DNA of 64,000 nucleotides from Ascidiella aspersa (lineage: Eukaryota). The position numbers and the translations under genes were made by a program. The stretch is taken from NCBI GenBank assembly GCA_963924565.1, contig OZ004612.1, positions 29,698,001 through 29,762,000 on the forward strand, read 5' to 3'. Of this stretch, positions 1 through 64,000 are shown piece after piece; the stretch's first letter is position 1, and each line of letters opens with the position of its first letter. A model generated the notes under the pieces. It had not been told where the DNA came from and made no database searches. It saw only the letters and a program-made list of their open reading frames with translations.

Positions 1-717
1 ACTTCTATCTATTTTTCTCCTAACCTTGCTTTAAAAATTAGTAGGACAATCTATCTAGTGTATTTAGATCTTTTAAAAACGACAACCGGGTTAATTTTAC
101 TGACATTTTTGCCACTTTCCGTATTTCTTATTCCCAAACCTCTTAAACTTGCTCTACTCTATCAGCCCCCTTCCCCTTTGCATCAAATCGATCCGACCTC
201 AAACCCAGTCTAATGCTGGCCTCTTTGCTTGTCTATAGAAAGCTTCTTTATCGGCCAACGACGATCGAATTTCCTTCAATTAGGCCCGCGCCTAAAAGTT
301 CACCAGTCCTCTATTTTATCGCGGTTTTCTTTGCAATGAACCGCCTTAAATTATGTTTCCAGCATCAATAATGCACACGATCCTTATCTCATCTGTGGCG
401 AAATGAAGGTTTTTTAGTTTTTGCTCCTGAGGAAAAGCGAGGGTTTGAAACCTTGACGGATTCAACGTTTCGACTAAAACTTGGCTTCATCTGGTCGCTT
501 TAATATAATAACTAAGCTTTGCGCATCAATAAAATATAAGACACGCAGCGTACGGTTGCGTCCCGCGCCCGCTATAAACCCTTCCATACTGACTTGGCTA
601 TGTTTGCGATCGAAGCTAATCAAGTTAAGCGCTCTGAAGTCGATCCCCAATTGAATCGCGCTTCCTAAACTGGCCGGTGAATGACTTAAACGGCGAAGGT
701 CATAAAACACACACTGA

Positions 718-1428
718 AAGGGCGTATCTTTCTGGAATCCCAAACCATTGTCAGCAGGTTTCTGTCGATCAGTATTACGCTAACGCGTATATCAACAATA
801 AAACTGAAAATTAAAAAAAACGAGTAAAACCAGGATTAGACATATACGAGAATATATAAAAGGCCGTTTTTCAATAGAATCCAAAACTATTGGCAACAGA
901 TTTCTGCTGGTCTGTTTCGCTGGCGCGTATATAAACAATAGAACTCAAAATTAAAAAAAGTAAAACCAGGATTAGACATACTAGAATATATAAAAGGGCG
1001 TATCTTTATGGAATCCAAAACCATTAGCAGCAGGTTTCTGCTTGTCGATCACTGTTCAGCTGACGCGTATATAAACAAAAAAACTCAAAGTTTAAAATAC
1101 CGAATAAAACCATGAACAGACATATACTAGAATATATAAAAGGGCGTATCTTTATGGAATCCAAAACCATTAGCAACAGGTTTCTGCTTATCGATCATTG
1201 TTCTGCTGACGCGTATATGAACAATAGAACTCAAAGTTTGAAAACCCGAGTAAAAACAAGATCAAAAATTTTTTTAAGGACTTATATTTCGCCTCTATTG
1301 GCATCGTTAGTTGCTATAAGTATTTATAATACATATACATAGCAAAGTAATAATACAATTTTTAACAAAGTCAAAAACATATGAAATCAGTTTTTACTCG
1401 GGTGTTTTAAACTTTGAGTTTTATTGTT
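718..1428. repeat. Four tandem ~135-145-bp units ending in a ~36-bp inverted-repeat element (1220-1428); same family at ~58540-58810 and ~62392-62690
   Basis: Repeated AAAGGGCGTATCTTT..GGAATCCAAAACCATT..CAGGTTTCTG..GTCGATCA..CGCGTATAT; AACAATAGAACTCAAAGTTTGAAAACCCGAGTAAAA versus its inverted copy at 1392-1428. Confidence 0.88.
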
Positions 1429-1900
1429 TTATTAACACACTGCATACACTGCATTACTTACACTGCATTACTTACGCCCAAATGCTCACGCAAATCTTCG
1501 AATGCCCTATAGCGCTGTATATCTCGCCTCGCTTGGCAGGTGCGAAACGGCCAATTACTAGCGACGCCCCTTTAGCGAGTGATGTATCGCACAAACATAG
1601 CAGTGCCCGGTATTCTGGCACATGTTTGGCTGACCTGTGCACCCGACACATCACTTAGCTAATTGCATACGCCTGGTCAGCTATATTGCCCCTGTGTGTA
1701 TATGTTTACAACGAAGTGACACTGTTTAGGAAATACCTATCGTAAAGGGTCCGCAAATTACGCATCACCACTCAAGTTTTGTAAGTGTTTCTCTAATCGA
1801 AGGCTTTTTCTATAAGGTAACTTAAAACACGATTATAACTTTAGGGGTTATTTACCTTTTGGTTAGATTTTTAGAACTCGTTTACTTGCTCCTAATATGT

Positions 1901-2341
1901 TAGGCCTACCATATGTCCTCTTTAAGGAGGATTTGTCCTCTTTTTTTCAAGAAAAGTAAATGGTCCTCCGAGGACGATCAAAAAAGCCCAAATGTTCTCT
2001 TTTTTCGAAATTCGAGTTAGTTGCTTATACTTTTAAGACTTTTAGGCGAGACGTTGAATTTATTTCCTAAAAATTACTGTAAACATGCTAAATTGCTAAA
2101 TTCAAATATCCTGAATCCGCCACTGTTTAGTAGTGGTTTTACGTAGTGGGCCTTCTTCAACAGCTCTGAAGTACTTTGAGGCGCGACAAAAAAGTTTTCC
2201 GACCACTGCTCTATAAATACAGGTAATTTCAATGATATTTCGTGTAAACAATTTCGGTAAAAAAAATGACCATTCCTTATTGGCATAAGTTAAGGGAACA
2301 AAAATGTCCTCTTTTTGGGTGCTGAAAATATGGTAGCCCTA
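1901..2341. mobile_element. Non-autonomous hAT (Blackjack-type terminus) MITE
   Basis: TIR TAGGCCTACCATAT / ATATGGTAGCCCTA; perfect 8-bp TSD TAATATGT; internal TGTCCTCTTTTT subterminal repeats. Confidence 0.88.
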
Positions 2342-4780
2342 TAATATGTCAACTATCTTATAATCTAAATGTTCATAAGTAAAATTGTTCCTAATTCATA
2401 ATCAAACCTAAACTTTTGACAGCGAGCAAAAAACGTTCTGGTCTGAAGCCGTCTGACAAATAGACTACAAATAAGGAAAACCTACTATGTTATTTCATTT
2501 ATGCTCATATTAGTGTTGCAATGGTTTTTCAAATTATTAATTTACTACTTTCTCAACTTGAATCGTAGATCGCCGTATTTTGAATTAAAATCAATAAATG
2601 TTTTTGGTCGCCAAATATTTCGGCTTATTTTCTATCAAACTTCACGGAGGCTGAACTACACTAAACTACCTGCAACCGTCTGGCTTCGCTAAACAAACAA
2701 TGGCGTAACGCGATCATTGCGGTTTTACCCGTCGGATTTTTGTGATCAAGATGCATAGGTTCGTCAGACAAAAGTAAAGGATGCCATACTAGGGCTTTAT
2801 TACGAATAACCCTAACCTCACATGATATTGCACAAACTCAAAAAACTAACCAGCTTATGGTAACTACTCTGTTATAGTTTTGCATAGTTTGATTTATTAG
2901 GATTGGTTCTGAGCATGATTTTCTAAATAAAAAAACAGCCAAAGAAAAATCATGACCCACACTAATAAGATTTGACAAAAGTAAGGTTTGGTATACTTGG
3001 ACGTTATTAGGAGAATATCAAGCCGCTCACAACATATTGCAGAAAACGCAAAGAACATACTGGCATTTTCTAACTGCTCCCTTATAAATCTGCCCATTTT
3101 TTATGCAATTTAATTTATTTAGCATTAGTTGTACCAAAGGTATATTTGATTTGTGATGTTCTAACTTAATTCTTACCCGTTATAGCTATGTCGGATTAAA
3201 CTACCTTGACAGTAGTTAATGCAACGATGGGATTATGTAATCCAAAAGTAAGTTCCGAGTTTCTAGCGCTTAGTCAGATCAGTGTAATTTGCAATAAAAA
3301 AAGCAATATGCAAACGTATTACCTGAACAGTGTCAACGATTACAAGTCAAGAAACAAGTGTTAACTGCAAAGTCTTAAATCTTGTACTTTCATACCAATA
3401 ACTGATCGAACGATAACTATACATTTTTAGTTGGAACCGATTGCAATTCGGTTCTATCACCAAGATAATTTCTCCTAAAGTCGACCTGAATAATTCGCGA
3501 AACAGCAAAATGCTTCAGTTCGGATTCTTATCGTAATAAATCGCGACATTTCTCCCCAAAAGGGCGACATTTTGCCAAATAAGCCAACCCTCAACGACTG
3601 AGCGTCACAAACTTCGCAGAATCACACATGAGCGAAACTGCACTCTTGTTTTATCGCATGTTGCCTTCTAGAATTGCGCGACTGATGTCAGCTTAATGTA
3701 ACGCTATTCGAGATCTAACTGATTCGAAGCAACCGGAAAGGGTTTCGTTTCACTGCACCTGGTGACGAAATTCCTTCTCGCGCCTCAATATTTCAGCTTC
3801 ACCAGTTTTACCTTCATGGCTGTGCAAATGCACGACACTAACGAACCATTTTCGCGGTAAAATAGTTTTGGATGCACTATAAGCAATATCAATGAAATTT
3901 GTAGTTTGGTAGATTTATTTCCTAATTCTAGAAACCGAATTATACATACACATACGTGTAAGACAACTGTGAATTAGCTCTTCAGACTATAGCCCTTACA
4001 TTTACACCAACGGCACACATCTCAGAGTTTTGTGGGAGCGTTAATATGTCAAACAGAAGCCAAAATACTCCAATGACACTTAAGTAATATGCCTTGCTTG
4101 CTAGCTAATAAATCCTTATTTGGCGAGTAATTTGTTTAATCTGCTAAAGGCCCCCTGTTATACTAATTTGACTAATTCATAAAGTTTGTAATTCGGTCAA
4201 AACTATTGTTAACTCAAAGCCAAAGCGAACACTCGCCGTAACAAAAACATGTAACATCAACGCCACGCTATCCTCGCACCTTGCGATCGCGAAACGCAAA
4301 CCTTTCCGTTGGTAAAATTAGAAGTTTTTCAAATTCTTTACTCTCTGCCGCTCGTCGCGCATTGGCGATTTACGTCACGTGTGAACTGAACTACTACGAG
4401 GCTGCATATCCATTTCAAAGAGCGAAATTTGACGCTTGAAATGTCAACAGCATTGCATGTTCAACTGTCTCAAACACCTCATTTTTTTCTAAATGTTTCG
4501 TAAATGAGGTGGTGTTACTCTGTTAGATACTGTATGTTCTGGGTGGTAACACCAACACAAAAACGTGAAAAAATATGTTTCTTATTCCATGTTTTATTGG
4601 CAGATTTGCGATTACGCAATATTCCTTCCAGTTAAGTTTTGAATCGCAGGCTAAATGACAAGACGGCTATATACTCTTGAAATGACCATGTATTTTATGA
4701 AAAAAAGTTTAGTTTGTTCCTAAAGATAATGCGAAACCTCATATTGTTTTAATAGGAAGTTTGATAATTTTACATCAACA

Positions 4781-4864
4781 TCAAACCCTGTAGCGATATT
4801 TAACGCAGAGTGTAGCGATATTTAACGCAGAAAAATCAACCCTGTAGCGATATTTAACGCAGAG
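4781..4864. repeat. Short triplicated 21-bp unit TGTAGCGATATTTAACGCAGA
   Basis: Three exact copies. Confidence 0.9.
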
Positions 4865-7800
4865 TCGTTCCGCTGATCTCTGAAAGTTAAGCAGTTTGAA
4901 GCAATTACCGGTTTTGGACAGTTTTGTTGACAGATCTGTTTTGTAATTTACTTACCAAACTGTTCACAGCATAGCATTTTTTAGACGCCATCGTATTTCA
5001 TATCAAAACTATGTGTGTTATCGTGTTTTGCATAGGCTAATCTGTGGAACACTATCGCCTAATATTTCAATCCTGAGCTACACGCATTAAAAAGCTATTC
5101 CCATTGCTATATCTGTGTACTGGGAATCATCAAGTTCACGTAAAAAAATATTTTTAAGATATTTAAAAAAAAACAATTTTTCTAGGGTTTCTTAGAGTTA
5201 ATACTTAACGTCGATCTTATCAAAGTATTTTGATCCCATGCAAGATTACTTATCGTGCCTTTTAGGTTAAGCAGGTCGTTACGTACGATATGGGAATATC
5301 AACTTTGAAATGAACACTACTTGTGACGTACCTATACTGACCCCATATGAACCCTGCTTGTTTTTGTTAAATTGTTAAAATATGCGAGGGTTAGCGTTTC
5401 TTAGGAAATGATATTAAACAGCTTTAAGTTGTACAACAAAATAATTCTGGAGTATAATGATTGAAGGTTGAAGTTAGACGTACTGAGAATTTTAAAGTTA
5501 TATATAAGTAAGTATCATTTTGAACGTACTCTTTGGTAATTGCGTTAAAATAAAAAAACTATTTATTCCAACCGTTCAAAATGTGACTTACGTCTATATG
5601 GGCTTTGATAAGTACTTCCGTATAGAATATATGTAAAACTCCGAAATGTTATCTTAAATTTACGCGTAAGCCTTTTCACCACTATTTTACTCTTTATTTT
5701 GTAAGATATTTTCTGACACACAAATCTCAACCACTAAACCCCCTAATGTTGCAAATTAGCGAACTTACGAGCAGCAAGAGTGTTTTTGTAGACATTACTC
5801 GACCACAACAACGCAAAAACAGCATAGGTATGTGTGATCGTTACGTTGATAACGTCGCCCTCTGTCACTCTTGCAATTCGGTATTCCTTTAACCGTTTAC
5901 CACGATGACTCTTTATAAACATGTTGTCAAGTTTGTTCAATTTCTTGTAAGATGAACATCAACCCTCGATTTTTATTTGTTTAATTTATTGTTGCTTTTT
6001 CTTAATTCAACTTTAACTTACAAATAGGCACAGCAGAACTTACGGATCATGATCATCACAAGAATTTTGTAATTCGCATACTGTGATGTTGGCAAATAGA
6101 ACGATCTAAATAATTAGCTAAGCGCAACTTACAATATAATCTTTACCTTGAAAAAGGTCGTCCCTTAGTTGATTTAAGTACAACAGAAAAGTTGCGCAAT
6201 GTCCTTCATTATATGCCTTTGCAATTAATTACATTAAATAAACTAAACCACGTAAATGTTAAAATTTTGACCTGCAAAGCAACACCTTATTTTGCCTCAT
6301 ATTAATATATAACACCATCATCGCGTGCTCTTGTGAATTCATCGATAAGAAATGCGTCTAAGCGGTTGCGGAAGTAAGATGTTTTTAACCTGAAAGTTTT
6401 TAATTCTTGGAGCATATTGGTTGGAGGTTGTAGTTAATGTATTAGTAAAAATATCAGAGCCCATACATAAAAAACACTTTGAACGTTTCGAATAACTCTT
6501 GAAAATTAATAAAGAATTATTCGAAACGTTTAAAATGCTACTTACTTCTGTATGGGCTTTAATACAATTATTACATTTTAACCCTGAATTGCAAAAAATA
6601 TGTTTTTGCCTCATAAGTAATGCAACTTGCATCACAATACGACCATGACTTGCTGCAAACTCTCTCGCCTTGCAAATTTCCTAATAAGAAATATGTCTAA
6701 GGAGCATGTTTAAGTAGGATGCGGTTAGAAACGCACAAATAGTCGCGTGAATCATCTGAGGTCAAGTGAGGTTCTGCTTAGCGTATCCACTTGAGATAGC
6801 ACGCCATTACCGTATTTTTGTAGTGTATTTTTAGGAACATTTTGGTTTATCGTCCCCAGCAGCATACACGTTGTACATGCCTTGGTTAAATTATCAGCAG
6901 GATTCCGTCTTTAAATTTAAGGCATAACATAGCAACCCATCATCGATGTTTTGTTGTGTTTTTGTCATAAGTACACTTGAGTGTAAAGTCAGTCATTATG
7001 CGTCATATTTGCAATTCTACAGGCCAACTCAAACCATTATTTGTGTAAGAACTGTAATAGTGTTACATTAACTGATGATGAAACATGTTCGCCTCGAAAC
7101 GTCTTTATCGAGATAATGTCGATTTACTCGACCTTTTTGACTTTGATGAGTCATTTTCAAGCATCGTTACACATCCGTATATAGTGTGCTTATCTAATAG
7201 TCTCACCTGTAACATGATTAAGCGCAAGACTATTATTCATACTTTACATCATGTTTTTTTCCAATATTTCCTATTGAAATTGTGCCTGTGTTTGAGCACA
7301 AACAAGAAAATGCGTGTTACGACTCGCTCTTGGCCTTTAGAAAGTGAATGCGGCGCTTTATCGCCACCTAGCTGATTCTTGTAAATGGTATTACGGCACA
7401 ACGGGTGGCGCTGTTGCGAAATTACGCATAACCAACATGTGCTTGTGGTCTCAATTATTCGATAAAATCGACGCAGAAACTGTTTCACAATCCAAGTCAA
7501 CAAAAAGATCAGAATAGTTTCGTTATTTTTCTCCAAAGTTAATAAAATCTATCAGTTTTAAAATTAATCGTTGAGTTTGCAATAGTTTCTTTTTTTAGAA
7601 ATATTCTTTCACTTTATTTTCTTTCTTCAAATATTGTGGCTCTAACTTAGTTTTCTATACCTAAATTATTCGTTATGACCCACACTATGTTCATTAATGT
7701 CAAATTAGTTTCGCAATATGATCAATTAAAAAACATCTTGAATGTTTTTAAATGAGCCATCTGCGTAAAAAATAAATTCTCACGTTTTGCGACGTGAAAA

Positions 7801-10800
7801 CGCACCACTTAAAAGACGTTTTCTTCTCACGACTAATCCACCCTTAACTACTGAAGTGCACTTGAACAAAGTAAATAAACGACAGGTTGGGATAAACCTC
7901 CTTAGCATGTGAATATGGCGCCGCTAAACCTCGACCTGCTTTCCGGCCAGGCAACACTTCTATCATACGAGCAACGTTATGCGTTGTTATACCCAACAAA
8001 CATTTCACGCAGAACTTTAAAGGAAAACTTGTGTTTGACGCTAAAAACAATAATAATAACTTTGTGTTTCAAAAGTTAGTACCACTGTTAAGCAGGTTTT
8101 CTCCATAATTACGTTTGGTGGTCACTACGAAATTTTACAAAACCGCAACGACCGCTCACAAAGATTAACTTGGTAATTTTCTCATGTCGAAGCAAACAGG
8201 ATATATTTTCAAACAATGTTAACAACTCTGAGACACAGGGGTATCTCTGTCAACTCAAATTAATACAATCACGGAATACCATCACGGGCCAACCAAACCA
8301 TACCGGAATATTTGGTTTGGTTTACCCGGAAATATCGAGGTCTATTGAAACACTTGGAAAACCTTTTTGTTAGACTTTTCAAAACATATTGACGACTTTT
8401 TTTAGGGAAGACAACAATTTCGTAAAACTAGTTGGCGATTTATATCTTAACTTCCCAGCATTATAATGCCCATGTTACAAAAACGTCCGATTTTCTACCA
8501 CATCTAACTTAGCTAAGAATTTTAGGCCGCGGCCACTTAAAAATATTTATCGATAGCTCAAAACCCACGTGATTTTACTATAGTTCACAATAGTGAGTTT
8601 TGTGCTACACAGTATTTCTAGATAAATACAAAGGCGGGCAGAGGCGGTTGAAACCTAAAAATCGTAAATCTTTTTAAATTTTATTTGGTATCCTTAGTCC
8701 TTCAATGGAATGTGATATGAGTTGTTAGCCCTTGGTGCTTTAGCATATACGAAACTACACTGCCAAGTGAAATGTAGCTTGTTTAGACAGAAAACAAGGG
8801 TGGCTTGCGAATTGATAACGATTTTTTGCGTCGCTTTTAACGTATTTAACCCCTATGATCTTAATAAGACTGTTTATAAAAACAGATATAAAACATAAAA
8901 TCATGTCTAATATTATTGGCATTTTATAAATGTTTTAACAGAAACTAACGATGCCTACTTTCAAGGCGAAATATATTTATATTTATAAACAGTCTTAAAA
9001 TCATCTGATGCAAAAACAAGAATTTTTTTGTTACATTTTATTGCCTGCGGGAGATTTCTTACTTTCTAAAGTGTTTCAGCTTATTTAACCCTAGCGCGCT
9101 TTCTCCTATAGCAACTCTTTGTTTTCGCTTCGCAATATTCCAACAAAGTTAAAATTCACTCACCAGTCACCGTCAGCTGCACGGTGCTTTCCCGCACTCG
9201 AAACTGTTGCGATGACGTCACGAGTATCGACTGCACGCAACGATACGATCCGGTATCGATCATCGATAAGTTGCGGATCGTTATCGAGGCCGTTAAGTAG
9301 TTGTCGGAGAGCGAAGACGTGAGGGCACTGACCCTGTCTGAAAAAAAATCAAGCGCTGAAAAGCCGTAATTTTTTTATTTTTTGCAGATTAAAACTGCGC
9401 AAGGTATTTAATGCTTTGTGGCGGTAAACAAGCACATTTTTATTTTGGGCTTAAAATGTGCTTTTTCTTTTCAACGTCAGTTTTTCATAAATAGTTTAAG
9501 GATTTTTACTGACGGGTTTTCAATGTTGCCATATTATCAGAACGTTCTTGGGTTCAATACATAACAAAAATTTGTCAAAAAGTAAATCAACATAGTTTAT
9601 CACATGTTGTTATTCAAATGATCAAATACAAACTCAATTAACTTTGTAATGGCTACCCATTGCTTAAGCATTTTTCAACGCATCATCAGTAAACAAGTTA
9701 AATATTGCATGATTTTATTAACAATATTCGCACAGAACAAACTAACGACACTTAATACAAACCAGGTTTTTTTTAAGGTTTGGTTTGGGTGACCGCTAAG
9801 TAGTTTTAATAGACCGCAAGTGTTTCATTTAAATACCAAAAAGTTGCAAGTCTAAAATTTGGGAAACCGCTGGAGAAATTTTTTCAAAACACCTTAAAAA
9901 AACACTGATACGAACATACTTAGATCTCACCTGACCGCGGGGTACTTTTAAATCTCGAACGAAACAAGTTTTCCCAAGCTGCATGCGACAATACACGTGA
10001 AAATCAATTATAACTTTGCAAATAGGAGTTAGAATAAAAAGCTGCAAAATTTGTAGTAAAATTGTCACTTGCTAGTCAAAATAAGGTATATGCCGATACT
10101 ATTGTGTTAAATGCTTTATACTTATACACTTAAATTTATAGATAACTTGTTATTTTCATTTTTTGGAGGATGGAGGGTAATCAAATTTTTTAAACATAAA
10201 TTTTATAGTACGTTGTTATAATGTCGTAGTATAGTGTCATATATAAGAGATAAAGTGGATTTCTTCACGAAATTAATCTTGATAAGGTAGCAAACATATG
10301 CGATAAAAGTTAGGAATTTTAAACAAGGCTAAAAAGGATGTTTTTCGCGTTAGTACGCAAACAATATATTTTTCCAAGTATATTTATTTTTGTGTTAAGC
10401 TTGATAATTTTTTTGGACCACCTTGCATCAAATGATAGAAAAATGCTCATTATAAAAAAATGTAGGAGGTGTGTATCTTGGTTATTAATATTGTGATTGA
10501 AAACGATAATAAAGAAAATAGGTCTTTAAACTTTACTTGTAATAAGCACAGTGTAATAAGCAAGGCGATTACAGAACGCGTGCGCCGATGCCGCTCAGCC
10601 GTCTTGGATTTCGCGAGGTCGCGTTTAGCGTTGAAACTAATTTGAAAAATAATTTTATCCTGTGTAATTCAACACATAAAGCAAACCACCGCTGAATTAT
10701 TAAAATCGCGCTCACCGAGAAAGTTGGAATCGGCTTGTTCCGGCCGCTTTCCTATCTTTATGAAGAAGGGCATGTTCTCGCTAGAGCGAAACCACTCGAT

Positions 10801-13800
10801 CACGTGCGCTTTGACGCGTGATGACCGTTGCCTGGCAACGCACGGCAGCACAACCATGCCACCTAGTGGAGCCTGGATGCGAGCTGAAAAGAAAATAGTT
10901 GAAATTAATGGTTTTAGGGGTGTCAACAGTATTTTTAACCTAAGATTTTGCAAAGTACAGTACAAGAAGATTTGCTTGATTTGATAATTATGCGCAATAC
11001 CAAACTGTTAATAAAAAAATGCGTTTCGTTTTACAAATGGCGTCAATTTTTATTCTGTCAAAGACAACAAAAAAATTTTACTGTAAAACAGCATTAAAAA
11101 ATGTATATATAAACGCATTAAAAAATGTTTAAAATGATTCCTGTGAATAATATTGTAAAAAAATAGAACGATCGATAGCTGTGATTTATAATTCAACGAA
11201 TATCTTCAATAAGTGAAAGTAGAACTTGGTAAAATAGATCAAATGAATAATTGGAGCGTTAGCAGTATTTTCGAACCTAAAATTTTGCAAAGTACACGAC
11301 ACTTTGCTTGAATAGATAATTATGCGCAAAATAAGCTGTTGATTTGAGAGCTTCAAAAATATTTAAAGTAATTGATTCAACTAAATTGTAAACAATCAAA
11401 CTAAGCATAGCCGCGTGATTTATAAATCGATAGGTAAATCCTGTTTTTTCATTAAATCGAATTTCTAAGCGATTGTTAGCTTGTATAGTTTTCAAACGTT
11501 TTCAAAAGCAATATTTTTATCTCTTTGTATGCTCGTAGCCAAGAAATTTTGACCGCAGCAAATTAGATTCCGCTCAACAAGGTGCACCCTTGGCAGTCGC
11601 AAGAACCCACCGTCGGCGCGTATTTAATTATCGCTGCGATTTTGTGCCCGGGGTTACTGACACGATAGGCCGTATCGAATTAGACGCTTACAAATTGACA
11701 GCAACTGCTGAATTTTTCAGGGTATTTATCCCAATCACGACGAAGCGTGGCCATATGCTGCATCCAAAATCGTGCGCCCAGTGTATCTCTCGACAGACTT
11801 GCTCTGGGATGGGGCAGATCAATGTGAGCTAAAATCGGTATTTCGTGGCTTGAAAATTGTGGATTGTCATTATTGCACTTAACATATGAAAGTTGAATAA
11901 TTCCTTTTTAGTATTTTCAACACTTAATAACGGTTAATTTGAAGTCATTTTCACAAATTCTTTGATCGAAACCCTGTGATTTTTCTAGTTTACACTAAAA
12001 GCTGCATAAAACGCTGTGATCAATGTTTTAGGTTTTTTTAACCTAGATTTTTTTGCAAAGCATTTGGATGTCTTTAAATATTTTTATAAACTTGTGTGGC
12101 AACTCTAAATATTACATTTTTCATGTAAGTGCTTTATACTTGAATTTGAAATATCCCTTGATTCAACCTATATATGATGTTTTAGTTCTCGTTTTTTTAT
12201 ACACAAATGTTCAACTTAATTTATCTATTCGGATTTAGCTTTTTCAATAATGCAGCACAAAATTTGTCATCCAACAAAAAAATAATTGTGCAATGTGTTG
12301 TATGAGCTGTAAAAAGCACACTTCGAGCTCCGGTAGATATTAGCGTTGTTGTCCTGCTTTAGAAAGTGTTTGTTAAAGTGCCGTTAAAAATCAATTGGAC
12401 AAAACCCTGTTTTGTAAAACTTCGCGTGATCCATTTATATGTCTTTAAAACCTTAAAAAAATCTTCGAAAAATCTTTGAAACTTGTGTGACAACCCTGAG
12501 TGAAATTGTGCAATGTTTCGTATGGCCTGTGAAAAACACGCTTCGGGCTCCAGGAGATAGCAGCGGCGTTAAAATCAATTAAGTACCCGGCTCACTTTAA
12601 ACGCCCCTATCCGGGCAGCAGTAGCAGAGGCAAATTGACAAGCTGCATTGTCACCAATCAATAGACAGCAACGATTGCAATATCGAGTTTTCGCGAATTA
12701 GTTTCTCGCCCTCTGTGTGCATTGTATCACGTCGCCCCCCGTAGTTTCGCTGTCCATGGTGGTAAGAACATCTGCCATTAATTACACTAACAAGAAATCC
12801 AGCTGCGCGTTCTCAAGTTTGCTGTCTTTGCGCGATTAAACGAAGGGGGCAGTTCGATAAAAAGGGAATGTTGTGTCTCAGTGTATTTAATAAACCTTTG
12901 CCTGGTCACCGTAATCTACGTTAAACCTTAAGTACATTAGTTATCATTAAAAATATATATCCCGATATTCAGTTACTATTCATTTCTTTTTTTTTAAGTT
13001 TTAAGTTTACTGCCCTACGAATGAACAGTTCGATAAAAAGGGGAATATTTTCTATCGGTTTATTTGAAAAAACCATTGGCTGGTCGTCTGCAGTAACGTA
13101 TATAAAAAGTATAGTAATTGATCAATGGAAAATATATTCCTATAGCCAGTGAATATGTTTTTTACATGTGTCTTGATACCATTACAAGCTTGCTTTAAAA
13201 AATTCTTTAAAAGGGGAAATGATCCGCATTAGAAACGAGTTTTCTTTAAAAAAACGTCGTTTAAAGATGTTATATACAGTTTTAAAAACCTTCTAAAAAG
13301 CTCCTCATAGACCTACTACAGGTTCAACAACTTTTTATTGAAAGGCGGGCTTTAGAGTTATGAAACCTTGCTGCTGATTAATTAAAGTATGAACCGAAGC
13401 TTTTACAAAAAAACTCCAATAACACATATACAAACCCTACTATTTATAAGCCTTCATCAAATTAGCGCCGATCATAGAGTTTGTAAACCTATTTCAGTTT
13501 TGAAAACTTTCTATAAAATGGTTCATGTTGTCGGTGTGAAACCTTAAAAATCCCAGCCTTTTTACAAATAGCGCCGCGGTTAACGCCAACCTAGAGGTTT
13601 GTCACCATTTCCAACAACCTAAACCAGTGGTCCGATGCCGGTCCGCGAGGAGTTCGTTACCGGTCCGTAGCAGGGTTGCCAGATTAAAGTTTTGATTTAA
13701 ACCTAAACCGTACGTAAAAGCCGGAAAAAGGCTAGGAAAAATCAAAAACGATTGAAAGTATTTTTATATCCAAATCACATTCACTTTTGTTTAAATATAC

Positions 13801-14110
13801 TCCATGGTTGATTGGTATATGAAAAATCACAATTAGTTTCAAGCACTCGTGAGGTGCAAAACAAACCAGTGTGCTGTGGCCATAGACTATAGAGCACTTC
13901 CACAACACCCTATAATGCAATTTTTGATTGTAAAATCGTAACTCCTCGTATGTACAATATATCGAAAAAGGGCCAAAATATCATATATTTTTTATGCTTA
14001 ACCGCGTTCACCCTAAAGTACAATAGAATCAAATCATGCAAACAACGTCCCACAATAAAATTAATTATTATTATGATGTTCAGGCAGGAAAGTTTTTAAA
14101 AACAATAGTA

Positions 14111-14305
14111 AACCGAAAAGCTATCGCAGACTCGCCGAATCTGTCGATCTATGATGCAAGCAGAGCAAGCCAGAAAAACAACTGGTCTGCAGTGAGGTTC
14201 GAACTCACGACCTCCGGTCAAGCCGGGACCGTCGCTCTACCAACTGAGCTATGCAGGCTCAGAGAGGAGCGAGTCGAGAAACAACCATGCGCCAATACTT
14301 GCACA
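14111..14305 (-). mobile_element. tRNA-derived SINE-like element (tRNA-like head at 14184-14258) nested in the hAT element
   Basis: A box TAGCTCAGTTGG, B box GTTCGAAC, near-cloverleaf with an aberrant anticodon arm; flanks shared with the copy at ~46560-46835. Confidence 0.8.
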
Positions 14306-14357
14306 TTTTGTTAGTACAAGCAACTTCACACTGGGGGATCATCAGTCCGTATCAATC

Positions 14358-14438
14358 AATGAAAGACACACACAAACATATGTGTTTAATATGATCACAG
14401 ATGTTATTAAACACATATGTTTGTGTGTGTCTTTCATT
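14358..14438. repeat. Perfect 34-bp inverted repeat with a 13-nt loop
   Basis: AATGAAAGACACACACAAACATATGTGTTTAATA at 14358-14391 and its exact reverse complement at 14405-14438. Confidence 0.95.
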
Positions 14439-17400
14439 TTTAAAAACAACGTATGCATTTTAATTCGTTTATTGAAAAAAATTGGAATAAATTTCCTTTA
14501 CTGAGCATTTGTTGTTTTTAAGGCCGGTCCGCGAAAAAAATGTAGTTTTAAACCGGTCCGCAGTGCAAAAAAGGTTGCCGACCCCTGACCTAAACCACCT
14601 AATTTTTGCGCAATTGATTTCCTTGATTCCCAGCAGGCGATGTGCGCAGTTACTCGCGCCACATTGTATTCTCATCATCGCCAGTATTTCAACATAGTTG
14701 GGGTCCCTCGCGTTTGCACAATCCCTGACATCAATTATTAAACATTTTTCTTGTGCAAATTGATTTTAAACGCTGCTTGGCGGCTGCTTATGCTCCTGTT
14801 TAAGTGACGTCACTAAAGTAGAAATCTATGTGGAAAGGTGGCGAAGATATTAGGTTTTGATATGCGAAAAATTAAAGACCCTTATTTTGCTTGTTGATTT
14901 CGGATCAAATTGCCTGTTGATTTTGATCGTAAGTTGTTTCGCTGTCTAATGAACTATGTTACATTTGTTTGTTGTTTATTTTTTATTAGAAAGTTGCTTT
15001 GATTTTTACATGTCAGGTTATCCATTTTCCATACTTTGACATTGCTAAAATTTACTAAATTTTTAGACAATGTATAATTTTTTCTTATCTAAATTTATAT
15101 GATAATATATTGGCGCCATTATTAGGTTTTGATATGCCAAAAATGAAAGACCTCCTGATCAACTGTTGTTGATTTCTCGTCTAATCAAGATATTAAAATA
15201 GCGTGTTAGTATTTCAGTTGGAAGTATGCTTACTTTGTTACGTCTAACCTAGACTGTTTTCCATAAAGAAATGTGAAAAATATCTGTATATATGCTATAT
15301 ATTTTGTCCTATTGTAAATATATGTTCATGCTGCTGAAAATACTACTTTAAATAGTTGTACGATACGTTTTCCATATGTCATAATTTAGAACCGCCTTTA
15401 TTAATATCGTAAATATACTTTTCTTGGTGATATACACTTTTACAGTTATAAATGTTGCCGAAATGCCCATAGTACATTGCAGCGCGATCTTGTATTATTG
15501 CGGCAATTTAAGCGCAAGGATCGCGCGATTTTCAATCAAATATCACAATCCCAAACTTTTCTCTGTCAATTAGGCGAAACCTCTTCGACAATTGGACGCC
15601 GAAGTGCATTGATTAGCTGTCATTGGGCAAAAATGTCGCTCGGCGTCGGCAGAGAAGCATCTTACCCGAGTTGGACACGGAAAAGGCAAAAACCACGAGA
15701 CCAGAGGGAGGAAAAGCGCCGTGCAAGCTGTACGTACACTTACTTTCTGTTTGAGTGTTGGTAACTTGTGCCATAGCGAGCAAAATCACGGCGATCCAGA
15801 GTCTGGTACATCTGCCTTGTCGGAGTTTCTGCATTTTTACATTTTATTCCGATCGCAAGACCGGCGCGTTTATTGATTTTGCGAAGATCTTAGCGTTTGA
15901 CGTTGAATCCATATCTTCTCATACCCAAAACCTAATTATTCAGCATTTTACTTCGTTTTAGTTCAGCATATACCCTTCAGATATAAATACAGCGATTTCT
16001 GATTTAGATTTCTGATTATGTTATCTAGTTGATATAGGGAATAACATAATGTTACATTACAATATATGCTGAACCCTTGTGAACTGCGACCAGGGTCTGT
16101 TTATACAGTGGTGTTGACTTAACTGTTATTATTTGGATTTCCCAACACGACTAAACATTTTAACCTAGGAGGTTAATACGAATCCAAACAAATAGGTTTT
16201 TCTCATACTCGTAAGTTTATACAGGTTCTAAAGTTTTCTTAGTCTTAGGTACTAAACTTATAATATATATTTGAATGACTGCCATACACTATATATGACA
16301 CAACGTAATGTTCCCTTTCTCATTTTTATAGCGATCTTGACTTAACTGTCGTAACATCAACTTTTAACATAAGAACCATTTACCATTTAATCTTCTTGAA
16401 AGGTTAAATTAATCAAAGTTAACACGGCACTCATTTTAAACCACAATTTACTTAAAATTCATACAAAGGCTACATAAACCTCCAAAAGTACAACTTAACT
16501 TGTAGTTTTGCTTAAATGCGTAAAAGTTTACTTTCACTGCCTGTATATTCACTCTCTCCAAGCACTATTCCACCTCCCAACACACTGTACAAAAATGCAA
16601 CGGTTTGCAGATGTTTCAAATAGCAACGCACTCATAAATTAAACGATGGCAGCTTAAGCTGTTATAAGCACATGGGATGAACCCCAATACCCCTCTCTTT
16701 ATCCCAGGGCCTGGAATAATCCCCACTGACACTGCTAATTTAATCCAGCTTTGTAAAACATGGCGTTGGACATCGGATTTGGGCGCTGCGTTTAAACCAA
16801 ACATTGGAAGCCTGGTGTAATGCGATTGTGTTAACCAAGCTAGCACATGTTGAAAGACAACTTGTTTAAAACCAGCTGGTGAACAACTCCTCTATGTGCT
16901 TCGTGTCGATTATAGAGAACTAAATAGATCGAGCTTCTAATCGGATATTTATCCCAAATTTAGGGGTTTTGGCATCCATAATGGATCCTTCAGTTAAGTC
17001 AAAAAGATAAACTTAGAAAATCTCGTTTGAGTTTTATGGTATTAATTTTTTGTACTGTTTTCGTAGGACATATGTTCTAAGCGCTTCAGTACTATTAAGC
17101 CCATGAAGTCACTGTGAAAAACACTAAATCCTGTTCCACTATTTGTTTAGCGATAAGCAATGCCTGAACCTGTAAAATAAACTGCAGCCTCGACATGTTA
17201 CATGAAGTCAACTGGCATCAAAGCGTTTACTGCTCTGACTTATGACCCAATCAGCAACGCTACCGTAGTAGCTGGTCTACAAAAACGTATCCCTATAGTA
17301 TACACGTTTCTTAGTAATAAGAAAAATCAGGCGTCCGAGTAGAAATAAAAAGTGCTTAAACAGTTCGGTTAAACAGCAGTGTTAGGACTATAGGTCTGGA

Positions 17401-20400
17401 AAACAATAAGACTGCTTTAATTTTTGTATGATGTCTGTTACAACGTAGGCCAACTTTGACAACCTGAAAATCTAGCATGATCTAAGTTCTATTTTACTTA
17501 GCAACGTACAGTGCTGACATCTTTGTACTACTAGTACATCCTAGGCGTATGATATATATGACATTTACAGCTTTTGTGGCTTACTAGAATATTATACACA
17601 CATCTCATGTTAGGTGATTTGCACACCTATTAAAGCTATCTGTTTTATTCAATATACAAGTCCTTTGTAATTTTCTCTGCGTTAACATTGTACGAAACAA
17701 CGTGTTTATCACGCTAATTGAGATGGTCATCCGAAGCGCTGTTTCACAAAAGTGTTAAGTCGTAAACCAGTCAACTCCCATTGATTGTTATTCTCACTGC
17801 GGAAGTTGTACAAATTGTAAACGCTGTGTAAAGTGTTAACCTTATAAACAATATTGCCTCAAGACAACAAGTCGCGCTCTTAACGGATGTTTGGTTAAAG
17901 TAGACGAATCCAACCTAAATTTTGCACAACTGTGTATTTAACAGTGCATACTATAAAACTTCAGTAAAACCTGAAACCTTCCAAAGATGGCTACGTACAG
18001 CATATACTTCTTGTTGTCCTACATTTGGGCAACTTTGTTGTTGTCCTACACTTTTGCAATTTTATGGATCGCTCTGTACGTTCAATTATCACTTGCTTAG
18101 CTCATTAATAGTTCCATTGTCCGCCTAAATTTAAGCTAAAAGGCGCAATCAAGCTCATATTTCCCTGTGGTAAACCCTACAAGGCTAGATTCTAGATACA
18201 AAGCACATCAAGTAATTCACTTGGAGTCAATTTGGGCGAGTAAGCAGTCGCCTATAGTGCGCCATATCGACCGGACATAACACTAAACGCCTTTTATTTC
18301 CACCCGCGCATTTAGAGACTGGAAAAGCGCGAGAGCCGGTCAAAATTGAGAAGTAGCGAAAGAAACACTCGCCTCCCTTTTTTGAATTGCAAGTCGCTCG
18401 CAAAACCGAATGTGCTTTAGACTAGGAAACTCAATTTTCTCTGCGGTTTACCACGGACGTCAAAATGGAATGGTATCTTCATACAGCAACCTTTTTCTAC
18501 ATCTGCCACCTTTGCAATGGTATTTTGTGACGGACTGATATGAACACGTAAATACTTGAAAGTTAGTTTCATGAAAACAAACACCCTTATTGCTATTGCT
18601 GAATTACTTTGCTAATGTAAAAATAGTTGATATCTTAAATGCACATGGTATTTCGTATTTACGGCTAGGGTCATTTTTCTGAGCAGAACTGTTAGTTTTC
18701 AATTACTAAAATCACTTGACAAAACAATTTTAGCTTTAAATCGAATCATTCAGTCAAACTACTAAAAATTGATTTTCATAAAGTTATTTTCGCTTGCTCA
18801 ACGTAAAGTCATTTTTGAATTGACAAATGAGCTCCTTAACATTTACCTACATGTGAAGCACGTTGTTATTTGTTTTTATAGCGCCTTAAAGACCTGCGCA
18901 TTTTGACCACATCCTGATGTTATGTTGACTTTCATAACAACGGGTTGCATATTGGTTATTACAGCGTTGAAACTACGTATAGATAGATATGACGAAACCT
19001 AAACACAAAATTGTCGTCGACCCAAAATTTTAAACGGATTTACAAAAAAATTGTCGATATCCGATGTACCTCATTTACCAGAAGTAAAAACGTATTTATT
19101 TCTCATTAATAAACCTATTTAGAAGAAAGGGCTGTTTAAATTAATAGTATCAGTAAATTTTGGTTGTTTTTTTTACGTTCCTTTTGAGGCTTCGAATAAA
19201 AATCTTGTTTGGGACGAAATTAGTTAGGTGACACTGTTTAGACGCTCGAGATAAAACCTCATACATTATTAACATTGCTATATACACGCATTTTCTGCTT
19301 TTGATTTAAAGTTTACTTCGTAACAGTAAAGAGAGGTTTTCCTATTATAGAAGCTTGATGCTTTCGGCCGGCGAACAATATTTAATGCTATACAAAATGT
19401 AATGTTGAAAGTTAAACTTTCTATTTTGGACGTTCAAAATGATACTTCTGTTTTGGCTTGGGTGTTCTTTCTGAGATTTCTACCAGGCGTATACGACAAT
19501 CTTTCTGCAGATTTTGTATTCTCGTATACGTCCAAGTTCTATTTGAATAGATTTTATCTTGAAAGTCTAGTTGGTTTATGCTCTTGAGGTATTCTCTATT
19601 CACAATTCTCGCTATGGGTGTTGGATTATGGTTCTTATTGTGTTGAAGACCATTAGGCCTTTCCTTCACAGCTTGTGTTTTGGACGAGACAATGGAATTG
19701 GACAGGCTTTGAAATACGTGTTAAACGCACGAAGTACCTTTTGTAAAATTTTGTTAAACACTCATTATTTTCGATTTTCGATTTTGTCGTGTTTTCGACA
19801 TCAATAGTTTTATTTTGTCCAATACTACAGGATTTTGATTACCAAATACAATATATACATTTGTATGCTAAACCGATTTTGCGCAACTCAGGGTTAATCT
19901 GATAAAACCATACCAAGCGTGTTTTTTAAAAAAAAATTATTTTCCCACAATTCTCCTTAAGTACTTTATTCACGTTAACTTTTGTCTAACCAAACTTTAT
20001 ATGATATCTGAAACCTTTTCCTCGGCAAAACCTCTTCGGTTCCCAAATATAACAAAACCATTTCTACATTAGCTTAGTATGTGTTTCCACAATACAATCT
20101 TTCTCTCCAACGGACCACATTATGCCGACGATAAAATGCATATACTAAATGCATGCTTATGGTAAAAAATTTCGACCTTGCTGACTGATTGTTGTTCGAA
20201 GCGTTGCACTTCTCAACACATTTCTATGTTTTTTACCGTCACTTTTAAACTTTGCGTGAGCAAGATCTATATACCGTGTGTAAATTTATCTGGCATTCTA
20301 TCTAAATACTTAATCTAGTCTACGTTTCTGCAGAAAGCGTATTCACTTTTATATTTGGATGTTACCCTTCGAGCAAATACCTTGTTCTCTTTAACCGTGA

Positions 20401-20688
20401 GTTTATTTAGCGTTTGCGCTGCGGGCCTAATCCCTTTTTCCCCGCTAGAAAGCCCAACCCAATGCCAATCACTTCTCGAAACTGCAAAGCACTCATCACA
20501 TCGCGTGTAATCGAACCAGTGACCCTCTGATCGATTACAAGCACTCTCAAATCGACAAGATCCTGGCTTCTTTGATTTTCTCGGCCGGATTTAATTACGT
20601 TTCGTGTCGCAAAAACGCAACGAGGCGATACAAATAAGCACACACACACAAGAGCTCGCACCAATGAGCATCCAAAAATCCGAAAGCT

Positions 20689-21375
20689 CATACACAAATA
20701 AGTAGCATTCTGTAAACCATGCAAACAAGTTAGCATATTGGCTGGAGGTTGTAGTTAAACGTTTAATGAATATCAAAGCTCATACTGGAGTAGGTAGAAT
20801 TCATCGAACATTTCAAACAAAGATTAGTATATTGACTGGTGGTGGAGGTAAACGTACAATAAATATCAAATCCAATACAGAAGTACAGTAATAGCATGCT
20901 GTGGACGTTTCGAATAAATCTTAAAATAATGTCTGGAGGTTGAAATTAAACGTACAATTAATGTTAAAGCCCATACATAAATAAGTAGCATTCTGTAAAC
21001 CATGCAAACAAGTTAGCATATTGGCTGGAGGTTGTAGTTAAACGTTTAATGAATATCAAAGCTCATACTGGAGTAGGTAGAATTCATCGAACATTTCAAA
21101 CAAAGATTAGTATATTGACTGGTGGTGGAGGTAAACGTACAATAAATATCAAATCCAATACAGAAGTACAGTAATAGCATGCTGTGAACGTTTCGAATAA
21201 ATCTTAGCACATTGGCTGGAGGTTGTAATTAAACGTTTAATGAATTTTTCAGAAGTAGGAAGTATTTTGTAAACGTTTCGAATATAAAATTATTCATTTT
21301 CAACACGAAAATTCTGCCTTATTTTGTATAGGCTTTGATATGCTTTCCACGTCTAACTAAAACTCCAGCCATTAT
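20689..21375. repeat. Tandem array (285-bp direct duplication of ~90-100-bp subunits) derived from a dispersed foldback MITE family
   Basis: GCTGGAGGTTGTAGTTAAACGT..AATATCAAAGCCCATACAGAAGTAGGTAG units; other family copies at ~6410-6560, 22965-23085, 31640-31860, 34110-34230, 41445-41545, 41990-42085, 44875-45120. Confidence 0.88.
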
Positions 21376-22564
21376 GCTCCACAAATCCAAAATGTTGGTT
21401 GAGAAAGGTACGGATTGTAGCACAAGTATTACATAGTTTACGGATTTAAACTTCACAATTCTACAACTCTGATGATGGTTTCACTAATTAAACGTTTGAG
21501 TTGTTATTTAATATCGCAAGGAGGTAGCCTGGTAATTTATTACAAGAAAAATATGGCATCTCAAACGACAAATAGTTTGCATTAATTCAATTACCGTCGC
21601 TGGTAATACTTAAAAAGTTGTTTAGAGGCTTTAAAGGTTAAAACTAATACATGTACGGAATTTGACATAGGAGCGAAAGTAGACTTTTTTGGAATATTGG
21701 CAAACTCTTGACAATATTACGGTTTGTTATTTGCGTTATAAATATCATAGCTTATAATTTGTAGCAACAAAATCGACCGCGAGTTATTTGAGGTACTCAT
21801 AATGTAAATAAGAATTATGAAATATGGTTCAGAATAACGTGAAGGTTTTCGTTGCATACTAATTACATCGGATATAATCATTGCGTGAAGTATAAAAAAA
21901 ACTTCAAAGCAATCACATAGTGAAATATGTAGCATGATGTAAAAAGCCATGCAGTAATTGGAAAGCCATATAATGGATTAAGCAAGTAGAGCTGTGTTGA
22001 AAATGAGCAAAAGCCATACATTGTATGCGCATCATCATTTTGATCGTAGCACGTAAAAATAAATTAGGAGCAAATTTAATGAAACTCAGTAGAAAATATT
22101 TCGCTGCTCGCACTGCAAGATAAAAAACGCGGTGTTTCTAGCTCAGTTATTCTCAAACTGTCTTGATTTGCTTTACAAAGGTGTGTTTAAAAGTTAAAGA
22201 TCAGTAATTTTGTAGTAACTGTTTAAGATATTGATTGTCTGTTGTGAATTATAACCATATGTTTCAGATTTTTATTTTGTTGTATTTAACTGATTGAGCT
22301 AAGTTTATTTTTTAGAAATCAGTTGAAGTTAATAGACGCCTTAAGCAGTATATATTAACTCTTATGCGTGTTCAGTTTGTGTTAAAAACAAACCAAATAG
22401 TCTCAAGATGTTCCGTTTCACTTTCAAAATTTGGCTTTGTTTGAACACTTTGCAAATTACTGAGTAAGTCATCGTTTTCAACCTAGAACGGTTGCACTAA
22501 AAGCTTCATCAAATAAAGTGTTTATGTAGCGAAAAAATGCGAAATGAGTCCTCAAGTTTTGAAG

Positions 22565-22639
22565 TTAGATCATCGGTTTAAGCATCTCTCCTTCTTCTGG
22601 TTCTGGCTTGACGTCGACATTAAACGGTCGCCGACATAA
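22565..22639 (-). CDS. SLC6 terminal coding exon ([24 protein letters not shown])
   Basis: ttttttcag| acceptor, phase 0, TAA at 22565-22567; AATAAA on the minus strand near 22271-22310. Confidence 0.82.
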   Translation of the reverse strand, partial: LCRRPFNVDVKPEPEEGEMLKPMI

Positions 22640-25600
22640 CTGAAAAAATCACAAAAACATGTTGTTAATATCAAAAAATTATTATTGCTCAAAAGTAAAT
22701 GCTACATTCACCTTGCAAAACAACAAATCTTGAAAAAACGAATTTTTTTTCGTTATTAGGTATTATTATAAATAAAATTCAATTGAAATGAAAAACAAAA
22801 CAATAAAAACGAAAATAGATTTTTAAAAGTAATTTTGTAATCATTTTTGTTTTTGAATATGCCTAAATAGTTTATGGTGGTTCTTACAAGTTCCAAAAAG
22901 AAAGTCCTAATGGAATTAGAAAAAACAATTTTAAAATTAGAAAGAAGGAAAGAATCCACAATTTTATTCGACGTAGTAAGAATATCAAAGTCCATACACA
23001 AGTAGGTAGCATTTTAAAAACGTTCAAAATGCTACCTACTTTTGTATGGAGTGTGGTGTTGTTACTACAACCCCAAACCATTATGTTCCAAAAGTTTATT
23101 CGCCATTCTTGCTTTTAAAAAAAGCACATTCTTTAAACTAAGCATAAAAGGTTTTCCTTGGTTATTTCTTTAAAAATAGAGACCAGCAGATTAGGAATCA
23201 ATATTGAAAAACTCTTCGACCTTTTAGCTTTGACGGCAATCCAATAGCGTGGATTAAGATGTCATAAACTGTCTTAAAGGACATGCGGAAATAAATGGGC
23301 GTTTCGCTTTAAAAAAATCTCCCGTTAAAATTTGTTAAAAATCATCAGAACCTTGACTTATAGTGATTGTAGTAAGCTGAAAACACATCGGTTGTACAAA
23401 TGCTTATAATTCACATATTTCTAAAACTAAACATAGCTAAAAACCAGGAAAAAAGTTTAATTGGATTTTTTCCTCAATGATGTTTGCCTATAAATATTAT
23501 GTCCTAAACCTTTGATATTATTGAATACCCTCTGTTTTCATAAACCTATTAATAGTGTTGTAAAAGACATGAAACAGAAGGATATATCGATTTTTCCATT
23601 CTTCTCGCATTTGTATTATGTAACTTTTATTTATTTTACCTCTTTTATGCTTCCACCATTCCTCAGTGTTGTAATCACTTTGTAGATTGCATAGGCAGGG
23701 ATCATTCCAACAGAGCTAAGGCTCATCATATGCGCTATAACTTGGGCCCAGGGTGGGTAGGTTTTGCCGTCGTACTTTAGTGGGGAAACTCCGGCGAGAC
23801 TGTAGATTATAACCAGCTGAAAAACAATAGATTCTGTATGAGTGAAAAACAAATGCATTAATTTCTCATTTATTTTCATCAGTTTTACCATCGATGATAT
23901 TATTGTTGAAATCGTATACGTAATTGCGTTTAGTCAAGCTATTTCAATACGATTTTCAACAGGCCAGATTGTACACTATGACCAGCTGGAATACATTAGA
24001 TTCTCTTGTATGAGTGATACGAAAAGACATAATTCTCATTTATTTTTATATTTAGAATCGCTTCTCTAATTTTGTAATCGTATACGCGATGAACTTAAGT
24101 CGTTTAGTTGAACTGTTTTTGTAACACAGCGGTAATAAAAACCAACACGGATTGTCATGTAGTTTTAATTTATTTTACAATCCCTTTTTTCTTGTCCTTG
24201 GTACTTTTAGCTGCTTTAATCATTTATTCAGTAAAAGTTGCACAATTTTCAGTGAACATTTCACTTTTCGACTTTAACACTATAATAAGCTGATATTCAA
24301 CATATTTTTTTGTATAAAAATTAACCAAAAGTCGCCTATAGGCCCTCTAGTAATCTAGTGTGACTATATTTGTTGTTGTTTTTTTACTTCTTTACAACTT
24401 CCTATATATTCAACGTTGTCCAGCTTAAAAGATGTACAGCCAAACTATTTTAGATAACTCCGTCAATAGCGATTTTGACAAGATTTCTATTTCCCTGACC
24501 GGGAACCGAACCCCGTTCTGAGGTTTCATAGAGATTCTTGATTAATCACGACTTGCCCTCTGTAAATTTAAGCGTTACCTTGAACAGGTTACGTAAATGT
24601 GTATGATAGAAACTACTTCCAAGAATTTAAAAAATGTTAATTGTCAGTCTTACTTTTTGCATTTTATGAGCACTTCCTCTTTAAACTTGAGTATGCTAAC
24701 AGAAATCTTTATCATAATGTAACAAATTTTTATTGGGTATTTTCGTTTTGTATGCTGTGCCTGATTAACTGCACCTAAAACATGACTCGTAACCAAGCGC
24801 TTAGTTTTATACACTGTACTTTTGCGTTTAATGTTTATGCACAGTACGAAGTTAAATGCGATATATTTTCTGCCAACAAAATACTACTCTCCAACATAAC
24901 TTCTCATCCTAACAACCAAATTTTAAATTTAGTTTCTTCCTAACTAAATCAAAGGTGGCGTTTTTCATTTGCTTTTAAAGGATCGATTTGAATTGAACAC
25001 CCAAGGTGCGGTTAAGTGCAGCGAAATATATTTCTTTTTTAAGAACTTAATTAGATTGACGAACTTTAGATTTAAACCTTTTTTGTTCCGAGCACCTGAC
25101 TAGACTAATACAGCGACGGGCACAAGATAAAACTAAGTTCAAAGTGGACTTTTGATGTTGCACTGAATATGTGAATAATAGAAATCACCTTGACCCTTGC
25201 AAGAAAATGTCGACCTTAAATTCCTAGCTTTGCTAGAGTACTTTGCTGTGGACTTTAAATATTTAGGTTTAACAACACATTTATACTTACCACACAAATG
25301 GTCGGCGCAATAAACATCCACGAGAGCTTAATCCACAGTTTTCCTCGAATATCACCGATAGCGCTGGTCATGGCTTCCCAGTAACGATCAGCCCCGTAAA
25401 ACCAACCTATGGCCACAAACTCACAACACCCGATAAAGAACATGCACCAGCCAGCCACTGCGTAGTTGTTGAACATCTCGAAAACGTAAACACCGCCCTG
25501 CGTGAAGTAAAAATGTTATGCTGTCGTTTGCTGTATTTCTGTAGAAATCATATTGTAATTAAGGTTGGTTTTTGTTGCTGTATTTATGTGCCAATAGAAA

Positions 25601-28600
25601 CAAGGGTTTATTTGTAGATTGCTGTGTTTCTATACTAATCCTATTTAAATGTGGGTTGTTGTAGTTTCCTGTATTTTGATACAAATCGTATTTTGAGTGT
25701 CAGTTAAAGTAGGTTGCTGTACTTCTATACAAATCGTATTTTTAGTGTGGTTTGTTGTAGGTTACTGTATTTCTATGCAATTTATATTTGAGTGTGGGTT
25801 GTTGTATGTTGCTGTATTTCTATACAAATGTTATTTAAATTTGGGTTGTTGTAGGTTGCTGTATTTCCATACAAATCTTATTTTGGGTGTGGTTTGCTGT
25901 AATTGCTGAATTTCTATACAAATCATATTTTTAGTGTTGGTTGTTGTAAGTTGCTGTAGTTTTATACAAATCGTTTTAGAGTTAAGATTGAAGTAGGTTG
26001 CTGAATTTCTATGCTAATGGCAATTAGAGTTAAGAATAAACTTGGGTTGGCGTAGTTTTATGGATGTCAGGACTAGGGTTGTTTGTTTGTTTGCTGTATT
26101 TTTATTTTGGTACCTCTGTTAGCATTGGAAGACCCAGAATAAACATGAACACAGCGAAGATGGCTTGAAGCACTTCCCTGCAGTATTTGTGCTTGCGAAG
26201 GTTGGGGAAGTTGTCCAACATTGTTCCCACGAAACACTCTTGGTAGACGAACTAGAAAATACAATCGTTAGTAGGAAAAATGTCAAAATATCACCGATGA
26301 CTTTGTTTTTTAAATTCGACTTAAACTAGAGTCTAGGACTGCTTAATGTGTGTAAGTAAGTTTTTAAGTTGTCTGCGTATCTATAAAAGTCATTGATTAA
26401 TATAATAGGTAAGCTACAGAACAGGCTTTTATTTGAGATATTCAATAATTTCGCAACTTTGGCGCAGTAAGTTTTTGTAATGGTCCTGATTGGCATATTG
26501 GGGTGAATATTCTGTATTTTATTCACCATTTTAACAAATGAGGTCCTCTAAATATTATTTGAAAAAAAAAATGGTTCGTCAAGTTAAAAGTTTGATACCA
26601 ACTGTATTTGTGGTAGCTTTCTAATGTTACCTAAAAACGCATTTTAGTAGAAGTACAAAATACAAACCTGTGAATCAAAGCCGAGTGACATCAGGGTGAG
26701 GAAGAATATAACGCACCAGAACTGCGGCAGTGGAAGTAATGAGAGAGTTTCAGGGTAAACTATGAAGGCCAAACCGGGACCAGATTGCGCCACCTTATCC
26801 ACAGTTGTGTTCTACAATAAAAATATGTTCTAATAATAAACGTCAAAGCGAATAGGTTAAGTTAATCGAAACCCTCTTGTTAAAAGCGTTTCGATACGCA
26901 CTTGTATCATCTTTAGTTCATGTAACTGAAAACGCTTATAAAAGGTGGGACGCAATTCTAATCATGCTGCGTTTGTAATCAAGCATTAATTAGCACTTCC
27001 ATGTGTTGAACAGGTACAACGTTGTTGACACATCAACGTTGACTTAAGATATGAATTATTTTTCATGCTGTCCTTAGATACATATAAACGCAGTCTTCAC
27101 TTTGTAATCCCTATGAATTAACAGCAAGTTGTAATTAAAAACCTGACTGTTTTAATCAAAAGTGTGTAGATTTTTACTAATAACAGCAGTTACCTGATAC
27201 TTGGCCATAAAGCCCAGGGTTGAAAACACCGCAAATCCGCTTGTGAAGCTCGTTATTGAGTTTAAGGCGCCGATGAATATTGAATTCCTGTTGGGAAAGT
27301 GAACATGTCATTTTCTTACATTTCAACACAAAACTTCGGTACACTATGCACGGATCTGTAATGTAGCTTTGAAATGAATGTCAAAGTCAAATAAGTCTAC
27401 TAAATCAGCATGATATTAATAAAGCCGCCTTGTATCATCATAAATGTTCTACTCGACCTATTTTTCTGTTGGTAAAAAACATGTATTGCGAAATTACACG
27501 ATAAAATATTGTTTAATGCTTCTGAAGCATCAGTGGGAAGCGCAAGATCGTTTTGAATTTTAACCAGATTTATTGTGTTTCACGATACAACGTCGTATAT
27601 ATCTTGCAAATTGCGCCAATTGTTTGTTAAGTGATGCTTTTGATTCCAGCCCAGTACACATCTATGCGCCGAAATACCGTTTTTGTCTTTAACTTCTAAA
27701 CACCAACCTCCAAAAGTTGTGCTTGATGTCGTTGTAGCTTCCCAGCACGACCAAAATACCGAAGCTCACAGCATAAGAGAAGAACACTTGAGAACCGGCG
27801 CTGACCCAAACCTAAAAAGCGCCATATTACTTTTAATAGTTGGTCAAATGAAGTATACCCATTTTTTTTTGTCCTTTGATAAGCAGTCGGCTTCCCTTTT
27901 TTCCAACTTTATAATTTAAATAGGATGTAATTACATAGTATATAAACTTAAACCCTTAAATTACAAATTGGTCGATATACATTTATTTACAATTGAGGGT
28001 ATTTTGGGGGCGCTCTTTTAAAGGCGTTTCAAAATAAATAGTGTTAAATTAATCACCAATATACTGTCGAACAACCCTAGCCGTATAATGGTTATAGATT
28101 ATAGTATACACATTCAAAAAACGCAATTCATTAAATTACTACCAATACATGAAAATCTCATAGCTTTTATATATCTCGTCGAATAGTACTCGAAATAGTA
28201 CTGTTAAAGACAAACGCATTGTTAGATACGCGCCGCACAACCTCGCCTATTTAAAGAACTTGATTTGTCTTTTAACGATGCCTTTTATTTGGAATAGAGC
28301 ATATTAAGCATAAAACAACGAAAACGAGTGTTACGATATTGTTAATTAAATAGGCGATATTAAGCTCCTAAACTTCTGGGTTACTGAGCTCTATAGTGTT
28401 GTAAGATACGCTACGGCTATGCACAACCTTGCCTATTGCAAGAATTTAATTTTTCCTTTACCGATGTTTGACAGAGTAAATACTGTATTTTATGAAACTA
28501 AATTGGAGAGAGTAAAATAGCTATTTGAGAGAGTAAATACTAAGCTTTCAAACAACGTTTAACAACTCAGTAATGGTATTAGGCTAGTTGTTCTCCTTAC

Positions 28601-31600
28601 CTCTGGATTAATCAGCTTGGTAGCGTTCGGGTAAAGATAATATTTTATTCCCTCCGATGCGCCATCTAGTGTTACGCCGCGAATCAGAATCATGAAAATG
28701 AGGAGAAAGGGGAGGGTGGCAGTCACGTACACAACCTGGAATAAACAACAGGCGATGTTAGCAAAAGCAAATTAACAACGCAAAAAATACCTAATTTTTA
28801 GGAAAATTTTTCTTGTTTTTTTTGTTTGAAACCTAGTTTATTTTAATGAAAAGCAATACTTAAAACGGAACCCTAGAAAAAAGTTATTTTATATTAATTT
28901 CCAATAATTTATTTTTAATTCTCACTCGTTGTTTAATTTCAAAGTACACACCGTTTCACATTAAATAATATAAAAAAAAACACGTGTCCAAAAATTGTTT
29001 TTTTCGGGGTCACATAATTATCGTGATAAGTTACAATTTCGATAAACTTAATTTTATTGTCTGGATTAGTTTATCTAACATGCGATAGGCCTTGATTTAA
29101 ACGACACACAAAAACAACATGTCTAACATAGTTGTAACCAAAGTTCACTCTAAGTTGTTTGTCAGATAACCAAATACACAACGCCGCCTCCCAATATTTC
29201 CTAAAAAACTTTTTTTTTTCTTTGACCTTGGCTGTCCATTTGATGCCCTTGAAAGTTGAGAAGTAGATCCCGACCCACAGGATCGCAAGGTAGAGCACGA
29301 GATCTCCCCTCAAACTGCCCACGTTCTCAATCCCCGAAGAAACACCGAGCACCTCCCGGCTAAACAAAGTCAATTTAGCGTGGACTTGATTGCTCATTTA
29401 TTTAGCCAAGGTGTTATTTGTTGGTGGTAATCACAATCGATGTAGTTTTTGTAACGAACATTTTGAATGCACATGTCAGCAAAGAATGACATTTGCAAGA
29501 GTTTTATTACCGCTATTTGAATTTAGTAACGAAACGAAATCACTGTACGGCGCCCATGAAAATTAGAATGACGTTTGAAAAAACCCAAATATTTAAAAAA
29601 ATAGTATTCAAAGAACGACTGCCCACTATTCTTATTAAGTTAACGACAATCAGTTGGCAGTCTTACACCTGATGAAAACCTTTTGTCGTGATACCAATTA
29701 CAACAATTAACAAACGTTGACAGGAACAACACACTAACAATAACCCAAGCGCAAACTGGAAAATAATTTACATCAAAATTAAAATCTACGAGAAGCTAAC
29801 AATATGTTATAGCTGCCCATAAACCCAACGAGACCTAGAGGTTTCTTTTAACCTAAGTGTTAGTCTTACTATAACTAAACCTCAGGCCGTCTCTGGTTTG
29901 TAGGTGGCTTCCCATATTGGCCGCGCATTTGTGCCTAACTACCCCTGGGAAGGGTTTAATGCACGCTTTTCCCTTGTGTATTGTGGGAAACTTGCTTAGC
30001 ACGTCACTAGGATCAAAAGGGCATTTTACGCTTCTGGTAATACTATATTTGTTTTCACCCGCAAACTTCCCTTTATAAATTTGAAATTTAGAGATATATA
30101 GGTGGCAAAATTATAACTCGGTTTAAAAAAGGAAATTTAAAAATGTTTGTAGTTTATTTATGTAATTCGAAATTAAAGGTTTGTAGTGTTGTAACACCTG
30201 TACTGGAACTTGTTTTGGTTATCACCAGTTTAATGAAACATTGAAAGATTTAGCAGTGAACTGAAAAATTTATATACACACGTGATGTATATTATGTGAT
30301 CTATAGCCTTTCTGAAGTAGTAGTGACTAACGATATTGGCTTATATTATATAGTACACTCATGTCTTCCCCAGTTATATCACACTAATGTCTAACACTAC
30401 TGATTTTATGTACTTTGTTTTCGCTTCATTTTCTTGAAGACTATTCTAAGAAAATAAAGGCATACTATAATTATAGAATAAAACAGTCACTTGGTCCAAA
30501 TAGCCGTTTTACGCTTTCAGATATGTAATTAATAATTTCACCGGCGAAAGTTGTCTTTATAATGGAAAGTCTTAGCCAATTGATGGTGGTAAAACTTTAA
30601 AATTAAAAAACAAATTAATTGGGAATTAAGCGATTTGAAATTCGACAGACCAAATAGATAATAGTTATGGTTATTAGTTGTGTCATACTTTCACTGAATT
30701 TTTTTGGTTATCGTTAGTTTGATAAAATAAGAGAAAAAGCAATGGTGTGAAGAATCCAAAATTTTAACACTATTGAAATAAAATATTTCGTCTTTGCTTC
30801 AAGTCTAAAACGAATTCTGTACACCAACTGGCGCTATTGCTGTTTATAAGCTGGAAGAGTTATCTAGTAATGCGAAGCGGTAAAAAAACAGTGAATAAAT
30901 CAAAATACCATATTGCGCTGGGAAATAAGAGTCTCGCAGCATTTCAAGTAAAATGGTCCAGTCTTTAAACGTATATCTGTCGTTTTTTTGGTCCTATCTA
31001 TCTTTTATCTTTTCTGCGTCCGTGCGTCTTTTTCTTCCGCCGTGTAACTTATTACCACGTAATAAAAAAAATAGTAAAGCAAAGCGCATTAATTCCTGTA
31101 CAACCAGTCTCTCTTCATAACGCTTATCGCAATCCACGTTGATATATTCTTAAGTGGGAGATTGACAGGCGAGTTCACCTTGAGTGTTGAGCCACTTGAC
31201 TCGCACTTGAAAAAAATAAATATAGTGTAAGTCAAAGTAAAAAAGTGGTGTTTCAAAAAATCTTGTCGAATACTTTACATTAATCGGTTTTAAGTGGCGG
31301 TTAATGTTGTGCGAAACGTAAAGTGCTATTAAACTTATGCAGTTTCCATGACTCCTAATATCGATGGACCAGTTGGACCACCCAGCTTTTAGAAGTCGCG
31401 CAAATCTTGACGTTATTGTTTTGTATGAATACATCATTGTAGTTCTTTTTTAAGGTGTTGTTTGTTTTTAAGGTGTTTTGTATATTGAGTAATCGTATAT
31501 CTGTACTACCTATGCATATTGGCGTGTTATTAACCTTGGAAAAATATAAAAGGTTTTAGTTTATTAGCAAAATGCGCTTTTGCCAAAGTACCCCACCACC

Positions 31601-34600
31601 CCTGTTAATCCATAACGTTTTTCGTGTCACATGTTGAAGCATAATGAATAGCTGGAGGTTGTAATTTGATGGGAAATAAAATTCTTTAGATGTAGAATGA
31701 AGTAAAAATCTCTGAAGCGTTGACAAAATGCTACCTACTCATATATGGGCTTTGATTTTTTATTCTTGTCTAACTACAATCTGCAGCCATTATCTTAAGT
31801 GTTCAAAGCGTCCACGAAATGAAACCTACTTCTGTATAGGTTTTGATATTTATTCTTGTCATCCACATTTTAGTCGGTAATGTCGGGAATTAAGTATGGC
31901 GTACCGTGGATTGTATATAATTATTGTTTTTGACAGACTGCTAGTCCTTTTCCCGTTGCCGACTCAATGGAAAAATACCGTAAACATTCTATTCGGTAAT
32001 GGAAAAATACAAAACAAATTCCAAGGCCCAATAATCTGATGGAGGTTTGTCAACCATAGCTAATCAAGTTAAAAGTATGCCAGTAACAGAAAGGAAAGGC
32101 TATAGGAAGCCACGTGTTTTATCTTTATCGCCTATTGATCCACTCATGCACGCTATATCAAAATCAGATAGGGCCTCCAATCGTTAAAATCATGCCGGAA
32201 AGTCATTAAGGTTCAAGCCCAATAACGCCTGTATCAAAATCCTGTGGTCTACTACGCAACGTTGCGCCTTACTGTATAATAAGGACGTGATTATAATATA
32301 GATCCGGGGTACCGGCGGAATGTTACTTCAATCTCTCTTAAGATAACGTTAGATGTTTAGATTGCACACGGTCCTACATAATTATAAAACGACATTAATT
32401 CGTTTTATGTACCGTTTTCTTTACTTCTTTTTGCTTGGACTTGGCTTTCGTAAATTGTGTTTTTTTTTCAAATAATTTCACTCTATCGCATTGGCAAGTT
32501 TTAGTTGAATTGTCCAATTTATTAAGTGTACAATAAGAAAATATAATATTTGACTAACATTTTAAACTGATAAGCGTTCTAAAACAGCGAGTATGATTTT
32601 TCTTAAGCCGTTGTTTTAAATTTAAGTGGAAGCATTATTATTCAGTTAAAAGAATATTAATTTTGCAGTCAACAAGCCCTGTAGACACGTAGTGTACACA
32701 AAAACCGGGCATATCTAAGAAACATTCCGCGCTATGCGGTTTGGTCATTCAAATGGAAACGGCGCGTAGTTTATCACCAATACAAGCCTTGTGAACAGAC
32801 CACACATTTAACAGCGATGCATATCTCAGTAAAACGGACGTTAAATTTAATATAGGGCGGGTTGACAAGTTGACACACATCCGCTAAATAGTAATAGAAT
32901 AACGCGGTTGTTGAATATCTTGTAAATAAGCTACAAGACCCTGCGACTTAACCGAAGGGCTTATAACAGTGATGTGATATTGGAAAATAGAATAAATCAA
33001 TTAATTAATTATTGTCGCCCCTTAACCCCATCAGTATACTACTATGGTTTAATATCACAGCGTAATATTCAATTTCATTGAAGACTGCCATAAGTCGAAA
33101 ATGTAGAAAACAATCAAGATTCAGTTTTGACTGTTTTACTGAAACATCTTAGTTGTTATGTTTAGGGTAACAGCGTGTTAAAATTGATAAGAATTTCAAA
33201 ATATCTGATTGGTAACATAAAGTTTTCGGTCCATAAGCCGAAAATTGCAGAATGTGATCCTGAATGTGCTTTATTAAATGTTTACTCAAGAATCATAAAA
33301 ATTAAAAAGCAACTCCAGGTTCTACCACAAAAAAGCTACCAGATCGCCCTACAATATACTCTTCATTATACTTATCTAAAAAACTTCACGGAAACTGTAA
33401 TATTGCGTTTAATGATATGTTTACGCAGCTACCATACATCAATAGATTTACCCAAGGTTTACGCAGCTACTTGACATAAAGAAGTTTACTACATCGGATA
33501 CCTTCGGAAAGGCACGGGCTTGATCACAGAATACACATTGTTTATATATAAGTTTTCAGCTTCTCAAGGTTATACAACAAAAAAACACCCTAGAATGCCT
33601 ACAAAAGCTATGTCAAACTCACTTCCAAAACTCATGCCTTCGGAAAAGCACGTCTGCACACATTGTTTATATTACCGTTTCAGTCAAGTTTATAAAACAA
33701 AATAAAACACATAATTCCTACAATACACAGCGTTAAACGTACTTCCTACAACTCTTCAGCTGCTGCACAGAATACATACGTTTTATGAACGTTTCAGTTA
33801 CTTATACAACAACAACCCTAGAAATCCTGTTATAGTGTGTCATACTCACTTCCAAAACTCCTCAGCTGCCGAGATCGAGGTATTAGATCTTGTGAGGTTT
33901 TGCGAGGTGAGGTTTGAGTTCGGCGTTACGCAATCAGGGCTGTTCCAAACATTGTCACAATGAGACCAGGGTAGAGTGGATTGGAAGCTGGTAACGAGGT
34001 ATTTAAAAGCCCACACTAGAAGAATGGGGTAGTAAGTGTTGCAGTAGAACATGGTGACCAATGCTGCCAAAGAAATGCCTGAAAAAATTGCAATTTTAGG
34101 TTTGTATTTCGAAACATTATGCTATACATAGTTCTGTATGGGCTTTGATATTTATTCTAAATACAATCTCCTAAACTTTTACATATTTGTGCATGGGGCT
34201 TGATATTCTTCTACGTATACAGTAACTACAATGCTATCATGCTCAATTTGTTTTTAAATTTGACTTCACTTACTGGTATAAATTTGACTAACTGATACTT
34301 TTCGCTACACTTCAGTTTGTTCAAGACACGTGATAAAAATCAGGTTAATGGCTGCTTGTTAAAAAAGTGACTTTGCGTCAAATGTATTTGTGTTGTTATT
34401 GACGTCTGGTTGGCTAATTAGCAACTAAATAAATTGTAGGGATTGATGTTTTAAATGAAAATTGTTGTCTGACTGATTGGATCAGGTTTCGTGAAATTCT
34501 GTTTTAAAACTCGTAGTTAAAAACAGTGATTCCAAAGCAATTAGTGGCTTGATGTGACAAGTCAAGCATTTTGACACGGTGAAATCAGGCTAAATTTAAA

Positions 34601-37600
34601 CTAATTTGGGGTTTCACACAAAGATGCTAAATATTCTGCGTCAAAAACATTATTACTTTTGGTATGACAGCTTAAATGCATCTGCCGACGAATTGACCAC
34701 TGGTTTACAGCGTGTGGGTAAAATTACACAAAACATCAGTTTAAATAATTTATGGAATTCAATACAACTGCAGGAGAAATACGCCGATGTGCCAACAGCT
34801 GGACAGACCGTTGTAATTGAAATCAGATGGCGGTTTTGAAATATTTTTTATCTTTTCATTATCAGGAAACATGATTGATATATTTAAGAAAGCCGATAGG
34901 ACATTTTAAACGACCGGACTGTTAGGAACATGTTTTTTCTGTCGGAATCGAGTCTTAGACCTTAGTGCAAAAATTGCGTCATTAACCCCGAATTTTCCAG
35001 AATTGTTGCACAACTTAGTATTCTGTTAGAATAGACATTTGGTTACGCAGTATATAAGGCACATTTCATATAACACAATCCTCAAATAACATTAGCAAGA
35101 CTCGAAAGTCCTTAATGAAAACCTGTCCGTTACTCTATGGACTAGTTACTTAGGTTAAGTGTCATTTATTCCAGATATTAAACGTATTATCGATTTTTGG
35201 TTTTATAGCACTCTATTAACAAGGTTGAATAATTCCTAGCATTATGTAAGGTTATTCAACCCATAAAGGAACACTGATGGTAAAAATGTGCAACTGTATT
35301 TATATTGTCATGTCTTGAACAGTAATAGTGAGAGATGGGTGTAAATTAGAGTGACAGCTGTTGGTTCAAAGCGCTTATGTTGTTCCCACACCATTTCAAT
35401 GAAATATAGACAGGTTTCAAAGATATTCTAGTCATTTAAGGCGATTTAATTGACAACAGTTAAAGCAGAGCGCTTTTTATCCCTTGTTATCCAGGCCATG
35501 TCTGTGATTGATACACCAATGAAACAGGTATTACAATTGCATGTCGATAGGCGTTTGAAGTAAAGTTTGACTGACAAGCCACAACCGATTTCCCATGCTT
35601 GTCTATGCAATGCAACGCCGCGGGCTTTTAACGAAGTTATGACTCACACTATGAAATTTTAACACAGTTTCTTATCATTCACGTATAAAGTTGTTATTCT
35701 TTCTCCGCGATATTTTTGAGATAAAGGTGTCAGTCTTTTAGCACACTTACACTGCTTAAATTGTAAAGTTACGAGCTGTATAATTCCGCCATGTAAGTGT
35801 TTTAAATGTGTTCACACCTACTCCTAAAAACCTTAAACGTCAATAATATTCAATCATAACTGAAAAACTCAACCGTAATTTTTTTTGAAGTAGGCGTAAT
35901 AATTTACTAAAAGCTCTGTTTGAAGCCTAAACCCTTCGAACTCTTGTGTTTTCCGATATTAGTGAATCGGAGCCGATACAAAGTGGTAGGTATCGGAATT
36001 TGTTTGATATACTTATGTGATATCAGCCATGGTTAGCTTTTTTTTACCTACGCTTTTTCTGCTTTTAAAGATATTTTTGTTACAAAATATAATACAATAA
36101 AGGTAACGTAAGTTTTCATGCGCTAAAACATTTTGCCCTTTTAATTTAGGACGTTTTGCGATTTTTTACTAATTACACCAATGCTGACCTTTTTTCACTT
36201 TTCATGGCACTTTTTTTGAAGCACACGATATTCTATGACATTGCTGAATTACCTTTAAATATGGGTACAACCCCCCAGCTTTTCATGAGACCCCCTTGCA
36301 ATAGCTGACCGAGAGAGGTCTCCAAAATCACCAGGGGAATCCCCAGGAAGAAGGCGAAGAACAAGTAGGGAATGAGAAAAGCACCTGAAACATAAAACAG
36401 TGGACATTTGTAATGTACAACTCACTCAACTGGTTTAAACTTTAAGCAGAATACCTGATGCTGCTTACCTTACACAACCTATATTATATGCGTAAAGCTG
36501 TATGGTTTATATTTTACAGTTGCACCTAAAACATAAGACTTTCACATTGGTGTTATACACAATTCATACAACTAGTGAGAACAGAGAATACTTGATTCTC
36601 CCTATCTTGCACAACCTGTTATATGCCAAGCGTTTACATTGATACCATATACAACTTAATTGAAATGATTGATGTAGTCGAGTTTGTATCAACAAAAACG
36701 TTCACTTTAATGTCATACACAACTCATACATACAACTGGTTTATTAAAATAAGTGATTCTCAACACCTTACACATTCTATATTATATGCGTAAGGCTGTG
36801 TAATTATATACTATATGCGTAAAGCTGTGTAACATTTTAAAGTTTGGGTTTGTTAAATCTATAGTAGAGTTTTTATGACGTAATCAACGTGATTTAGCGC
36901 GAAACATTCAAGTAAACGTTATTCTATTTCGTTATGTCAACATAAGTTTATTATTTAATAAAGTAATGTGAATTAAAAAGCAAAAAGTAAAAAACAACAA
37001 AGAGTGGAAAACTATTTCCCTAAAGTTTAATCAGGGCGACTTGTTAAAAATTTAGATCGTCCCCCGAGAATTTAGATTTAGGCTCGGATTTAAATTGATA
37101 TATACTACAATTCAATCGCGCTCTACCAAATAACAATTATAATTTTTTTTATAAAAGAATCGCATTGTGTCACGTCCCCTAAATTTCGTCACAGTCTTGG
37201 TATGTAAGACAGGATTAGGCTTCTCCTTAAGCTTTTCCCATCAGATCCTGACTTTACAAAGAGCTTTCACACGGAAACTTCTCCTACAGCGAGTTGCCTG
37301 TAGACACAATACGCTTTGCGGTTCTTTTTCCTACGCTAAGCCGTTACGGACAACTCCGTGAAGCCTTTACACGGCATAGTAAGCGCTTTTCTGAATGTAA
37401 AAACACAGCAAGGAATGCTAGCCTTGCTTTTGTGGTTAAAGGCACTGAAGGAAACTTTGAATTCGCTGAATTGAAGCCGGGCTATTGATTTCGGGAACCC
37501 TTTTCCGTTTGCGGAAACAAGTGCTGTTTAGTTTTTGCAAAGCTCAGCATTTTATTTATTATTTTCGGTAACTTTACCATCCGTTTTGTTTATATTGTTG

Positions 37601-38290
37601 TAAATAGCGGATTTTTCGACTTTCTGACATCCAATGTTTCCACTTTATATGTTTGATTTTCGACACTAGAAATTAAGGCTCAAAACTGCATACAGCTTAA
37701 ATTTCTGTGACACTATGGCCTTGCTACGTTCCATATACGTCAGTATACGGTTCAGCAGTTCTTTTACTAACACCTCTCGTTGCAAGTTGCAAAAGGTGGC
37801 CATAAAAACCGCAAGTTCTCTTTACAAACTTACCTCCTCCATAATGGAAGAAATAGTAAAGGTATTGTGTTTTAGTTTCGAATAAAATGATAAATTTGAC
37901 ATTTTACACGATTTTAGTTGAAATACGTCAGTATACTGTAGAACAGTTCATTTACTATCACATCTCGTTGCAAACGTTGTAATAAAAGCCACAAGTAGTA
38001 AAGGTGTTGCCTTACAGTTTCGAATAAAATAATAAGTTTGGCATGGCCTGTAAATTAGTCCAGTATAGTCACAACATAAAACAGTTATTTTACTAACACC
38101 TCTCGTTGCAATAAAAGCTACAAGTTCGCTTTGCCAACTTACCTCCACCATACTTAAAGCATAGATAGGGAAACCTCCAAACATTACCGAGCCCAATCGA
38201 ACAACCGACAACCGCGAACATGAAGTCCCAAGACTTATTCCAACGAGGACGTTTCACTCTGTATTCAGAATCTGCTGCCTTTTCGTCCAT
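22565..38290 (-). CDS. SLC6 (NSS) sodium- and chloride-dependent transporter, creatine/GABA/taurine-transporter-like. 12 coding exons: join(38143-38290,36253-36384,33850-34078,29227-29359,28601-28735,27708-27811,27194-27287,26668-26811,26114-26251,25291-25497,23640-23816,22565-22639); 1716 nt, 571 aa
   Basis: Manual splicing gives one uninterrupted frame with GT-AG introns and consistent phases. Hallmark motifs: [115 protein letters not shown]. Confidence 0.96.
23640..23816 (-). CDS. SLC6 coding exon 11 (LVIIYSL...YPPWAQVIA...IPAYAIYK)
   Basis: ttttcag| acceptor and |gtaaaa donor; TM12. Confidence 0.93.
25291..25497 (-). CDS. SLC6 coding exon 10 ([13 protein letters not shown]...WFYGADRY...[10 protein letters not shown])
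   Basis: acgcag| acceptor and |gtaagt donor; TM10-11. Confidence 0.95.
25515..26105. repeat. Degenerate ~42-45-bp minisatellite filling SLC6 intron 9
   Basis: Repeated GTTGTAGGTTGCTGTATTTCTATACAAATC(G)TATTT. Confidence 0.9.
26114..26251 (-). CDS. SLC6 coding exon 9 ([13 protein letters not shown]...LGLPMLTE)
   Basis: ttctag| acceptor and |gtacca donor; TM8 end and TM9. Confidence 0.93.
26668..26811 (-). CDS. SLC6 coding exon 8 ([15 protein letters not shown]...LGFDSQ)
   Basis: ttgtag| acceptor and |gtttgt donor; EL4/TM8 motif. Confidence 0.95.
27194..27287 (-). CDS. SLC6 coding exon 7 ([31 protein letters not shown])
   Basis: caacag| acceptor and |gtaact donor; TM7 motif. Confidence 0.94.
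27708..27811 (-). CDS. SLC6 coding exon 6 ([18 protein letters not shown]...LGSYN)
   Basis: 104 nt, ttttag| acceptor and |gttggt donor; TM6 motif. Confidence 0.94.
28601..28735 (-). CDS. SLC6 coding exon 5 ([10 protein letters not shown]...[19 protein letters not shown]...)
   Basis: 135 nt, ttccag| acceptor and |gtaagg donor; TM5 motif. Confidence 0.95.
29227..29359 (-). CDS. SLC6 coding exon 4 ([14 protein letters not shown]...KGIKWTAK)
   Basis: tgtttag| acceptor, |gtcaaa donor, phase 2-0. Confidence 0.93.
33850..34078 (-). CDS. SLC6 coding exon 3 (TM3 and EL2; FYCNTYY...[15 protein letters not shown]...EEFW)
   Basis: ttttcag| acceptor, |gtgagt donor; EL2 cysteine pair and N-glycosylation sequons. 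Confidence 0.95.
36253..36384 (-). CDS. SLC6 coding exon 2 ([27 protein letters not shown]...PIFK)
   Basis: tttcag| acceptor, |gtaatt donor, phase 1-1, TM2 motif; not in the ORF track. Confidence 0.95.
38143..38290 (-). CDS. SLC6 coding exon 1 ([10 protein letters not shown]...[17 protein letters not shown])
   Basis: ATG at 38290, TM1 NSS signature, donor G|GTAAGT. An acceptor (tgcag|) at 38345 precedes a 55-nt 5'UTR portion. Confidence 0.95.
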
Positions 38291-38789
38291 GCTTGTTTAT
38301 TATTTTCAAAATAGTAGTTTTTATCAAGGTAAAACCACGGTATTCCTGCACAGATGAAAATGAAGTATATATATATTAAATTATAGTCAGTGCTTGATTT
38401 ATTCAATTCTTTTTTTCTAGTCAAAAAAAAATTTTACTATAATTATGCTTTTGGGGATTTGCTGCCTTTTGTCCTTGTTTGCTTTGCTAGTTTGTTTATA
38501 ATTTTATGAAATATGTATCAGTTTTCCCGAACAGATGAAAATTCTATTTGAAAACGCATTCTTTTTATTTGAAACGTAAACTTCTTAAATGTATATTGTC
38601 CGAATACATACTGTCGCGTAAAGCATCATTTTTAGAAAACAAAAAAGAGCATAGACTCTCACTTTAAAAGAGTAAGCAAGCATCCTGGCCAAATTATACG
38701 TACAAATACAAGTCTAGCTAAAATCTGTTCAAATTAAACTTTTCTACATCCCAATTGGCCCAAAATGTACCTTTCTTCATCTAACCGTT

Positions 38790-41335
38790 TTACGTGTGAT
38801 GGCGTGGCTATCCATTATGCGCGACTACTACTAACGCTACGATAAAGCCTCTATTTTCCAAGAGACCGTTAATTTTAACAGCGCCAGCTTTGGATCTTTC
38901 TGGTAACCAGTGGTAAATAAACAAACATCCATGGAAAAAGTATAATCGGTTATATTCGCGTTTTTCTACAACCTAAAGGCTTTGAACATTGTAGACTTTC
39001 TACAGTTCACTGTTCTTTCGTTATAGTTTGGTTGCTGAACAATACCATTTTCTTGGACACCTACCACAACCATTAGGCACGACCACTATAACGCCAGTTA
39101 AAGCCGTTATTCCCTAGAGACAGTTAATTTTAACCACGCCAGCTTCGGCTCCTTAAACCGTAAATAAAACAAGCAAACATCGAAAAATTATTATCCGATT
39201 ATATTAACATTTTTCCACAACCTAAATGGTTTAAAAACTGTACACTTTCTACGTTTAACCGTTTTTTTTTATTATATCTTTGTTACTAAACATTAGCTGA
39301 CAATTCTCGGACGGCTATACGACAGCGACTAGGCACAACTACTACTAACGCTACGATAAAGCCTCTATATTAACTTCTTTTCTACAACTTAAATGGTTTA
39401 AAAAATGTACACTTTCACAACTTAACCCGTTATCTGTTATAGCTTGGGTAGTCAACTGTAGTCGACCATTGTTGGACAAATATACCACAGCGACTAGGCA
39501 CAACTACTACTAACGCTACGATAAAGCCTCTATTCCCAAGAGAGCATTTTTTTAACCAGGCCAGCTTTTGTTTCTGATCACCGACCGTAAATAAACAAGC
39601 CAACTAAATAGACGTTGTTTTGTTATAGCTTGGGTACTCAACTGTAGTTGACAATCCCCGGACAGCTATACCACAGCGACTAAGCACAACTACTACTAAC
39701 GCTACGATAAAGCCTCTATATTAACTTCTTTTCTACAACTTAAATGGTTTAAAAAATGTACACTTTCACAACTTAACCCGTTATCTGTTATAGCTTAGGT
39801 AGTCAACTGTAGTCGACCATTGTTGGACAACTATACCACAGCGACTAGGCACAACTACTACTAACGCTACGATAAAGCCTCTATTCCCAAGAGAGCATTT
39901 TTTTAACCGAGGCCAGCTTTTGTTTCTGATCACCGACCGTAAATAAACAAGCCAACTAAATAGACGTTGTTTTGTTATAGCTTGGGTACTCAACTGTAGT
40001 TGACAATTCCCGGACAGCCATACCACAGCGACTAAGCACAACTACTACTAACGCTACGATAAAGCCTCTATATTAACTTTAAAAAAAAAAAAAAAACTGT
40101 ACACTTTCACAACTTAACCTTTACCTGTTATAGCTTGGGTACTCAACTGTAGTCGACCATTGTTGGACATCTATACCACGGAGATTAGGCACAACTACTA
40201 CTAACGCTACGATAAAGCCTCTATTCCCAAGAGAGCATTTTAACCGAGGCCAGCTTTTGCTCCTGATCAACGACCGTAAATAAACAAGCCAACTAAATAG
40301 ACGTTGTTTTGTTATAGCTTGGGTACTCAAATGTAGTCGACCATTGTTGGACACCTAACCACAACCATCAGGCACAACTACTACTAACGCTACGATAAAG
40401 CCTCTATATTAACTTTTTTTCTACAACTTAAATGGTTTAAAAAACTGTACACTTTCACAACTTAACCCTTTATCTGTTATAGCTTGGGTCCTCAACTGTA
40501 GTCGACCATTGTTGGACACCTATACCACAGCGACTAGGCACAACTACTACTAACGCTACGATAAAGCCGTTATTCCCAAGAGACCATTTTAACCGAGGCC
40601 AGCTTTTGCTCCTGATCACCGACCGCAAAGAAACAAGCCAACTAAATAGACGTTGTTCTGTTATAGTTTGGGTACTCAACTGTAGTTGACAATTCCCGGA
40701 CAGCCATACCACAGCGACTAGGCACAACTACTACTAACGCTACGATAAAGCCGTTATTCCCAAGAGACCATTTTAACCGAGGCCAGCTTTTGCTCCTGAT
40801 CACCGACCGCAAAGAAACAAGCCAACTAAATAGAAGTTGTCTGTTATAGTTTGGGTACTCAACTGTAGTTGACAATTCCCGGACAGCCATACCACAGCGA
40901 CTAAGCACAACTACTACTAACGCTACGATAAAGCCTCTATATTAACTTTTTTTCTACAACTTAAATGGTTGGAAAAAATTTACACTTTCACAACTTAACC
41001 CTTTATCTGTTATAGCTTGGGTCCTCAACTGTAGTCGACCATTGTTGGACGGCTATACCACAGCGACTAAGCACAACTACTACTAACGCTACGATAAAGC
41101 CTCTATTCCCAAGAGACCATTTTAACCAGGCCAGCTTTTGCTCCTGATCAACGACCTTAAATAAACAAAGCCCCTCAAATGGACTAAAAAACTGTACAAA
41201 TTTACTAAACAATAGTCAACCACATTCTTGGACTACTATACCACAATTGTTAGGCGCTACCACTACTAACGCTTCTATGATAAGCCTCTATTCCCAAGAG
41301 ACCATTAATTTTAACCAGGCCAGTTTTTGCTCCTT
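38790..41335. repeat. Complex satellite with two alternating monomer types (~165 and ~185 bp), upstream of SLC6 coding exon 1
   Basis: ~14 copies of the core CCACAGCGACTARGCACAACTACTACTAACGCTACGATAAAGCC. Confidence 0.95.
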
Positions 41336-42104
41336 TAGCGCGTGGGACTACTGATCAAATGTTCAAGCTGACATTTCGTTTTGACAGAAATGTACCACCT
41401 TAAAAATAATGAGAACGGTTCATTACTAATTATGCTTTTGGGAGCATAATGGATGGAGGTTGTAGTAAGACGTAGCATTTTGTAAACGTTTCGTCGTTCA
41501 AAAAGCTACCTACTTCTGTATGGGCTTTGGTATTCTTAATACGTCTCCTTTTATTTTGTTGTTTTTCAACTTATAGTTTTCAACTCTGAAATTGCGCTTT
41601 TAAGAAAAAAAACTTTCTTTCCAGGCCCACTAATTTTAGCGGCTTTGTAAATACAAATGAATCGTTAAAACGAAATTATTGCCAGCTAGAGGTTGAGATA
41701 GCTCAGGCATTCAGAACTTTACAACAAACCAAGCAGCTTCGGGAAAGCCTGAATTCCCGAGTGGCCTTCTTTTCATGCAACCCTACTTAAGAACGATGAT
41801 TTGGTTCAATTACCGGCCGGAGATTTTTAATGTGGTAATTGTGTGGTTTGAAACAGTTTAGATCGATTTCAGCAAACACGCACCAAAATACCATTTAAAT
41901 GGTTTTACACGTTTTCCAAAAAAATCGCTTTACGTTAGTTATTTGCATGTTTAGGTATTTTTTTTTCCTAATTTATTTTCCTTTAGGAAATAATGGTTGG
42001 AAGTTGTAGTTAGACGTAGAATAAATACCAAAGATAATACCGAAGTAAGTATAGGTAGCATTTTGAAAACGTTTCAAATACCTATTTGTTGATTTTCTAC
42101 ATCT

Positions 42105-42243
42105 ATTTTCAAACTGATACAAGTTCGTATCGAAACGTCTTAATCAAGATGCTGTCGATCTACTCGACCTTTTTGGCTTTGAAATTTATTATTAAGCTAC
42201 ATTACAGATCCGTGCACAGTGTACCGAAGTATTTTCAAACTGA
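42105..42243 (+). repeat. Dispersed ~130-bp repeat with a hammerhead-like CUGANGA..GAAA core; copies at 7071-7190(+), 26841-26919(-), 27331-27443(-)
   Basis: Shared GATACAAGTTCGTATCGAAACGTC..TCGAT.TACTCGACC..CTTTGA..TACATTACAGATCCGTGCA; direct terminal repeat TATTTTCAAACTGA at this copy. Confidence 0.7.
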
Positions 42244-42859
42244 ATTCTAAATTATTTCGAAAGAGTCAAATACGCTACCTGCTTGTGTATGGACTCATTT
42301 ATTTTTTCCCTTGGACGTACGCAACAACTGCTATTCAGCCGTTTCCGAAGTCTATTTTCGATCAATTTAGTCGACCAAATGAACCAGAAAACGTCTTCAA
42401 AGAAAACATTTCTCTTTTTAAGAAACACCTAATGCTTACAGATGCACAACAACAGCTTTTGTAAATCAAGTAAAGACGAAAACCTCCCAAGAAAAGTTCT
42501 GTTTTAAGGAAATACTTAGTTGTATAACAACAGCTTTTCCTCTTTATTTGACATTTCTTGAGTATATTCCGAACAGAAACTACTTCTAAATCTGAAAAAT
42601 ATTTCCGCCCTTCTATGATATTTCACCTTTGCAATATAAACGCATCATAAGTTTTAATAAATGCTTAAAGTTGCACAGCAGCAGCTTTTGCCACTTTTGA
42701 CTTGTCTTTGCTTGCGTTCTGGGACGTGGTTAATTACTTCTATATCTAAATAATATGCCCTCCTTTTCTGCATTTCAACTACTACTACAGTTAACGTAAT
42801 GCATCATAATGTTGCTATTTTTGAAATATAATCCAACCGCTCGAAAACAGACTCTATAC

Positions 42860-43723
42860 CAGGGTTTCTTAACCTTTTTTACTTGGTGGCGCACGTAGAG
42901 ACATTTTAAAACGCCGTGACGCACCTTGCGGGCGAAGCGAGTGCGAAATTTTAAAGGTGTCCCGGTGTTTCTTTTAAATTGCTTGCAATATTTGGTTATA
43001 TAGGCCTAATAGTTGCATATCTTTAAAGGGACTCTAGCCTTAGGACCAAAATAAGAACAAAAGTAACTTCGGGATAAAGGATAGTTAGGAAAAAGGCGAA
43101 AACAAGACTAATACCTAATAGTCGTAATAATAACGAAATCGAAATCAGATCAAAATTGCCAAAATATTGCCTATATAACAACCTCTTGTCTAACCCCAAG
43201 CCCCACTTATAACTACCACTAATTTCCCTAATATTTTCAACCCTAACCCAATTGCTAACACCACACATTACCCGCCCATAAGCCCAAACAGGGGCAAACA
43301 TTTAGGGCCAAAACAGCGGCACCCAATTGTCGACAGCAAACATCCAATACCAAACAGTCCCCCAATCATCCCATACCCTTTCCCTACATTCTAGGAAGTT
43401 ATGCATTTTTCCGATTAATTTTGGACTTATTTCGACATATTTAAGTCTTATGTAGACTATTTTAGATCTTATTCTGTCGTGGTTATTACTACGAAGTTGG
43501 AGTTATTATATGCCGGTGGTCTCAATACTATGGTATTATATATTATCTGGTTTAGATGCGGTTGCTTTGAAGGACTTATAGTGCTTTGTACTTAAAAGTA
43601 CTGTGGAATCAATGAGGTAAGCTTAATAGAAAAGTAAAAAATAATTTTTACATATCACAAAATTTTTCCTTTGCTCGCGGCGCACCTGGCAACCTTCCAT
43701 GGCGCACCGGTTGAGAAGCGCTG
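42860..43723. mobile_element. Non-autonomous hAT (Charlie-like) element
   Basis: TIR CAGGGTTTCTTAACC / GGTTGAGAAGCGCTG; perfect TSD CTCTATAC. Confidence 0.9.
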
Positions 43724-45169
43724 CTCTATACTCTAGCAAATCTACATAAATCACACTTTGTAGGTTGTCCTGGCCCAGTTCTGTCATTTATACAAAGTAC
43801 AATATGCTAAACAGGAAGCTGTCGACCTCTGAGATGACTAGGTTAACTGGCCTATGGTGACATATGATGTCTCACTGGCGACTTGGCAAAACAAACGCTG
43901 TTGCTGCTTGGAAAAGCATATAAGCGCTTGTTAACGGACGTGACTATATAATGCAGCAGTATAAACACACTTGGAACTTCTAATTGGACGGGCACGCTCG
44001 CTCCATTCCCCAGCTGCCACTGCGACACTCACTTGGATTCGACGAAAATGCCCCTTGGCTAGAAACAAATGTGGTTCTAAATGAGAAAAAAATGAAGAAG
44101 GCCGCGTTTGATGTGGCTTTGTAAGCTGACAACACTAAATCGATCGCTCCGCGTAATCTGCATATGAAAGAAAGCGAGTGAAAGTTGTATCGCATATCTA
44201 CTTGAAAAGAAACCTGAAAAGTTGTATGCATATCTACTTGCGCTGTTTTCGGATCAAATTATCTCATATTTTTCTAGAAGAAATATTTAATATTTTATTT
44301 TTCGTTGTAACCTGAATTCCTTATACCTTCAGGGTCAACTGACTTGATAACCATTTTGTGGTTCTTCGTTGATCCTTTGCTACTGTGTTCGGATTTTTAG
44401 CGACAAATGAACAGTTATCCTATATCACAGTCAAAAGTTTATTTGTCGTAGCATTTAACTGTGTTACGCGGTTTAAAATTAACCAAAGAATGCTTGCGCA
44501 TTTATTTGTTACTTGTAAGTCGTTTAAACCCTTGAAATTGCACGCCACATGTCAATTATTCTTAAACCATTTCCTAGAGGCAATAAAAGTTACTAAGATA
44601 TTGAACATAGTTTTTGCTAGTGGTTATCAAACTTTTCCAGGTTGCGGCGCACTAACAAACCGATAAACAAATTCCCGGCGAACTTCAATCGCAAGAAAAC
44701 AATTTAATATTTTATTCTTCTTGTCATATTTAGATCATTCGCATCATTACAACGGTGGTAATTTGTCAAAAGTTGCGAACTATTTTTTGCGAGGTTTAAA
44801 ATCACTGATCGAAACACAGAATAAACCCAACGAACACCCAAATTAATTTATAACATAGGTGTTTATAACATACAAAATACAACCTCCTGCTGTGTGACCT
44901 TTGATATTCATTTTACGTCCAACTACAACCTCCAGCCATTATATTAAGATTTGTTCTAAAGTTCAAAATGTTAACTACTTCTTGGTTGGCTTGACATTCA
45001 CCCTGCATGTAACTACAACCTTCAGCCATTATGTTAAGATATATTCAATACCTTCATATCATGCCAGCTTTTCTGTATGGGCGTTGATGCCGATTCCACG
45101 TCAACCTTCAGCCATTATGCTGCTATTTTTTAATCTGTAAAATCACTTTATTAAATATTATTTTTTAAG

Positions 45170-45680
45170 TTCAAGTTCGGCTGTACTTGGCTGCTACACA
45201 AAAACCCAACAGTGTTTGTTGAGGAAGGGTAAAATGTAGTTTAAGACTATCCGGGCGAAATATTAAGTTCTTCTTTGTCACATTCAAGTTCATGTTTGGC
45301 TGTGCTCGGCTGCTCCACAAAAACCCCACAGCTTTTTTTTAGCGAGGAGCAAATATATTCTATGACTATCCGGACGAAATATTAAGTTCTTCTTTGTCAC
45401 ATTCAAGTTCAGCTGTGCTTGGCTGCTACACCAAAACCCCACAGCTTTTTTTAGCGAGGAGCAAATATATTCTAGGACTATCCGGGCGAAATATTAAGTT
45501 CCCCTTTGTCACAGTCAGGTTCCAGTTCAGCTGTGCTTGGCTGCTACACCAAAACCCCACAGCTTTTTTTAGCGAGGAGCAAATATATTCTAGGACTATC
45601 CGGGCGAAATATTAAGTTCTTCTTTGTCACATTCAAGTTCAAGTTTGGCTGTGCTCGGCTGCTACACAAAAACCCCACAG
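45170..45680. repeat. Tandem repeat, ~4 copies of a ~110-125-bp unit
   Basis: GCTGTGCTTGGCTGCTACACCAAAACCCCACAGC..GACTATCCGGGCGAAATATTAAGTTC repeated. Confidence 0.93.
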
Positions 45681-46561
45681 CGTTCCACCAGAAGGCGAAC
45701 TCGTTAGCTCGTTAATTAAACAAAGTCCCAAAGTTGAATGAGGAACTGAAATACTCTGCTATAGTGGCTTATATTAACTGCCTTTTTGCAACTATTATAT
45801 TGAATCGTCATATATATAAGGTGAAACATTATAATATTTTGAATAAATCCAATTTGCGAAACTGCTGACGTTTCTGTGTGTTTTTAATGAGAACAAATAA
45901 GGTATGACTAAAAATACTTCATATTATTAGTTTTTGTTTTTAGGAAACGTTTAATTAGAGATGACGTCACAAAGTTACATCTAAACGTGACGTCATAAAA
46001 CGTAACCTTAACAACAACACAGTTTGTTTATTTTAATAAAGTTTTGAGTTGGAGAGGTGTTTAATACAAAAGCTATATTATAAACATGTCAATATGTTAT
46101 CGATTCGCGCAAAGCTAAGAAACGCCTTTGTATCATTAAGCTGCCAATGCTTTCCGTTATATGGTGCGATAAGACGCATGACGCCTTTGTTAAGACATGG
46201 TAGAAATGAAATTCAATTGTGTTTGTAGTTAGTTACGTTGTTATAATAGGCAAAATGCATTTTTCGTGAGGAAATGGCCTCGTGGCCCGTAAGAAACGCG
46301 GCTCTTTGCAATTAACCAAGTAAAAATGCGACTTTTTGCGGTTAACGAAGTGAGAAATGTGGCTCTTTGAAATGCAATTAAATTTTGTAGTTACGTTGTT
46401 ATAATACGCAACAAATGCAGTTTTGTTGAAATGACCTCGTGGCCCGCACCTGGCTTTCATAAGTTTGCCTCGTTCAACGCGTAATACAAAGCTCTGTAAC
46501 AAAACACTTGAATTACGCTAAACGTGGTCATCCAATTACGTCATAAACTGGTACATTCGTA

Positions 46562-46836
46562 CACCGAAAGCCATTGTAGACTCACCAAATCTAACGATCA
46601 ATGATGCAAGTAAAGCAGGCTAGAAAAAGAGCGACGGTCCCGGTTTGACCAGACGTCGTAAGTTCGAACCTCACTGCAGGCTAGTTATACGAACAGGATG
46701 CAAGGCAATGGTGCTATGGCTATTTCTCGACTCGCTCCTTTCTAAGCCTGTGTAGCTCAGTTGGTAGAGCAACGGTCTCCGTATGACCGAGGTCGTGCGT
46801 TCGAACCGAACCTCACTACAGTCCAGTTGTTTTCCT
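46562..46836 (+). mobile_element. Rearranged tRNA-derived SINE-like element (tRNA-like head 46746-46824, plus a partial head and an inverted tail)
   Basis: Homology to 14111-14305 in both orientations; A and B boxes present. Confidence 0.78.
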
Positions 46837-48988
46837 GCGTCTACGATGACTCTGGTGTACTTAAGATACCTATTCAAATGCCACTTCCCTTGAGAAGGTA
46901 GAACGTTGCCAACACGCAAGGAGCAGTTTAGGACACTTTTAAATGAGCAAACATAGATTTTTAACCTCAATTCCACAGGGGTATGTGGACCGAAAATACA
47001 TTTATGTCAAATAAATGTTTTGTGCGTTTTGCAATATTGAAGTAATTAGAAATCAAGTAATTATAAATCAATTAGCGGTAATCTAAGCGCATAATTTTAT
47101 TAGCGGTTAATCTTTTATTCTTGCTATTTTCAATTTTTGTTGAAAATCGTTTTCTTTCAAATACGTAATTTTATTTATGCGTTTATTTATAAGCACCATT
47201 GCAGGTATAGATATATTACCCTTTAAATTGCCACGGTCTATGTATTCATTCTTTCATTTATCCAACGTGTAATATGACCAACAGGAAGCTGTCAGCCTGT
47301 TGAGATAGCAATGTTAACTGGCCTATGGTGGACACAGGATGTCTCTCTATAATGCTATTTAGAGTGTATAGTGACTTGTCAATACAAACGCACCCGAACA
47401 GCTTATGAAAAGGCGACAAGTGTGGTTTGCCTTTCTACTACTAACTACTGTGCTGATAGCTTATCGCAATCTGCGGTCGAAGTTGCAACGTTTGCTTTAT
47501 TCAAGTCCCACGTTGTTCGAAACCTTGTTTTCTGTGATTCTATTTAGCGACTGTGCATTTGTGTTTGCTACACCAAGGTTCGGCGATGTAGAACAGAAGT
47601 TAACCCTAAAGGTTTTCTCTATTCCCATTCTAATAATGTTTCCTGCTATGTGAAATCAGCAATCGTCACTTAAGGTCACGTACTCTAGAAAAATCGCCAA
47701 ATATAACCAATATAAAATAAATGACTCTTTCCTTCCATGTAAATTTTTCAAACATATCACGGCGGTAAACTAGACCTTATTAGTTGTTATCATAACAAAA
47801 CAATGTTAGCCATGAAGGTTTTCTTAACACATTCTAATCAAACGTTTAAGTTCTTTGTTAAATCAACGATCGTCAATTGCGATCACGTCACCGCAACATC
47901 ATATGCCAACGCAGTAAGCGTTAATTATAGCTCAGAACGTAAAAATGCGAAAAGCGATAATAGCTCAGAATGTAAAAAATATACAGAGCGCCACAGATCA
48001 CTTATGTAAGAGTGCAGGAAGCCAAGGTTCCAATAACGTTTTTGTAGGTTTCCGTCCGTGTAAATAATAATGTCACACCTAGTAAATCTTGCCACACATT
48101 TACTATAGTTGCATTCCTGCTAATTCTGAATCCTGTTTTAGCTTTACTCTTTGAAAAAGCTCACCAATATGAAACACGACAGACTTAAATATCTTACCTT
48201 TTTATTTTATATAAGCTTTGGTGTTTATTCAGTAAAAAATACCACTATTTAACTGCACTAACAAGTCTAAGCCACATATAATAGTACAATTTACAACCTT
48301 TCAACTACGTCTGCAGCTGAAACCATGCTTATAAACTAGTTATATACAAGACAAAAGAAAAAGGCATTGGTCACAGCAACGAAAGCACACGTTTGTGCAT
48401 AACAGCAATAACCTATTGCCACTCAATCATCGTTTAGTACGTTGCACGAATTCTCAGAAAGCGATTTCGACTTTTATAATAATGCGAGCCTTTTTTAACA
48501 TATAACGCATTTTTCGACTATTTGCCCTATGTTTTACCTTTAATTGTAAAAAAGGCATGAAATAGTTGGTAAAACCTGTAAAATGGCATAAAACAAGGGT
48601 TAAAAGGGCAACATCTTTTTTCAAGGCAACTTACAGCTTTTTTGCATCAAGGCTATTAACCATGATTCTATGTCGTCTTCCTTTTTCAACATCAGCCTTA
48701 AGAAAGGTTTAGCAATAAGGGTTGTACACAGGGGTAGGTTGAAATGAGTAATTACTTAATTAATTAAGGCCTTACCTAACAGTGTTCTGTAAAGCTCTTT
48801 CGGTAAAGGCCGCTTAAGTTTTATCAAGTCTTTTTTAATTTTTGTAAGGGCAATTAAAAACTTCAGCCTGTCCGAATATACAAAGTAATTTATGTCATTT
48901 GATGTGATCAGTCGCCAGTTATAGTTGCTTTTAGCTGCTTGAACGTTTGTTTCTTAATACTCTTTGTTCTTTTCTTGAAAGCCTAGCC

Positions 48989-49737
48989 CAGTGTTTCGCA
49001 ACTTATTGTGGCTTGCGGGACAGAAATTATAAATAGTTCGCGGCACCCTTGCTCGTGTTTTTGCTGAGTGGTTAACTGTTACGTTACATTAAACGAGGTT
49101 GAAACAGTGCATTTGCAACAAGTTAATAAAACCTTTTTAATTATTGCACTTTTGTCGTACAAAAAAACTTTTATCAAGAAGCTTACCAGTAGAGCAAAAA
49201 TTCCTAAAGAACTTCAGATATCTCTCGGCACCCTTAAGCGTTAAAACTGGCACCCTAGAGCAGTGTTTCTTAAACAGGTGAATGGTTCACCCCAAGGTGA
49301 ACATTTTTCTTCAGGGGTGAACCAACCAAAAGGGGTAAATAAGGATGAACCATCAGAAATGGATGACTGCTTTGTATTAAATCGACTAATGAACTGGTGT
49401 TTTTTGGATTTTTTTGCTTATTGTAATAGTGAAGTTGGTTTGCACTGAGTTTATAAGTACAAAAATTTGGTTACTGTGTTTTGTGCTCTTGTAGCTTTAT
49501 ATTTCTGGACTCGAGAAATTGTAAAATTTTAATGGTAAAACTTCGATTGAGTTGATCTTAACAAAATTCGAAACAAACTAAGTCATTTTGTGCTGTTATA
49601 TATAGACGAGATAGTTTTCTCATATCATGAGACAAGGCTGAATGAAATCTAGAGATAGATGCTAGGGGTGAACAAAACTAAAAAAGTTTAAGAAGCACTG
49701 CCCTAGAGTGCCGCGCAACCCCGGTTGAGAACCACTG
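48989..49737. mobile_element. Older hAT-type MITE hosting a nested MITE
   Basis: Termini CAGTGTTTCGCAAC / GTTGAGAACCACTG; GGCACCC subterminal motifs; TSD decayed. Confidence 0.7.
49261..49700. mobile_element. Nested hAT MITE (440 bp)
   Basis: TIR CAGTGTTTCTTAAAC / GTTTAAGAAGCACTG; perfect TSD CCCTAGAG. Confidence 0.92.
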
Positions 49738-50646
49738 TCCTTATACCTGTTTACATCGAGACTCCACACTACCTACCAGCAATTCAGGAAATCGCAATGG
49801 CCCACAATAACTGCTTCTTTAAACCTCTTATTCTCCGCCGTTTGCCACGCAATGTATCTGGCTACTGGCCGATGCTGATTCAAATGTGTAACATTGTGGT
49901 CTAGCTTTAAAGCTTTTCTCGGTGTTTTGAATACACATTGCTTTTCGGACGATTTTCGATATTTTGGTCAAAAACTATCGCGATTCGACCAAAAACCAAT
50001 AAAACTGCTGGGAATTTTTTGAAAAAAAGTTATGAAAAGGTTCAACCACCTCCAGTCGTTAAACTAGTGTTTTGATAAATGTGCCTTTTAAGGTTGAAAT
50101 CGTGTTTGATCGCAAGTTAATTATTATCACTCAAAGTCTTATTTTAAATATTGCTTAAAAAAATTGACCTTTCATTACGGATTCATTCGTAGAGGTGTGT
50201 AAACCTTCACACTTTATTTTTACCGTATTTCACTTTTAGTTTCACGCTCTTACTAGACTTGACCACCATATTCCGCATTAAACATGGTTATTCATGTTAT
50301 TACTGATTCACGGTTGTTATCCAATTTTTTTTTTTTCTGACAGATATTAACTTTAACGGATTCATTTCGTAGATGTGTAAACCTACACACTTTATTTTTA
50401 ACAGTTTTTCATTTTTGGTTCCACTTTCTTACTAGACTTGAGCACCACATTCCTATGTAGACATGTTTATTCATGTTAGCAAGGTTTCACGGCAGGACAT
50501 TTCATATTTTGTGTTGTTTTTAGCGCCCACTTTATCTTGTACCCATATCATATACATTCGTACGGTTGTGTAAAACCGTTAGCTTACCTTATTAACATTC
50601 GTCAAAGGTTTGTCACACATGCTTTTCTAAACTTGAACAAGGTAGT

Positions 50647-51209
50647 CAGGGACGGATCCAGGATTCTGTTTGAGGGACCATGAAAATTTTTAGGAATGAC
50701 GTCACACCTTACGTCATAAAACAACTAATGACAAGAACATATGATGCTTTTGAGCGAACACGTACGCAAATGTGCAGCTTAAGTGAAAACTAATTGCGCG
50801 AAGCTTGAACAAAATTTGGTTTGAATTAGCCAAGCTTTCAATTTAAAGGAACGTGAAACATAAGTCATGTACAAGAGATACGCATAGTGATGGACACATT
50901 GACATTTATAGTCTACTCAAACTAATACTGCAAAAAATAGCGTTTCTAGCTTCTTGTATTAGCTACAATATACTGAATAGATTTTATTAACAGGCAAAAC
51001 ATACAAATATTAGAAAGAACAATGTGCTATAGCTTGTATGGCACCCTCAGGCTAAATATAATTCCTTAATGACGCAGGAGAAAAAAGCATTCTAACAGGA
51101 GAAAAAAGCTTGCCCGAATCGCGAAAAAATTGTCATTTACGTAGTAAACGTTGACAAAAATATAGTTTGGTGAGGGCCATGACTTGGTGCCCCCCCTGGA
51201 CCCGCCCTG
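50647..51209. mobile_element. Non-autonomous DNA transposon (CAGGG-CGGATCCAGG type termini)
   Basis: TIR CAGGGACGGATCCAGG / CCTGGACCCGCCCTG; TSD not clearly preserved. Confidence 0.65.
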
Positions 51210-51962
51210 ATGGTTAATAAATAATCATGTTATCAAAGGGTTCGTGGCGACAAATTTTATGTTCTCGTTTGTTTACAACGCTCACCTGCTGCCGGATACT
51301 GCAACATGTTGACGGCTGCATTCGCCAGCTGCGCGTACTAGCCTAGTATTGCTCTGGTGCGCTTCTTAGTGGTTATACATTGGTTTGTGTACGGGTGGTG
51401 GTAATATTCTATTTCCTGATTTGACTGCTGATTAATTTGCCATTTTCATATGGGTTTTTTTCTGTAAACATTCTAGTAGTTGTTTTTTCACTTTTTAAGA
51501 CGGAATAATTTAATTTGAATGTAATAAAACTAAAAGATTTAGGAAACGCTTTTTATTGTACATCACCAGCACAATGTAACCATTTCTTTGTATTCATACA
51601 AATTTACTTTTCAGTAATTTAAATGCTTTAAGTTCAAACGCAACGCAAAACACTAATGCGACATATTATCGGTGGTTAAAATACAACATTGACCTTTGAT
51701 TATTTGAAGACTTGACTTCTGAAATTAGCTTAAGCACAAACTTTACCTTCATATTTACCCACCCCTCACTTTTATCTCATCTCTGTATTGTGTTTGAAAT
51801 AAATGCTATCAACATAAAAACACCAACTGTTTTACAGTTTTGCTTTTAAACGGTGCGTTACCATTTAAACTTACATACAGAATTGCGAGGCCTAATCATT
51901 TAAAGCAGATTAAACATGGCATTTTGGGCATACTTTCACAGCAAAATTGTAATAGTTTAACC

Positions 51963-52551
51963 CAGGGAGTTGGCAACCTTTTTTGCACTGCGGACCGGTT
52001 TAAAACTAACATTTTGTCGCGGACCGGCCTTAAAAAACAACAAATGTTCAGGAAAGGAAATTTATTAAAACTTTTAATGCGAACTTCATGCTTGTTTTGT
52101 CGCAAAGTGAGGCTCCCATCTAGGAATTATAGAACTTACTGAAACCAGCGAGCGGCATCCGGCCAGCCAAACAATTTAATTTAACCCATCCCGCGGCTCA
52201 TTTCAATAAAACTTTTAGGCCTTTACGTTTTTTCTTAAATTACACTTGTATACCAATATTAACAATACCTGAAAGGCATAGGATAGACATACGTACAAGG
52301 CTTGCCAGAATGGCTTTTTGAACAACAAAAATCATTTTTTTAACCTGGTTGATGTTAGAAAAATCATTTGGCTTTTTTGTCATTATGGCTATATTAAAAC
52401 GAAGGTAAATGTGTTAAATATAAAAATACATTTAATTGTTTTTGACTTTTTACCAAGTTTTTACGTACAGTTCGTGTTTAAACAAAATTTTAATCTGACA
52501 ACCCTGCTACGGACCGGTACCTGTCCGCGGGCTGGTGTTTGCCGACCACTG
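51963..52551 (+). mobile_element. Non-autonomous hAT (Charlie-like) element
   Basis: TIR CAGGGAGTTGGCAA / TTGCCGACCACTG; perfect TSD GTTTAACC; both ends homologous to 13625-14587. Confidence 0.9.
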
Positions 52552-55500
52552 GTTTAACCCTAACATAATAACTGTTGTCTGATTCTCCTCAAGTTGAAAG
52601 GATTATCTCGGCTATACGCTTCACAATAGACTAAAGTATGCTTGCACGTCCCTCAAACAGTTTGTTTGAAGGTTTGCCTCTATTGACCGCTAAGACATTT
52701 TATGTAAAATAATCATACTTGCTAAGTTCCAGAAATAGGCTGTATTTTAAGAGATGCCTTTGGAGAACTTATAAAGACTGTTTGGATCCAACACCTTGAA
52801 AGAACCTTTTATATGGCCCTGCTATACGTTACGAAATGCAGAGCTTGAGACTAGCCTACATGGGTTATTCACTATGCTCAGGTCTGACATTTTATTACGT
52901 CTTATTCTTGCTACGAATTCATCTTCTGCTGACAACCAAGCTACAAAAGACGTTTAACAAATGCATTTAACCAGCTGCTATAGCAGAAGCGGGATTAGCG
53001 GATATAGTGACTCCCTCGCTTCCTATGTAATGGTCATTTAGCTATAAGTTCCGAAAACACATCACATAGAGACGTACACGCTATTCACACAGTGCTTTAT
53101 TGTTTTTTTAAAATGGTATTCTATAAATTATTTAATCAACAATCTGACAGGCTCTATTTAATCCCTAAGGTCATTTTATTTTTTGTTATCTATAAACATT
53201 CGGTGAGATTCAAAACTAACAGGCACTTTATCTAACAATGAATACAACTAAAGAGATATCCGGTACTTGATTGTTTATCGATATTTTTGGCCAAAGGCGT
53301 CCTATACGATACAATGCTAATTAACTTTTTATGCCATAGTTTGCTTTATCTTATAAAGTAGCTCTTCTGAGCTAATATTAGTAAAAGCTGTTCTAAATAA
53401 TATCATTTTTTAAGATGTTCAAGGTAAACTTCAAAAGTTGTTTTACAGAAAATCATGCTTTCATTGGCAAATTTGCTACTTATACATCAAAAACGTCACC
53501 AATTTTATCCTAGAATCGGACAAAAAACGATAATTGCTATTGGATATCGTCTTCGATCTAAAAAAATTCGGATATTTCTAGATACAATACGTTACATAAA
53601 GCGAAAATCCTAACTTTTCTTACTCCTATCTTTTGTATTGCATGTTCCGGTTTGAATTATTGGACCAACATTTTTGATAGGTTGGATTCAATCGCTAGAT
53701 ACATGTTTTTTTTTGGTATCTTAACATTCGCGAGATTCGACGCAGATCTCTCGGGTTGTAGTTGTTTTCTTGTAGAGTAAGTTCTGTCGTCTGCGTTAAA
53801 AAAGATGCAGTAAAATCGTTTCATTGAATGGCCGTTTTAGTTGGTGTCAACGTCATTTTTCAACAACATGTGATTTTCATTTGTCGGCAATTGCGGAATA
53901 TCTTAGGTAACGTTGTGTAAACAATCAGTTCGCTTTTAAACTTTCCGGCCATATTAAATGCTTTCCACACGAATTCACAACTATACAACCTACGGTGGCC
54001 GACTTAACGAACTGGAAGCAGTATCTTTGGAACATCCCGCTGTCAATCAAACAAATTTAATCCGCAATAAGTCACCCACTATATACGGCCACTTATCAGC
54101 ATATCCTGTAGCGAATATATAATTTTCTGTGGTGAACCGCGCTGTATTTGCGAGAGAATATTACAAAGCCTATATAAAAAAAAACATGGGTGGTCAACCT
54201 TATTATTTTTGGTGGGCAAGCTTATTAGTCTAAAACATGGGTGGGCAAGCCTATTAGTCATAGGTAGTAAATCAAAATACAACCACAGCACGATTGCCTG
54301 CTGCATCATTATGCATGGAAGTGGCAGTGTTTAACGACAAATTGTATTAAATCTTGAAAAACATTCGCACATACGTGCTTTACTTAAACAAAGCATAAAT
54401 GGAAGCAGGCTTAGAGAATAGTAAGCTGAGAACCAAACACAACACCGTTGTCTACTTTTATAACGTTTCATCAACGAAAGCATGCTTTTGCCATCTGATA
54501 GCTTCCTACTTCGGCCTTCAGGTGGTTTCAAAACTGAAAGCTTAACAACCAATAACTTGAAATAAGTTGGCCAAATTACGCGGCGTGAAAAACTGTTTTT
54601 CAGACTTATGAAAGTTTGTAAAGCTACCACCAATAAAAAGGTTTTCACTTCTAATTTAGACATTTAATTGTTGTAATAATATCCGCTTCGTTATGGAACA
54701 ATTTTTGGTGGTCATAAATGAACCTGTTTCAGCGAAATTTGTGACACGAATCCGATATAAATGTTTCTTAAAGCGATCAAACACGTTATACATTTTTAAG
54801 TATCTTTTTAATTTCTTAGTCAAGCTTCCCTAACAAGAACATTGCAACTTGGTTCCACTTTAAATTTAGCCCCACTGTTGGTTTGTGGTTATCTGCTAGT
54901 CAGTTCTGTTTATATTGATGTATGCATATGATTAGACCGTTGAAGCTAGATTTGTTCACAAGTTATTTAATATCTTATTATAAGCGAAAACTCGTATGAC
55001 TTACTCTATTTATAATTGGGATTTTAGATGCTTTCTTTAGGGCTTGAAGACAACTAATTATAGTTACAAATGGAAAGAAAACTCAAACAGATTTACATAT
55101 AGTTTCCGGGCATTTATCTTCAAATCCTGGCTAACAATAAATAACGGCCAAGCTTTGGTACAATGATTTGTTTTGAGGTATTTTCGTTTTACGTTGCTTT
55201 GTTCAGTTTTAGCCAGGCTATTAATTTCTTTGGTCGCTTTGATTGGCTTCTGTGGTGATTTCAAACTAGGTTTAATATTTTAAACCTGATGTGAGCGTAG
55301 GCTTTAATTTCACAAGCGTTAATTGATTACTCAAGAGCTTTTAAGAGACACACGTCCTAATTTTGAGTAAGAATGTCCGATACTCGATATTTTTACAAAC
55401 ATTATCGCGATACGATACTAAATGACCCGATTACCATGATGAAACAAGTACATTAGATGGATCGAAACGTTCAAGGCATCTTTTTTAAGGTTTTCGGATA

Positions 55501-55569
55501 CAAATTGGCTTAGCGTTAAGTAGTTACCTATGATTGTTAACCTTCTGTTTATGATAAATTTACCCTTTA

Positions 55570-55826
55570 ATTTAACGCTACGATTCTACCCTAAAGGCCT
55601 GTTTACACTACAGCTGCACTGAGCTGAGCAAAGCGTAATTTGCATTTAAATTATATTGTGGCGAGCGTTTCACGCTTTGCTAAACTCAAGCCCCGCGCAG
55701 CTAAAGAAACACGTTACGTTTGGGGCGATTTTTTAGTGAAAACAATTTCACGCCCAGTGCAGCTCAGCTCCGCTCAGTGCAGCTGTAGTGTAAACGGGCC
55801 TTTAGGGTAGAATCGTAGCGTTAAAT
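55570..55826. mobile_element. Palindromic MITE with ~55-bp inverted arms and Harbinger-like inner termini
   Basis: 55570-55624 is the reverse complement of 55772-55826 with one mismatch; contains GGCCYGTTTACACT. Confidence 0.8.
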
Positions 55827-56327
55827 CGGCATTTATGGCCGGAGAATTTCTAATGATAACTTAGTATCGGACCGGCACCTATATTAACACTCGCTTTCGA
55901 TCTGATAATTTCGGACTTCCCAAATTTTGAGCAGATATTTTATTTTCTGTTACTTTTGAAAGTTTTGCATATATGGGAGTCCATTGACCAGGAGTTAAGT
56001 TTCCTTGACGGCAAAACCAAATTTTACAAGTGTGATATTTTTATTTCTACTCGAATTGAGAGTGTCCATTTTTGGATACAAACGAAAAACTCACCATAAA
56101 ACAAAACAGAAATGTAAATACCTTACAAAAAGCTAGTAATACAAACAGACTTTATAAACGTGATTTATTTTACTTCTTCTCAAACTGTGTGTCCGTTTTG
56201 GGAATACAAACGAAAAACACCATACAAATCAAAAAGAAATATAAATGCAAAAGCTAGCAATACAGACAGACTGTAAAACCATAATAAAAGCCAGTGGGAT
56301 TATTTCAAACAGCTGATGGTGATTTAT

Positions 56328-56487
56328 TCACGCTTTTGAGTTTTCTGTTTGTGTTTCGTCATTATCGGCCAACAGCGATGCTCTTGTGACGTAAGAAACG
56401 ACTGGCTTGTTGGTGACGACACTGGGCTGACGCGAAAACGCGAAATCCATCGTTGGATCCTTTTGCATCGATATGAACGCTTGGATT
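56328..56487 (-). CDS. Terminal exon 'tail C' (IQAFISMQKDPTMDFAFSRQPSVVTNKPVVSYVTRASLLADNDETQTENSKA*); phase-compatible with the TM exon at 57242-57375 (97-aa product)
   Basis: attttacag| phase-2 acceptor, GC-richer coding-like composition, TGA overlapping AATAAA. Confidence 0.62.
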
Positions 56488-56561
56488 CTGTAAAATATTT
56501 TAGGATTAATGATTAAATAAAAGGTTGAGAGACACATTATTTAAACTAAATCAGTGGTAGT

Positions 56562-56782
56562 CAGGGACGCCGGAGAGGGGGGGCGCGGGGGGGGCGGGGG
56601 CAAGCGCCCCTCCTGCCCTTTGCTAAGGGGGCAAATCTAGAGGGCGTGGCCGCAAAAATTTTTCCGAGGGAGCACCCCCCGACACCCTAATATTTCGGCT
56701 CGCTACGCTCGCATGCGGTCTATGTTGCCCTTACCAAAAAAGTCTCACCCCCCCTTGCCCTGAAATCGCTTCGGCGTCCCTG
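56562..56782. mobile_element. GC-rich hAT-type MITE (221 bp) in the intron between TM exon 2 and tail C
   Basis: Perfect 11-bp TIR CAGGGACGCCG; perfect TSD GTGGTAGT. Confidence 0.92.
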
Positions 56783-57241
56783 GTGGTAGTCAGCCCAAAG
56801 TTTTGGGGTATATCTCCTTTGATATGAAAACCTACTTTTATACTTACTACTTATATGTAACGAGTTTTCGCGACCAAGTGTTTGTCTGTCACCACATTGG
56901 GTTTTAGCTTACTTGTGGCTGGGTTGGTATTTTTAGTTTTTACTCGAAATTAGAAGACAGTTGAAAACCTTTGACTATAACAAGAGATTGGTTTAGTTAG
57001 CAGGTCACCAAATTATACAATGATCCGGCCCGCAGAAATAATTTAACTGGCATATTCCTTTAATGAAGTTAAACTCATTAATAACCTCAACAACATAATA
57101 TATACTTAGTTCATAGTTATATATACGTCAATTGAAATAGTTCTACACTTGGATTTTTTGCGTTTGTGGGAACCTTACCAAAGCAAACAAACAGTTTTTA
57201 CTTGTTACCTACTGTTGGTTGCAATTTACTTTTTCTCTTAC

Positions 57242-57375
57242 CTCATTTTTGCTATGTCTTTTCTTATTTTGCACAAACACATTACAGATAGGATGGAAAG
57301 AATCAGCGACAATACCCCACAACAAATTAAACTGGAAATCTGCCATAATTCCATCACACCTGTATAATTCTGCAT
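57242..57375 (-). CDS. Putative first coding exon of a small single-pass membrane protein, copy 2 (MQNYTGVMELWQISSLICCGVLSLILSILSVMCLCKIRKDIAKM-)
   Basis: Same 134-nt length and frame as copy 1; phase-2 donor AG|GTAAGA. Confidence 0.75.
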
Positions 57376-57422
57376 GTTCTAATGAAACTTTAATGGCTAC
57401 TAAATGATACTCCCAAAACGGT

Positions 57423-57458
57423 ACTGAATAGTTTCGCGATTAGACTCTTTTTTTTATA
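57423..57458 (-). promoter_or_regulatory. Core promoter (TATAAAAA plus TCAGT initiator) of TM-exon copy 2
   Basis: Same geometry as copy 1: TATA at 57458, Inr A+1 at 57425, ATG at 57375. Confidence 0.5.
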
Positions 57459-58120
57459 TCGCCTACTGCGGCTGGCGCGCTAAGGAATATAACTAGCTTA
57501 GTTAGGCTATTTGCATATTTATTATTTCCTTAATAGACTTGTTGACGCAAATCTATTTAAGGGCGTTCCGAGAAAGCTTTAAACGGACGATATTGTTCTG
57601 TATTTATCTATTTGTTAAAAATGGAAACTGTGGTCTTATCGAACTGATCTGTTTGATGTCTAGTCCTCTTACTTGTATATTCATATTAAAAACTTCATGT
57701 CACAACTCGATACATTTTTATTATTTACATTAAAAAAATGGCCACATACATGTAAAGTTTTTTATACTAATTGATTATTCGTCTATAACAAAATGCTTTT
57801 CATTTCATTCTAATTTCATCTCGGTTTTCGTGAAACATTTAACGAAGAGAAATTCAACTTTATATTTCCTAAAACAAGTTTTGCTCGTGGACAATAATCA
57901 CAAATTCGAAAAAAACGATGAAAATGTCTTGCGCACAGTGTAATGAATAATGATGGAAGATGTGGGTATATTTAGGCCAATAAAACACTAGGTAACAATG
58001 TAAACCATTTTGTTAGCCACAAATGGGTTATTATTCTTTTGGAAAAAACAGCTGTTTGATTAAAAGAGTAATGACTAATTCTTCTAGTGGAAGGTCTATC
58101 GTGATACAAAAACAACAATT

Positions 58121-58523
58121 TTACGTTATATCATCTTGAGTTTGGTTTACACAGTTAATATCCATGTTGTAAATCACGTTTTTCACCGTTTCACATTCAC
58201 CCGAACTCTCTGCGTTTTCCATTTGAAATATTTTCCCATCTGAACCTTCTTTAGCCACAGAAAGACTGGCTGTGCAGATCGAAGCTGTTTTCTCTGTAAT
58301 ATCGCCAACAAAGCTCTCTTCAATGGTGGCGTAAGTCGGCGCTTCTACGTCATCGTGCGATTGTGAATTGGTGTCGATTACAAGTGCAGCGTCTTGTTTG
58401 TTTACTTTATCATCGTAGCGCGTGGGTGTTTCTCGTGCCATCGAGTATACAACTGTACCTGCTTGATCAGCAATGCTGTTGCTATCTTTGACTTGTACAC
58501 ACGCTGTTTTATGCAATAAGCTC
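58121..58523 (-). CDS. Terminal exon tail A-prime (paralog of 61974-62376); phase-compatible with the TM exon at 60998-61131 (178-aa product)
   Basis: ttattacag| phase-2 acceptor; open frame of 133 codons; both synonymous and non-synonymous differences from the other copy. Confidence 0.72.
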
Positions 58524-60284
58524 CTGTAATAACAATATATATATAAGAAGGCGTACCTTTAATCTAAAACCATTGGCATTCGGTTTCTGCTTGTCGATCA
58601 CTGTTCCGCGTATATCACCAATAAAACTTAAAGTTTAAAACCCAGGTAAACCAAAATTATCCATTTTAAAAAAAATATATTTTTCGTATATACTGGCAAT
58701 AAATATTTCTTGAAAAAAAAAATATATATATATTTCGCTTATAATAGCATTATATATGTATGGAGAATATATGTATACATATTTTGCCAATAATGGCATC
58801 GTCAGCTCCTTAACGCTCCTTAACGTGTCAATAATAAAAGACTGCCGGAATTACTTTCAAAAATAGTCTCCTTTGAACCCTAACTGAAAAATGTCGCATT
58901 GTTTTTATACCTTTAATAGCCTAATATCCTTCAACGTGTCAAAAGTGCCACTAATACACAACAAAATGCGATACTTGGCAAATCGTTTAACCCTAATACA
59001 CACAAAAACAAGTTACATACACTTTGTACAAGCAGGGCCGGGTTAACATAGTGGCAGATGTGGCAGCTGCTACGGGCCCCGCGCTTGGTGAGCAAACATT
59101 GTGTTTTTGGCAAAAAAATGTCGAACATATGGAAGTTGGTAAGAAATTTTTGGCTGACAAACTGGAATGGCGTGGGATAATATTATAGTTGTAACTTGTA
59201 AGTTTAAATTACTAGTCCCAAAATATATTGATAAACAAAATGCACAATAAACATATATAAAAAATGCTAGAAACAATTAGTTACATTCCGAGCCGTTTTA
59301 CCAAACTATACAACGGGTGTGCAATTTTTCCTAAATGCTTGCTTAAAAGTCATGCACGAGCAACGATGTGTTAGACTAGCGGTTTTTCAGAAATGTTTGT
59401 GAGAGAACTAGCCTCTCAATTATTTGGTGACTTGTGTGCTCCGTCTGATCAACAAATCATTTTTGCGAAGCGCAAAACACACAAAAACTTAGCCAAGTTA
59501 TGTCACCCATGTAATTTTGGTAGGCCTACTTGAAAAATATATTTTTGGTTTAAAACACTAAACATTAAATAACGCAATAAAGTTCGTTTGGATTGGATTT
59601 TCTGGTCCATCTATAGATAGATTATATCAAAAAAACAAGGCAACAAAGTACTGTTGACGTTTTTTATACATTTAGACGTATCTAAACCATTACGATTAAG
59701 TGACAATATTGGCCTAAATTAAACGAATACCACCATGTAAAGGCAACTATATTCTGCACAGGAAGCACAGCCCTTAACATGCGTACTGTACAACCAATAT
59801 ATAATCCAAATAAGTCATGCTAAATGTCGCCATTGCTACTTTGGCAATACAAAGTTTTTCGAAATATCTTAAAATCCGCTTGGACCAAGAATTGGACCTT
59901 TTTTGGAGGAATTTAGTAGAAAAACTATTGAGGCAAATAATTTTTTTTAATGATAGATTATAACTAGAAACGTATGGCTTCATTTGCTACGGTATAATAT
60001 GCAAATTTAAGACTGTTTTCAGTTACAACGAGTGTAGGTGAAAAAATGAATATAACGTTAAAGCAACATACGCATATCTGAAATGAATATAAATGCAAGT
60101 TCAAACATCAGCAAGTATAAAAAAGTCATTAAACAAAGTATTTTCTCGGTCGGGTACAACAGCAAAAAATAGAATATATTTTAGAATGTAAAACAAAAAG
60201 GTGTTTTACGCGCCGTGAGATATAATTTAAAATCATAATTGCCTTATTCATTTTTCCTGCCAGCCTCTAAAAGTTTAAAAACCC

Positions 60285-60620
60285 TAAGTTTTGTGCGTCG
60301 TAAAATGTTGTCTCGTTATGGTTCGGCACCTGCACTTCGCTATGGACAGATGTTGTGCGCAGGTTTGGGCTTTGGAGACGGCTTTTTTCACGCATCGTTT
60401 AGGCCCGCCGAATGTTGTCTCGTTTCTCCTCGCTGTTTGAAAAGAAATACCTCGACTATTTTCGTAGCTTTCGTAATTACTGCTGAAGTCTGAATGTCCT
60501 GCCCTCGTGACTTTCCTGGATGTTTGTCGAAAGTAATGCAGGTTCCTCTTCTTCCGCTAACTCAACGATATCTTCGGTCGAACCCGTGACATCAGCGGAT
60601 GAGCGATGTCCTCGAGGTCT
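60285..60620 (-). other. Candidate exon or pseudo-exon 'tail B' downstream of TM exon copy 1
   Basis: GC-richer island after a tgccatag| acceptor. The phase-2 frame reads DLEDIAHPLMSRVRPKISLS* and then stays open ~90 more codons. The frame is ambiguous. Confidence 0.35.
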
Positions 60621-60997
60621 CTATGGCACAAATTATTTTTCAAGTATTATAATGACATAAACCTAGTATGGGAGTGATGTATTCTGTAAAATGGTTTAAA
60701 ACTCTTAAATACAATGGTCATGCAATCAAAATCATTGGTTGCCAAACTTGATTTTGGGGGAATTTTTTGGAGTGATATACAATACAATACATCATTATAG
60801 TCGTTAAGTTAATTTAAACAACATAATACTAGTTTGATGTCTTTGTAAAACATATTTGTGCTGTATTATTTTATTTAATACTGGCCCAAGGCTACTATAT
60901 AGTCATATATAGGTCAATTGGGATTAGTTTTTACTTGTTACCTACTGTTGGTTTTAATTTTGAATACAAAAGTTAATTGCAATTTTTTATTGCTTAC

Positions 60998-61131
60998 CTC
61001 ATTTTTCCTCTGTCTTTTCTTATTTTGCATAAACATAATGCCGAGAGAATGTAAAGAATCAGCGACAATATCCCACAACAAATTAAACTGGAAATCTGCC
61101 ATAATTCCATCACACCTGTATAATTCTGCAT
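60998..61131 (-). CDS. Putative first coding exon of a small single-pass membrane protein, copy 1 (MQNYTGVMELWQISSLICCGILSLILYILSALCLCKIRKDRGKM-)
   Basis: ATG in AAC-ATG context after an in-frame TAG; ~22-aa hydrophobic run, CLC then KIRK; strong phase-2 donor AG|GTAAGC. The frame is conserved without indels in the paralogous copy, with synonymous third-position changes. Confidence 0.75.
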
Positions 61132-61178
61132 GTTCTAATGAAACTTTAATGGCTACTAAATAATACTCCCAAAACGCT

Positions 61179-61214
61179 ACTGAATAGTTTCGCGATAAGA
61201 CTCTTTCTTTTATA
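61179..61214 (-). promoter_or_regulatory. Core promoter (TATAAAAG plus TCAGT initiator) of TM-exon copy 1
   Basis: TATAAAAG at 61214-61207; Inr A+1 at 61181 (33 nt spacing); 50-nt ATG-free leader to the ATG at 61131. Confidence 0.5.
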
Positions 61215-61973
61215 TCGCCTACTGCGGCTGGCGCGGTAAGGAATATAACTAGCTTAGTTAGGCTATTTGCATATTTATTATTTCCTTAATAGACTTGTTG
61301 ACGCAAAGCTATTTAAGGGCGTTCCGAGGAAGCTTTGAACGGACGACACTGTTCTGTATTTATCTGTTTATTGAAAAAGGGAAATGCAGTCTTATCGAAC
61401 TGATCTGTTTGATGTCTAGCCTTCTTACTTACATGTATAATATAAATTTGAGTTGAACTGTTTGACGTTTCCAGTTGAGGTACGGATGTGGTTCAAGGAT
61501 TTTTTCGGAATCCGGTTCAGTTCCTGTGACGTTCGTAGCCATTTAATAGTTTCGGTTCGGGCTAGGTTTGACTCACTGTTTTTTTATTCCATACACTATT
61601 TTTAGCTCGATTTTCGTAAAATATACAATTCAACGCTATATTTTCCAAAACAAGTTTTGCTCGTGGGTGGTATATGGCATTTTTGTATTTGATTCAATTA
61701 AAAGAAATAGAGTAATGATCTAAAACAATTAGACAATAATCAGAAATTGGAAAAGTACGATGAAAATCTCCTGCCTATAGTGTAATGATGAAAAATATTA
61801 AATACATTTAGGTCAATAAAATATTAGGTAACAATGTAAACCATTTTCTCGACCACATACAGGTAATTATTCTATCGGGGAATATAAGAATGTCTCCTTA
61901 CTTAAAATAGTATAATGAGTATAATGCATACTTGTTCTAGTGGAAGGTCTGTCGTTATTCAATAACGGCTATT

Positions 61974-62376
61974 TTAAGTTACATCATCTTCAGTTGCATT
62001 CACACAGTTAATATCCATGTTGTAAATCACGTTTGTCACTGTTTCGCATTCACCCGAACTCTCTGCGTTTTCCATTTGCAATATTTTCCCATCTGAACCT
62101 TCTTTAGTCACAGAAAGACTGGCTGTGCACATCGAAACTGTTTCCTCTGTAATATCACCAACAAAGCTCTCTTCAATGGTGGCGTAAGTCGGCGCTTCTA
62201 CGTCATCGTGCGATTGTGAATTGGTGTCGATTACAAGTACAGCCTCTTGTTTGTTTACTTTATCAACGTAGCGCGTGGGTGTTTCTCGTGCCATCGAGTA
62301 TACAGCTGTACCTGCTTGATCAGCAATGCTGTTGCTATCTTTGACTTGTACACACGCTGTTTTATGCAATAAGCTC
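61974..62376 (-). CDS. Terminal exon 'tail A': acidic, probably disordered cytoplasmic tail with Tyr motifs (AVYSMA, TRYVD, PTYATI, VIYNMD); its upstream exon is probably outside the window
   Basis: ttattacag| phase-2 acceptor, 403-nt open frame; frame conserved without indels versus the copy at 58121-58523. Confidence 0.72.
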
Positions 62377-64000
62377 CTGTAATAACAATATATATATAAG
62401 AAGGCGTACCTTTAATCTAAAACCATTGGCATTCGGTTTCTGCTTGTCGACTGTTCCGCGAATATCACCAATAAAACTTAAAGTTTAAAACCCAAGTAAA
62501 CCAAAATTATCCATTTGTTTAACTATATTCTTCGTATATACTGGCAATATATATTTCTTGAAAATAAAAATATATATTTCGCTTATAATAGCATTATATA
62601 TGTCTGGAGAATATATGTATACATATTTTGCCAATACTGGCATCGTCAGCTCCTTAACTCGGAATTTTAAACTTTGAGTTTGTTGTCTGCAATAACAACA
62701 AAAGTTTAAGTATTTAGTTTAGGAGATACTATTTACCCGGCTAACAAAGTACTTTTGATCGTTGTTTAATCACAATTAGAGAAACGCTCACGGAAAACAA
62801 AGTAATTTGAAATATTTAGGGAATACAGCATGCCAATAATAAAGAACTGCCGGAATTACTTTCAAAAATAGTCTCTTTGAACCCTAACTGAAAAATGTCG
62901 TATTGTTTTTATACCTTTAATAGCCTGTCGCAACACGTCAGCACATCAAATTAATTCTTTGTTTTATCGCCTTAATGTTGCGTCATGAAAGTTTTTGTTT
63001 AAATTCCATTGCCGATATCTCTTGCTAGAGTTTGCAACGAATGCCTTGTTACACCAATTTTTATGCGTCAGAGCTGTATGTGATGTGACGTATATCCGTT
63101 TAATGTGAGCGCTTTGTTTTGAAATTCGCCTTATTGTCAACAATCCATTATTTTTAGAATCGAACGCCAGTTACGTCGCAATGTAGATCGAAGCGCTTTT
63201 GTTCAAGCCATATTGGGACAAAAATATTATTTCCGTCTATAAGAGTCGAGAGAAAAAGGTTTAGACCACGCCTTGTTATCACGTGATACTTTGTTAAGTA
63301 TTATAAGAATTAATGACGTAAATCTTTCTTTATCGCAGAAATTTTCTTAACTGATTCTCGTCTATAAATAGCGTGTTCAATCAATATAAACCAGAGAGAG
63401 AGAGATAGGGGCTTTTATAGCTACTACTCAGACAGCAAACTCGAGTGCTTTTGTGACTGAACCAGTATCACCCAGTACTGCCTAGTGCAGAGGAGGCTTT
63501 TACAGCTTTTACTAAGACAGCAAAATTGACTGTTCATGTATCTGAACTAAAGGAAAGAATTGGACCTGAATGGCCTCACGAAGACAGGCCATCTCAAATC
63601 TTGTAGGAGTGTGGTCGATTCATCTTGGCAATTATATAAATGAAGACTCATTAACGGACCCAAAACCCCCACAATTGATGCCCGCGAGTGAGGAACGAAC
63701 CACCTGCAAACTACTTTCCCAAGAAGACTGAAGAAACGAAGCTGAAGTAAAATTTGGACCTCAAATCGAACAAATACTTTGCAATCGACGACGCGGACCA
63801 CTTGCAAACTGCTTTCCCAAGAAGCCGGACGACGAACTCTATTTTCCCGCATATATCTTATGGACAAGAAAAGATGTGCCTTCCAGCTACAAGCGACCGC
63901 CTAAAAACTGTCATGTTTGGAACTTGCAAGAAGCCAGCTTTAGAAGAAAATAATCTCAACGAAAGATACGTGAAGAGACGCTCCATAGCGTCAGCAAAGC

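What the first reader, a model, noticed from the sequence alone, without database searches (positions are those of the whole stretch)
56328..62376. Hidden tandem cluster of small TRAP-like (LAT/PAG/LIME-type) membrane proteins built from a TM exon plus interchangeable phase-2 tail exons
Seen: two 134-nt minus-strand exons (61131-60998 and 57375-57242), both too short for the ORF track. Each follows a TATA box, an Inr and a 50-nt leader. Each encodes MQNYTG (N-glycosylation sequon, no signal peptide), a ~22-aa hydrophobic helix and CLCKIRK, then ends at an AG|GTAAG phase-2 donor. The candidate downstream exons (62376, 60620, 58523, 56487) can all be read from a phase-2 acceptor, so either TM exon could join any downstream tail in frame. 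Tail A/A-prime is acidic and low-complexity with conserved Tyr motifs (VYSM, TYATI, IYNM). Established: a short ectodomain, TM helix, juxtamembrane palmitoylatable cysteines and a disordered Tyr-motif tail define vertebrate transmembrane adaptor proteins (LAT, LAT2/NTAL, PAG1, LIME1), which diverge too fast to be found easily by homology. Inference: this is an invertebrate, locally expanding family of signalling adaptors or immune/allorecognition co-receptors.
Basis: partly seen in the sequence, partly recalled or inferred. Interest (0 to 1): 0.88.

Follow-up and report, generated by a model that had tools for sequence, protein, structure and literature searches.

The report
Headless copies of a sea-squirt receptor tail
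A sea-squirt chromosome carries a young tandem array in which a promoter plus a tiny membrane-anchor exon is repeatedly placed in front of the tail exon of a neighbouring receptor gene, predicting small adaptor-like membrane proteins; no RNA data could be obtained to show that they are made.

Summary
The sequence features are real. Both 134-nt minus-strand exons exist, each with a TATA box, an Inr, a 50-nt leader and an AG|GTAAG phase-2 donor.

The array is larger than described. It runs about 23 kb past the window's end and holds five membrane-anchor (TM) exon copies, four full tail copies and one partial tail copy.

- **Tail origin:** the acidic tail exon is the last exon of a type I receptor gene ("gene 0") lying just upstream of the array. 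The small genes would therefore be "headless" chimeras, made when a 3-4 kb unit spanning a gene boundary was duplicated in tandem.
- **Tail status:** the tail keeps its frame, with no indels in any copy although the flanks have many.
- **Exon 60620:** this is a decaying relic of the last exon of a chromosome-3 gene. The phase-2 join reads it out of its native frame.
- **Exon 56487:** this is open in all three frames, so its phase-2 reading proves nothing.
- **Homology:** none to LAT, PAG or any other protein. The tyrosines do not fit the classic SH2 motifs.

A first-stage note on other DNA of this genome (s1-790982) raised a similar "headless adaptor" idea.

Verdict: real structure, plausible but unproven adaptor-like genes, moderate interest.

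The parts
61974..62376 (-). Tail A: phase-2 terminal exon (134 codons plus stop). Its nearest upstream TM exon lies outside the window at C6:29766350-29766483.
   Evidence: acceptor ttattacag|G; open only in phase 2; 95% identical to tail A'.
61583..61588 (-). AATAAA about 385 nt after the tail A stop (candidate poly(A) signal; gene boundary).
61207..61214 (-). TATAAAAG, 33 nt upstream of the Inr-like TCAGT (A at 61181). It lies in the best-conserved stretch of the repeat unit.
60998..61181 (-). TM1 first exon: 50-nt leader plus 134-nt coding part (ATG at 61131), donor ATGAG|GTAAGC in phase 2.
60280..60620 (-). Exon X1: relic of the terminal exon of a chromosome-3 gene. Phase 2 via the first AG gives 21 out-of-frame codons. 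The native frame is broken here by a 1-nt and a 13-nt deletion.
58121..58523 (-). Tail A': phase-2 terminal exon and candidate partner of TM1 (2475-nt intron).
57717..57722 (-). AATAAA about 400 nt after the tail A' stop.
57451..57458 (-). TATAAAAA upstream of the Inr-like TCAGT (A at 57425).
57242..57425 (-). TM2 first exon: 50-nt leader plus 134-nt coding part (ATG at 57375), donor ATGAG|GTAAGA in phase 2. This is the last unit of the array.
56323..56487 (-). Exon Y: acceptor ttttacag|A, 53 codons in phase 2, TGA overlapped by AATAAA (56328-56323). It is an orphan and is open in all three frames.

Best explanation
A lineage-specific tandem array was made by repeated duplication of a 3.1-3.8 kb unit that spans a gene boundary.

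Each unit holds three parts:
- (A) the 3' part of an intron, the cytoplasmic-tail exon and the 3' UTR of a type I receptor gene;
- (B) a TATA/Inr promoter and a first exon encoding a 12-residue N-terminus, one TM helix and a basic stop-transfer stretch;
- (C) a relic exon X.

Because the B exon ends in phase 2, and the tail exon is read only from phase 2, each B exon can splice to the next tail exon downstream. The predicted product is about 178 aa: a signal-peptide-less, N-out/C-in single-pass protein. In effect it is a 'headless' version of the neighbouring receptor, with the architecture of a transmembrane adaptor.

**Shown:** the duplication structure, the in-frame receptor gene, phase compatibility, frame maintenance of the tail, and decay of X.

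**Inferred:** transcription from the B promoter, TM-to-tail splicing, membrane topology, and any tyrosine-phosphorylation signalling or competition with the parent receptor.
For: **Array.** There are 5 TM exon copies and 4 full plus 1 partial tail copies on one strand of C6:29754.3-29776.7 kb.

**Parent receptor.** The gene 0 exons are 40, 195, 231 and 136 nt, with consensus splice sites, and they enter the most upstream tail copy in phase 2.

**Tail exon.**
- It has 0 indel events in 403 columns, against 14 events in 692 flanking columns for four copies.
- For the three headless copies alone the counts are 0 against 12. A rough Poisson estimate gives P about 0.005 once microsatellite indels are left out.
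- Tail exons have GC 0.42, against 0.28-0.29 in introns and UTRs.
- They are two of the three longest ORFs in 64 kb.

**Gene boundary.** AATAAA lies about 385-400 nt after each tail stop, and a TATA box follows about 370 nt (tail A) or 260 nt (tail A') later.

**Promoter.** The region from -250 to +90 around the putative start is the best-kept part of the unit: 95-98% identity against 75-88% in the stretch between the tail stop and the promoter.

**Start and splice signals.** The ATG has an A at -3, and the donor AG|GTAAG is kept in all five copies.

**Contrast with X.** In the same units, X has picked up frameshifting deletions while the tail has not.
Against:
- No homolog of the tail, of X or of Y exists in 5.8 billion or 1.84 billion protein sets, so there is no cross-species support.
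- pN/pS among tail copies is 0.5-1, with no third-position excess.
- Gene conversion from the functional gene 0 tail could keep the other copies intact.
- One unit has lost its promoter and ATG, and one tail is truncated, so some units are certainly dead.
- The nearest acceptor after the TM donor is X (378 nt away), not the tail (2.5 kb away).
- The TM-like ORF is short and T-rich, so it could arise by chance.
Confidence: 0.45

Rival explanations
1. Duplication debris. Only gene 0 (the full receptor) is functional. The downstream units are untranscribed or non-productive pseudogene copies, young enough to look intact.
For: - Copies are 88-97% identical.
- pN/pS is near 0.5-1.
- P(no stop in 32 substitutions) is 0.26 by chance.
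- One unit lacks its promoter and ATG, one tail is truncated, and X is decaying.
- There are no homologs anywhere.
Against: - The three headless tails have no indels although the flanks have 12 events.
- The promoter-proximal region is conserved above the surrounding sequence.
- ATG, donor and acceptor are intact in four units.
Confidence: 0.28
2. The real gene is a micro-protein. The TM exon is spliced to the nearest acceptor (X, or Y for the last unit), giving a 65-97-aa single-pass protein. The receptor tail copies are unspliced passengers.
For: - X lies 378 nt after the donor, with a reasonable acceptor.
- The 21-codon phase-2 reading and its TAG are kept in all four X copies, and both indels lie after that stop.
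- The stop of Y is overlapped by AATAAA.
Against: - The phase-2 reading of X is out of the exon's native, selected frame.
- There is no AATAAA or ATTAAA within about 600 nt after X.
- Y is open in all frames, so its ORF carries no weight.
- This reading does not explain the frame maintenance of the tails.
Confidence: 0.12
3. Alternative 3' cassettes of the receptor. The last ectodomain exon of gene 0 (phase-1 donor) splices into the internal tacag| acceptor (61115 or 57359, phase 1). This would give type I receptor isoforms with alternative TM segments and tails.
For: - The phases match.
- All elements lie on the same strand, downstream of gene 0.
Against: - The internal acceptor is purine-rich (5 of 11 pyrimidines at -5 to -15) and has a competing AG 10 nt upstream (sequence).
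- Gene 0's own TM exon, tail and poly(A) signal come first.
- Poly(A) signals and TATA boxes lie between the cassettes.
- The distances are 17-21 kb for the window's two copies.
Confidence: 0.08

Closest known systems
Vertebrate raft-type transmembrane adaptors (LAT, LAT2/NTAL, PAG1/Cbp, LIME1)
   Same: The predicted layout matches: no signal peptide, an ectodomain of about 12 residues, one N-terminal TM helix, cysteines at the cytosolic end of the helix, and a domain-less acidic tail with several tyrosines. PMC3492796 describes Cbp as having an N-terminal TM domain and two palmitoylation sites just after it.
   Different: - There is no sequence similarity.
- The cysteine motif is CxC, not CxxC.
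- No YxN or YxxM motifs are present, and no Csk-type motif was recognised.
- The tail is shared with a neighbouring full receptor.
- Expression, palmitoylation and phosphorylation are untested.
SIT1 / TRIM (non-raft transmembrane adaptors)
   Same: A short ectodomain that carries an N-glycosylation sequon (SIT1, from my own knowledge), a single TM helix and a tyrosine-bearing tail.
   Different: - There is no homology.
- There is no extracellular cysteine for dimerisation.
- One copy has lost the sequon (N-Y-P).
- The sequon lies about 10 residues from the helix, which is marginal for glycosylation.
Truncated ('headless') paralogs of receptors created by partial tandem duplication or exon shuffling
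   Same: The duplication unit joins the tail exon of one gene to the promoter and first exon of the next. The same tail exon is used by a full receptor and stands behind ectodomain-less first exons.
   Different: - The new 5' exon has no detectable relative: not the receptor's own TM exon (p=0.26) and nothing elsewhere in the genome.
- Each unit also carries a fragment copied from a chromosome-3 gene.

Membership tests
Transmembrane adaptor proteins (LAT/LAT2/PAG1/LIME1 type) | No signal peptide, a very short ectodomain and a single TM helix near the N-terminus | tested here: met
   The TM exon translation has a 12-residue N-terminus, a Kyte-Doolittle 19-residue maximum of 2.66-2.70 at residues 16-34, and +5/-1 charges after the helix. 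This is a prediction from the exon only.
Transmembrane adaptor proteins (LAT/LAT2/PAG1/LIME1 type) | Juxtamembrane CxxC palmitoylation motif | tested here: inconclusive
   C-L-C-K lies at the cytosolic end of the helix (CxC, not CxxC) and is kept in all five copies. Palmitoylation itself is not testable here.
Transmembrane adaptor proteins (LAT/LAT2/PAG1/LIME1 type) | Tail with several tyrosines in SH2-binding consensus motifs (YxN, YxxM, YxxI/L/V) | tested here: inconclusive
   There are four tyrosines, three of them invariant: V-Y-S-M-A, T-Y-A-T-I and I-Y-N-M-D. Only Y-A-T-I fits YxxI. None fits YxN or YxxM.
Transmembrane adaptor proteins (LAT/LAT2/PAG1/LIME1 type) | Sequence homology to a known member | tested here: not met
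   - Pfam: no family at E<=1.
- No hit in 5.8 billion clusters or 1.84 billion representatives.
- The Atlas search gave no usable hit.
Transmembrane adaptor proteins (LAT/LAT2/PAG1/LIME1 type) | Domain-less, disordered cytoplasmic tail | tested here: inconclusive
   AlphaFold2 gave a mean pLDDT of 36.7 with a 4-row alignment. The charge-hydropathy value sits on the boundary. There are no Pfam domains.
Transmembrane adaptor proteins (LAT/LAT2/PAG1/LIME1 type) | An mRNA that joins the TM exon to the tail; tyrosine phosphorylation and SH2 recruitment | not testable with these tools
The biochemistry is outside these tools.
Local type I receptor family (gene 0 and neighbours on C6) | Shares the cytoplasmic-tail exon | tested here: met
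   The gene 0 tail copy (L013:4282-4680) is 86% identical to tail A'. The homology includes 636 nt of the intron upstream.
Local type I receptor family (gene 0 and neighbours on C6) | Signal-peptide and ectodomain exons upstream of the TM exon | tested here: not met
   Only 750-850 nt lie between each tail stop and the next TM exon, and this stretch holds a poly(A) signal and a TATA box but no exon-like ORF. The ectodomain exon has no copy inside the array.

The most novel reading that the evidence does not exclude
A tunicate lineage has built its own transmembrane-adaptor-like proteins within the last few percent of sequence divergence. A novel promoter and membrane-anchor exon captured the signalling-tail exon of the receptor next door, through tandem duplication across a gene boundary. 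The headless proteins would then act as signalling partners or competitors of that receptor. This would be a caught-in-the-act example of how adaptors like LAT or NTAL could arise from receptors.
Probability: 0.2. Interest if true: 0.7.

Novelty: new variant of a known kind. Interest (0 to 1): 0.45.

Why it matters
Transmembrane adaptors are regarded as vertebrate immune-cell inventions of unknown origin, because they evolve too fast for homology searches. I found no paper in the held library describing one in an ascidian.

If these genes are expressed, the locus shows a concrete birth route. A first exon encoding only a membrane anchor gains, by tandem duplication, a neighbouring receptor's tail exon in the right phase. 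The parent receptor is still present beside it for comparison.

If they are not expressed, the locus is an ordinary young segmental duplication in a fast-evolving receptor cluster.

Tried and rejected

**Joined product.** All searches were done exon by exon.

**Homology searches, all negative:**
- tail in the search for homologous proteins, the search of protein representatives, Pfam and the Atlas;
- X4 in the search for homologous proteins;
- tail A' against a neighbouring receptor's tail, E=0.2.

**Origin of the promoter/TM segment:**
- no DNA similarity to the upstream receptor genes;
- no DNA similarity anywhere else in the genome;
- similarity of the TM exon to gene 0's TM exon is not significant once TM composition is kept (p=0.26).

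**Selection tests.** pN/pS among paralogs is uninformative. Paralog footprinting is only weakly informative because the copies are young.

- One search used the wrong locus coordinates and searched the intron upstream of the tail. That stretch carries stops in the other copies.
- One search used Y one base out of frame; the search was repeated correctly.
- One search was a frame error.
- One search was a word-count error.

**Rejected ideas:**
- Y is not a retrocopy source. The homology to C4 runs past the expected poly(A) site, and the C4 copy has a stop.
- The structure of the next receptor gene upstream could not be resolved by eye.
Full report
**Setting.** The window is G000:C6:29698001-29762000 of a 308.6-Mb assembly. 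Earlier follow-ups of this scan call the genome a sea squirt, and it uses spliced-leader trans-splicing. I did not verify the species.

**1. Observation**

Their first 44 nt are identical, and no match is expected by chance.

Each exon encodes 44 residues: a 12-residue N-terminus with an N-x-T sequon, a hydrophobic core (Kyte-Doolittle maximum 2.66-2.70), then C-L-C-K-I-R-K. Each ends at ATGAG|GTAAG in phase 2.

A TATA box lies 33 nt before an Inr-like TCAGT, and the leader is 50 nt.

The two tail exons (62376-61974 and 58523-58121) are 403 nt and 95% identical. They follow a ttattacag|G acceptor and are open only in the phase-2 frame. They are two of the three ORFs of 110 aa or more in the whole window.

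**2. The array is larger and has a parent gene**

Searching the whole genome shows five copies of the TM exon, four full tail copies and one 82-nt remnant. All lie on the minus strand of C6:29754.3-29776.7 kb and nowhere else.

One TM copy lacks its promoter, its ATG and its first 47 nt.

In window-style coordinates, the order along the minus strand is:

- tail (78681)
- truncated TM (77629)
- X3
- tail (75576)
- TM (74330)
- X2
- tail remnant (69214)
- TM (68483)
- X4
- tail A (62376)
- TM1
- X1
- tail A'
- TM2
- Y

Units are 88-97% identical.

Upstream of the first tail I found an ordinary type I receptor gene, which I call gene 0:

| Exon | Length | Splice detail |
|---|---|---|
| Signal peptide | 40 nt | phase-1 donor |
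| Ectodomain 1 | 195 nt | phase 1 in, phase 1 out |
| Ectodomain 2 | 231 nt | phase 1 in, phase 1 out |
| TM | 136 nt | donor TACAG\|GTAGGA in phase 2 |

All four exons have consensus splice sites, and the model enters the first tail copy in frame.

So the "tail A" exon is the cytoplasmic tail of a receptor. That receptor belongs to a weakly similar family scattered over C6 at 28.5-30.4 Mb. Further receptor genes with tyrosine-rich tails lie upstream.

Between each tail stop and the next TM exon there are only 750-850 nt. This stretch holds an AATAAA about 385-400 nt after the stop, then the TATA box, and no ectodomain exon.

The repeat unit therefore spans a gene boundary, as another first-stage note on this stretch also said.

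**3. What exon X (60620) is**

X has four copies, each about 380 nt after a TM exon.

Its native reading frame starts at its first base. This is shown by a paralog on chromosome 3 (C3:19061227), where it is the last exon of a gene with a TM segment and a long tail, and is entered in phase 0.

DNA homology to that locus (about 77%) runs from 14 nt before the X acceptor to the end of the unit. Each unit therefore carries a copied 3' end of that gene.

Over the first 60 codons dN/dS is 0.24. Two 18-residue blocks show seven synonymous changes and no replacement changes.

Only X4, which lies outside the window, keeps the 116-codon frame. X1-X3 share a 13-nt deletion, and X1 has a further 1-nt deletion.

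Joined to the TM exon through the first AG, X gives 21 out-of-frame codons. Only the disfavoured second AG, 2 nt further on, would restore the native frame.

X is thus a decaying relic, not a designed alternative tail.

**4. What exon Y (56487) is**

Y is unique apart from a broken 158-nt fragment on C4. It is open for 41-53 codons in all three frames, so "readable in phase 2" carries no weight.

In its favour, it has a good acceptor, a GC content of 0.47, and a TGA overlapped by AATAAA.

**5. Are the headless units functional?**

Evidence for:

- The tail exon has no indel in any copy. The aligned flanks have 14 events in 692 columns for four copies, and 12 events for the three headless copies. 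A rough estimate gives P about 0.005.
- In the same units X has acquired frameshifts.
- The stretch from about -250 to +90 around the putative start is the best-conserved part of the unit.
- ATG, donor and acceptor are intact in four units.

Evidence against:

- pN/pS is 0.5-1 and there is no third-position excess.
- The lack of stops is unremarkable (P=0.26).
- Gene conversion from gene 0 could keep the tails intact.
- Two units are visibly damaged.
- Nothing homologous exists in any protein collection.
- AlphaFold2 gives no confident fold for the tail (pLDDT 36.7). This fits disorder but does not prove it.

**6. Comparison with known adaptors**

The predicted 178-aa product would have the layout of LAT, NTAL, PAG or LIME. 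PMC3492796 gives the Cbp layout.

Membership fails on homology. It is inconclusive on the palmitoylation motif (CxC rather than CxxC) and on the SH2 motifs (only one YxxI, no YxN or YxxM).

I found no paper on such adaptors in ascidians.

**7. Verdict**

| Reading | Probability |
|---|---|
| Headless chimeric genes, at least some expressed as TM+tail proteins | 0.45 |
| Duplication debris | 0.28 |
| Micro-protein ending in X or Y | 0.12 |
| Alternative 3' cassettes of gene 0 | 0.08 |

A signalling-adaptor function is an analogy, at roughly 0.2.

Noticed in passing
window 62926-63674, continuing outside the window to C6:29764900 (L012): A 3974-bp non-autonomous LTR retrotransposon sits in the intron between X4 and tail A. 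Its 749-nt LTRs differ at 1 position, its ends are TG...CA, and it has a 4-bp target duplication (AGCC). A purine tract lies before the 3' LTR, and there is no long ORF inside. The insertion is very recent.
   Followed up: partly
window 56562-56782: A 221-bp GC-rich MITE-like element with 11-nt inverted ends (CAGGGACGCCG) and an 8-bp target duplication (ACTACCAC), which is hAT-like. It lies in the intron between TM2 and exon Y.
   Followed up: partly
L013:5548-8155 (C6:29777548-29780155, minus strand): Gene 0 is an unannotatable orphan type I receptor with signal-peptide, two phase 1-1 ectodomain exons and a TM exon. It has no Pfam match, and weak paralogs are scattered on C6 and C1.
   Followed up: partly
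L031 / L037 (C3:19060893-19062700, minus strand): A chromosome-3 gene has one large exon encoding a TM helix plus a long tyrosine-bearing tail, then a 27-nt microexon, then a terminal exon that is the source or paralog of exon X.
   Followed up: partly
L014:3706-4065 and L014:9403-9945 (minus strand): The tails of neighbouring receptor genes are built from repeated tyrosine motifs: E-P-Y-S-L-A three times, and about eight repeats of a unit of about 20 residues containing G-Y-I-T-P-N-N.
   Followed up: no
window 39264-41235; 45158-45701; 25521-26025; 20683-21248; 763-1269: There are several non-coding tandem arrays: a compound 165+186-nt period with at least 11 copies; a 118-nt period with 5 copies; a 47-nt period; a 283-nt unit repeated twice; and a 146-nt period. 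The first lies in a stretch of strong negative GC skew (38-44 kb).
   Followed up: no
window 61279-61272 and 57523-57516 (minus strand): An ATGCAAAT octamer lies about 95 nt upstream of the putative start and is kept in all four intact promoter copies.
   Followed up: no
window 61070-61040 (minus strand): In TM1, about nine substitutions are clustered within 30 nt of the helix-coding part, while its promoter differs from the sister copy at only about 2%. This could be a micro-conversion patch or local selection.
   Followed up: no

Follow-up and report, generated by a model that had tools for sequence, protein, structure and literature searches.

The window analyzed here is a stretch of 64,000 nt from Ascidiella aspersa (GenBank assembly GCA_963924565.1, contig OZ004612.1, positions 29,698,001 to 29,762,000), and toward its right end it enters a tandem array, found where a cluster of likely sea-squirt membrane-receptor genes comes to an end. 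In transcription order on the minus strand, the exons present are A2, T2, B1, A1, T1, and C (Table 1), where A is a tail exon, T is a transmembrane (TM) exon, and B and C are candidate last exons. This order is that of the first-pass annotation, which had covered just the end of a five-unit mosaic array. In extended coordinates, the array reaches ~79.3 kb and holds five copies of A, five of T, and four of B, and B is thus part of the repeat unit.

Table 1. Features of the distal end of the array (window positions)
Feature	Positions	Strand	Remarks
C, candidate last exon	56328..56487	-	in frame after T1, 52 codons, then stop; AATAAA overlaps stop
T1, TM exon	57242..57375	-	ATG, uncharged TM helix, strong donor, phase 2
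Predicted core promoter and 5' UTR of T1	57376..57458	-	motif match only
First AATAAA behind A1 stop	57717..57722	-	
A1, intact orphan copy of G0 last exon	58121..58523	-	133 codons, phase-2 acceptor; motifs VYSM, YATI, IYNM
Dispersed repeat in intron upstream of A	58531..58698	.	matches on several contigs
Dispersed repeat, junction of A-side sequence and imported block	59033..59228	.	
C3-homologous segment (76-77%)	59229..60634	.	part of imported block
B1, copy of phase-0 last exon of a C3 gene	60290..60620	-	
T2, second TM exon copy	60998..61131	-	frame intact, phase-2 donor
Predicted core promoter and 5' UTR of T2	61132..61214	-	TATAAAA 61214, initiator A 61181
A2, intact orphan copy of receptor tail exon	61974..62376	-	
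5' LTR of recently inserted non-autonomous LTR element	62926..63674	+	element extends to extended coordinate 66900; family RNA reads seen

Comparison of the window with itself aligned 57193-57674 with 60926-61430 (88.5% identity), 57890-58814 with 61732-62658 (87.7%), and 58826-58922 with 62831-62926 (94.8%); A1 and A2 are identical at 379 of 399 nt, and T1 and T2 at 107 of 118 nt. The duplication described earlier is therefore real, at 88% identity, whereas its unit boundaries were misplaced. Its supposed end at 62925 is the site at which the LTR element inserted (LTRs of 749 nt with 1 difference between them; 4-nt target duplication), which gives the duplication an apparent end at 62926; similarity resumes behind the element at extended coordinate 66900. 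The units are mosaics, in that sliding divergence shows the closest partner switching along unit 1: unit 1 differs from unit 4 by 0 to 2% upstream of A and in the 5' part of A and by 25% behind the A stop, and from unit 3 by 5% where it differs from the other units by 49 to 50%. The majority of copies show damage, which includes, besides the LTR insertion, a T5 that lacks its promoter and 5' half, a truncated A3, and frameshifts in B.

The tail exon A is the native, in-frame last exon of a complete upstream receptor gene, G0, which contains the functional copy A5 and encodes 334 amino acids in five exons (E0-E1-E2-TM0-A5, phases 1, 1, 1, and 2). A1 carries 5 synonymous and 9 nonsynonymous private changes. 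Pfam gave no family match for T, A, B, or C, and the Atlas gave no usable match for E2 or A. A word-based protein search with an E2 exon found none among 233 candidates, and Protein Data Bank sequence searches with profiles of E1 and E2 returned nothing under an E value of 0.2 and no solved-structure match. One of nine scanned first-ectodomain exons from G0 and its neighbors matched CUB (E = 0.018, below the Pfam cutoff), and UniRef attaches the same label to one Clavelina homolog of the cluster's receptors. Exons resembling T or A were absent from the region upstream of 84 kb and from a second cluster (60 kb at C6:28.735-28.795 Mb and 10 kb at 30.36 Mb), the best tblastn E values being 0.5 to 0.9.

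The TM exon has no paralog elsewhere in the genome: the six candidates were the five array copies and one match with E = 0.86. It gave no protein alignment with TM0, with a DNA score within the range of shuffles (233 of 300 shuffles reach it), and is 16 to 30% identical to other TM exons of the family. All four whole copies encode an uncharged helix of 20 residues, with a pair of cysteines at its inner end, and then basic residues and a consensus donor; the N terminus of T1 consists of 10 residues with an N-glycosylation sequon, and its cysteines and basic residues are juxtamembrane. Ahead of each whole copy (4/4) stands a TATA/initiator/in-frame ATG signature, in T1 a TATAAAA at 57458, an initiator-like TCAGT with its A at 57425 (-33 spacing), and the first ATG 50 nt farther on. 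The promoter that the first-pass annotation placed before the TM exon is thus borne out as a predicted motif match; 15 other such motif pairs occur in 328 kb on both strands, for a pattern defined after the sequence had been seen. Its similarity to the G0 promoter lies within that of shuffles, in a comparison whose window was partly off-center. The four A-to-T gaps (three of them whole, at 746 to 844 nt) contain neither a signal-peptide exon nor a WPP ectodomain exon. Since T lacks a preceding signal or ectodomain exon and carries the promoter signature in all four whole copies, it probably serves as the first exon of a gene without an ectodomain. Read from the predicted ATG (57375 or 61131), its products would have few extracellular residues and one TM helix. 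As had been proposed, the duplicated block spans a gene boundary, and a promoter signature precedes the TM exon.

The tails that follow T are of a different nature. B belongs to a block with 76 to 80% homology to contig C3, where it stands in a phase-0 context; a fuller copy of the block beyond the window also carries an SLC43-like intronless open reading frame. The product of the C3 gene is 250 amino acids long. The T-B junction, previously ascribed to a crossover inside the duplicated block, came instead from import of this segment of another chromosome, and beyond its first 60 nt the T-B intron is no more similar to the C3 intron or to the T-C intron than shuffles are. Joining T (phase 2) to B (phase 0) is out of frame. 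Relative to C3, all four B copies have indels in the native frame and three of the four have extra frameshifts; in B1 two deletions interrupt the frame, one of 1 nt near nt 77 and one of 14 nt near nt 120. Read after T2, B1 gives 21 residues and a stop at 60557, and it lacks tyrosine in either reading; judged from these frames, B is unusable as a tail at the window locus. Polyadenylation signals behind B1 are limited to one ATTAAA, with no AATAAA, a weakness that could favor skipping of B. C encodes one tyrosine outside any canonical motif, its acceptor fails a simple acceptor rule, and a comparable open frame occurs in 7 to 22% of control windows of 800 nt, which leaves its exon status weak. 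The 3' half of C resembles part of contig C4 at 89%; over 28 codons, comparison with this homolog showed three residue changes and an earlier stop, which gives no indication of purifying selection.

Junctions from T to C and from T to the next A are in frame, the latter only with B skipped, and the predicted T-A, T-C, and T-B tails contain four, one, and no tyrosines. The sole chimera with a full tyrosine tail would be T spliced to the next A copy. None of the cytoplasmic tails of four predicted products (T1-C, T2-B1, T2-A1, and G0) contains an ITIM, ITAM, hemITAM, or ITSM; in G0, one match to the ITIM pattern lies partly inside the TM helix, across its end. The analogy to paired activating and inhibitory receptors drawn by the first-pass annotation accordingly fails, as the predicted tails lack signaling motifs and the T helix lacks a charged residue. 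Paired receptors have the ectodomain in common and diverge in the TM segment and tail (PMC3894450); the array copies share the TM segment and carry no ectodomain. Unequal crossover producing chimeric genes with one anchor and different tails was an idea only partly sustained: the units are mosaics, as expected of unequal exchange, but the T-B product is out of frame and tyrosine free and B1 is frameshifted. The anchor-plus-new-tail protein is a predicted entity only.

We regard the locus, with a probability of roughly 55%, as the distal end of a real five-unit A-T-imported-B tandem array, likely grown by repeated unequal exchange and likely made up mostly of decaying duplicates rather than serving as a working tail-shuffling device; the process is of a known kind. 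In the proposed course of events, T would be the first exon of a small TM gene lacking an ectodomain, with the distal copy splicing to C; the segment at the A-T boundary would have been duplicated, the C3-type block would have ended up between its copies, and later exchanges would have multiplied the unit. The order of these events is not datable because conversion blurs identities. Any transcribed extra T copies would be expected to splice mostly to B, the closest terminal exon, giving a 65-amino-acid anchor with a tyrosine-free 21-residue tail; skipping of B would be needed for the orphan A copies to be used. Across four whole copies each, the frames of A and T contain no stop and 0 indels with 48 substitutions, versus 7 indels with 62 substitutions in four flanking segments (Fisher P = 0.02, or 0.04 when changes private to the functional copy A5 are left out); over the 185 nt preceding T there are likewise 0 indels, with 14 substitutions. 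T2 differs from the other T exons at pS of ~0.2 and pN of ~0.07. The intact frames count against mere decay, yet such small counts, the private changes of A1 among them, would suit constraint and gene conversion equally.

A tentative alternative, on the unlikely side, is that the copies are functional chimeric adaptors, each T copy using its own promoter and splicing in frame to a different tail to yield ectodomain-less membrane adaptors with different tyrosine tails. The pairings would be T1 with C, T2 with A1 by skipping B, and T3 with an intact B2 through an AG two bases downstream. Such a function would account for the recurrent promoter signature, the in-frame T-A and T-C junctions, the indel-free A and T frames, and the weak polyadenylation signal behind B1; B2 itself has no indel relative to C3 in its first 191 nt, keeps two tyrosine clusters, and has a pN/pS ratio of ~0.3. 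Against it, the promoter pattern was defined post hoc, B1 is tyrosine free in either reading, C is weakly supported as an exon, and reading B in frame would take a GAG acceptor located two bases after a TAG acceptor. A GAG acceptor so placed is disfavored.

More speculative, and improbable in our estimate, is an ascidian capture of LAT-like adaptors as cassettes, whereby a promoter-plus-anchor exon was copied beside the tail exons of a receptor gene and of an adaptor-like gene from another chromosome and now splices to give ectodomain-less tyrosine scaffolds sharing the tail of a full receptor. LAT homologs have been reported absent from ascidian genomes (PMC12065747). Were the capture real, candidates for this missing layer of adaptors would be the T products and the 250-amino-acid C3 gene. 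Spliced T-A or T-B2 products, should they occur, would mark a route by which ectodomain-less signaling adaptors originate in a lineage said to be without LAT.

It is quite unlikely that the downstream exons act as alternative 3' cassettes of G0, with E2 (phase 1) splicing past TM0 and A5 to an internal AG of T (phase 1) so that one ectodomain acquires several anchors and tails. An AG 16 nt inside the T frame does create a phase 1/phase 2 exon, as in the TM exons of the cluster's receptors. However, this AG fails the simple acceptor rule passed by A1, B1, TM0, E1, and E2 (C fails it too), T resembles neither TM0 nor the family's other TM exons, and transcription would have to read through several AATAAA sites, the SLC43-like gene, and the LTR element. 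We consider it still less likely that T is noncoding, or the dead relic of a receptor gene stripped of its ectodomain exons with a promoter signature arising by chance; the want of a paralog outside the array and the few synonymous differences in most T pairs would fit, but the helix, basic residues, and consensus donor persist in all four whole copies with the first ATG in frame. An assembly artifact from uncollapsed haplotypes, named earlier as a possible refutation, is hardly credible: the copies beyond the window are 94 to 98% alike, within the possible range for allelic haplotypes, but the five A and five T copies carry a nested insertion and deletions, the junction left by the short unit's 649-nt deletion is present in DNA runs X1 and X2, and depth over B, a summed value that is not a copy number, is raised ~4-fold in X1 (222 versus 57 to 60 in adjoining single-copy bins) and ~3-fold in X2 (300 versus ~105 to 115).

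No RNA data set was listed as containing window positions 55000-64000. RNA data came from raw reads of run X4 (~6 in 100 of the run, 7.8 million records). Depth was 0 over 57341-58007 and 58675-61342, 0.3 in the A1 bin (which also holds a dispersed repeat), and <1 in the C and T1 bins (which also hold a repeat). The bins of the intact receptor G0 were nearly blank too, with 0 in those of A5, TM0, E0, and E1 and a single E2 bin at <0.4, and the bin of the G1 tail also had 0; X4 is therefore uninformative on the array copies.

Searches of the literature on partial duplication with TM/tail chimeras and on the G0-type receptor family in tunicates returned no description of either. The locus clearly illustrates birth-and-death turnover on the margin of an uncharacterized tunicate receptor family. 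KIR/LILR (PMC2816608, PMC3894450) likewise form a tandem receptor cluster with mosaic units, copy-number change by unequal exchange, and junction repeats, but their hybrids retain an ectodomain and diverge in the TM segment and tail (ITIM versus a charged TM residue), whereas the array unit has no ectodomain, charged TM residue, or ITIM. The Hydractinia Alr cluster (bioRxiv 10.1101/2022.03.04.482883) shares partial duplicates, pseudogenes, exon shuffling, and unrelated tails; unlike the array, it is cnidarian and has Ig-family ectodomains and ITAM/ITIM tails. Alr30, a partial duplicate, later proved to be a real gene with a new tail. As a caution, exon phase must be checked before tail swapping is called. 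The transmembrane adaptors LAT, NTAL, PAG, LAX, and GAPT (PMC4861716) resemble the predicted T products and the C3 gene in having a single helix with few residues outside the cell; T also shares the juxtamembrane cysteines, and the predicted T-A product and the C3 gene the tyrosine-bearing tail. No sequence homology tested positive, however, and the predicted T-C product has one tyrosine and T-B none.

The intact receptors have relatives of their own. Within the genome, their family counts at least 19 second-ectodomain exons. Three type I proteins of Clavelina lepadiformis (P0005, P0020, and P0023; profile matches with E values of 3e-13 to 5e-4) resemble them in ectodomain motifs, a T-rich stalk, and the presence of one helix and a tail; these proteins, uncharacterized and with no function on record, relate to G0 and its neighbors, not to T, B, or C. 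The Botryllus fester genes and coreceptors (PMC11507803) also encode type I receptors of tunicates, with core motifs built on tyrosine and with recombination between genes of ectodomain versus TM and intracellular parts; they differ in having another ectodomain, in moving TM and tail together, and in containing canonical ITIM/hemITAM motifs. Among the intact receptors beside the array, the ectodomain is incongruent with TM plus tail, as in fester. True shuffling, between ectodomain and TM plus tail, appears to be present among these intact receptors, and their incongruence widens the Botryllus pattern to a second, unrelated family.

We read the repeated region at the right of the window, in which a receptor tail exon (A), a small transmembrane (TM) exon (T) and an imported exon (B) recur, as a mostly decaying mosaic array; this is the best reading, at a probability of roughly 0.55. 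All genes treated here lie on the minus strand. The window covers G000:C6:29698001-29762000, and positions beyond 64,000 continue the same numbering into neighbouring loci (L001-L008, L014-L017). The first-pass annotation had proposed a duplication spanning a gene boundary, and self-comparison bore it out at 88 to 95% identity in three pieces, with the exon order A2, T2, B1, A1, T1, C (C being a candidate last exon after T1). The right end that it gave to the unit did not hold: 62926 is not a unit end, because an LTR element occupies 62926-66900 and similarity starts again at 66900. The two 749-nt LTRs differ by 1 base, a 4-nt target duplication flanks the element, and the empty insertion site was found in unit 1. 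The element (window 62926-64000 and L001:1-2900) is young and non-autonomous, with LTRs 99.9% alike and no long ORF within; its family shows plus-strand transcription in RNA run X4.

The array reaches ∼79.3 kb and holds four whole copies of A and one truncated, four whole copies of T and one lacking the promoter and 5' half, four copies of B, and an intact 461-codon intronless ORF of MFS type (Pfam MFS_1, below cut-off), which we take to be SLC43-like. Raised depth, taken together with the nested insertion and the deletions, rules out an assembly artefact, for which halved depth had been named as the sign. In DNA run X1, possibly from the source individual, contig depth reaches 222 across the B region versus 57-60 in adjacent single-copy bins; in run X2 the figures are 300 and ∼105-115, summed depth being a rough measure only. 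Both runs contain the junction left by the deletion in the short unit.

A complete receptor gene, G0, with five exons and 334 codons, sits upstream of the array. Since its frame stays open through to A5, A is native to the receptor as its last exon, which makes A1, A2 and A4 orphan copies. A carries one YxxI core motif.

Predicted exons of the receptor gene G0 beside the array
Exon	Position	Strand	Status
Signal exon	82155-82116	-	predicted
Ectodomain exon 1	80997-80803	-	predicted
Ectodomain exon 2	80460-80230	-	predicted
TM exon (TM0)	79683-79548	-	predicted
Tail exon A5	78681-78279	-	predicted

T would be the first exon of a small TM gene lacking an ectodomain, because no signal-peptide exon (0 of 4 gaps) or ectodomain exon was found between A and T, and all four whole copies carry a promoter-like set: TATAAAA, then 33 nt on an initiator-like TCAGT, with the first ATG 50 nt past the initiator and in frame with the helix. 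The motif pair, defined after the sequence had been seen, occurs a further 15 times in 328 kb (both strands), and its -33 spacing falls just outside the peak of -32 to -29 stated for Ciona (PMC4691747). T ends in a consensus phase 2 donor. A weaker alternative to T as exon 1 is that an AG inside it makes it a phase 1/2 exon. T had no detectable relationship to TM0 or to the TM exons of other family members, and a genome search found no T paralogs beyond the array.

B has a source on contig C3. Both 59229-60634 and a fuller copy at 70242-73833, which includes the SLC43-like gene, match C3 near 19.06 Mb at 72-80% identity. There, B is the second and final exon of a predicted 250-aa TM gene that lacks an ectodomain, and follows a phase-0 donor; the homology on C6, the contig carrying the window, ends 14 nt upstream of the B acceptor, and B thus came to C6 without its first exon. 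Read after T, B gives 21 residues and no tyrosine in 4/4 copies. Its native frame is reachable only via a GAG two bases downstream; a GAG acceptor at that distance past the first acceptor is disfavoured, and acceptor choice has been described as scanning to the first YAG. In that frame all four copies have indels relative to C3: B1 loses frame at nt 77, ahead of the first tyrosine, and B2 keeps 191 nt intact.

The predicted C3 gene (L011:5913-7111; G000:C3:19060913-19062111, minus) has an ATG immediately ahead of its TM helix, a tail whose six tyrosines sit in an acidic context, and a single-copy first exon; a further exon may lie upstream. It is a better candidate than T for a LAT-like adaptor. 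The SLC43-like ORF is intact on C6 (L001:5411-6862, minus) and frameshifted on C3 (L011:2741-3404); the adaptor-like gene shows the opposite pattern, complete on C3 and incomplete on C6, which indicates reciprocal loss after segmental duplication. Intronless SLC43-like transporters form an expanded family in this genome (16 matches).

C is a plausible candidate for the partner exon of T1. It offers 52 in-frame codons before a stop overlapped by AATAAA; among 552 control windows (800 nt), 22% hold a similar open frame after an AG that resembles an acceptor, 7% with AATAAA, and C's own acceptor fails the rule used for those windows. The 3' half of C matches one site on contig C4 at 89%, three residues being changed and the stop coming earlier. 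A tandem duplicated gene (L013:1107-6960) lies next to that site.

Paired receptors such as LILRB3/LILRA6 are described as having ectodomains in common and an ITIM versus a charged TM residue (PMC3894450). The suggested analogy to activating and inhibitory pairs breaks down on these three defining features: no ectodomain exon was found ahead of T, its helix has no charged residue, and no ITIM, ITAM, hemITAM or ITSM occurs in the predicted T1-C (97 aa), T2-B1 (65 aa) or T2-A1 (178 aa) products.

Unit 1 diverges from unit 4 by 0-2% ahead of A and across its 5' portion and by 25% past the A stop; it differs from unit 3 by 5% where other units differ from it by 49-50%. T2 groups with T5 (2%), not with T1, T3 or T4. 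Such partner switching along unit 1 looks like what repeated rounds of unequal exchange or conversion leave behind, as described for KIR hybrids (PMC2816608). The proposed unequal crossover is thus upheld in part: mosaic units fit it, but the different tails beside T came from imported segments and the adjacent receptor rather than from a trade between equal partners. The order of duplication and import events cannot be dated, and the process itself is already known; literature searches of main texts found no description of the locus or receptor family.

The coding parts of A and T show 48 substitutions without any indel, versus 62 substitutions and 7 indels across four flanking segments (p 0.02-0.04, omitting the low-complexity intron upstream of A, with 59 substitutions and 17 indels), which counts against pure decay. 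pN/pS in A pairs runs from ∼0.55 to >1, dN/dS being uninformative. Run X4 places 0 reads on array copies and equally 0 on intact G0. That T-A, T-B2 or the C3 gene serve as adaptor-like scaffolds, by the definition taken from PMC4861716, is improbable; if true, such scaffolds would exist in a lineage from which LAT is reported missing (PMC12065747).

G0 is the last of a tandem family of ∼10 predicted receptors from 79 to 171 kb (L002:4279-8155 to L014-L017), with more members near C6:28.7 Mb and at other sites (a genome search gave 19 matches from 24 candidates; L019-L025). These are uncharacterised type I receptors with a two-exon cysteine/WPP ectodomain, at most weakly CUB-like, a T-rich stalk and tyrosine tails; the genome has at least 19 second-ectodomain exons. 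Named homologs of the cluster receptors come from the ascidian Clavelina lepadiformis. The animal is itself probably a tunicate, since its genome also has a cellulose-synthase match above the Pfam cut-off in a frame of 647 codons, a gene that among animals is a tunicate hallmark. For four of the cluster receptors, chosen after the identity table was seen and with predicted exons (G0, G2, G8 and G9 omitted), the ectodomain exons favour the grouping (G1,G3)(G4,G5) and reject its alternative (AU p 0.02), whereas TM together with the final 45 residues of the tail favours (G1,G5)(G3,G4) and rejects the grouping found for the ectodomain (AU p 0.001); bootstraps in six-gene trees are 98 and 94. The conflict fits exchange between ectodomain and TM+tail, as reported for Botryllus fester and co-receptor genes (PMC11507803), and resembles exon shuffling outlined for Hydractinia Alr genes (bioRxiv 2022.03.04.482883). 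In these intact receptors TM and tail move as one, the reverse of the proposed tail swapping on a constant anchor.

At 87159-93933 and 94095-100863 (L003, L004), a 6.8-kb tandem duplication (99.4% identity) contains one whole receptor gene together with the 3' portion of the tail of the following gene; duplicated units spanning gene boundaries are routine in the cluster. A 751-codon tail exon (L004:6333-8585; 100333-102585, minus) consists of a 21-residue repeat with one tyrosine motif each, a motif array expanded by 63-nt tandem duplication. Also within the cluster, 113682-125925 (L005-L007) has a 4-6 kb unit duplicated at 97-98%, holding a true CUB exon (Pfam E 4e-9) and T-rich repeats.

Elsewhere in the window, exons at 23634-34121 (minus) read like a transporter gene, presumably an SLC6 sodium-dependent transporter going by translation. 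Tandem minisatellite arrays lie at 38812-41335, 45164-45684, 20683-21284 and 717-1277, and an inverted-repeat element of high genome-wide depth at 55570-55826.
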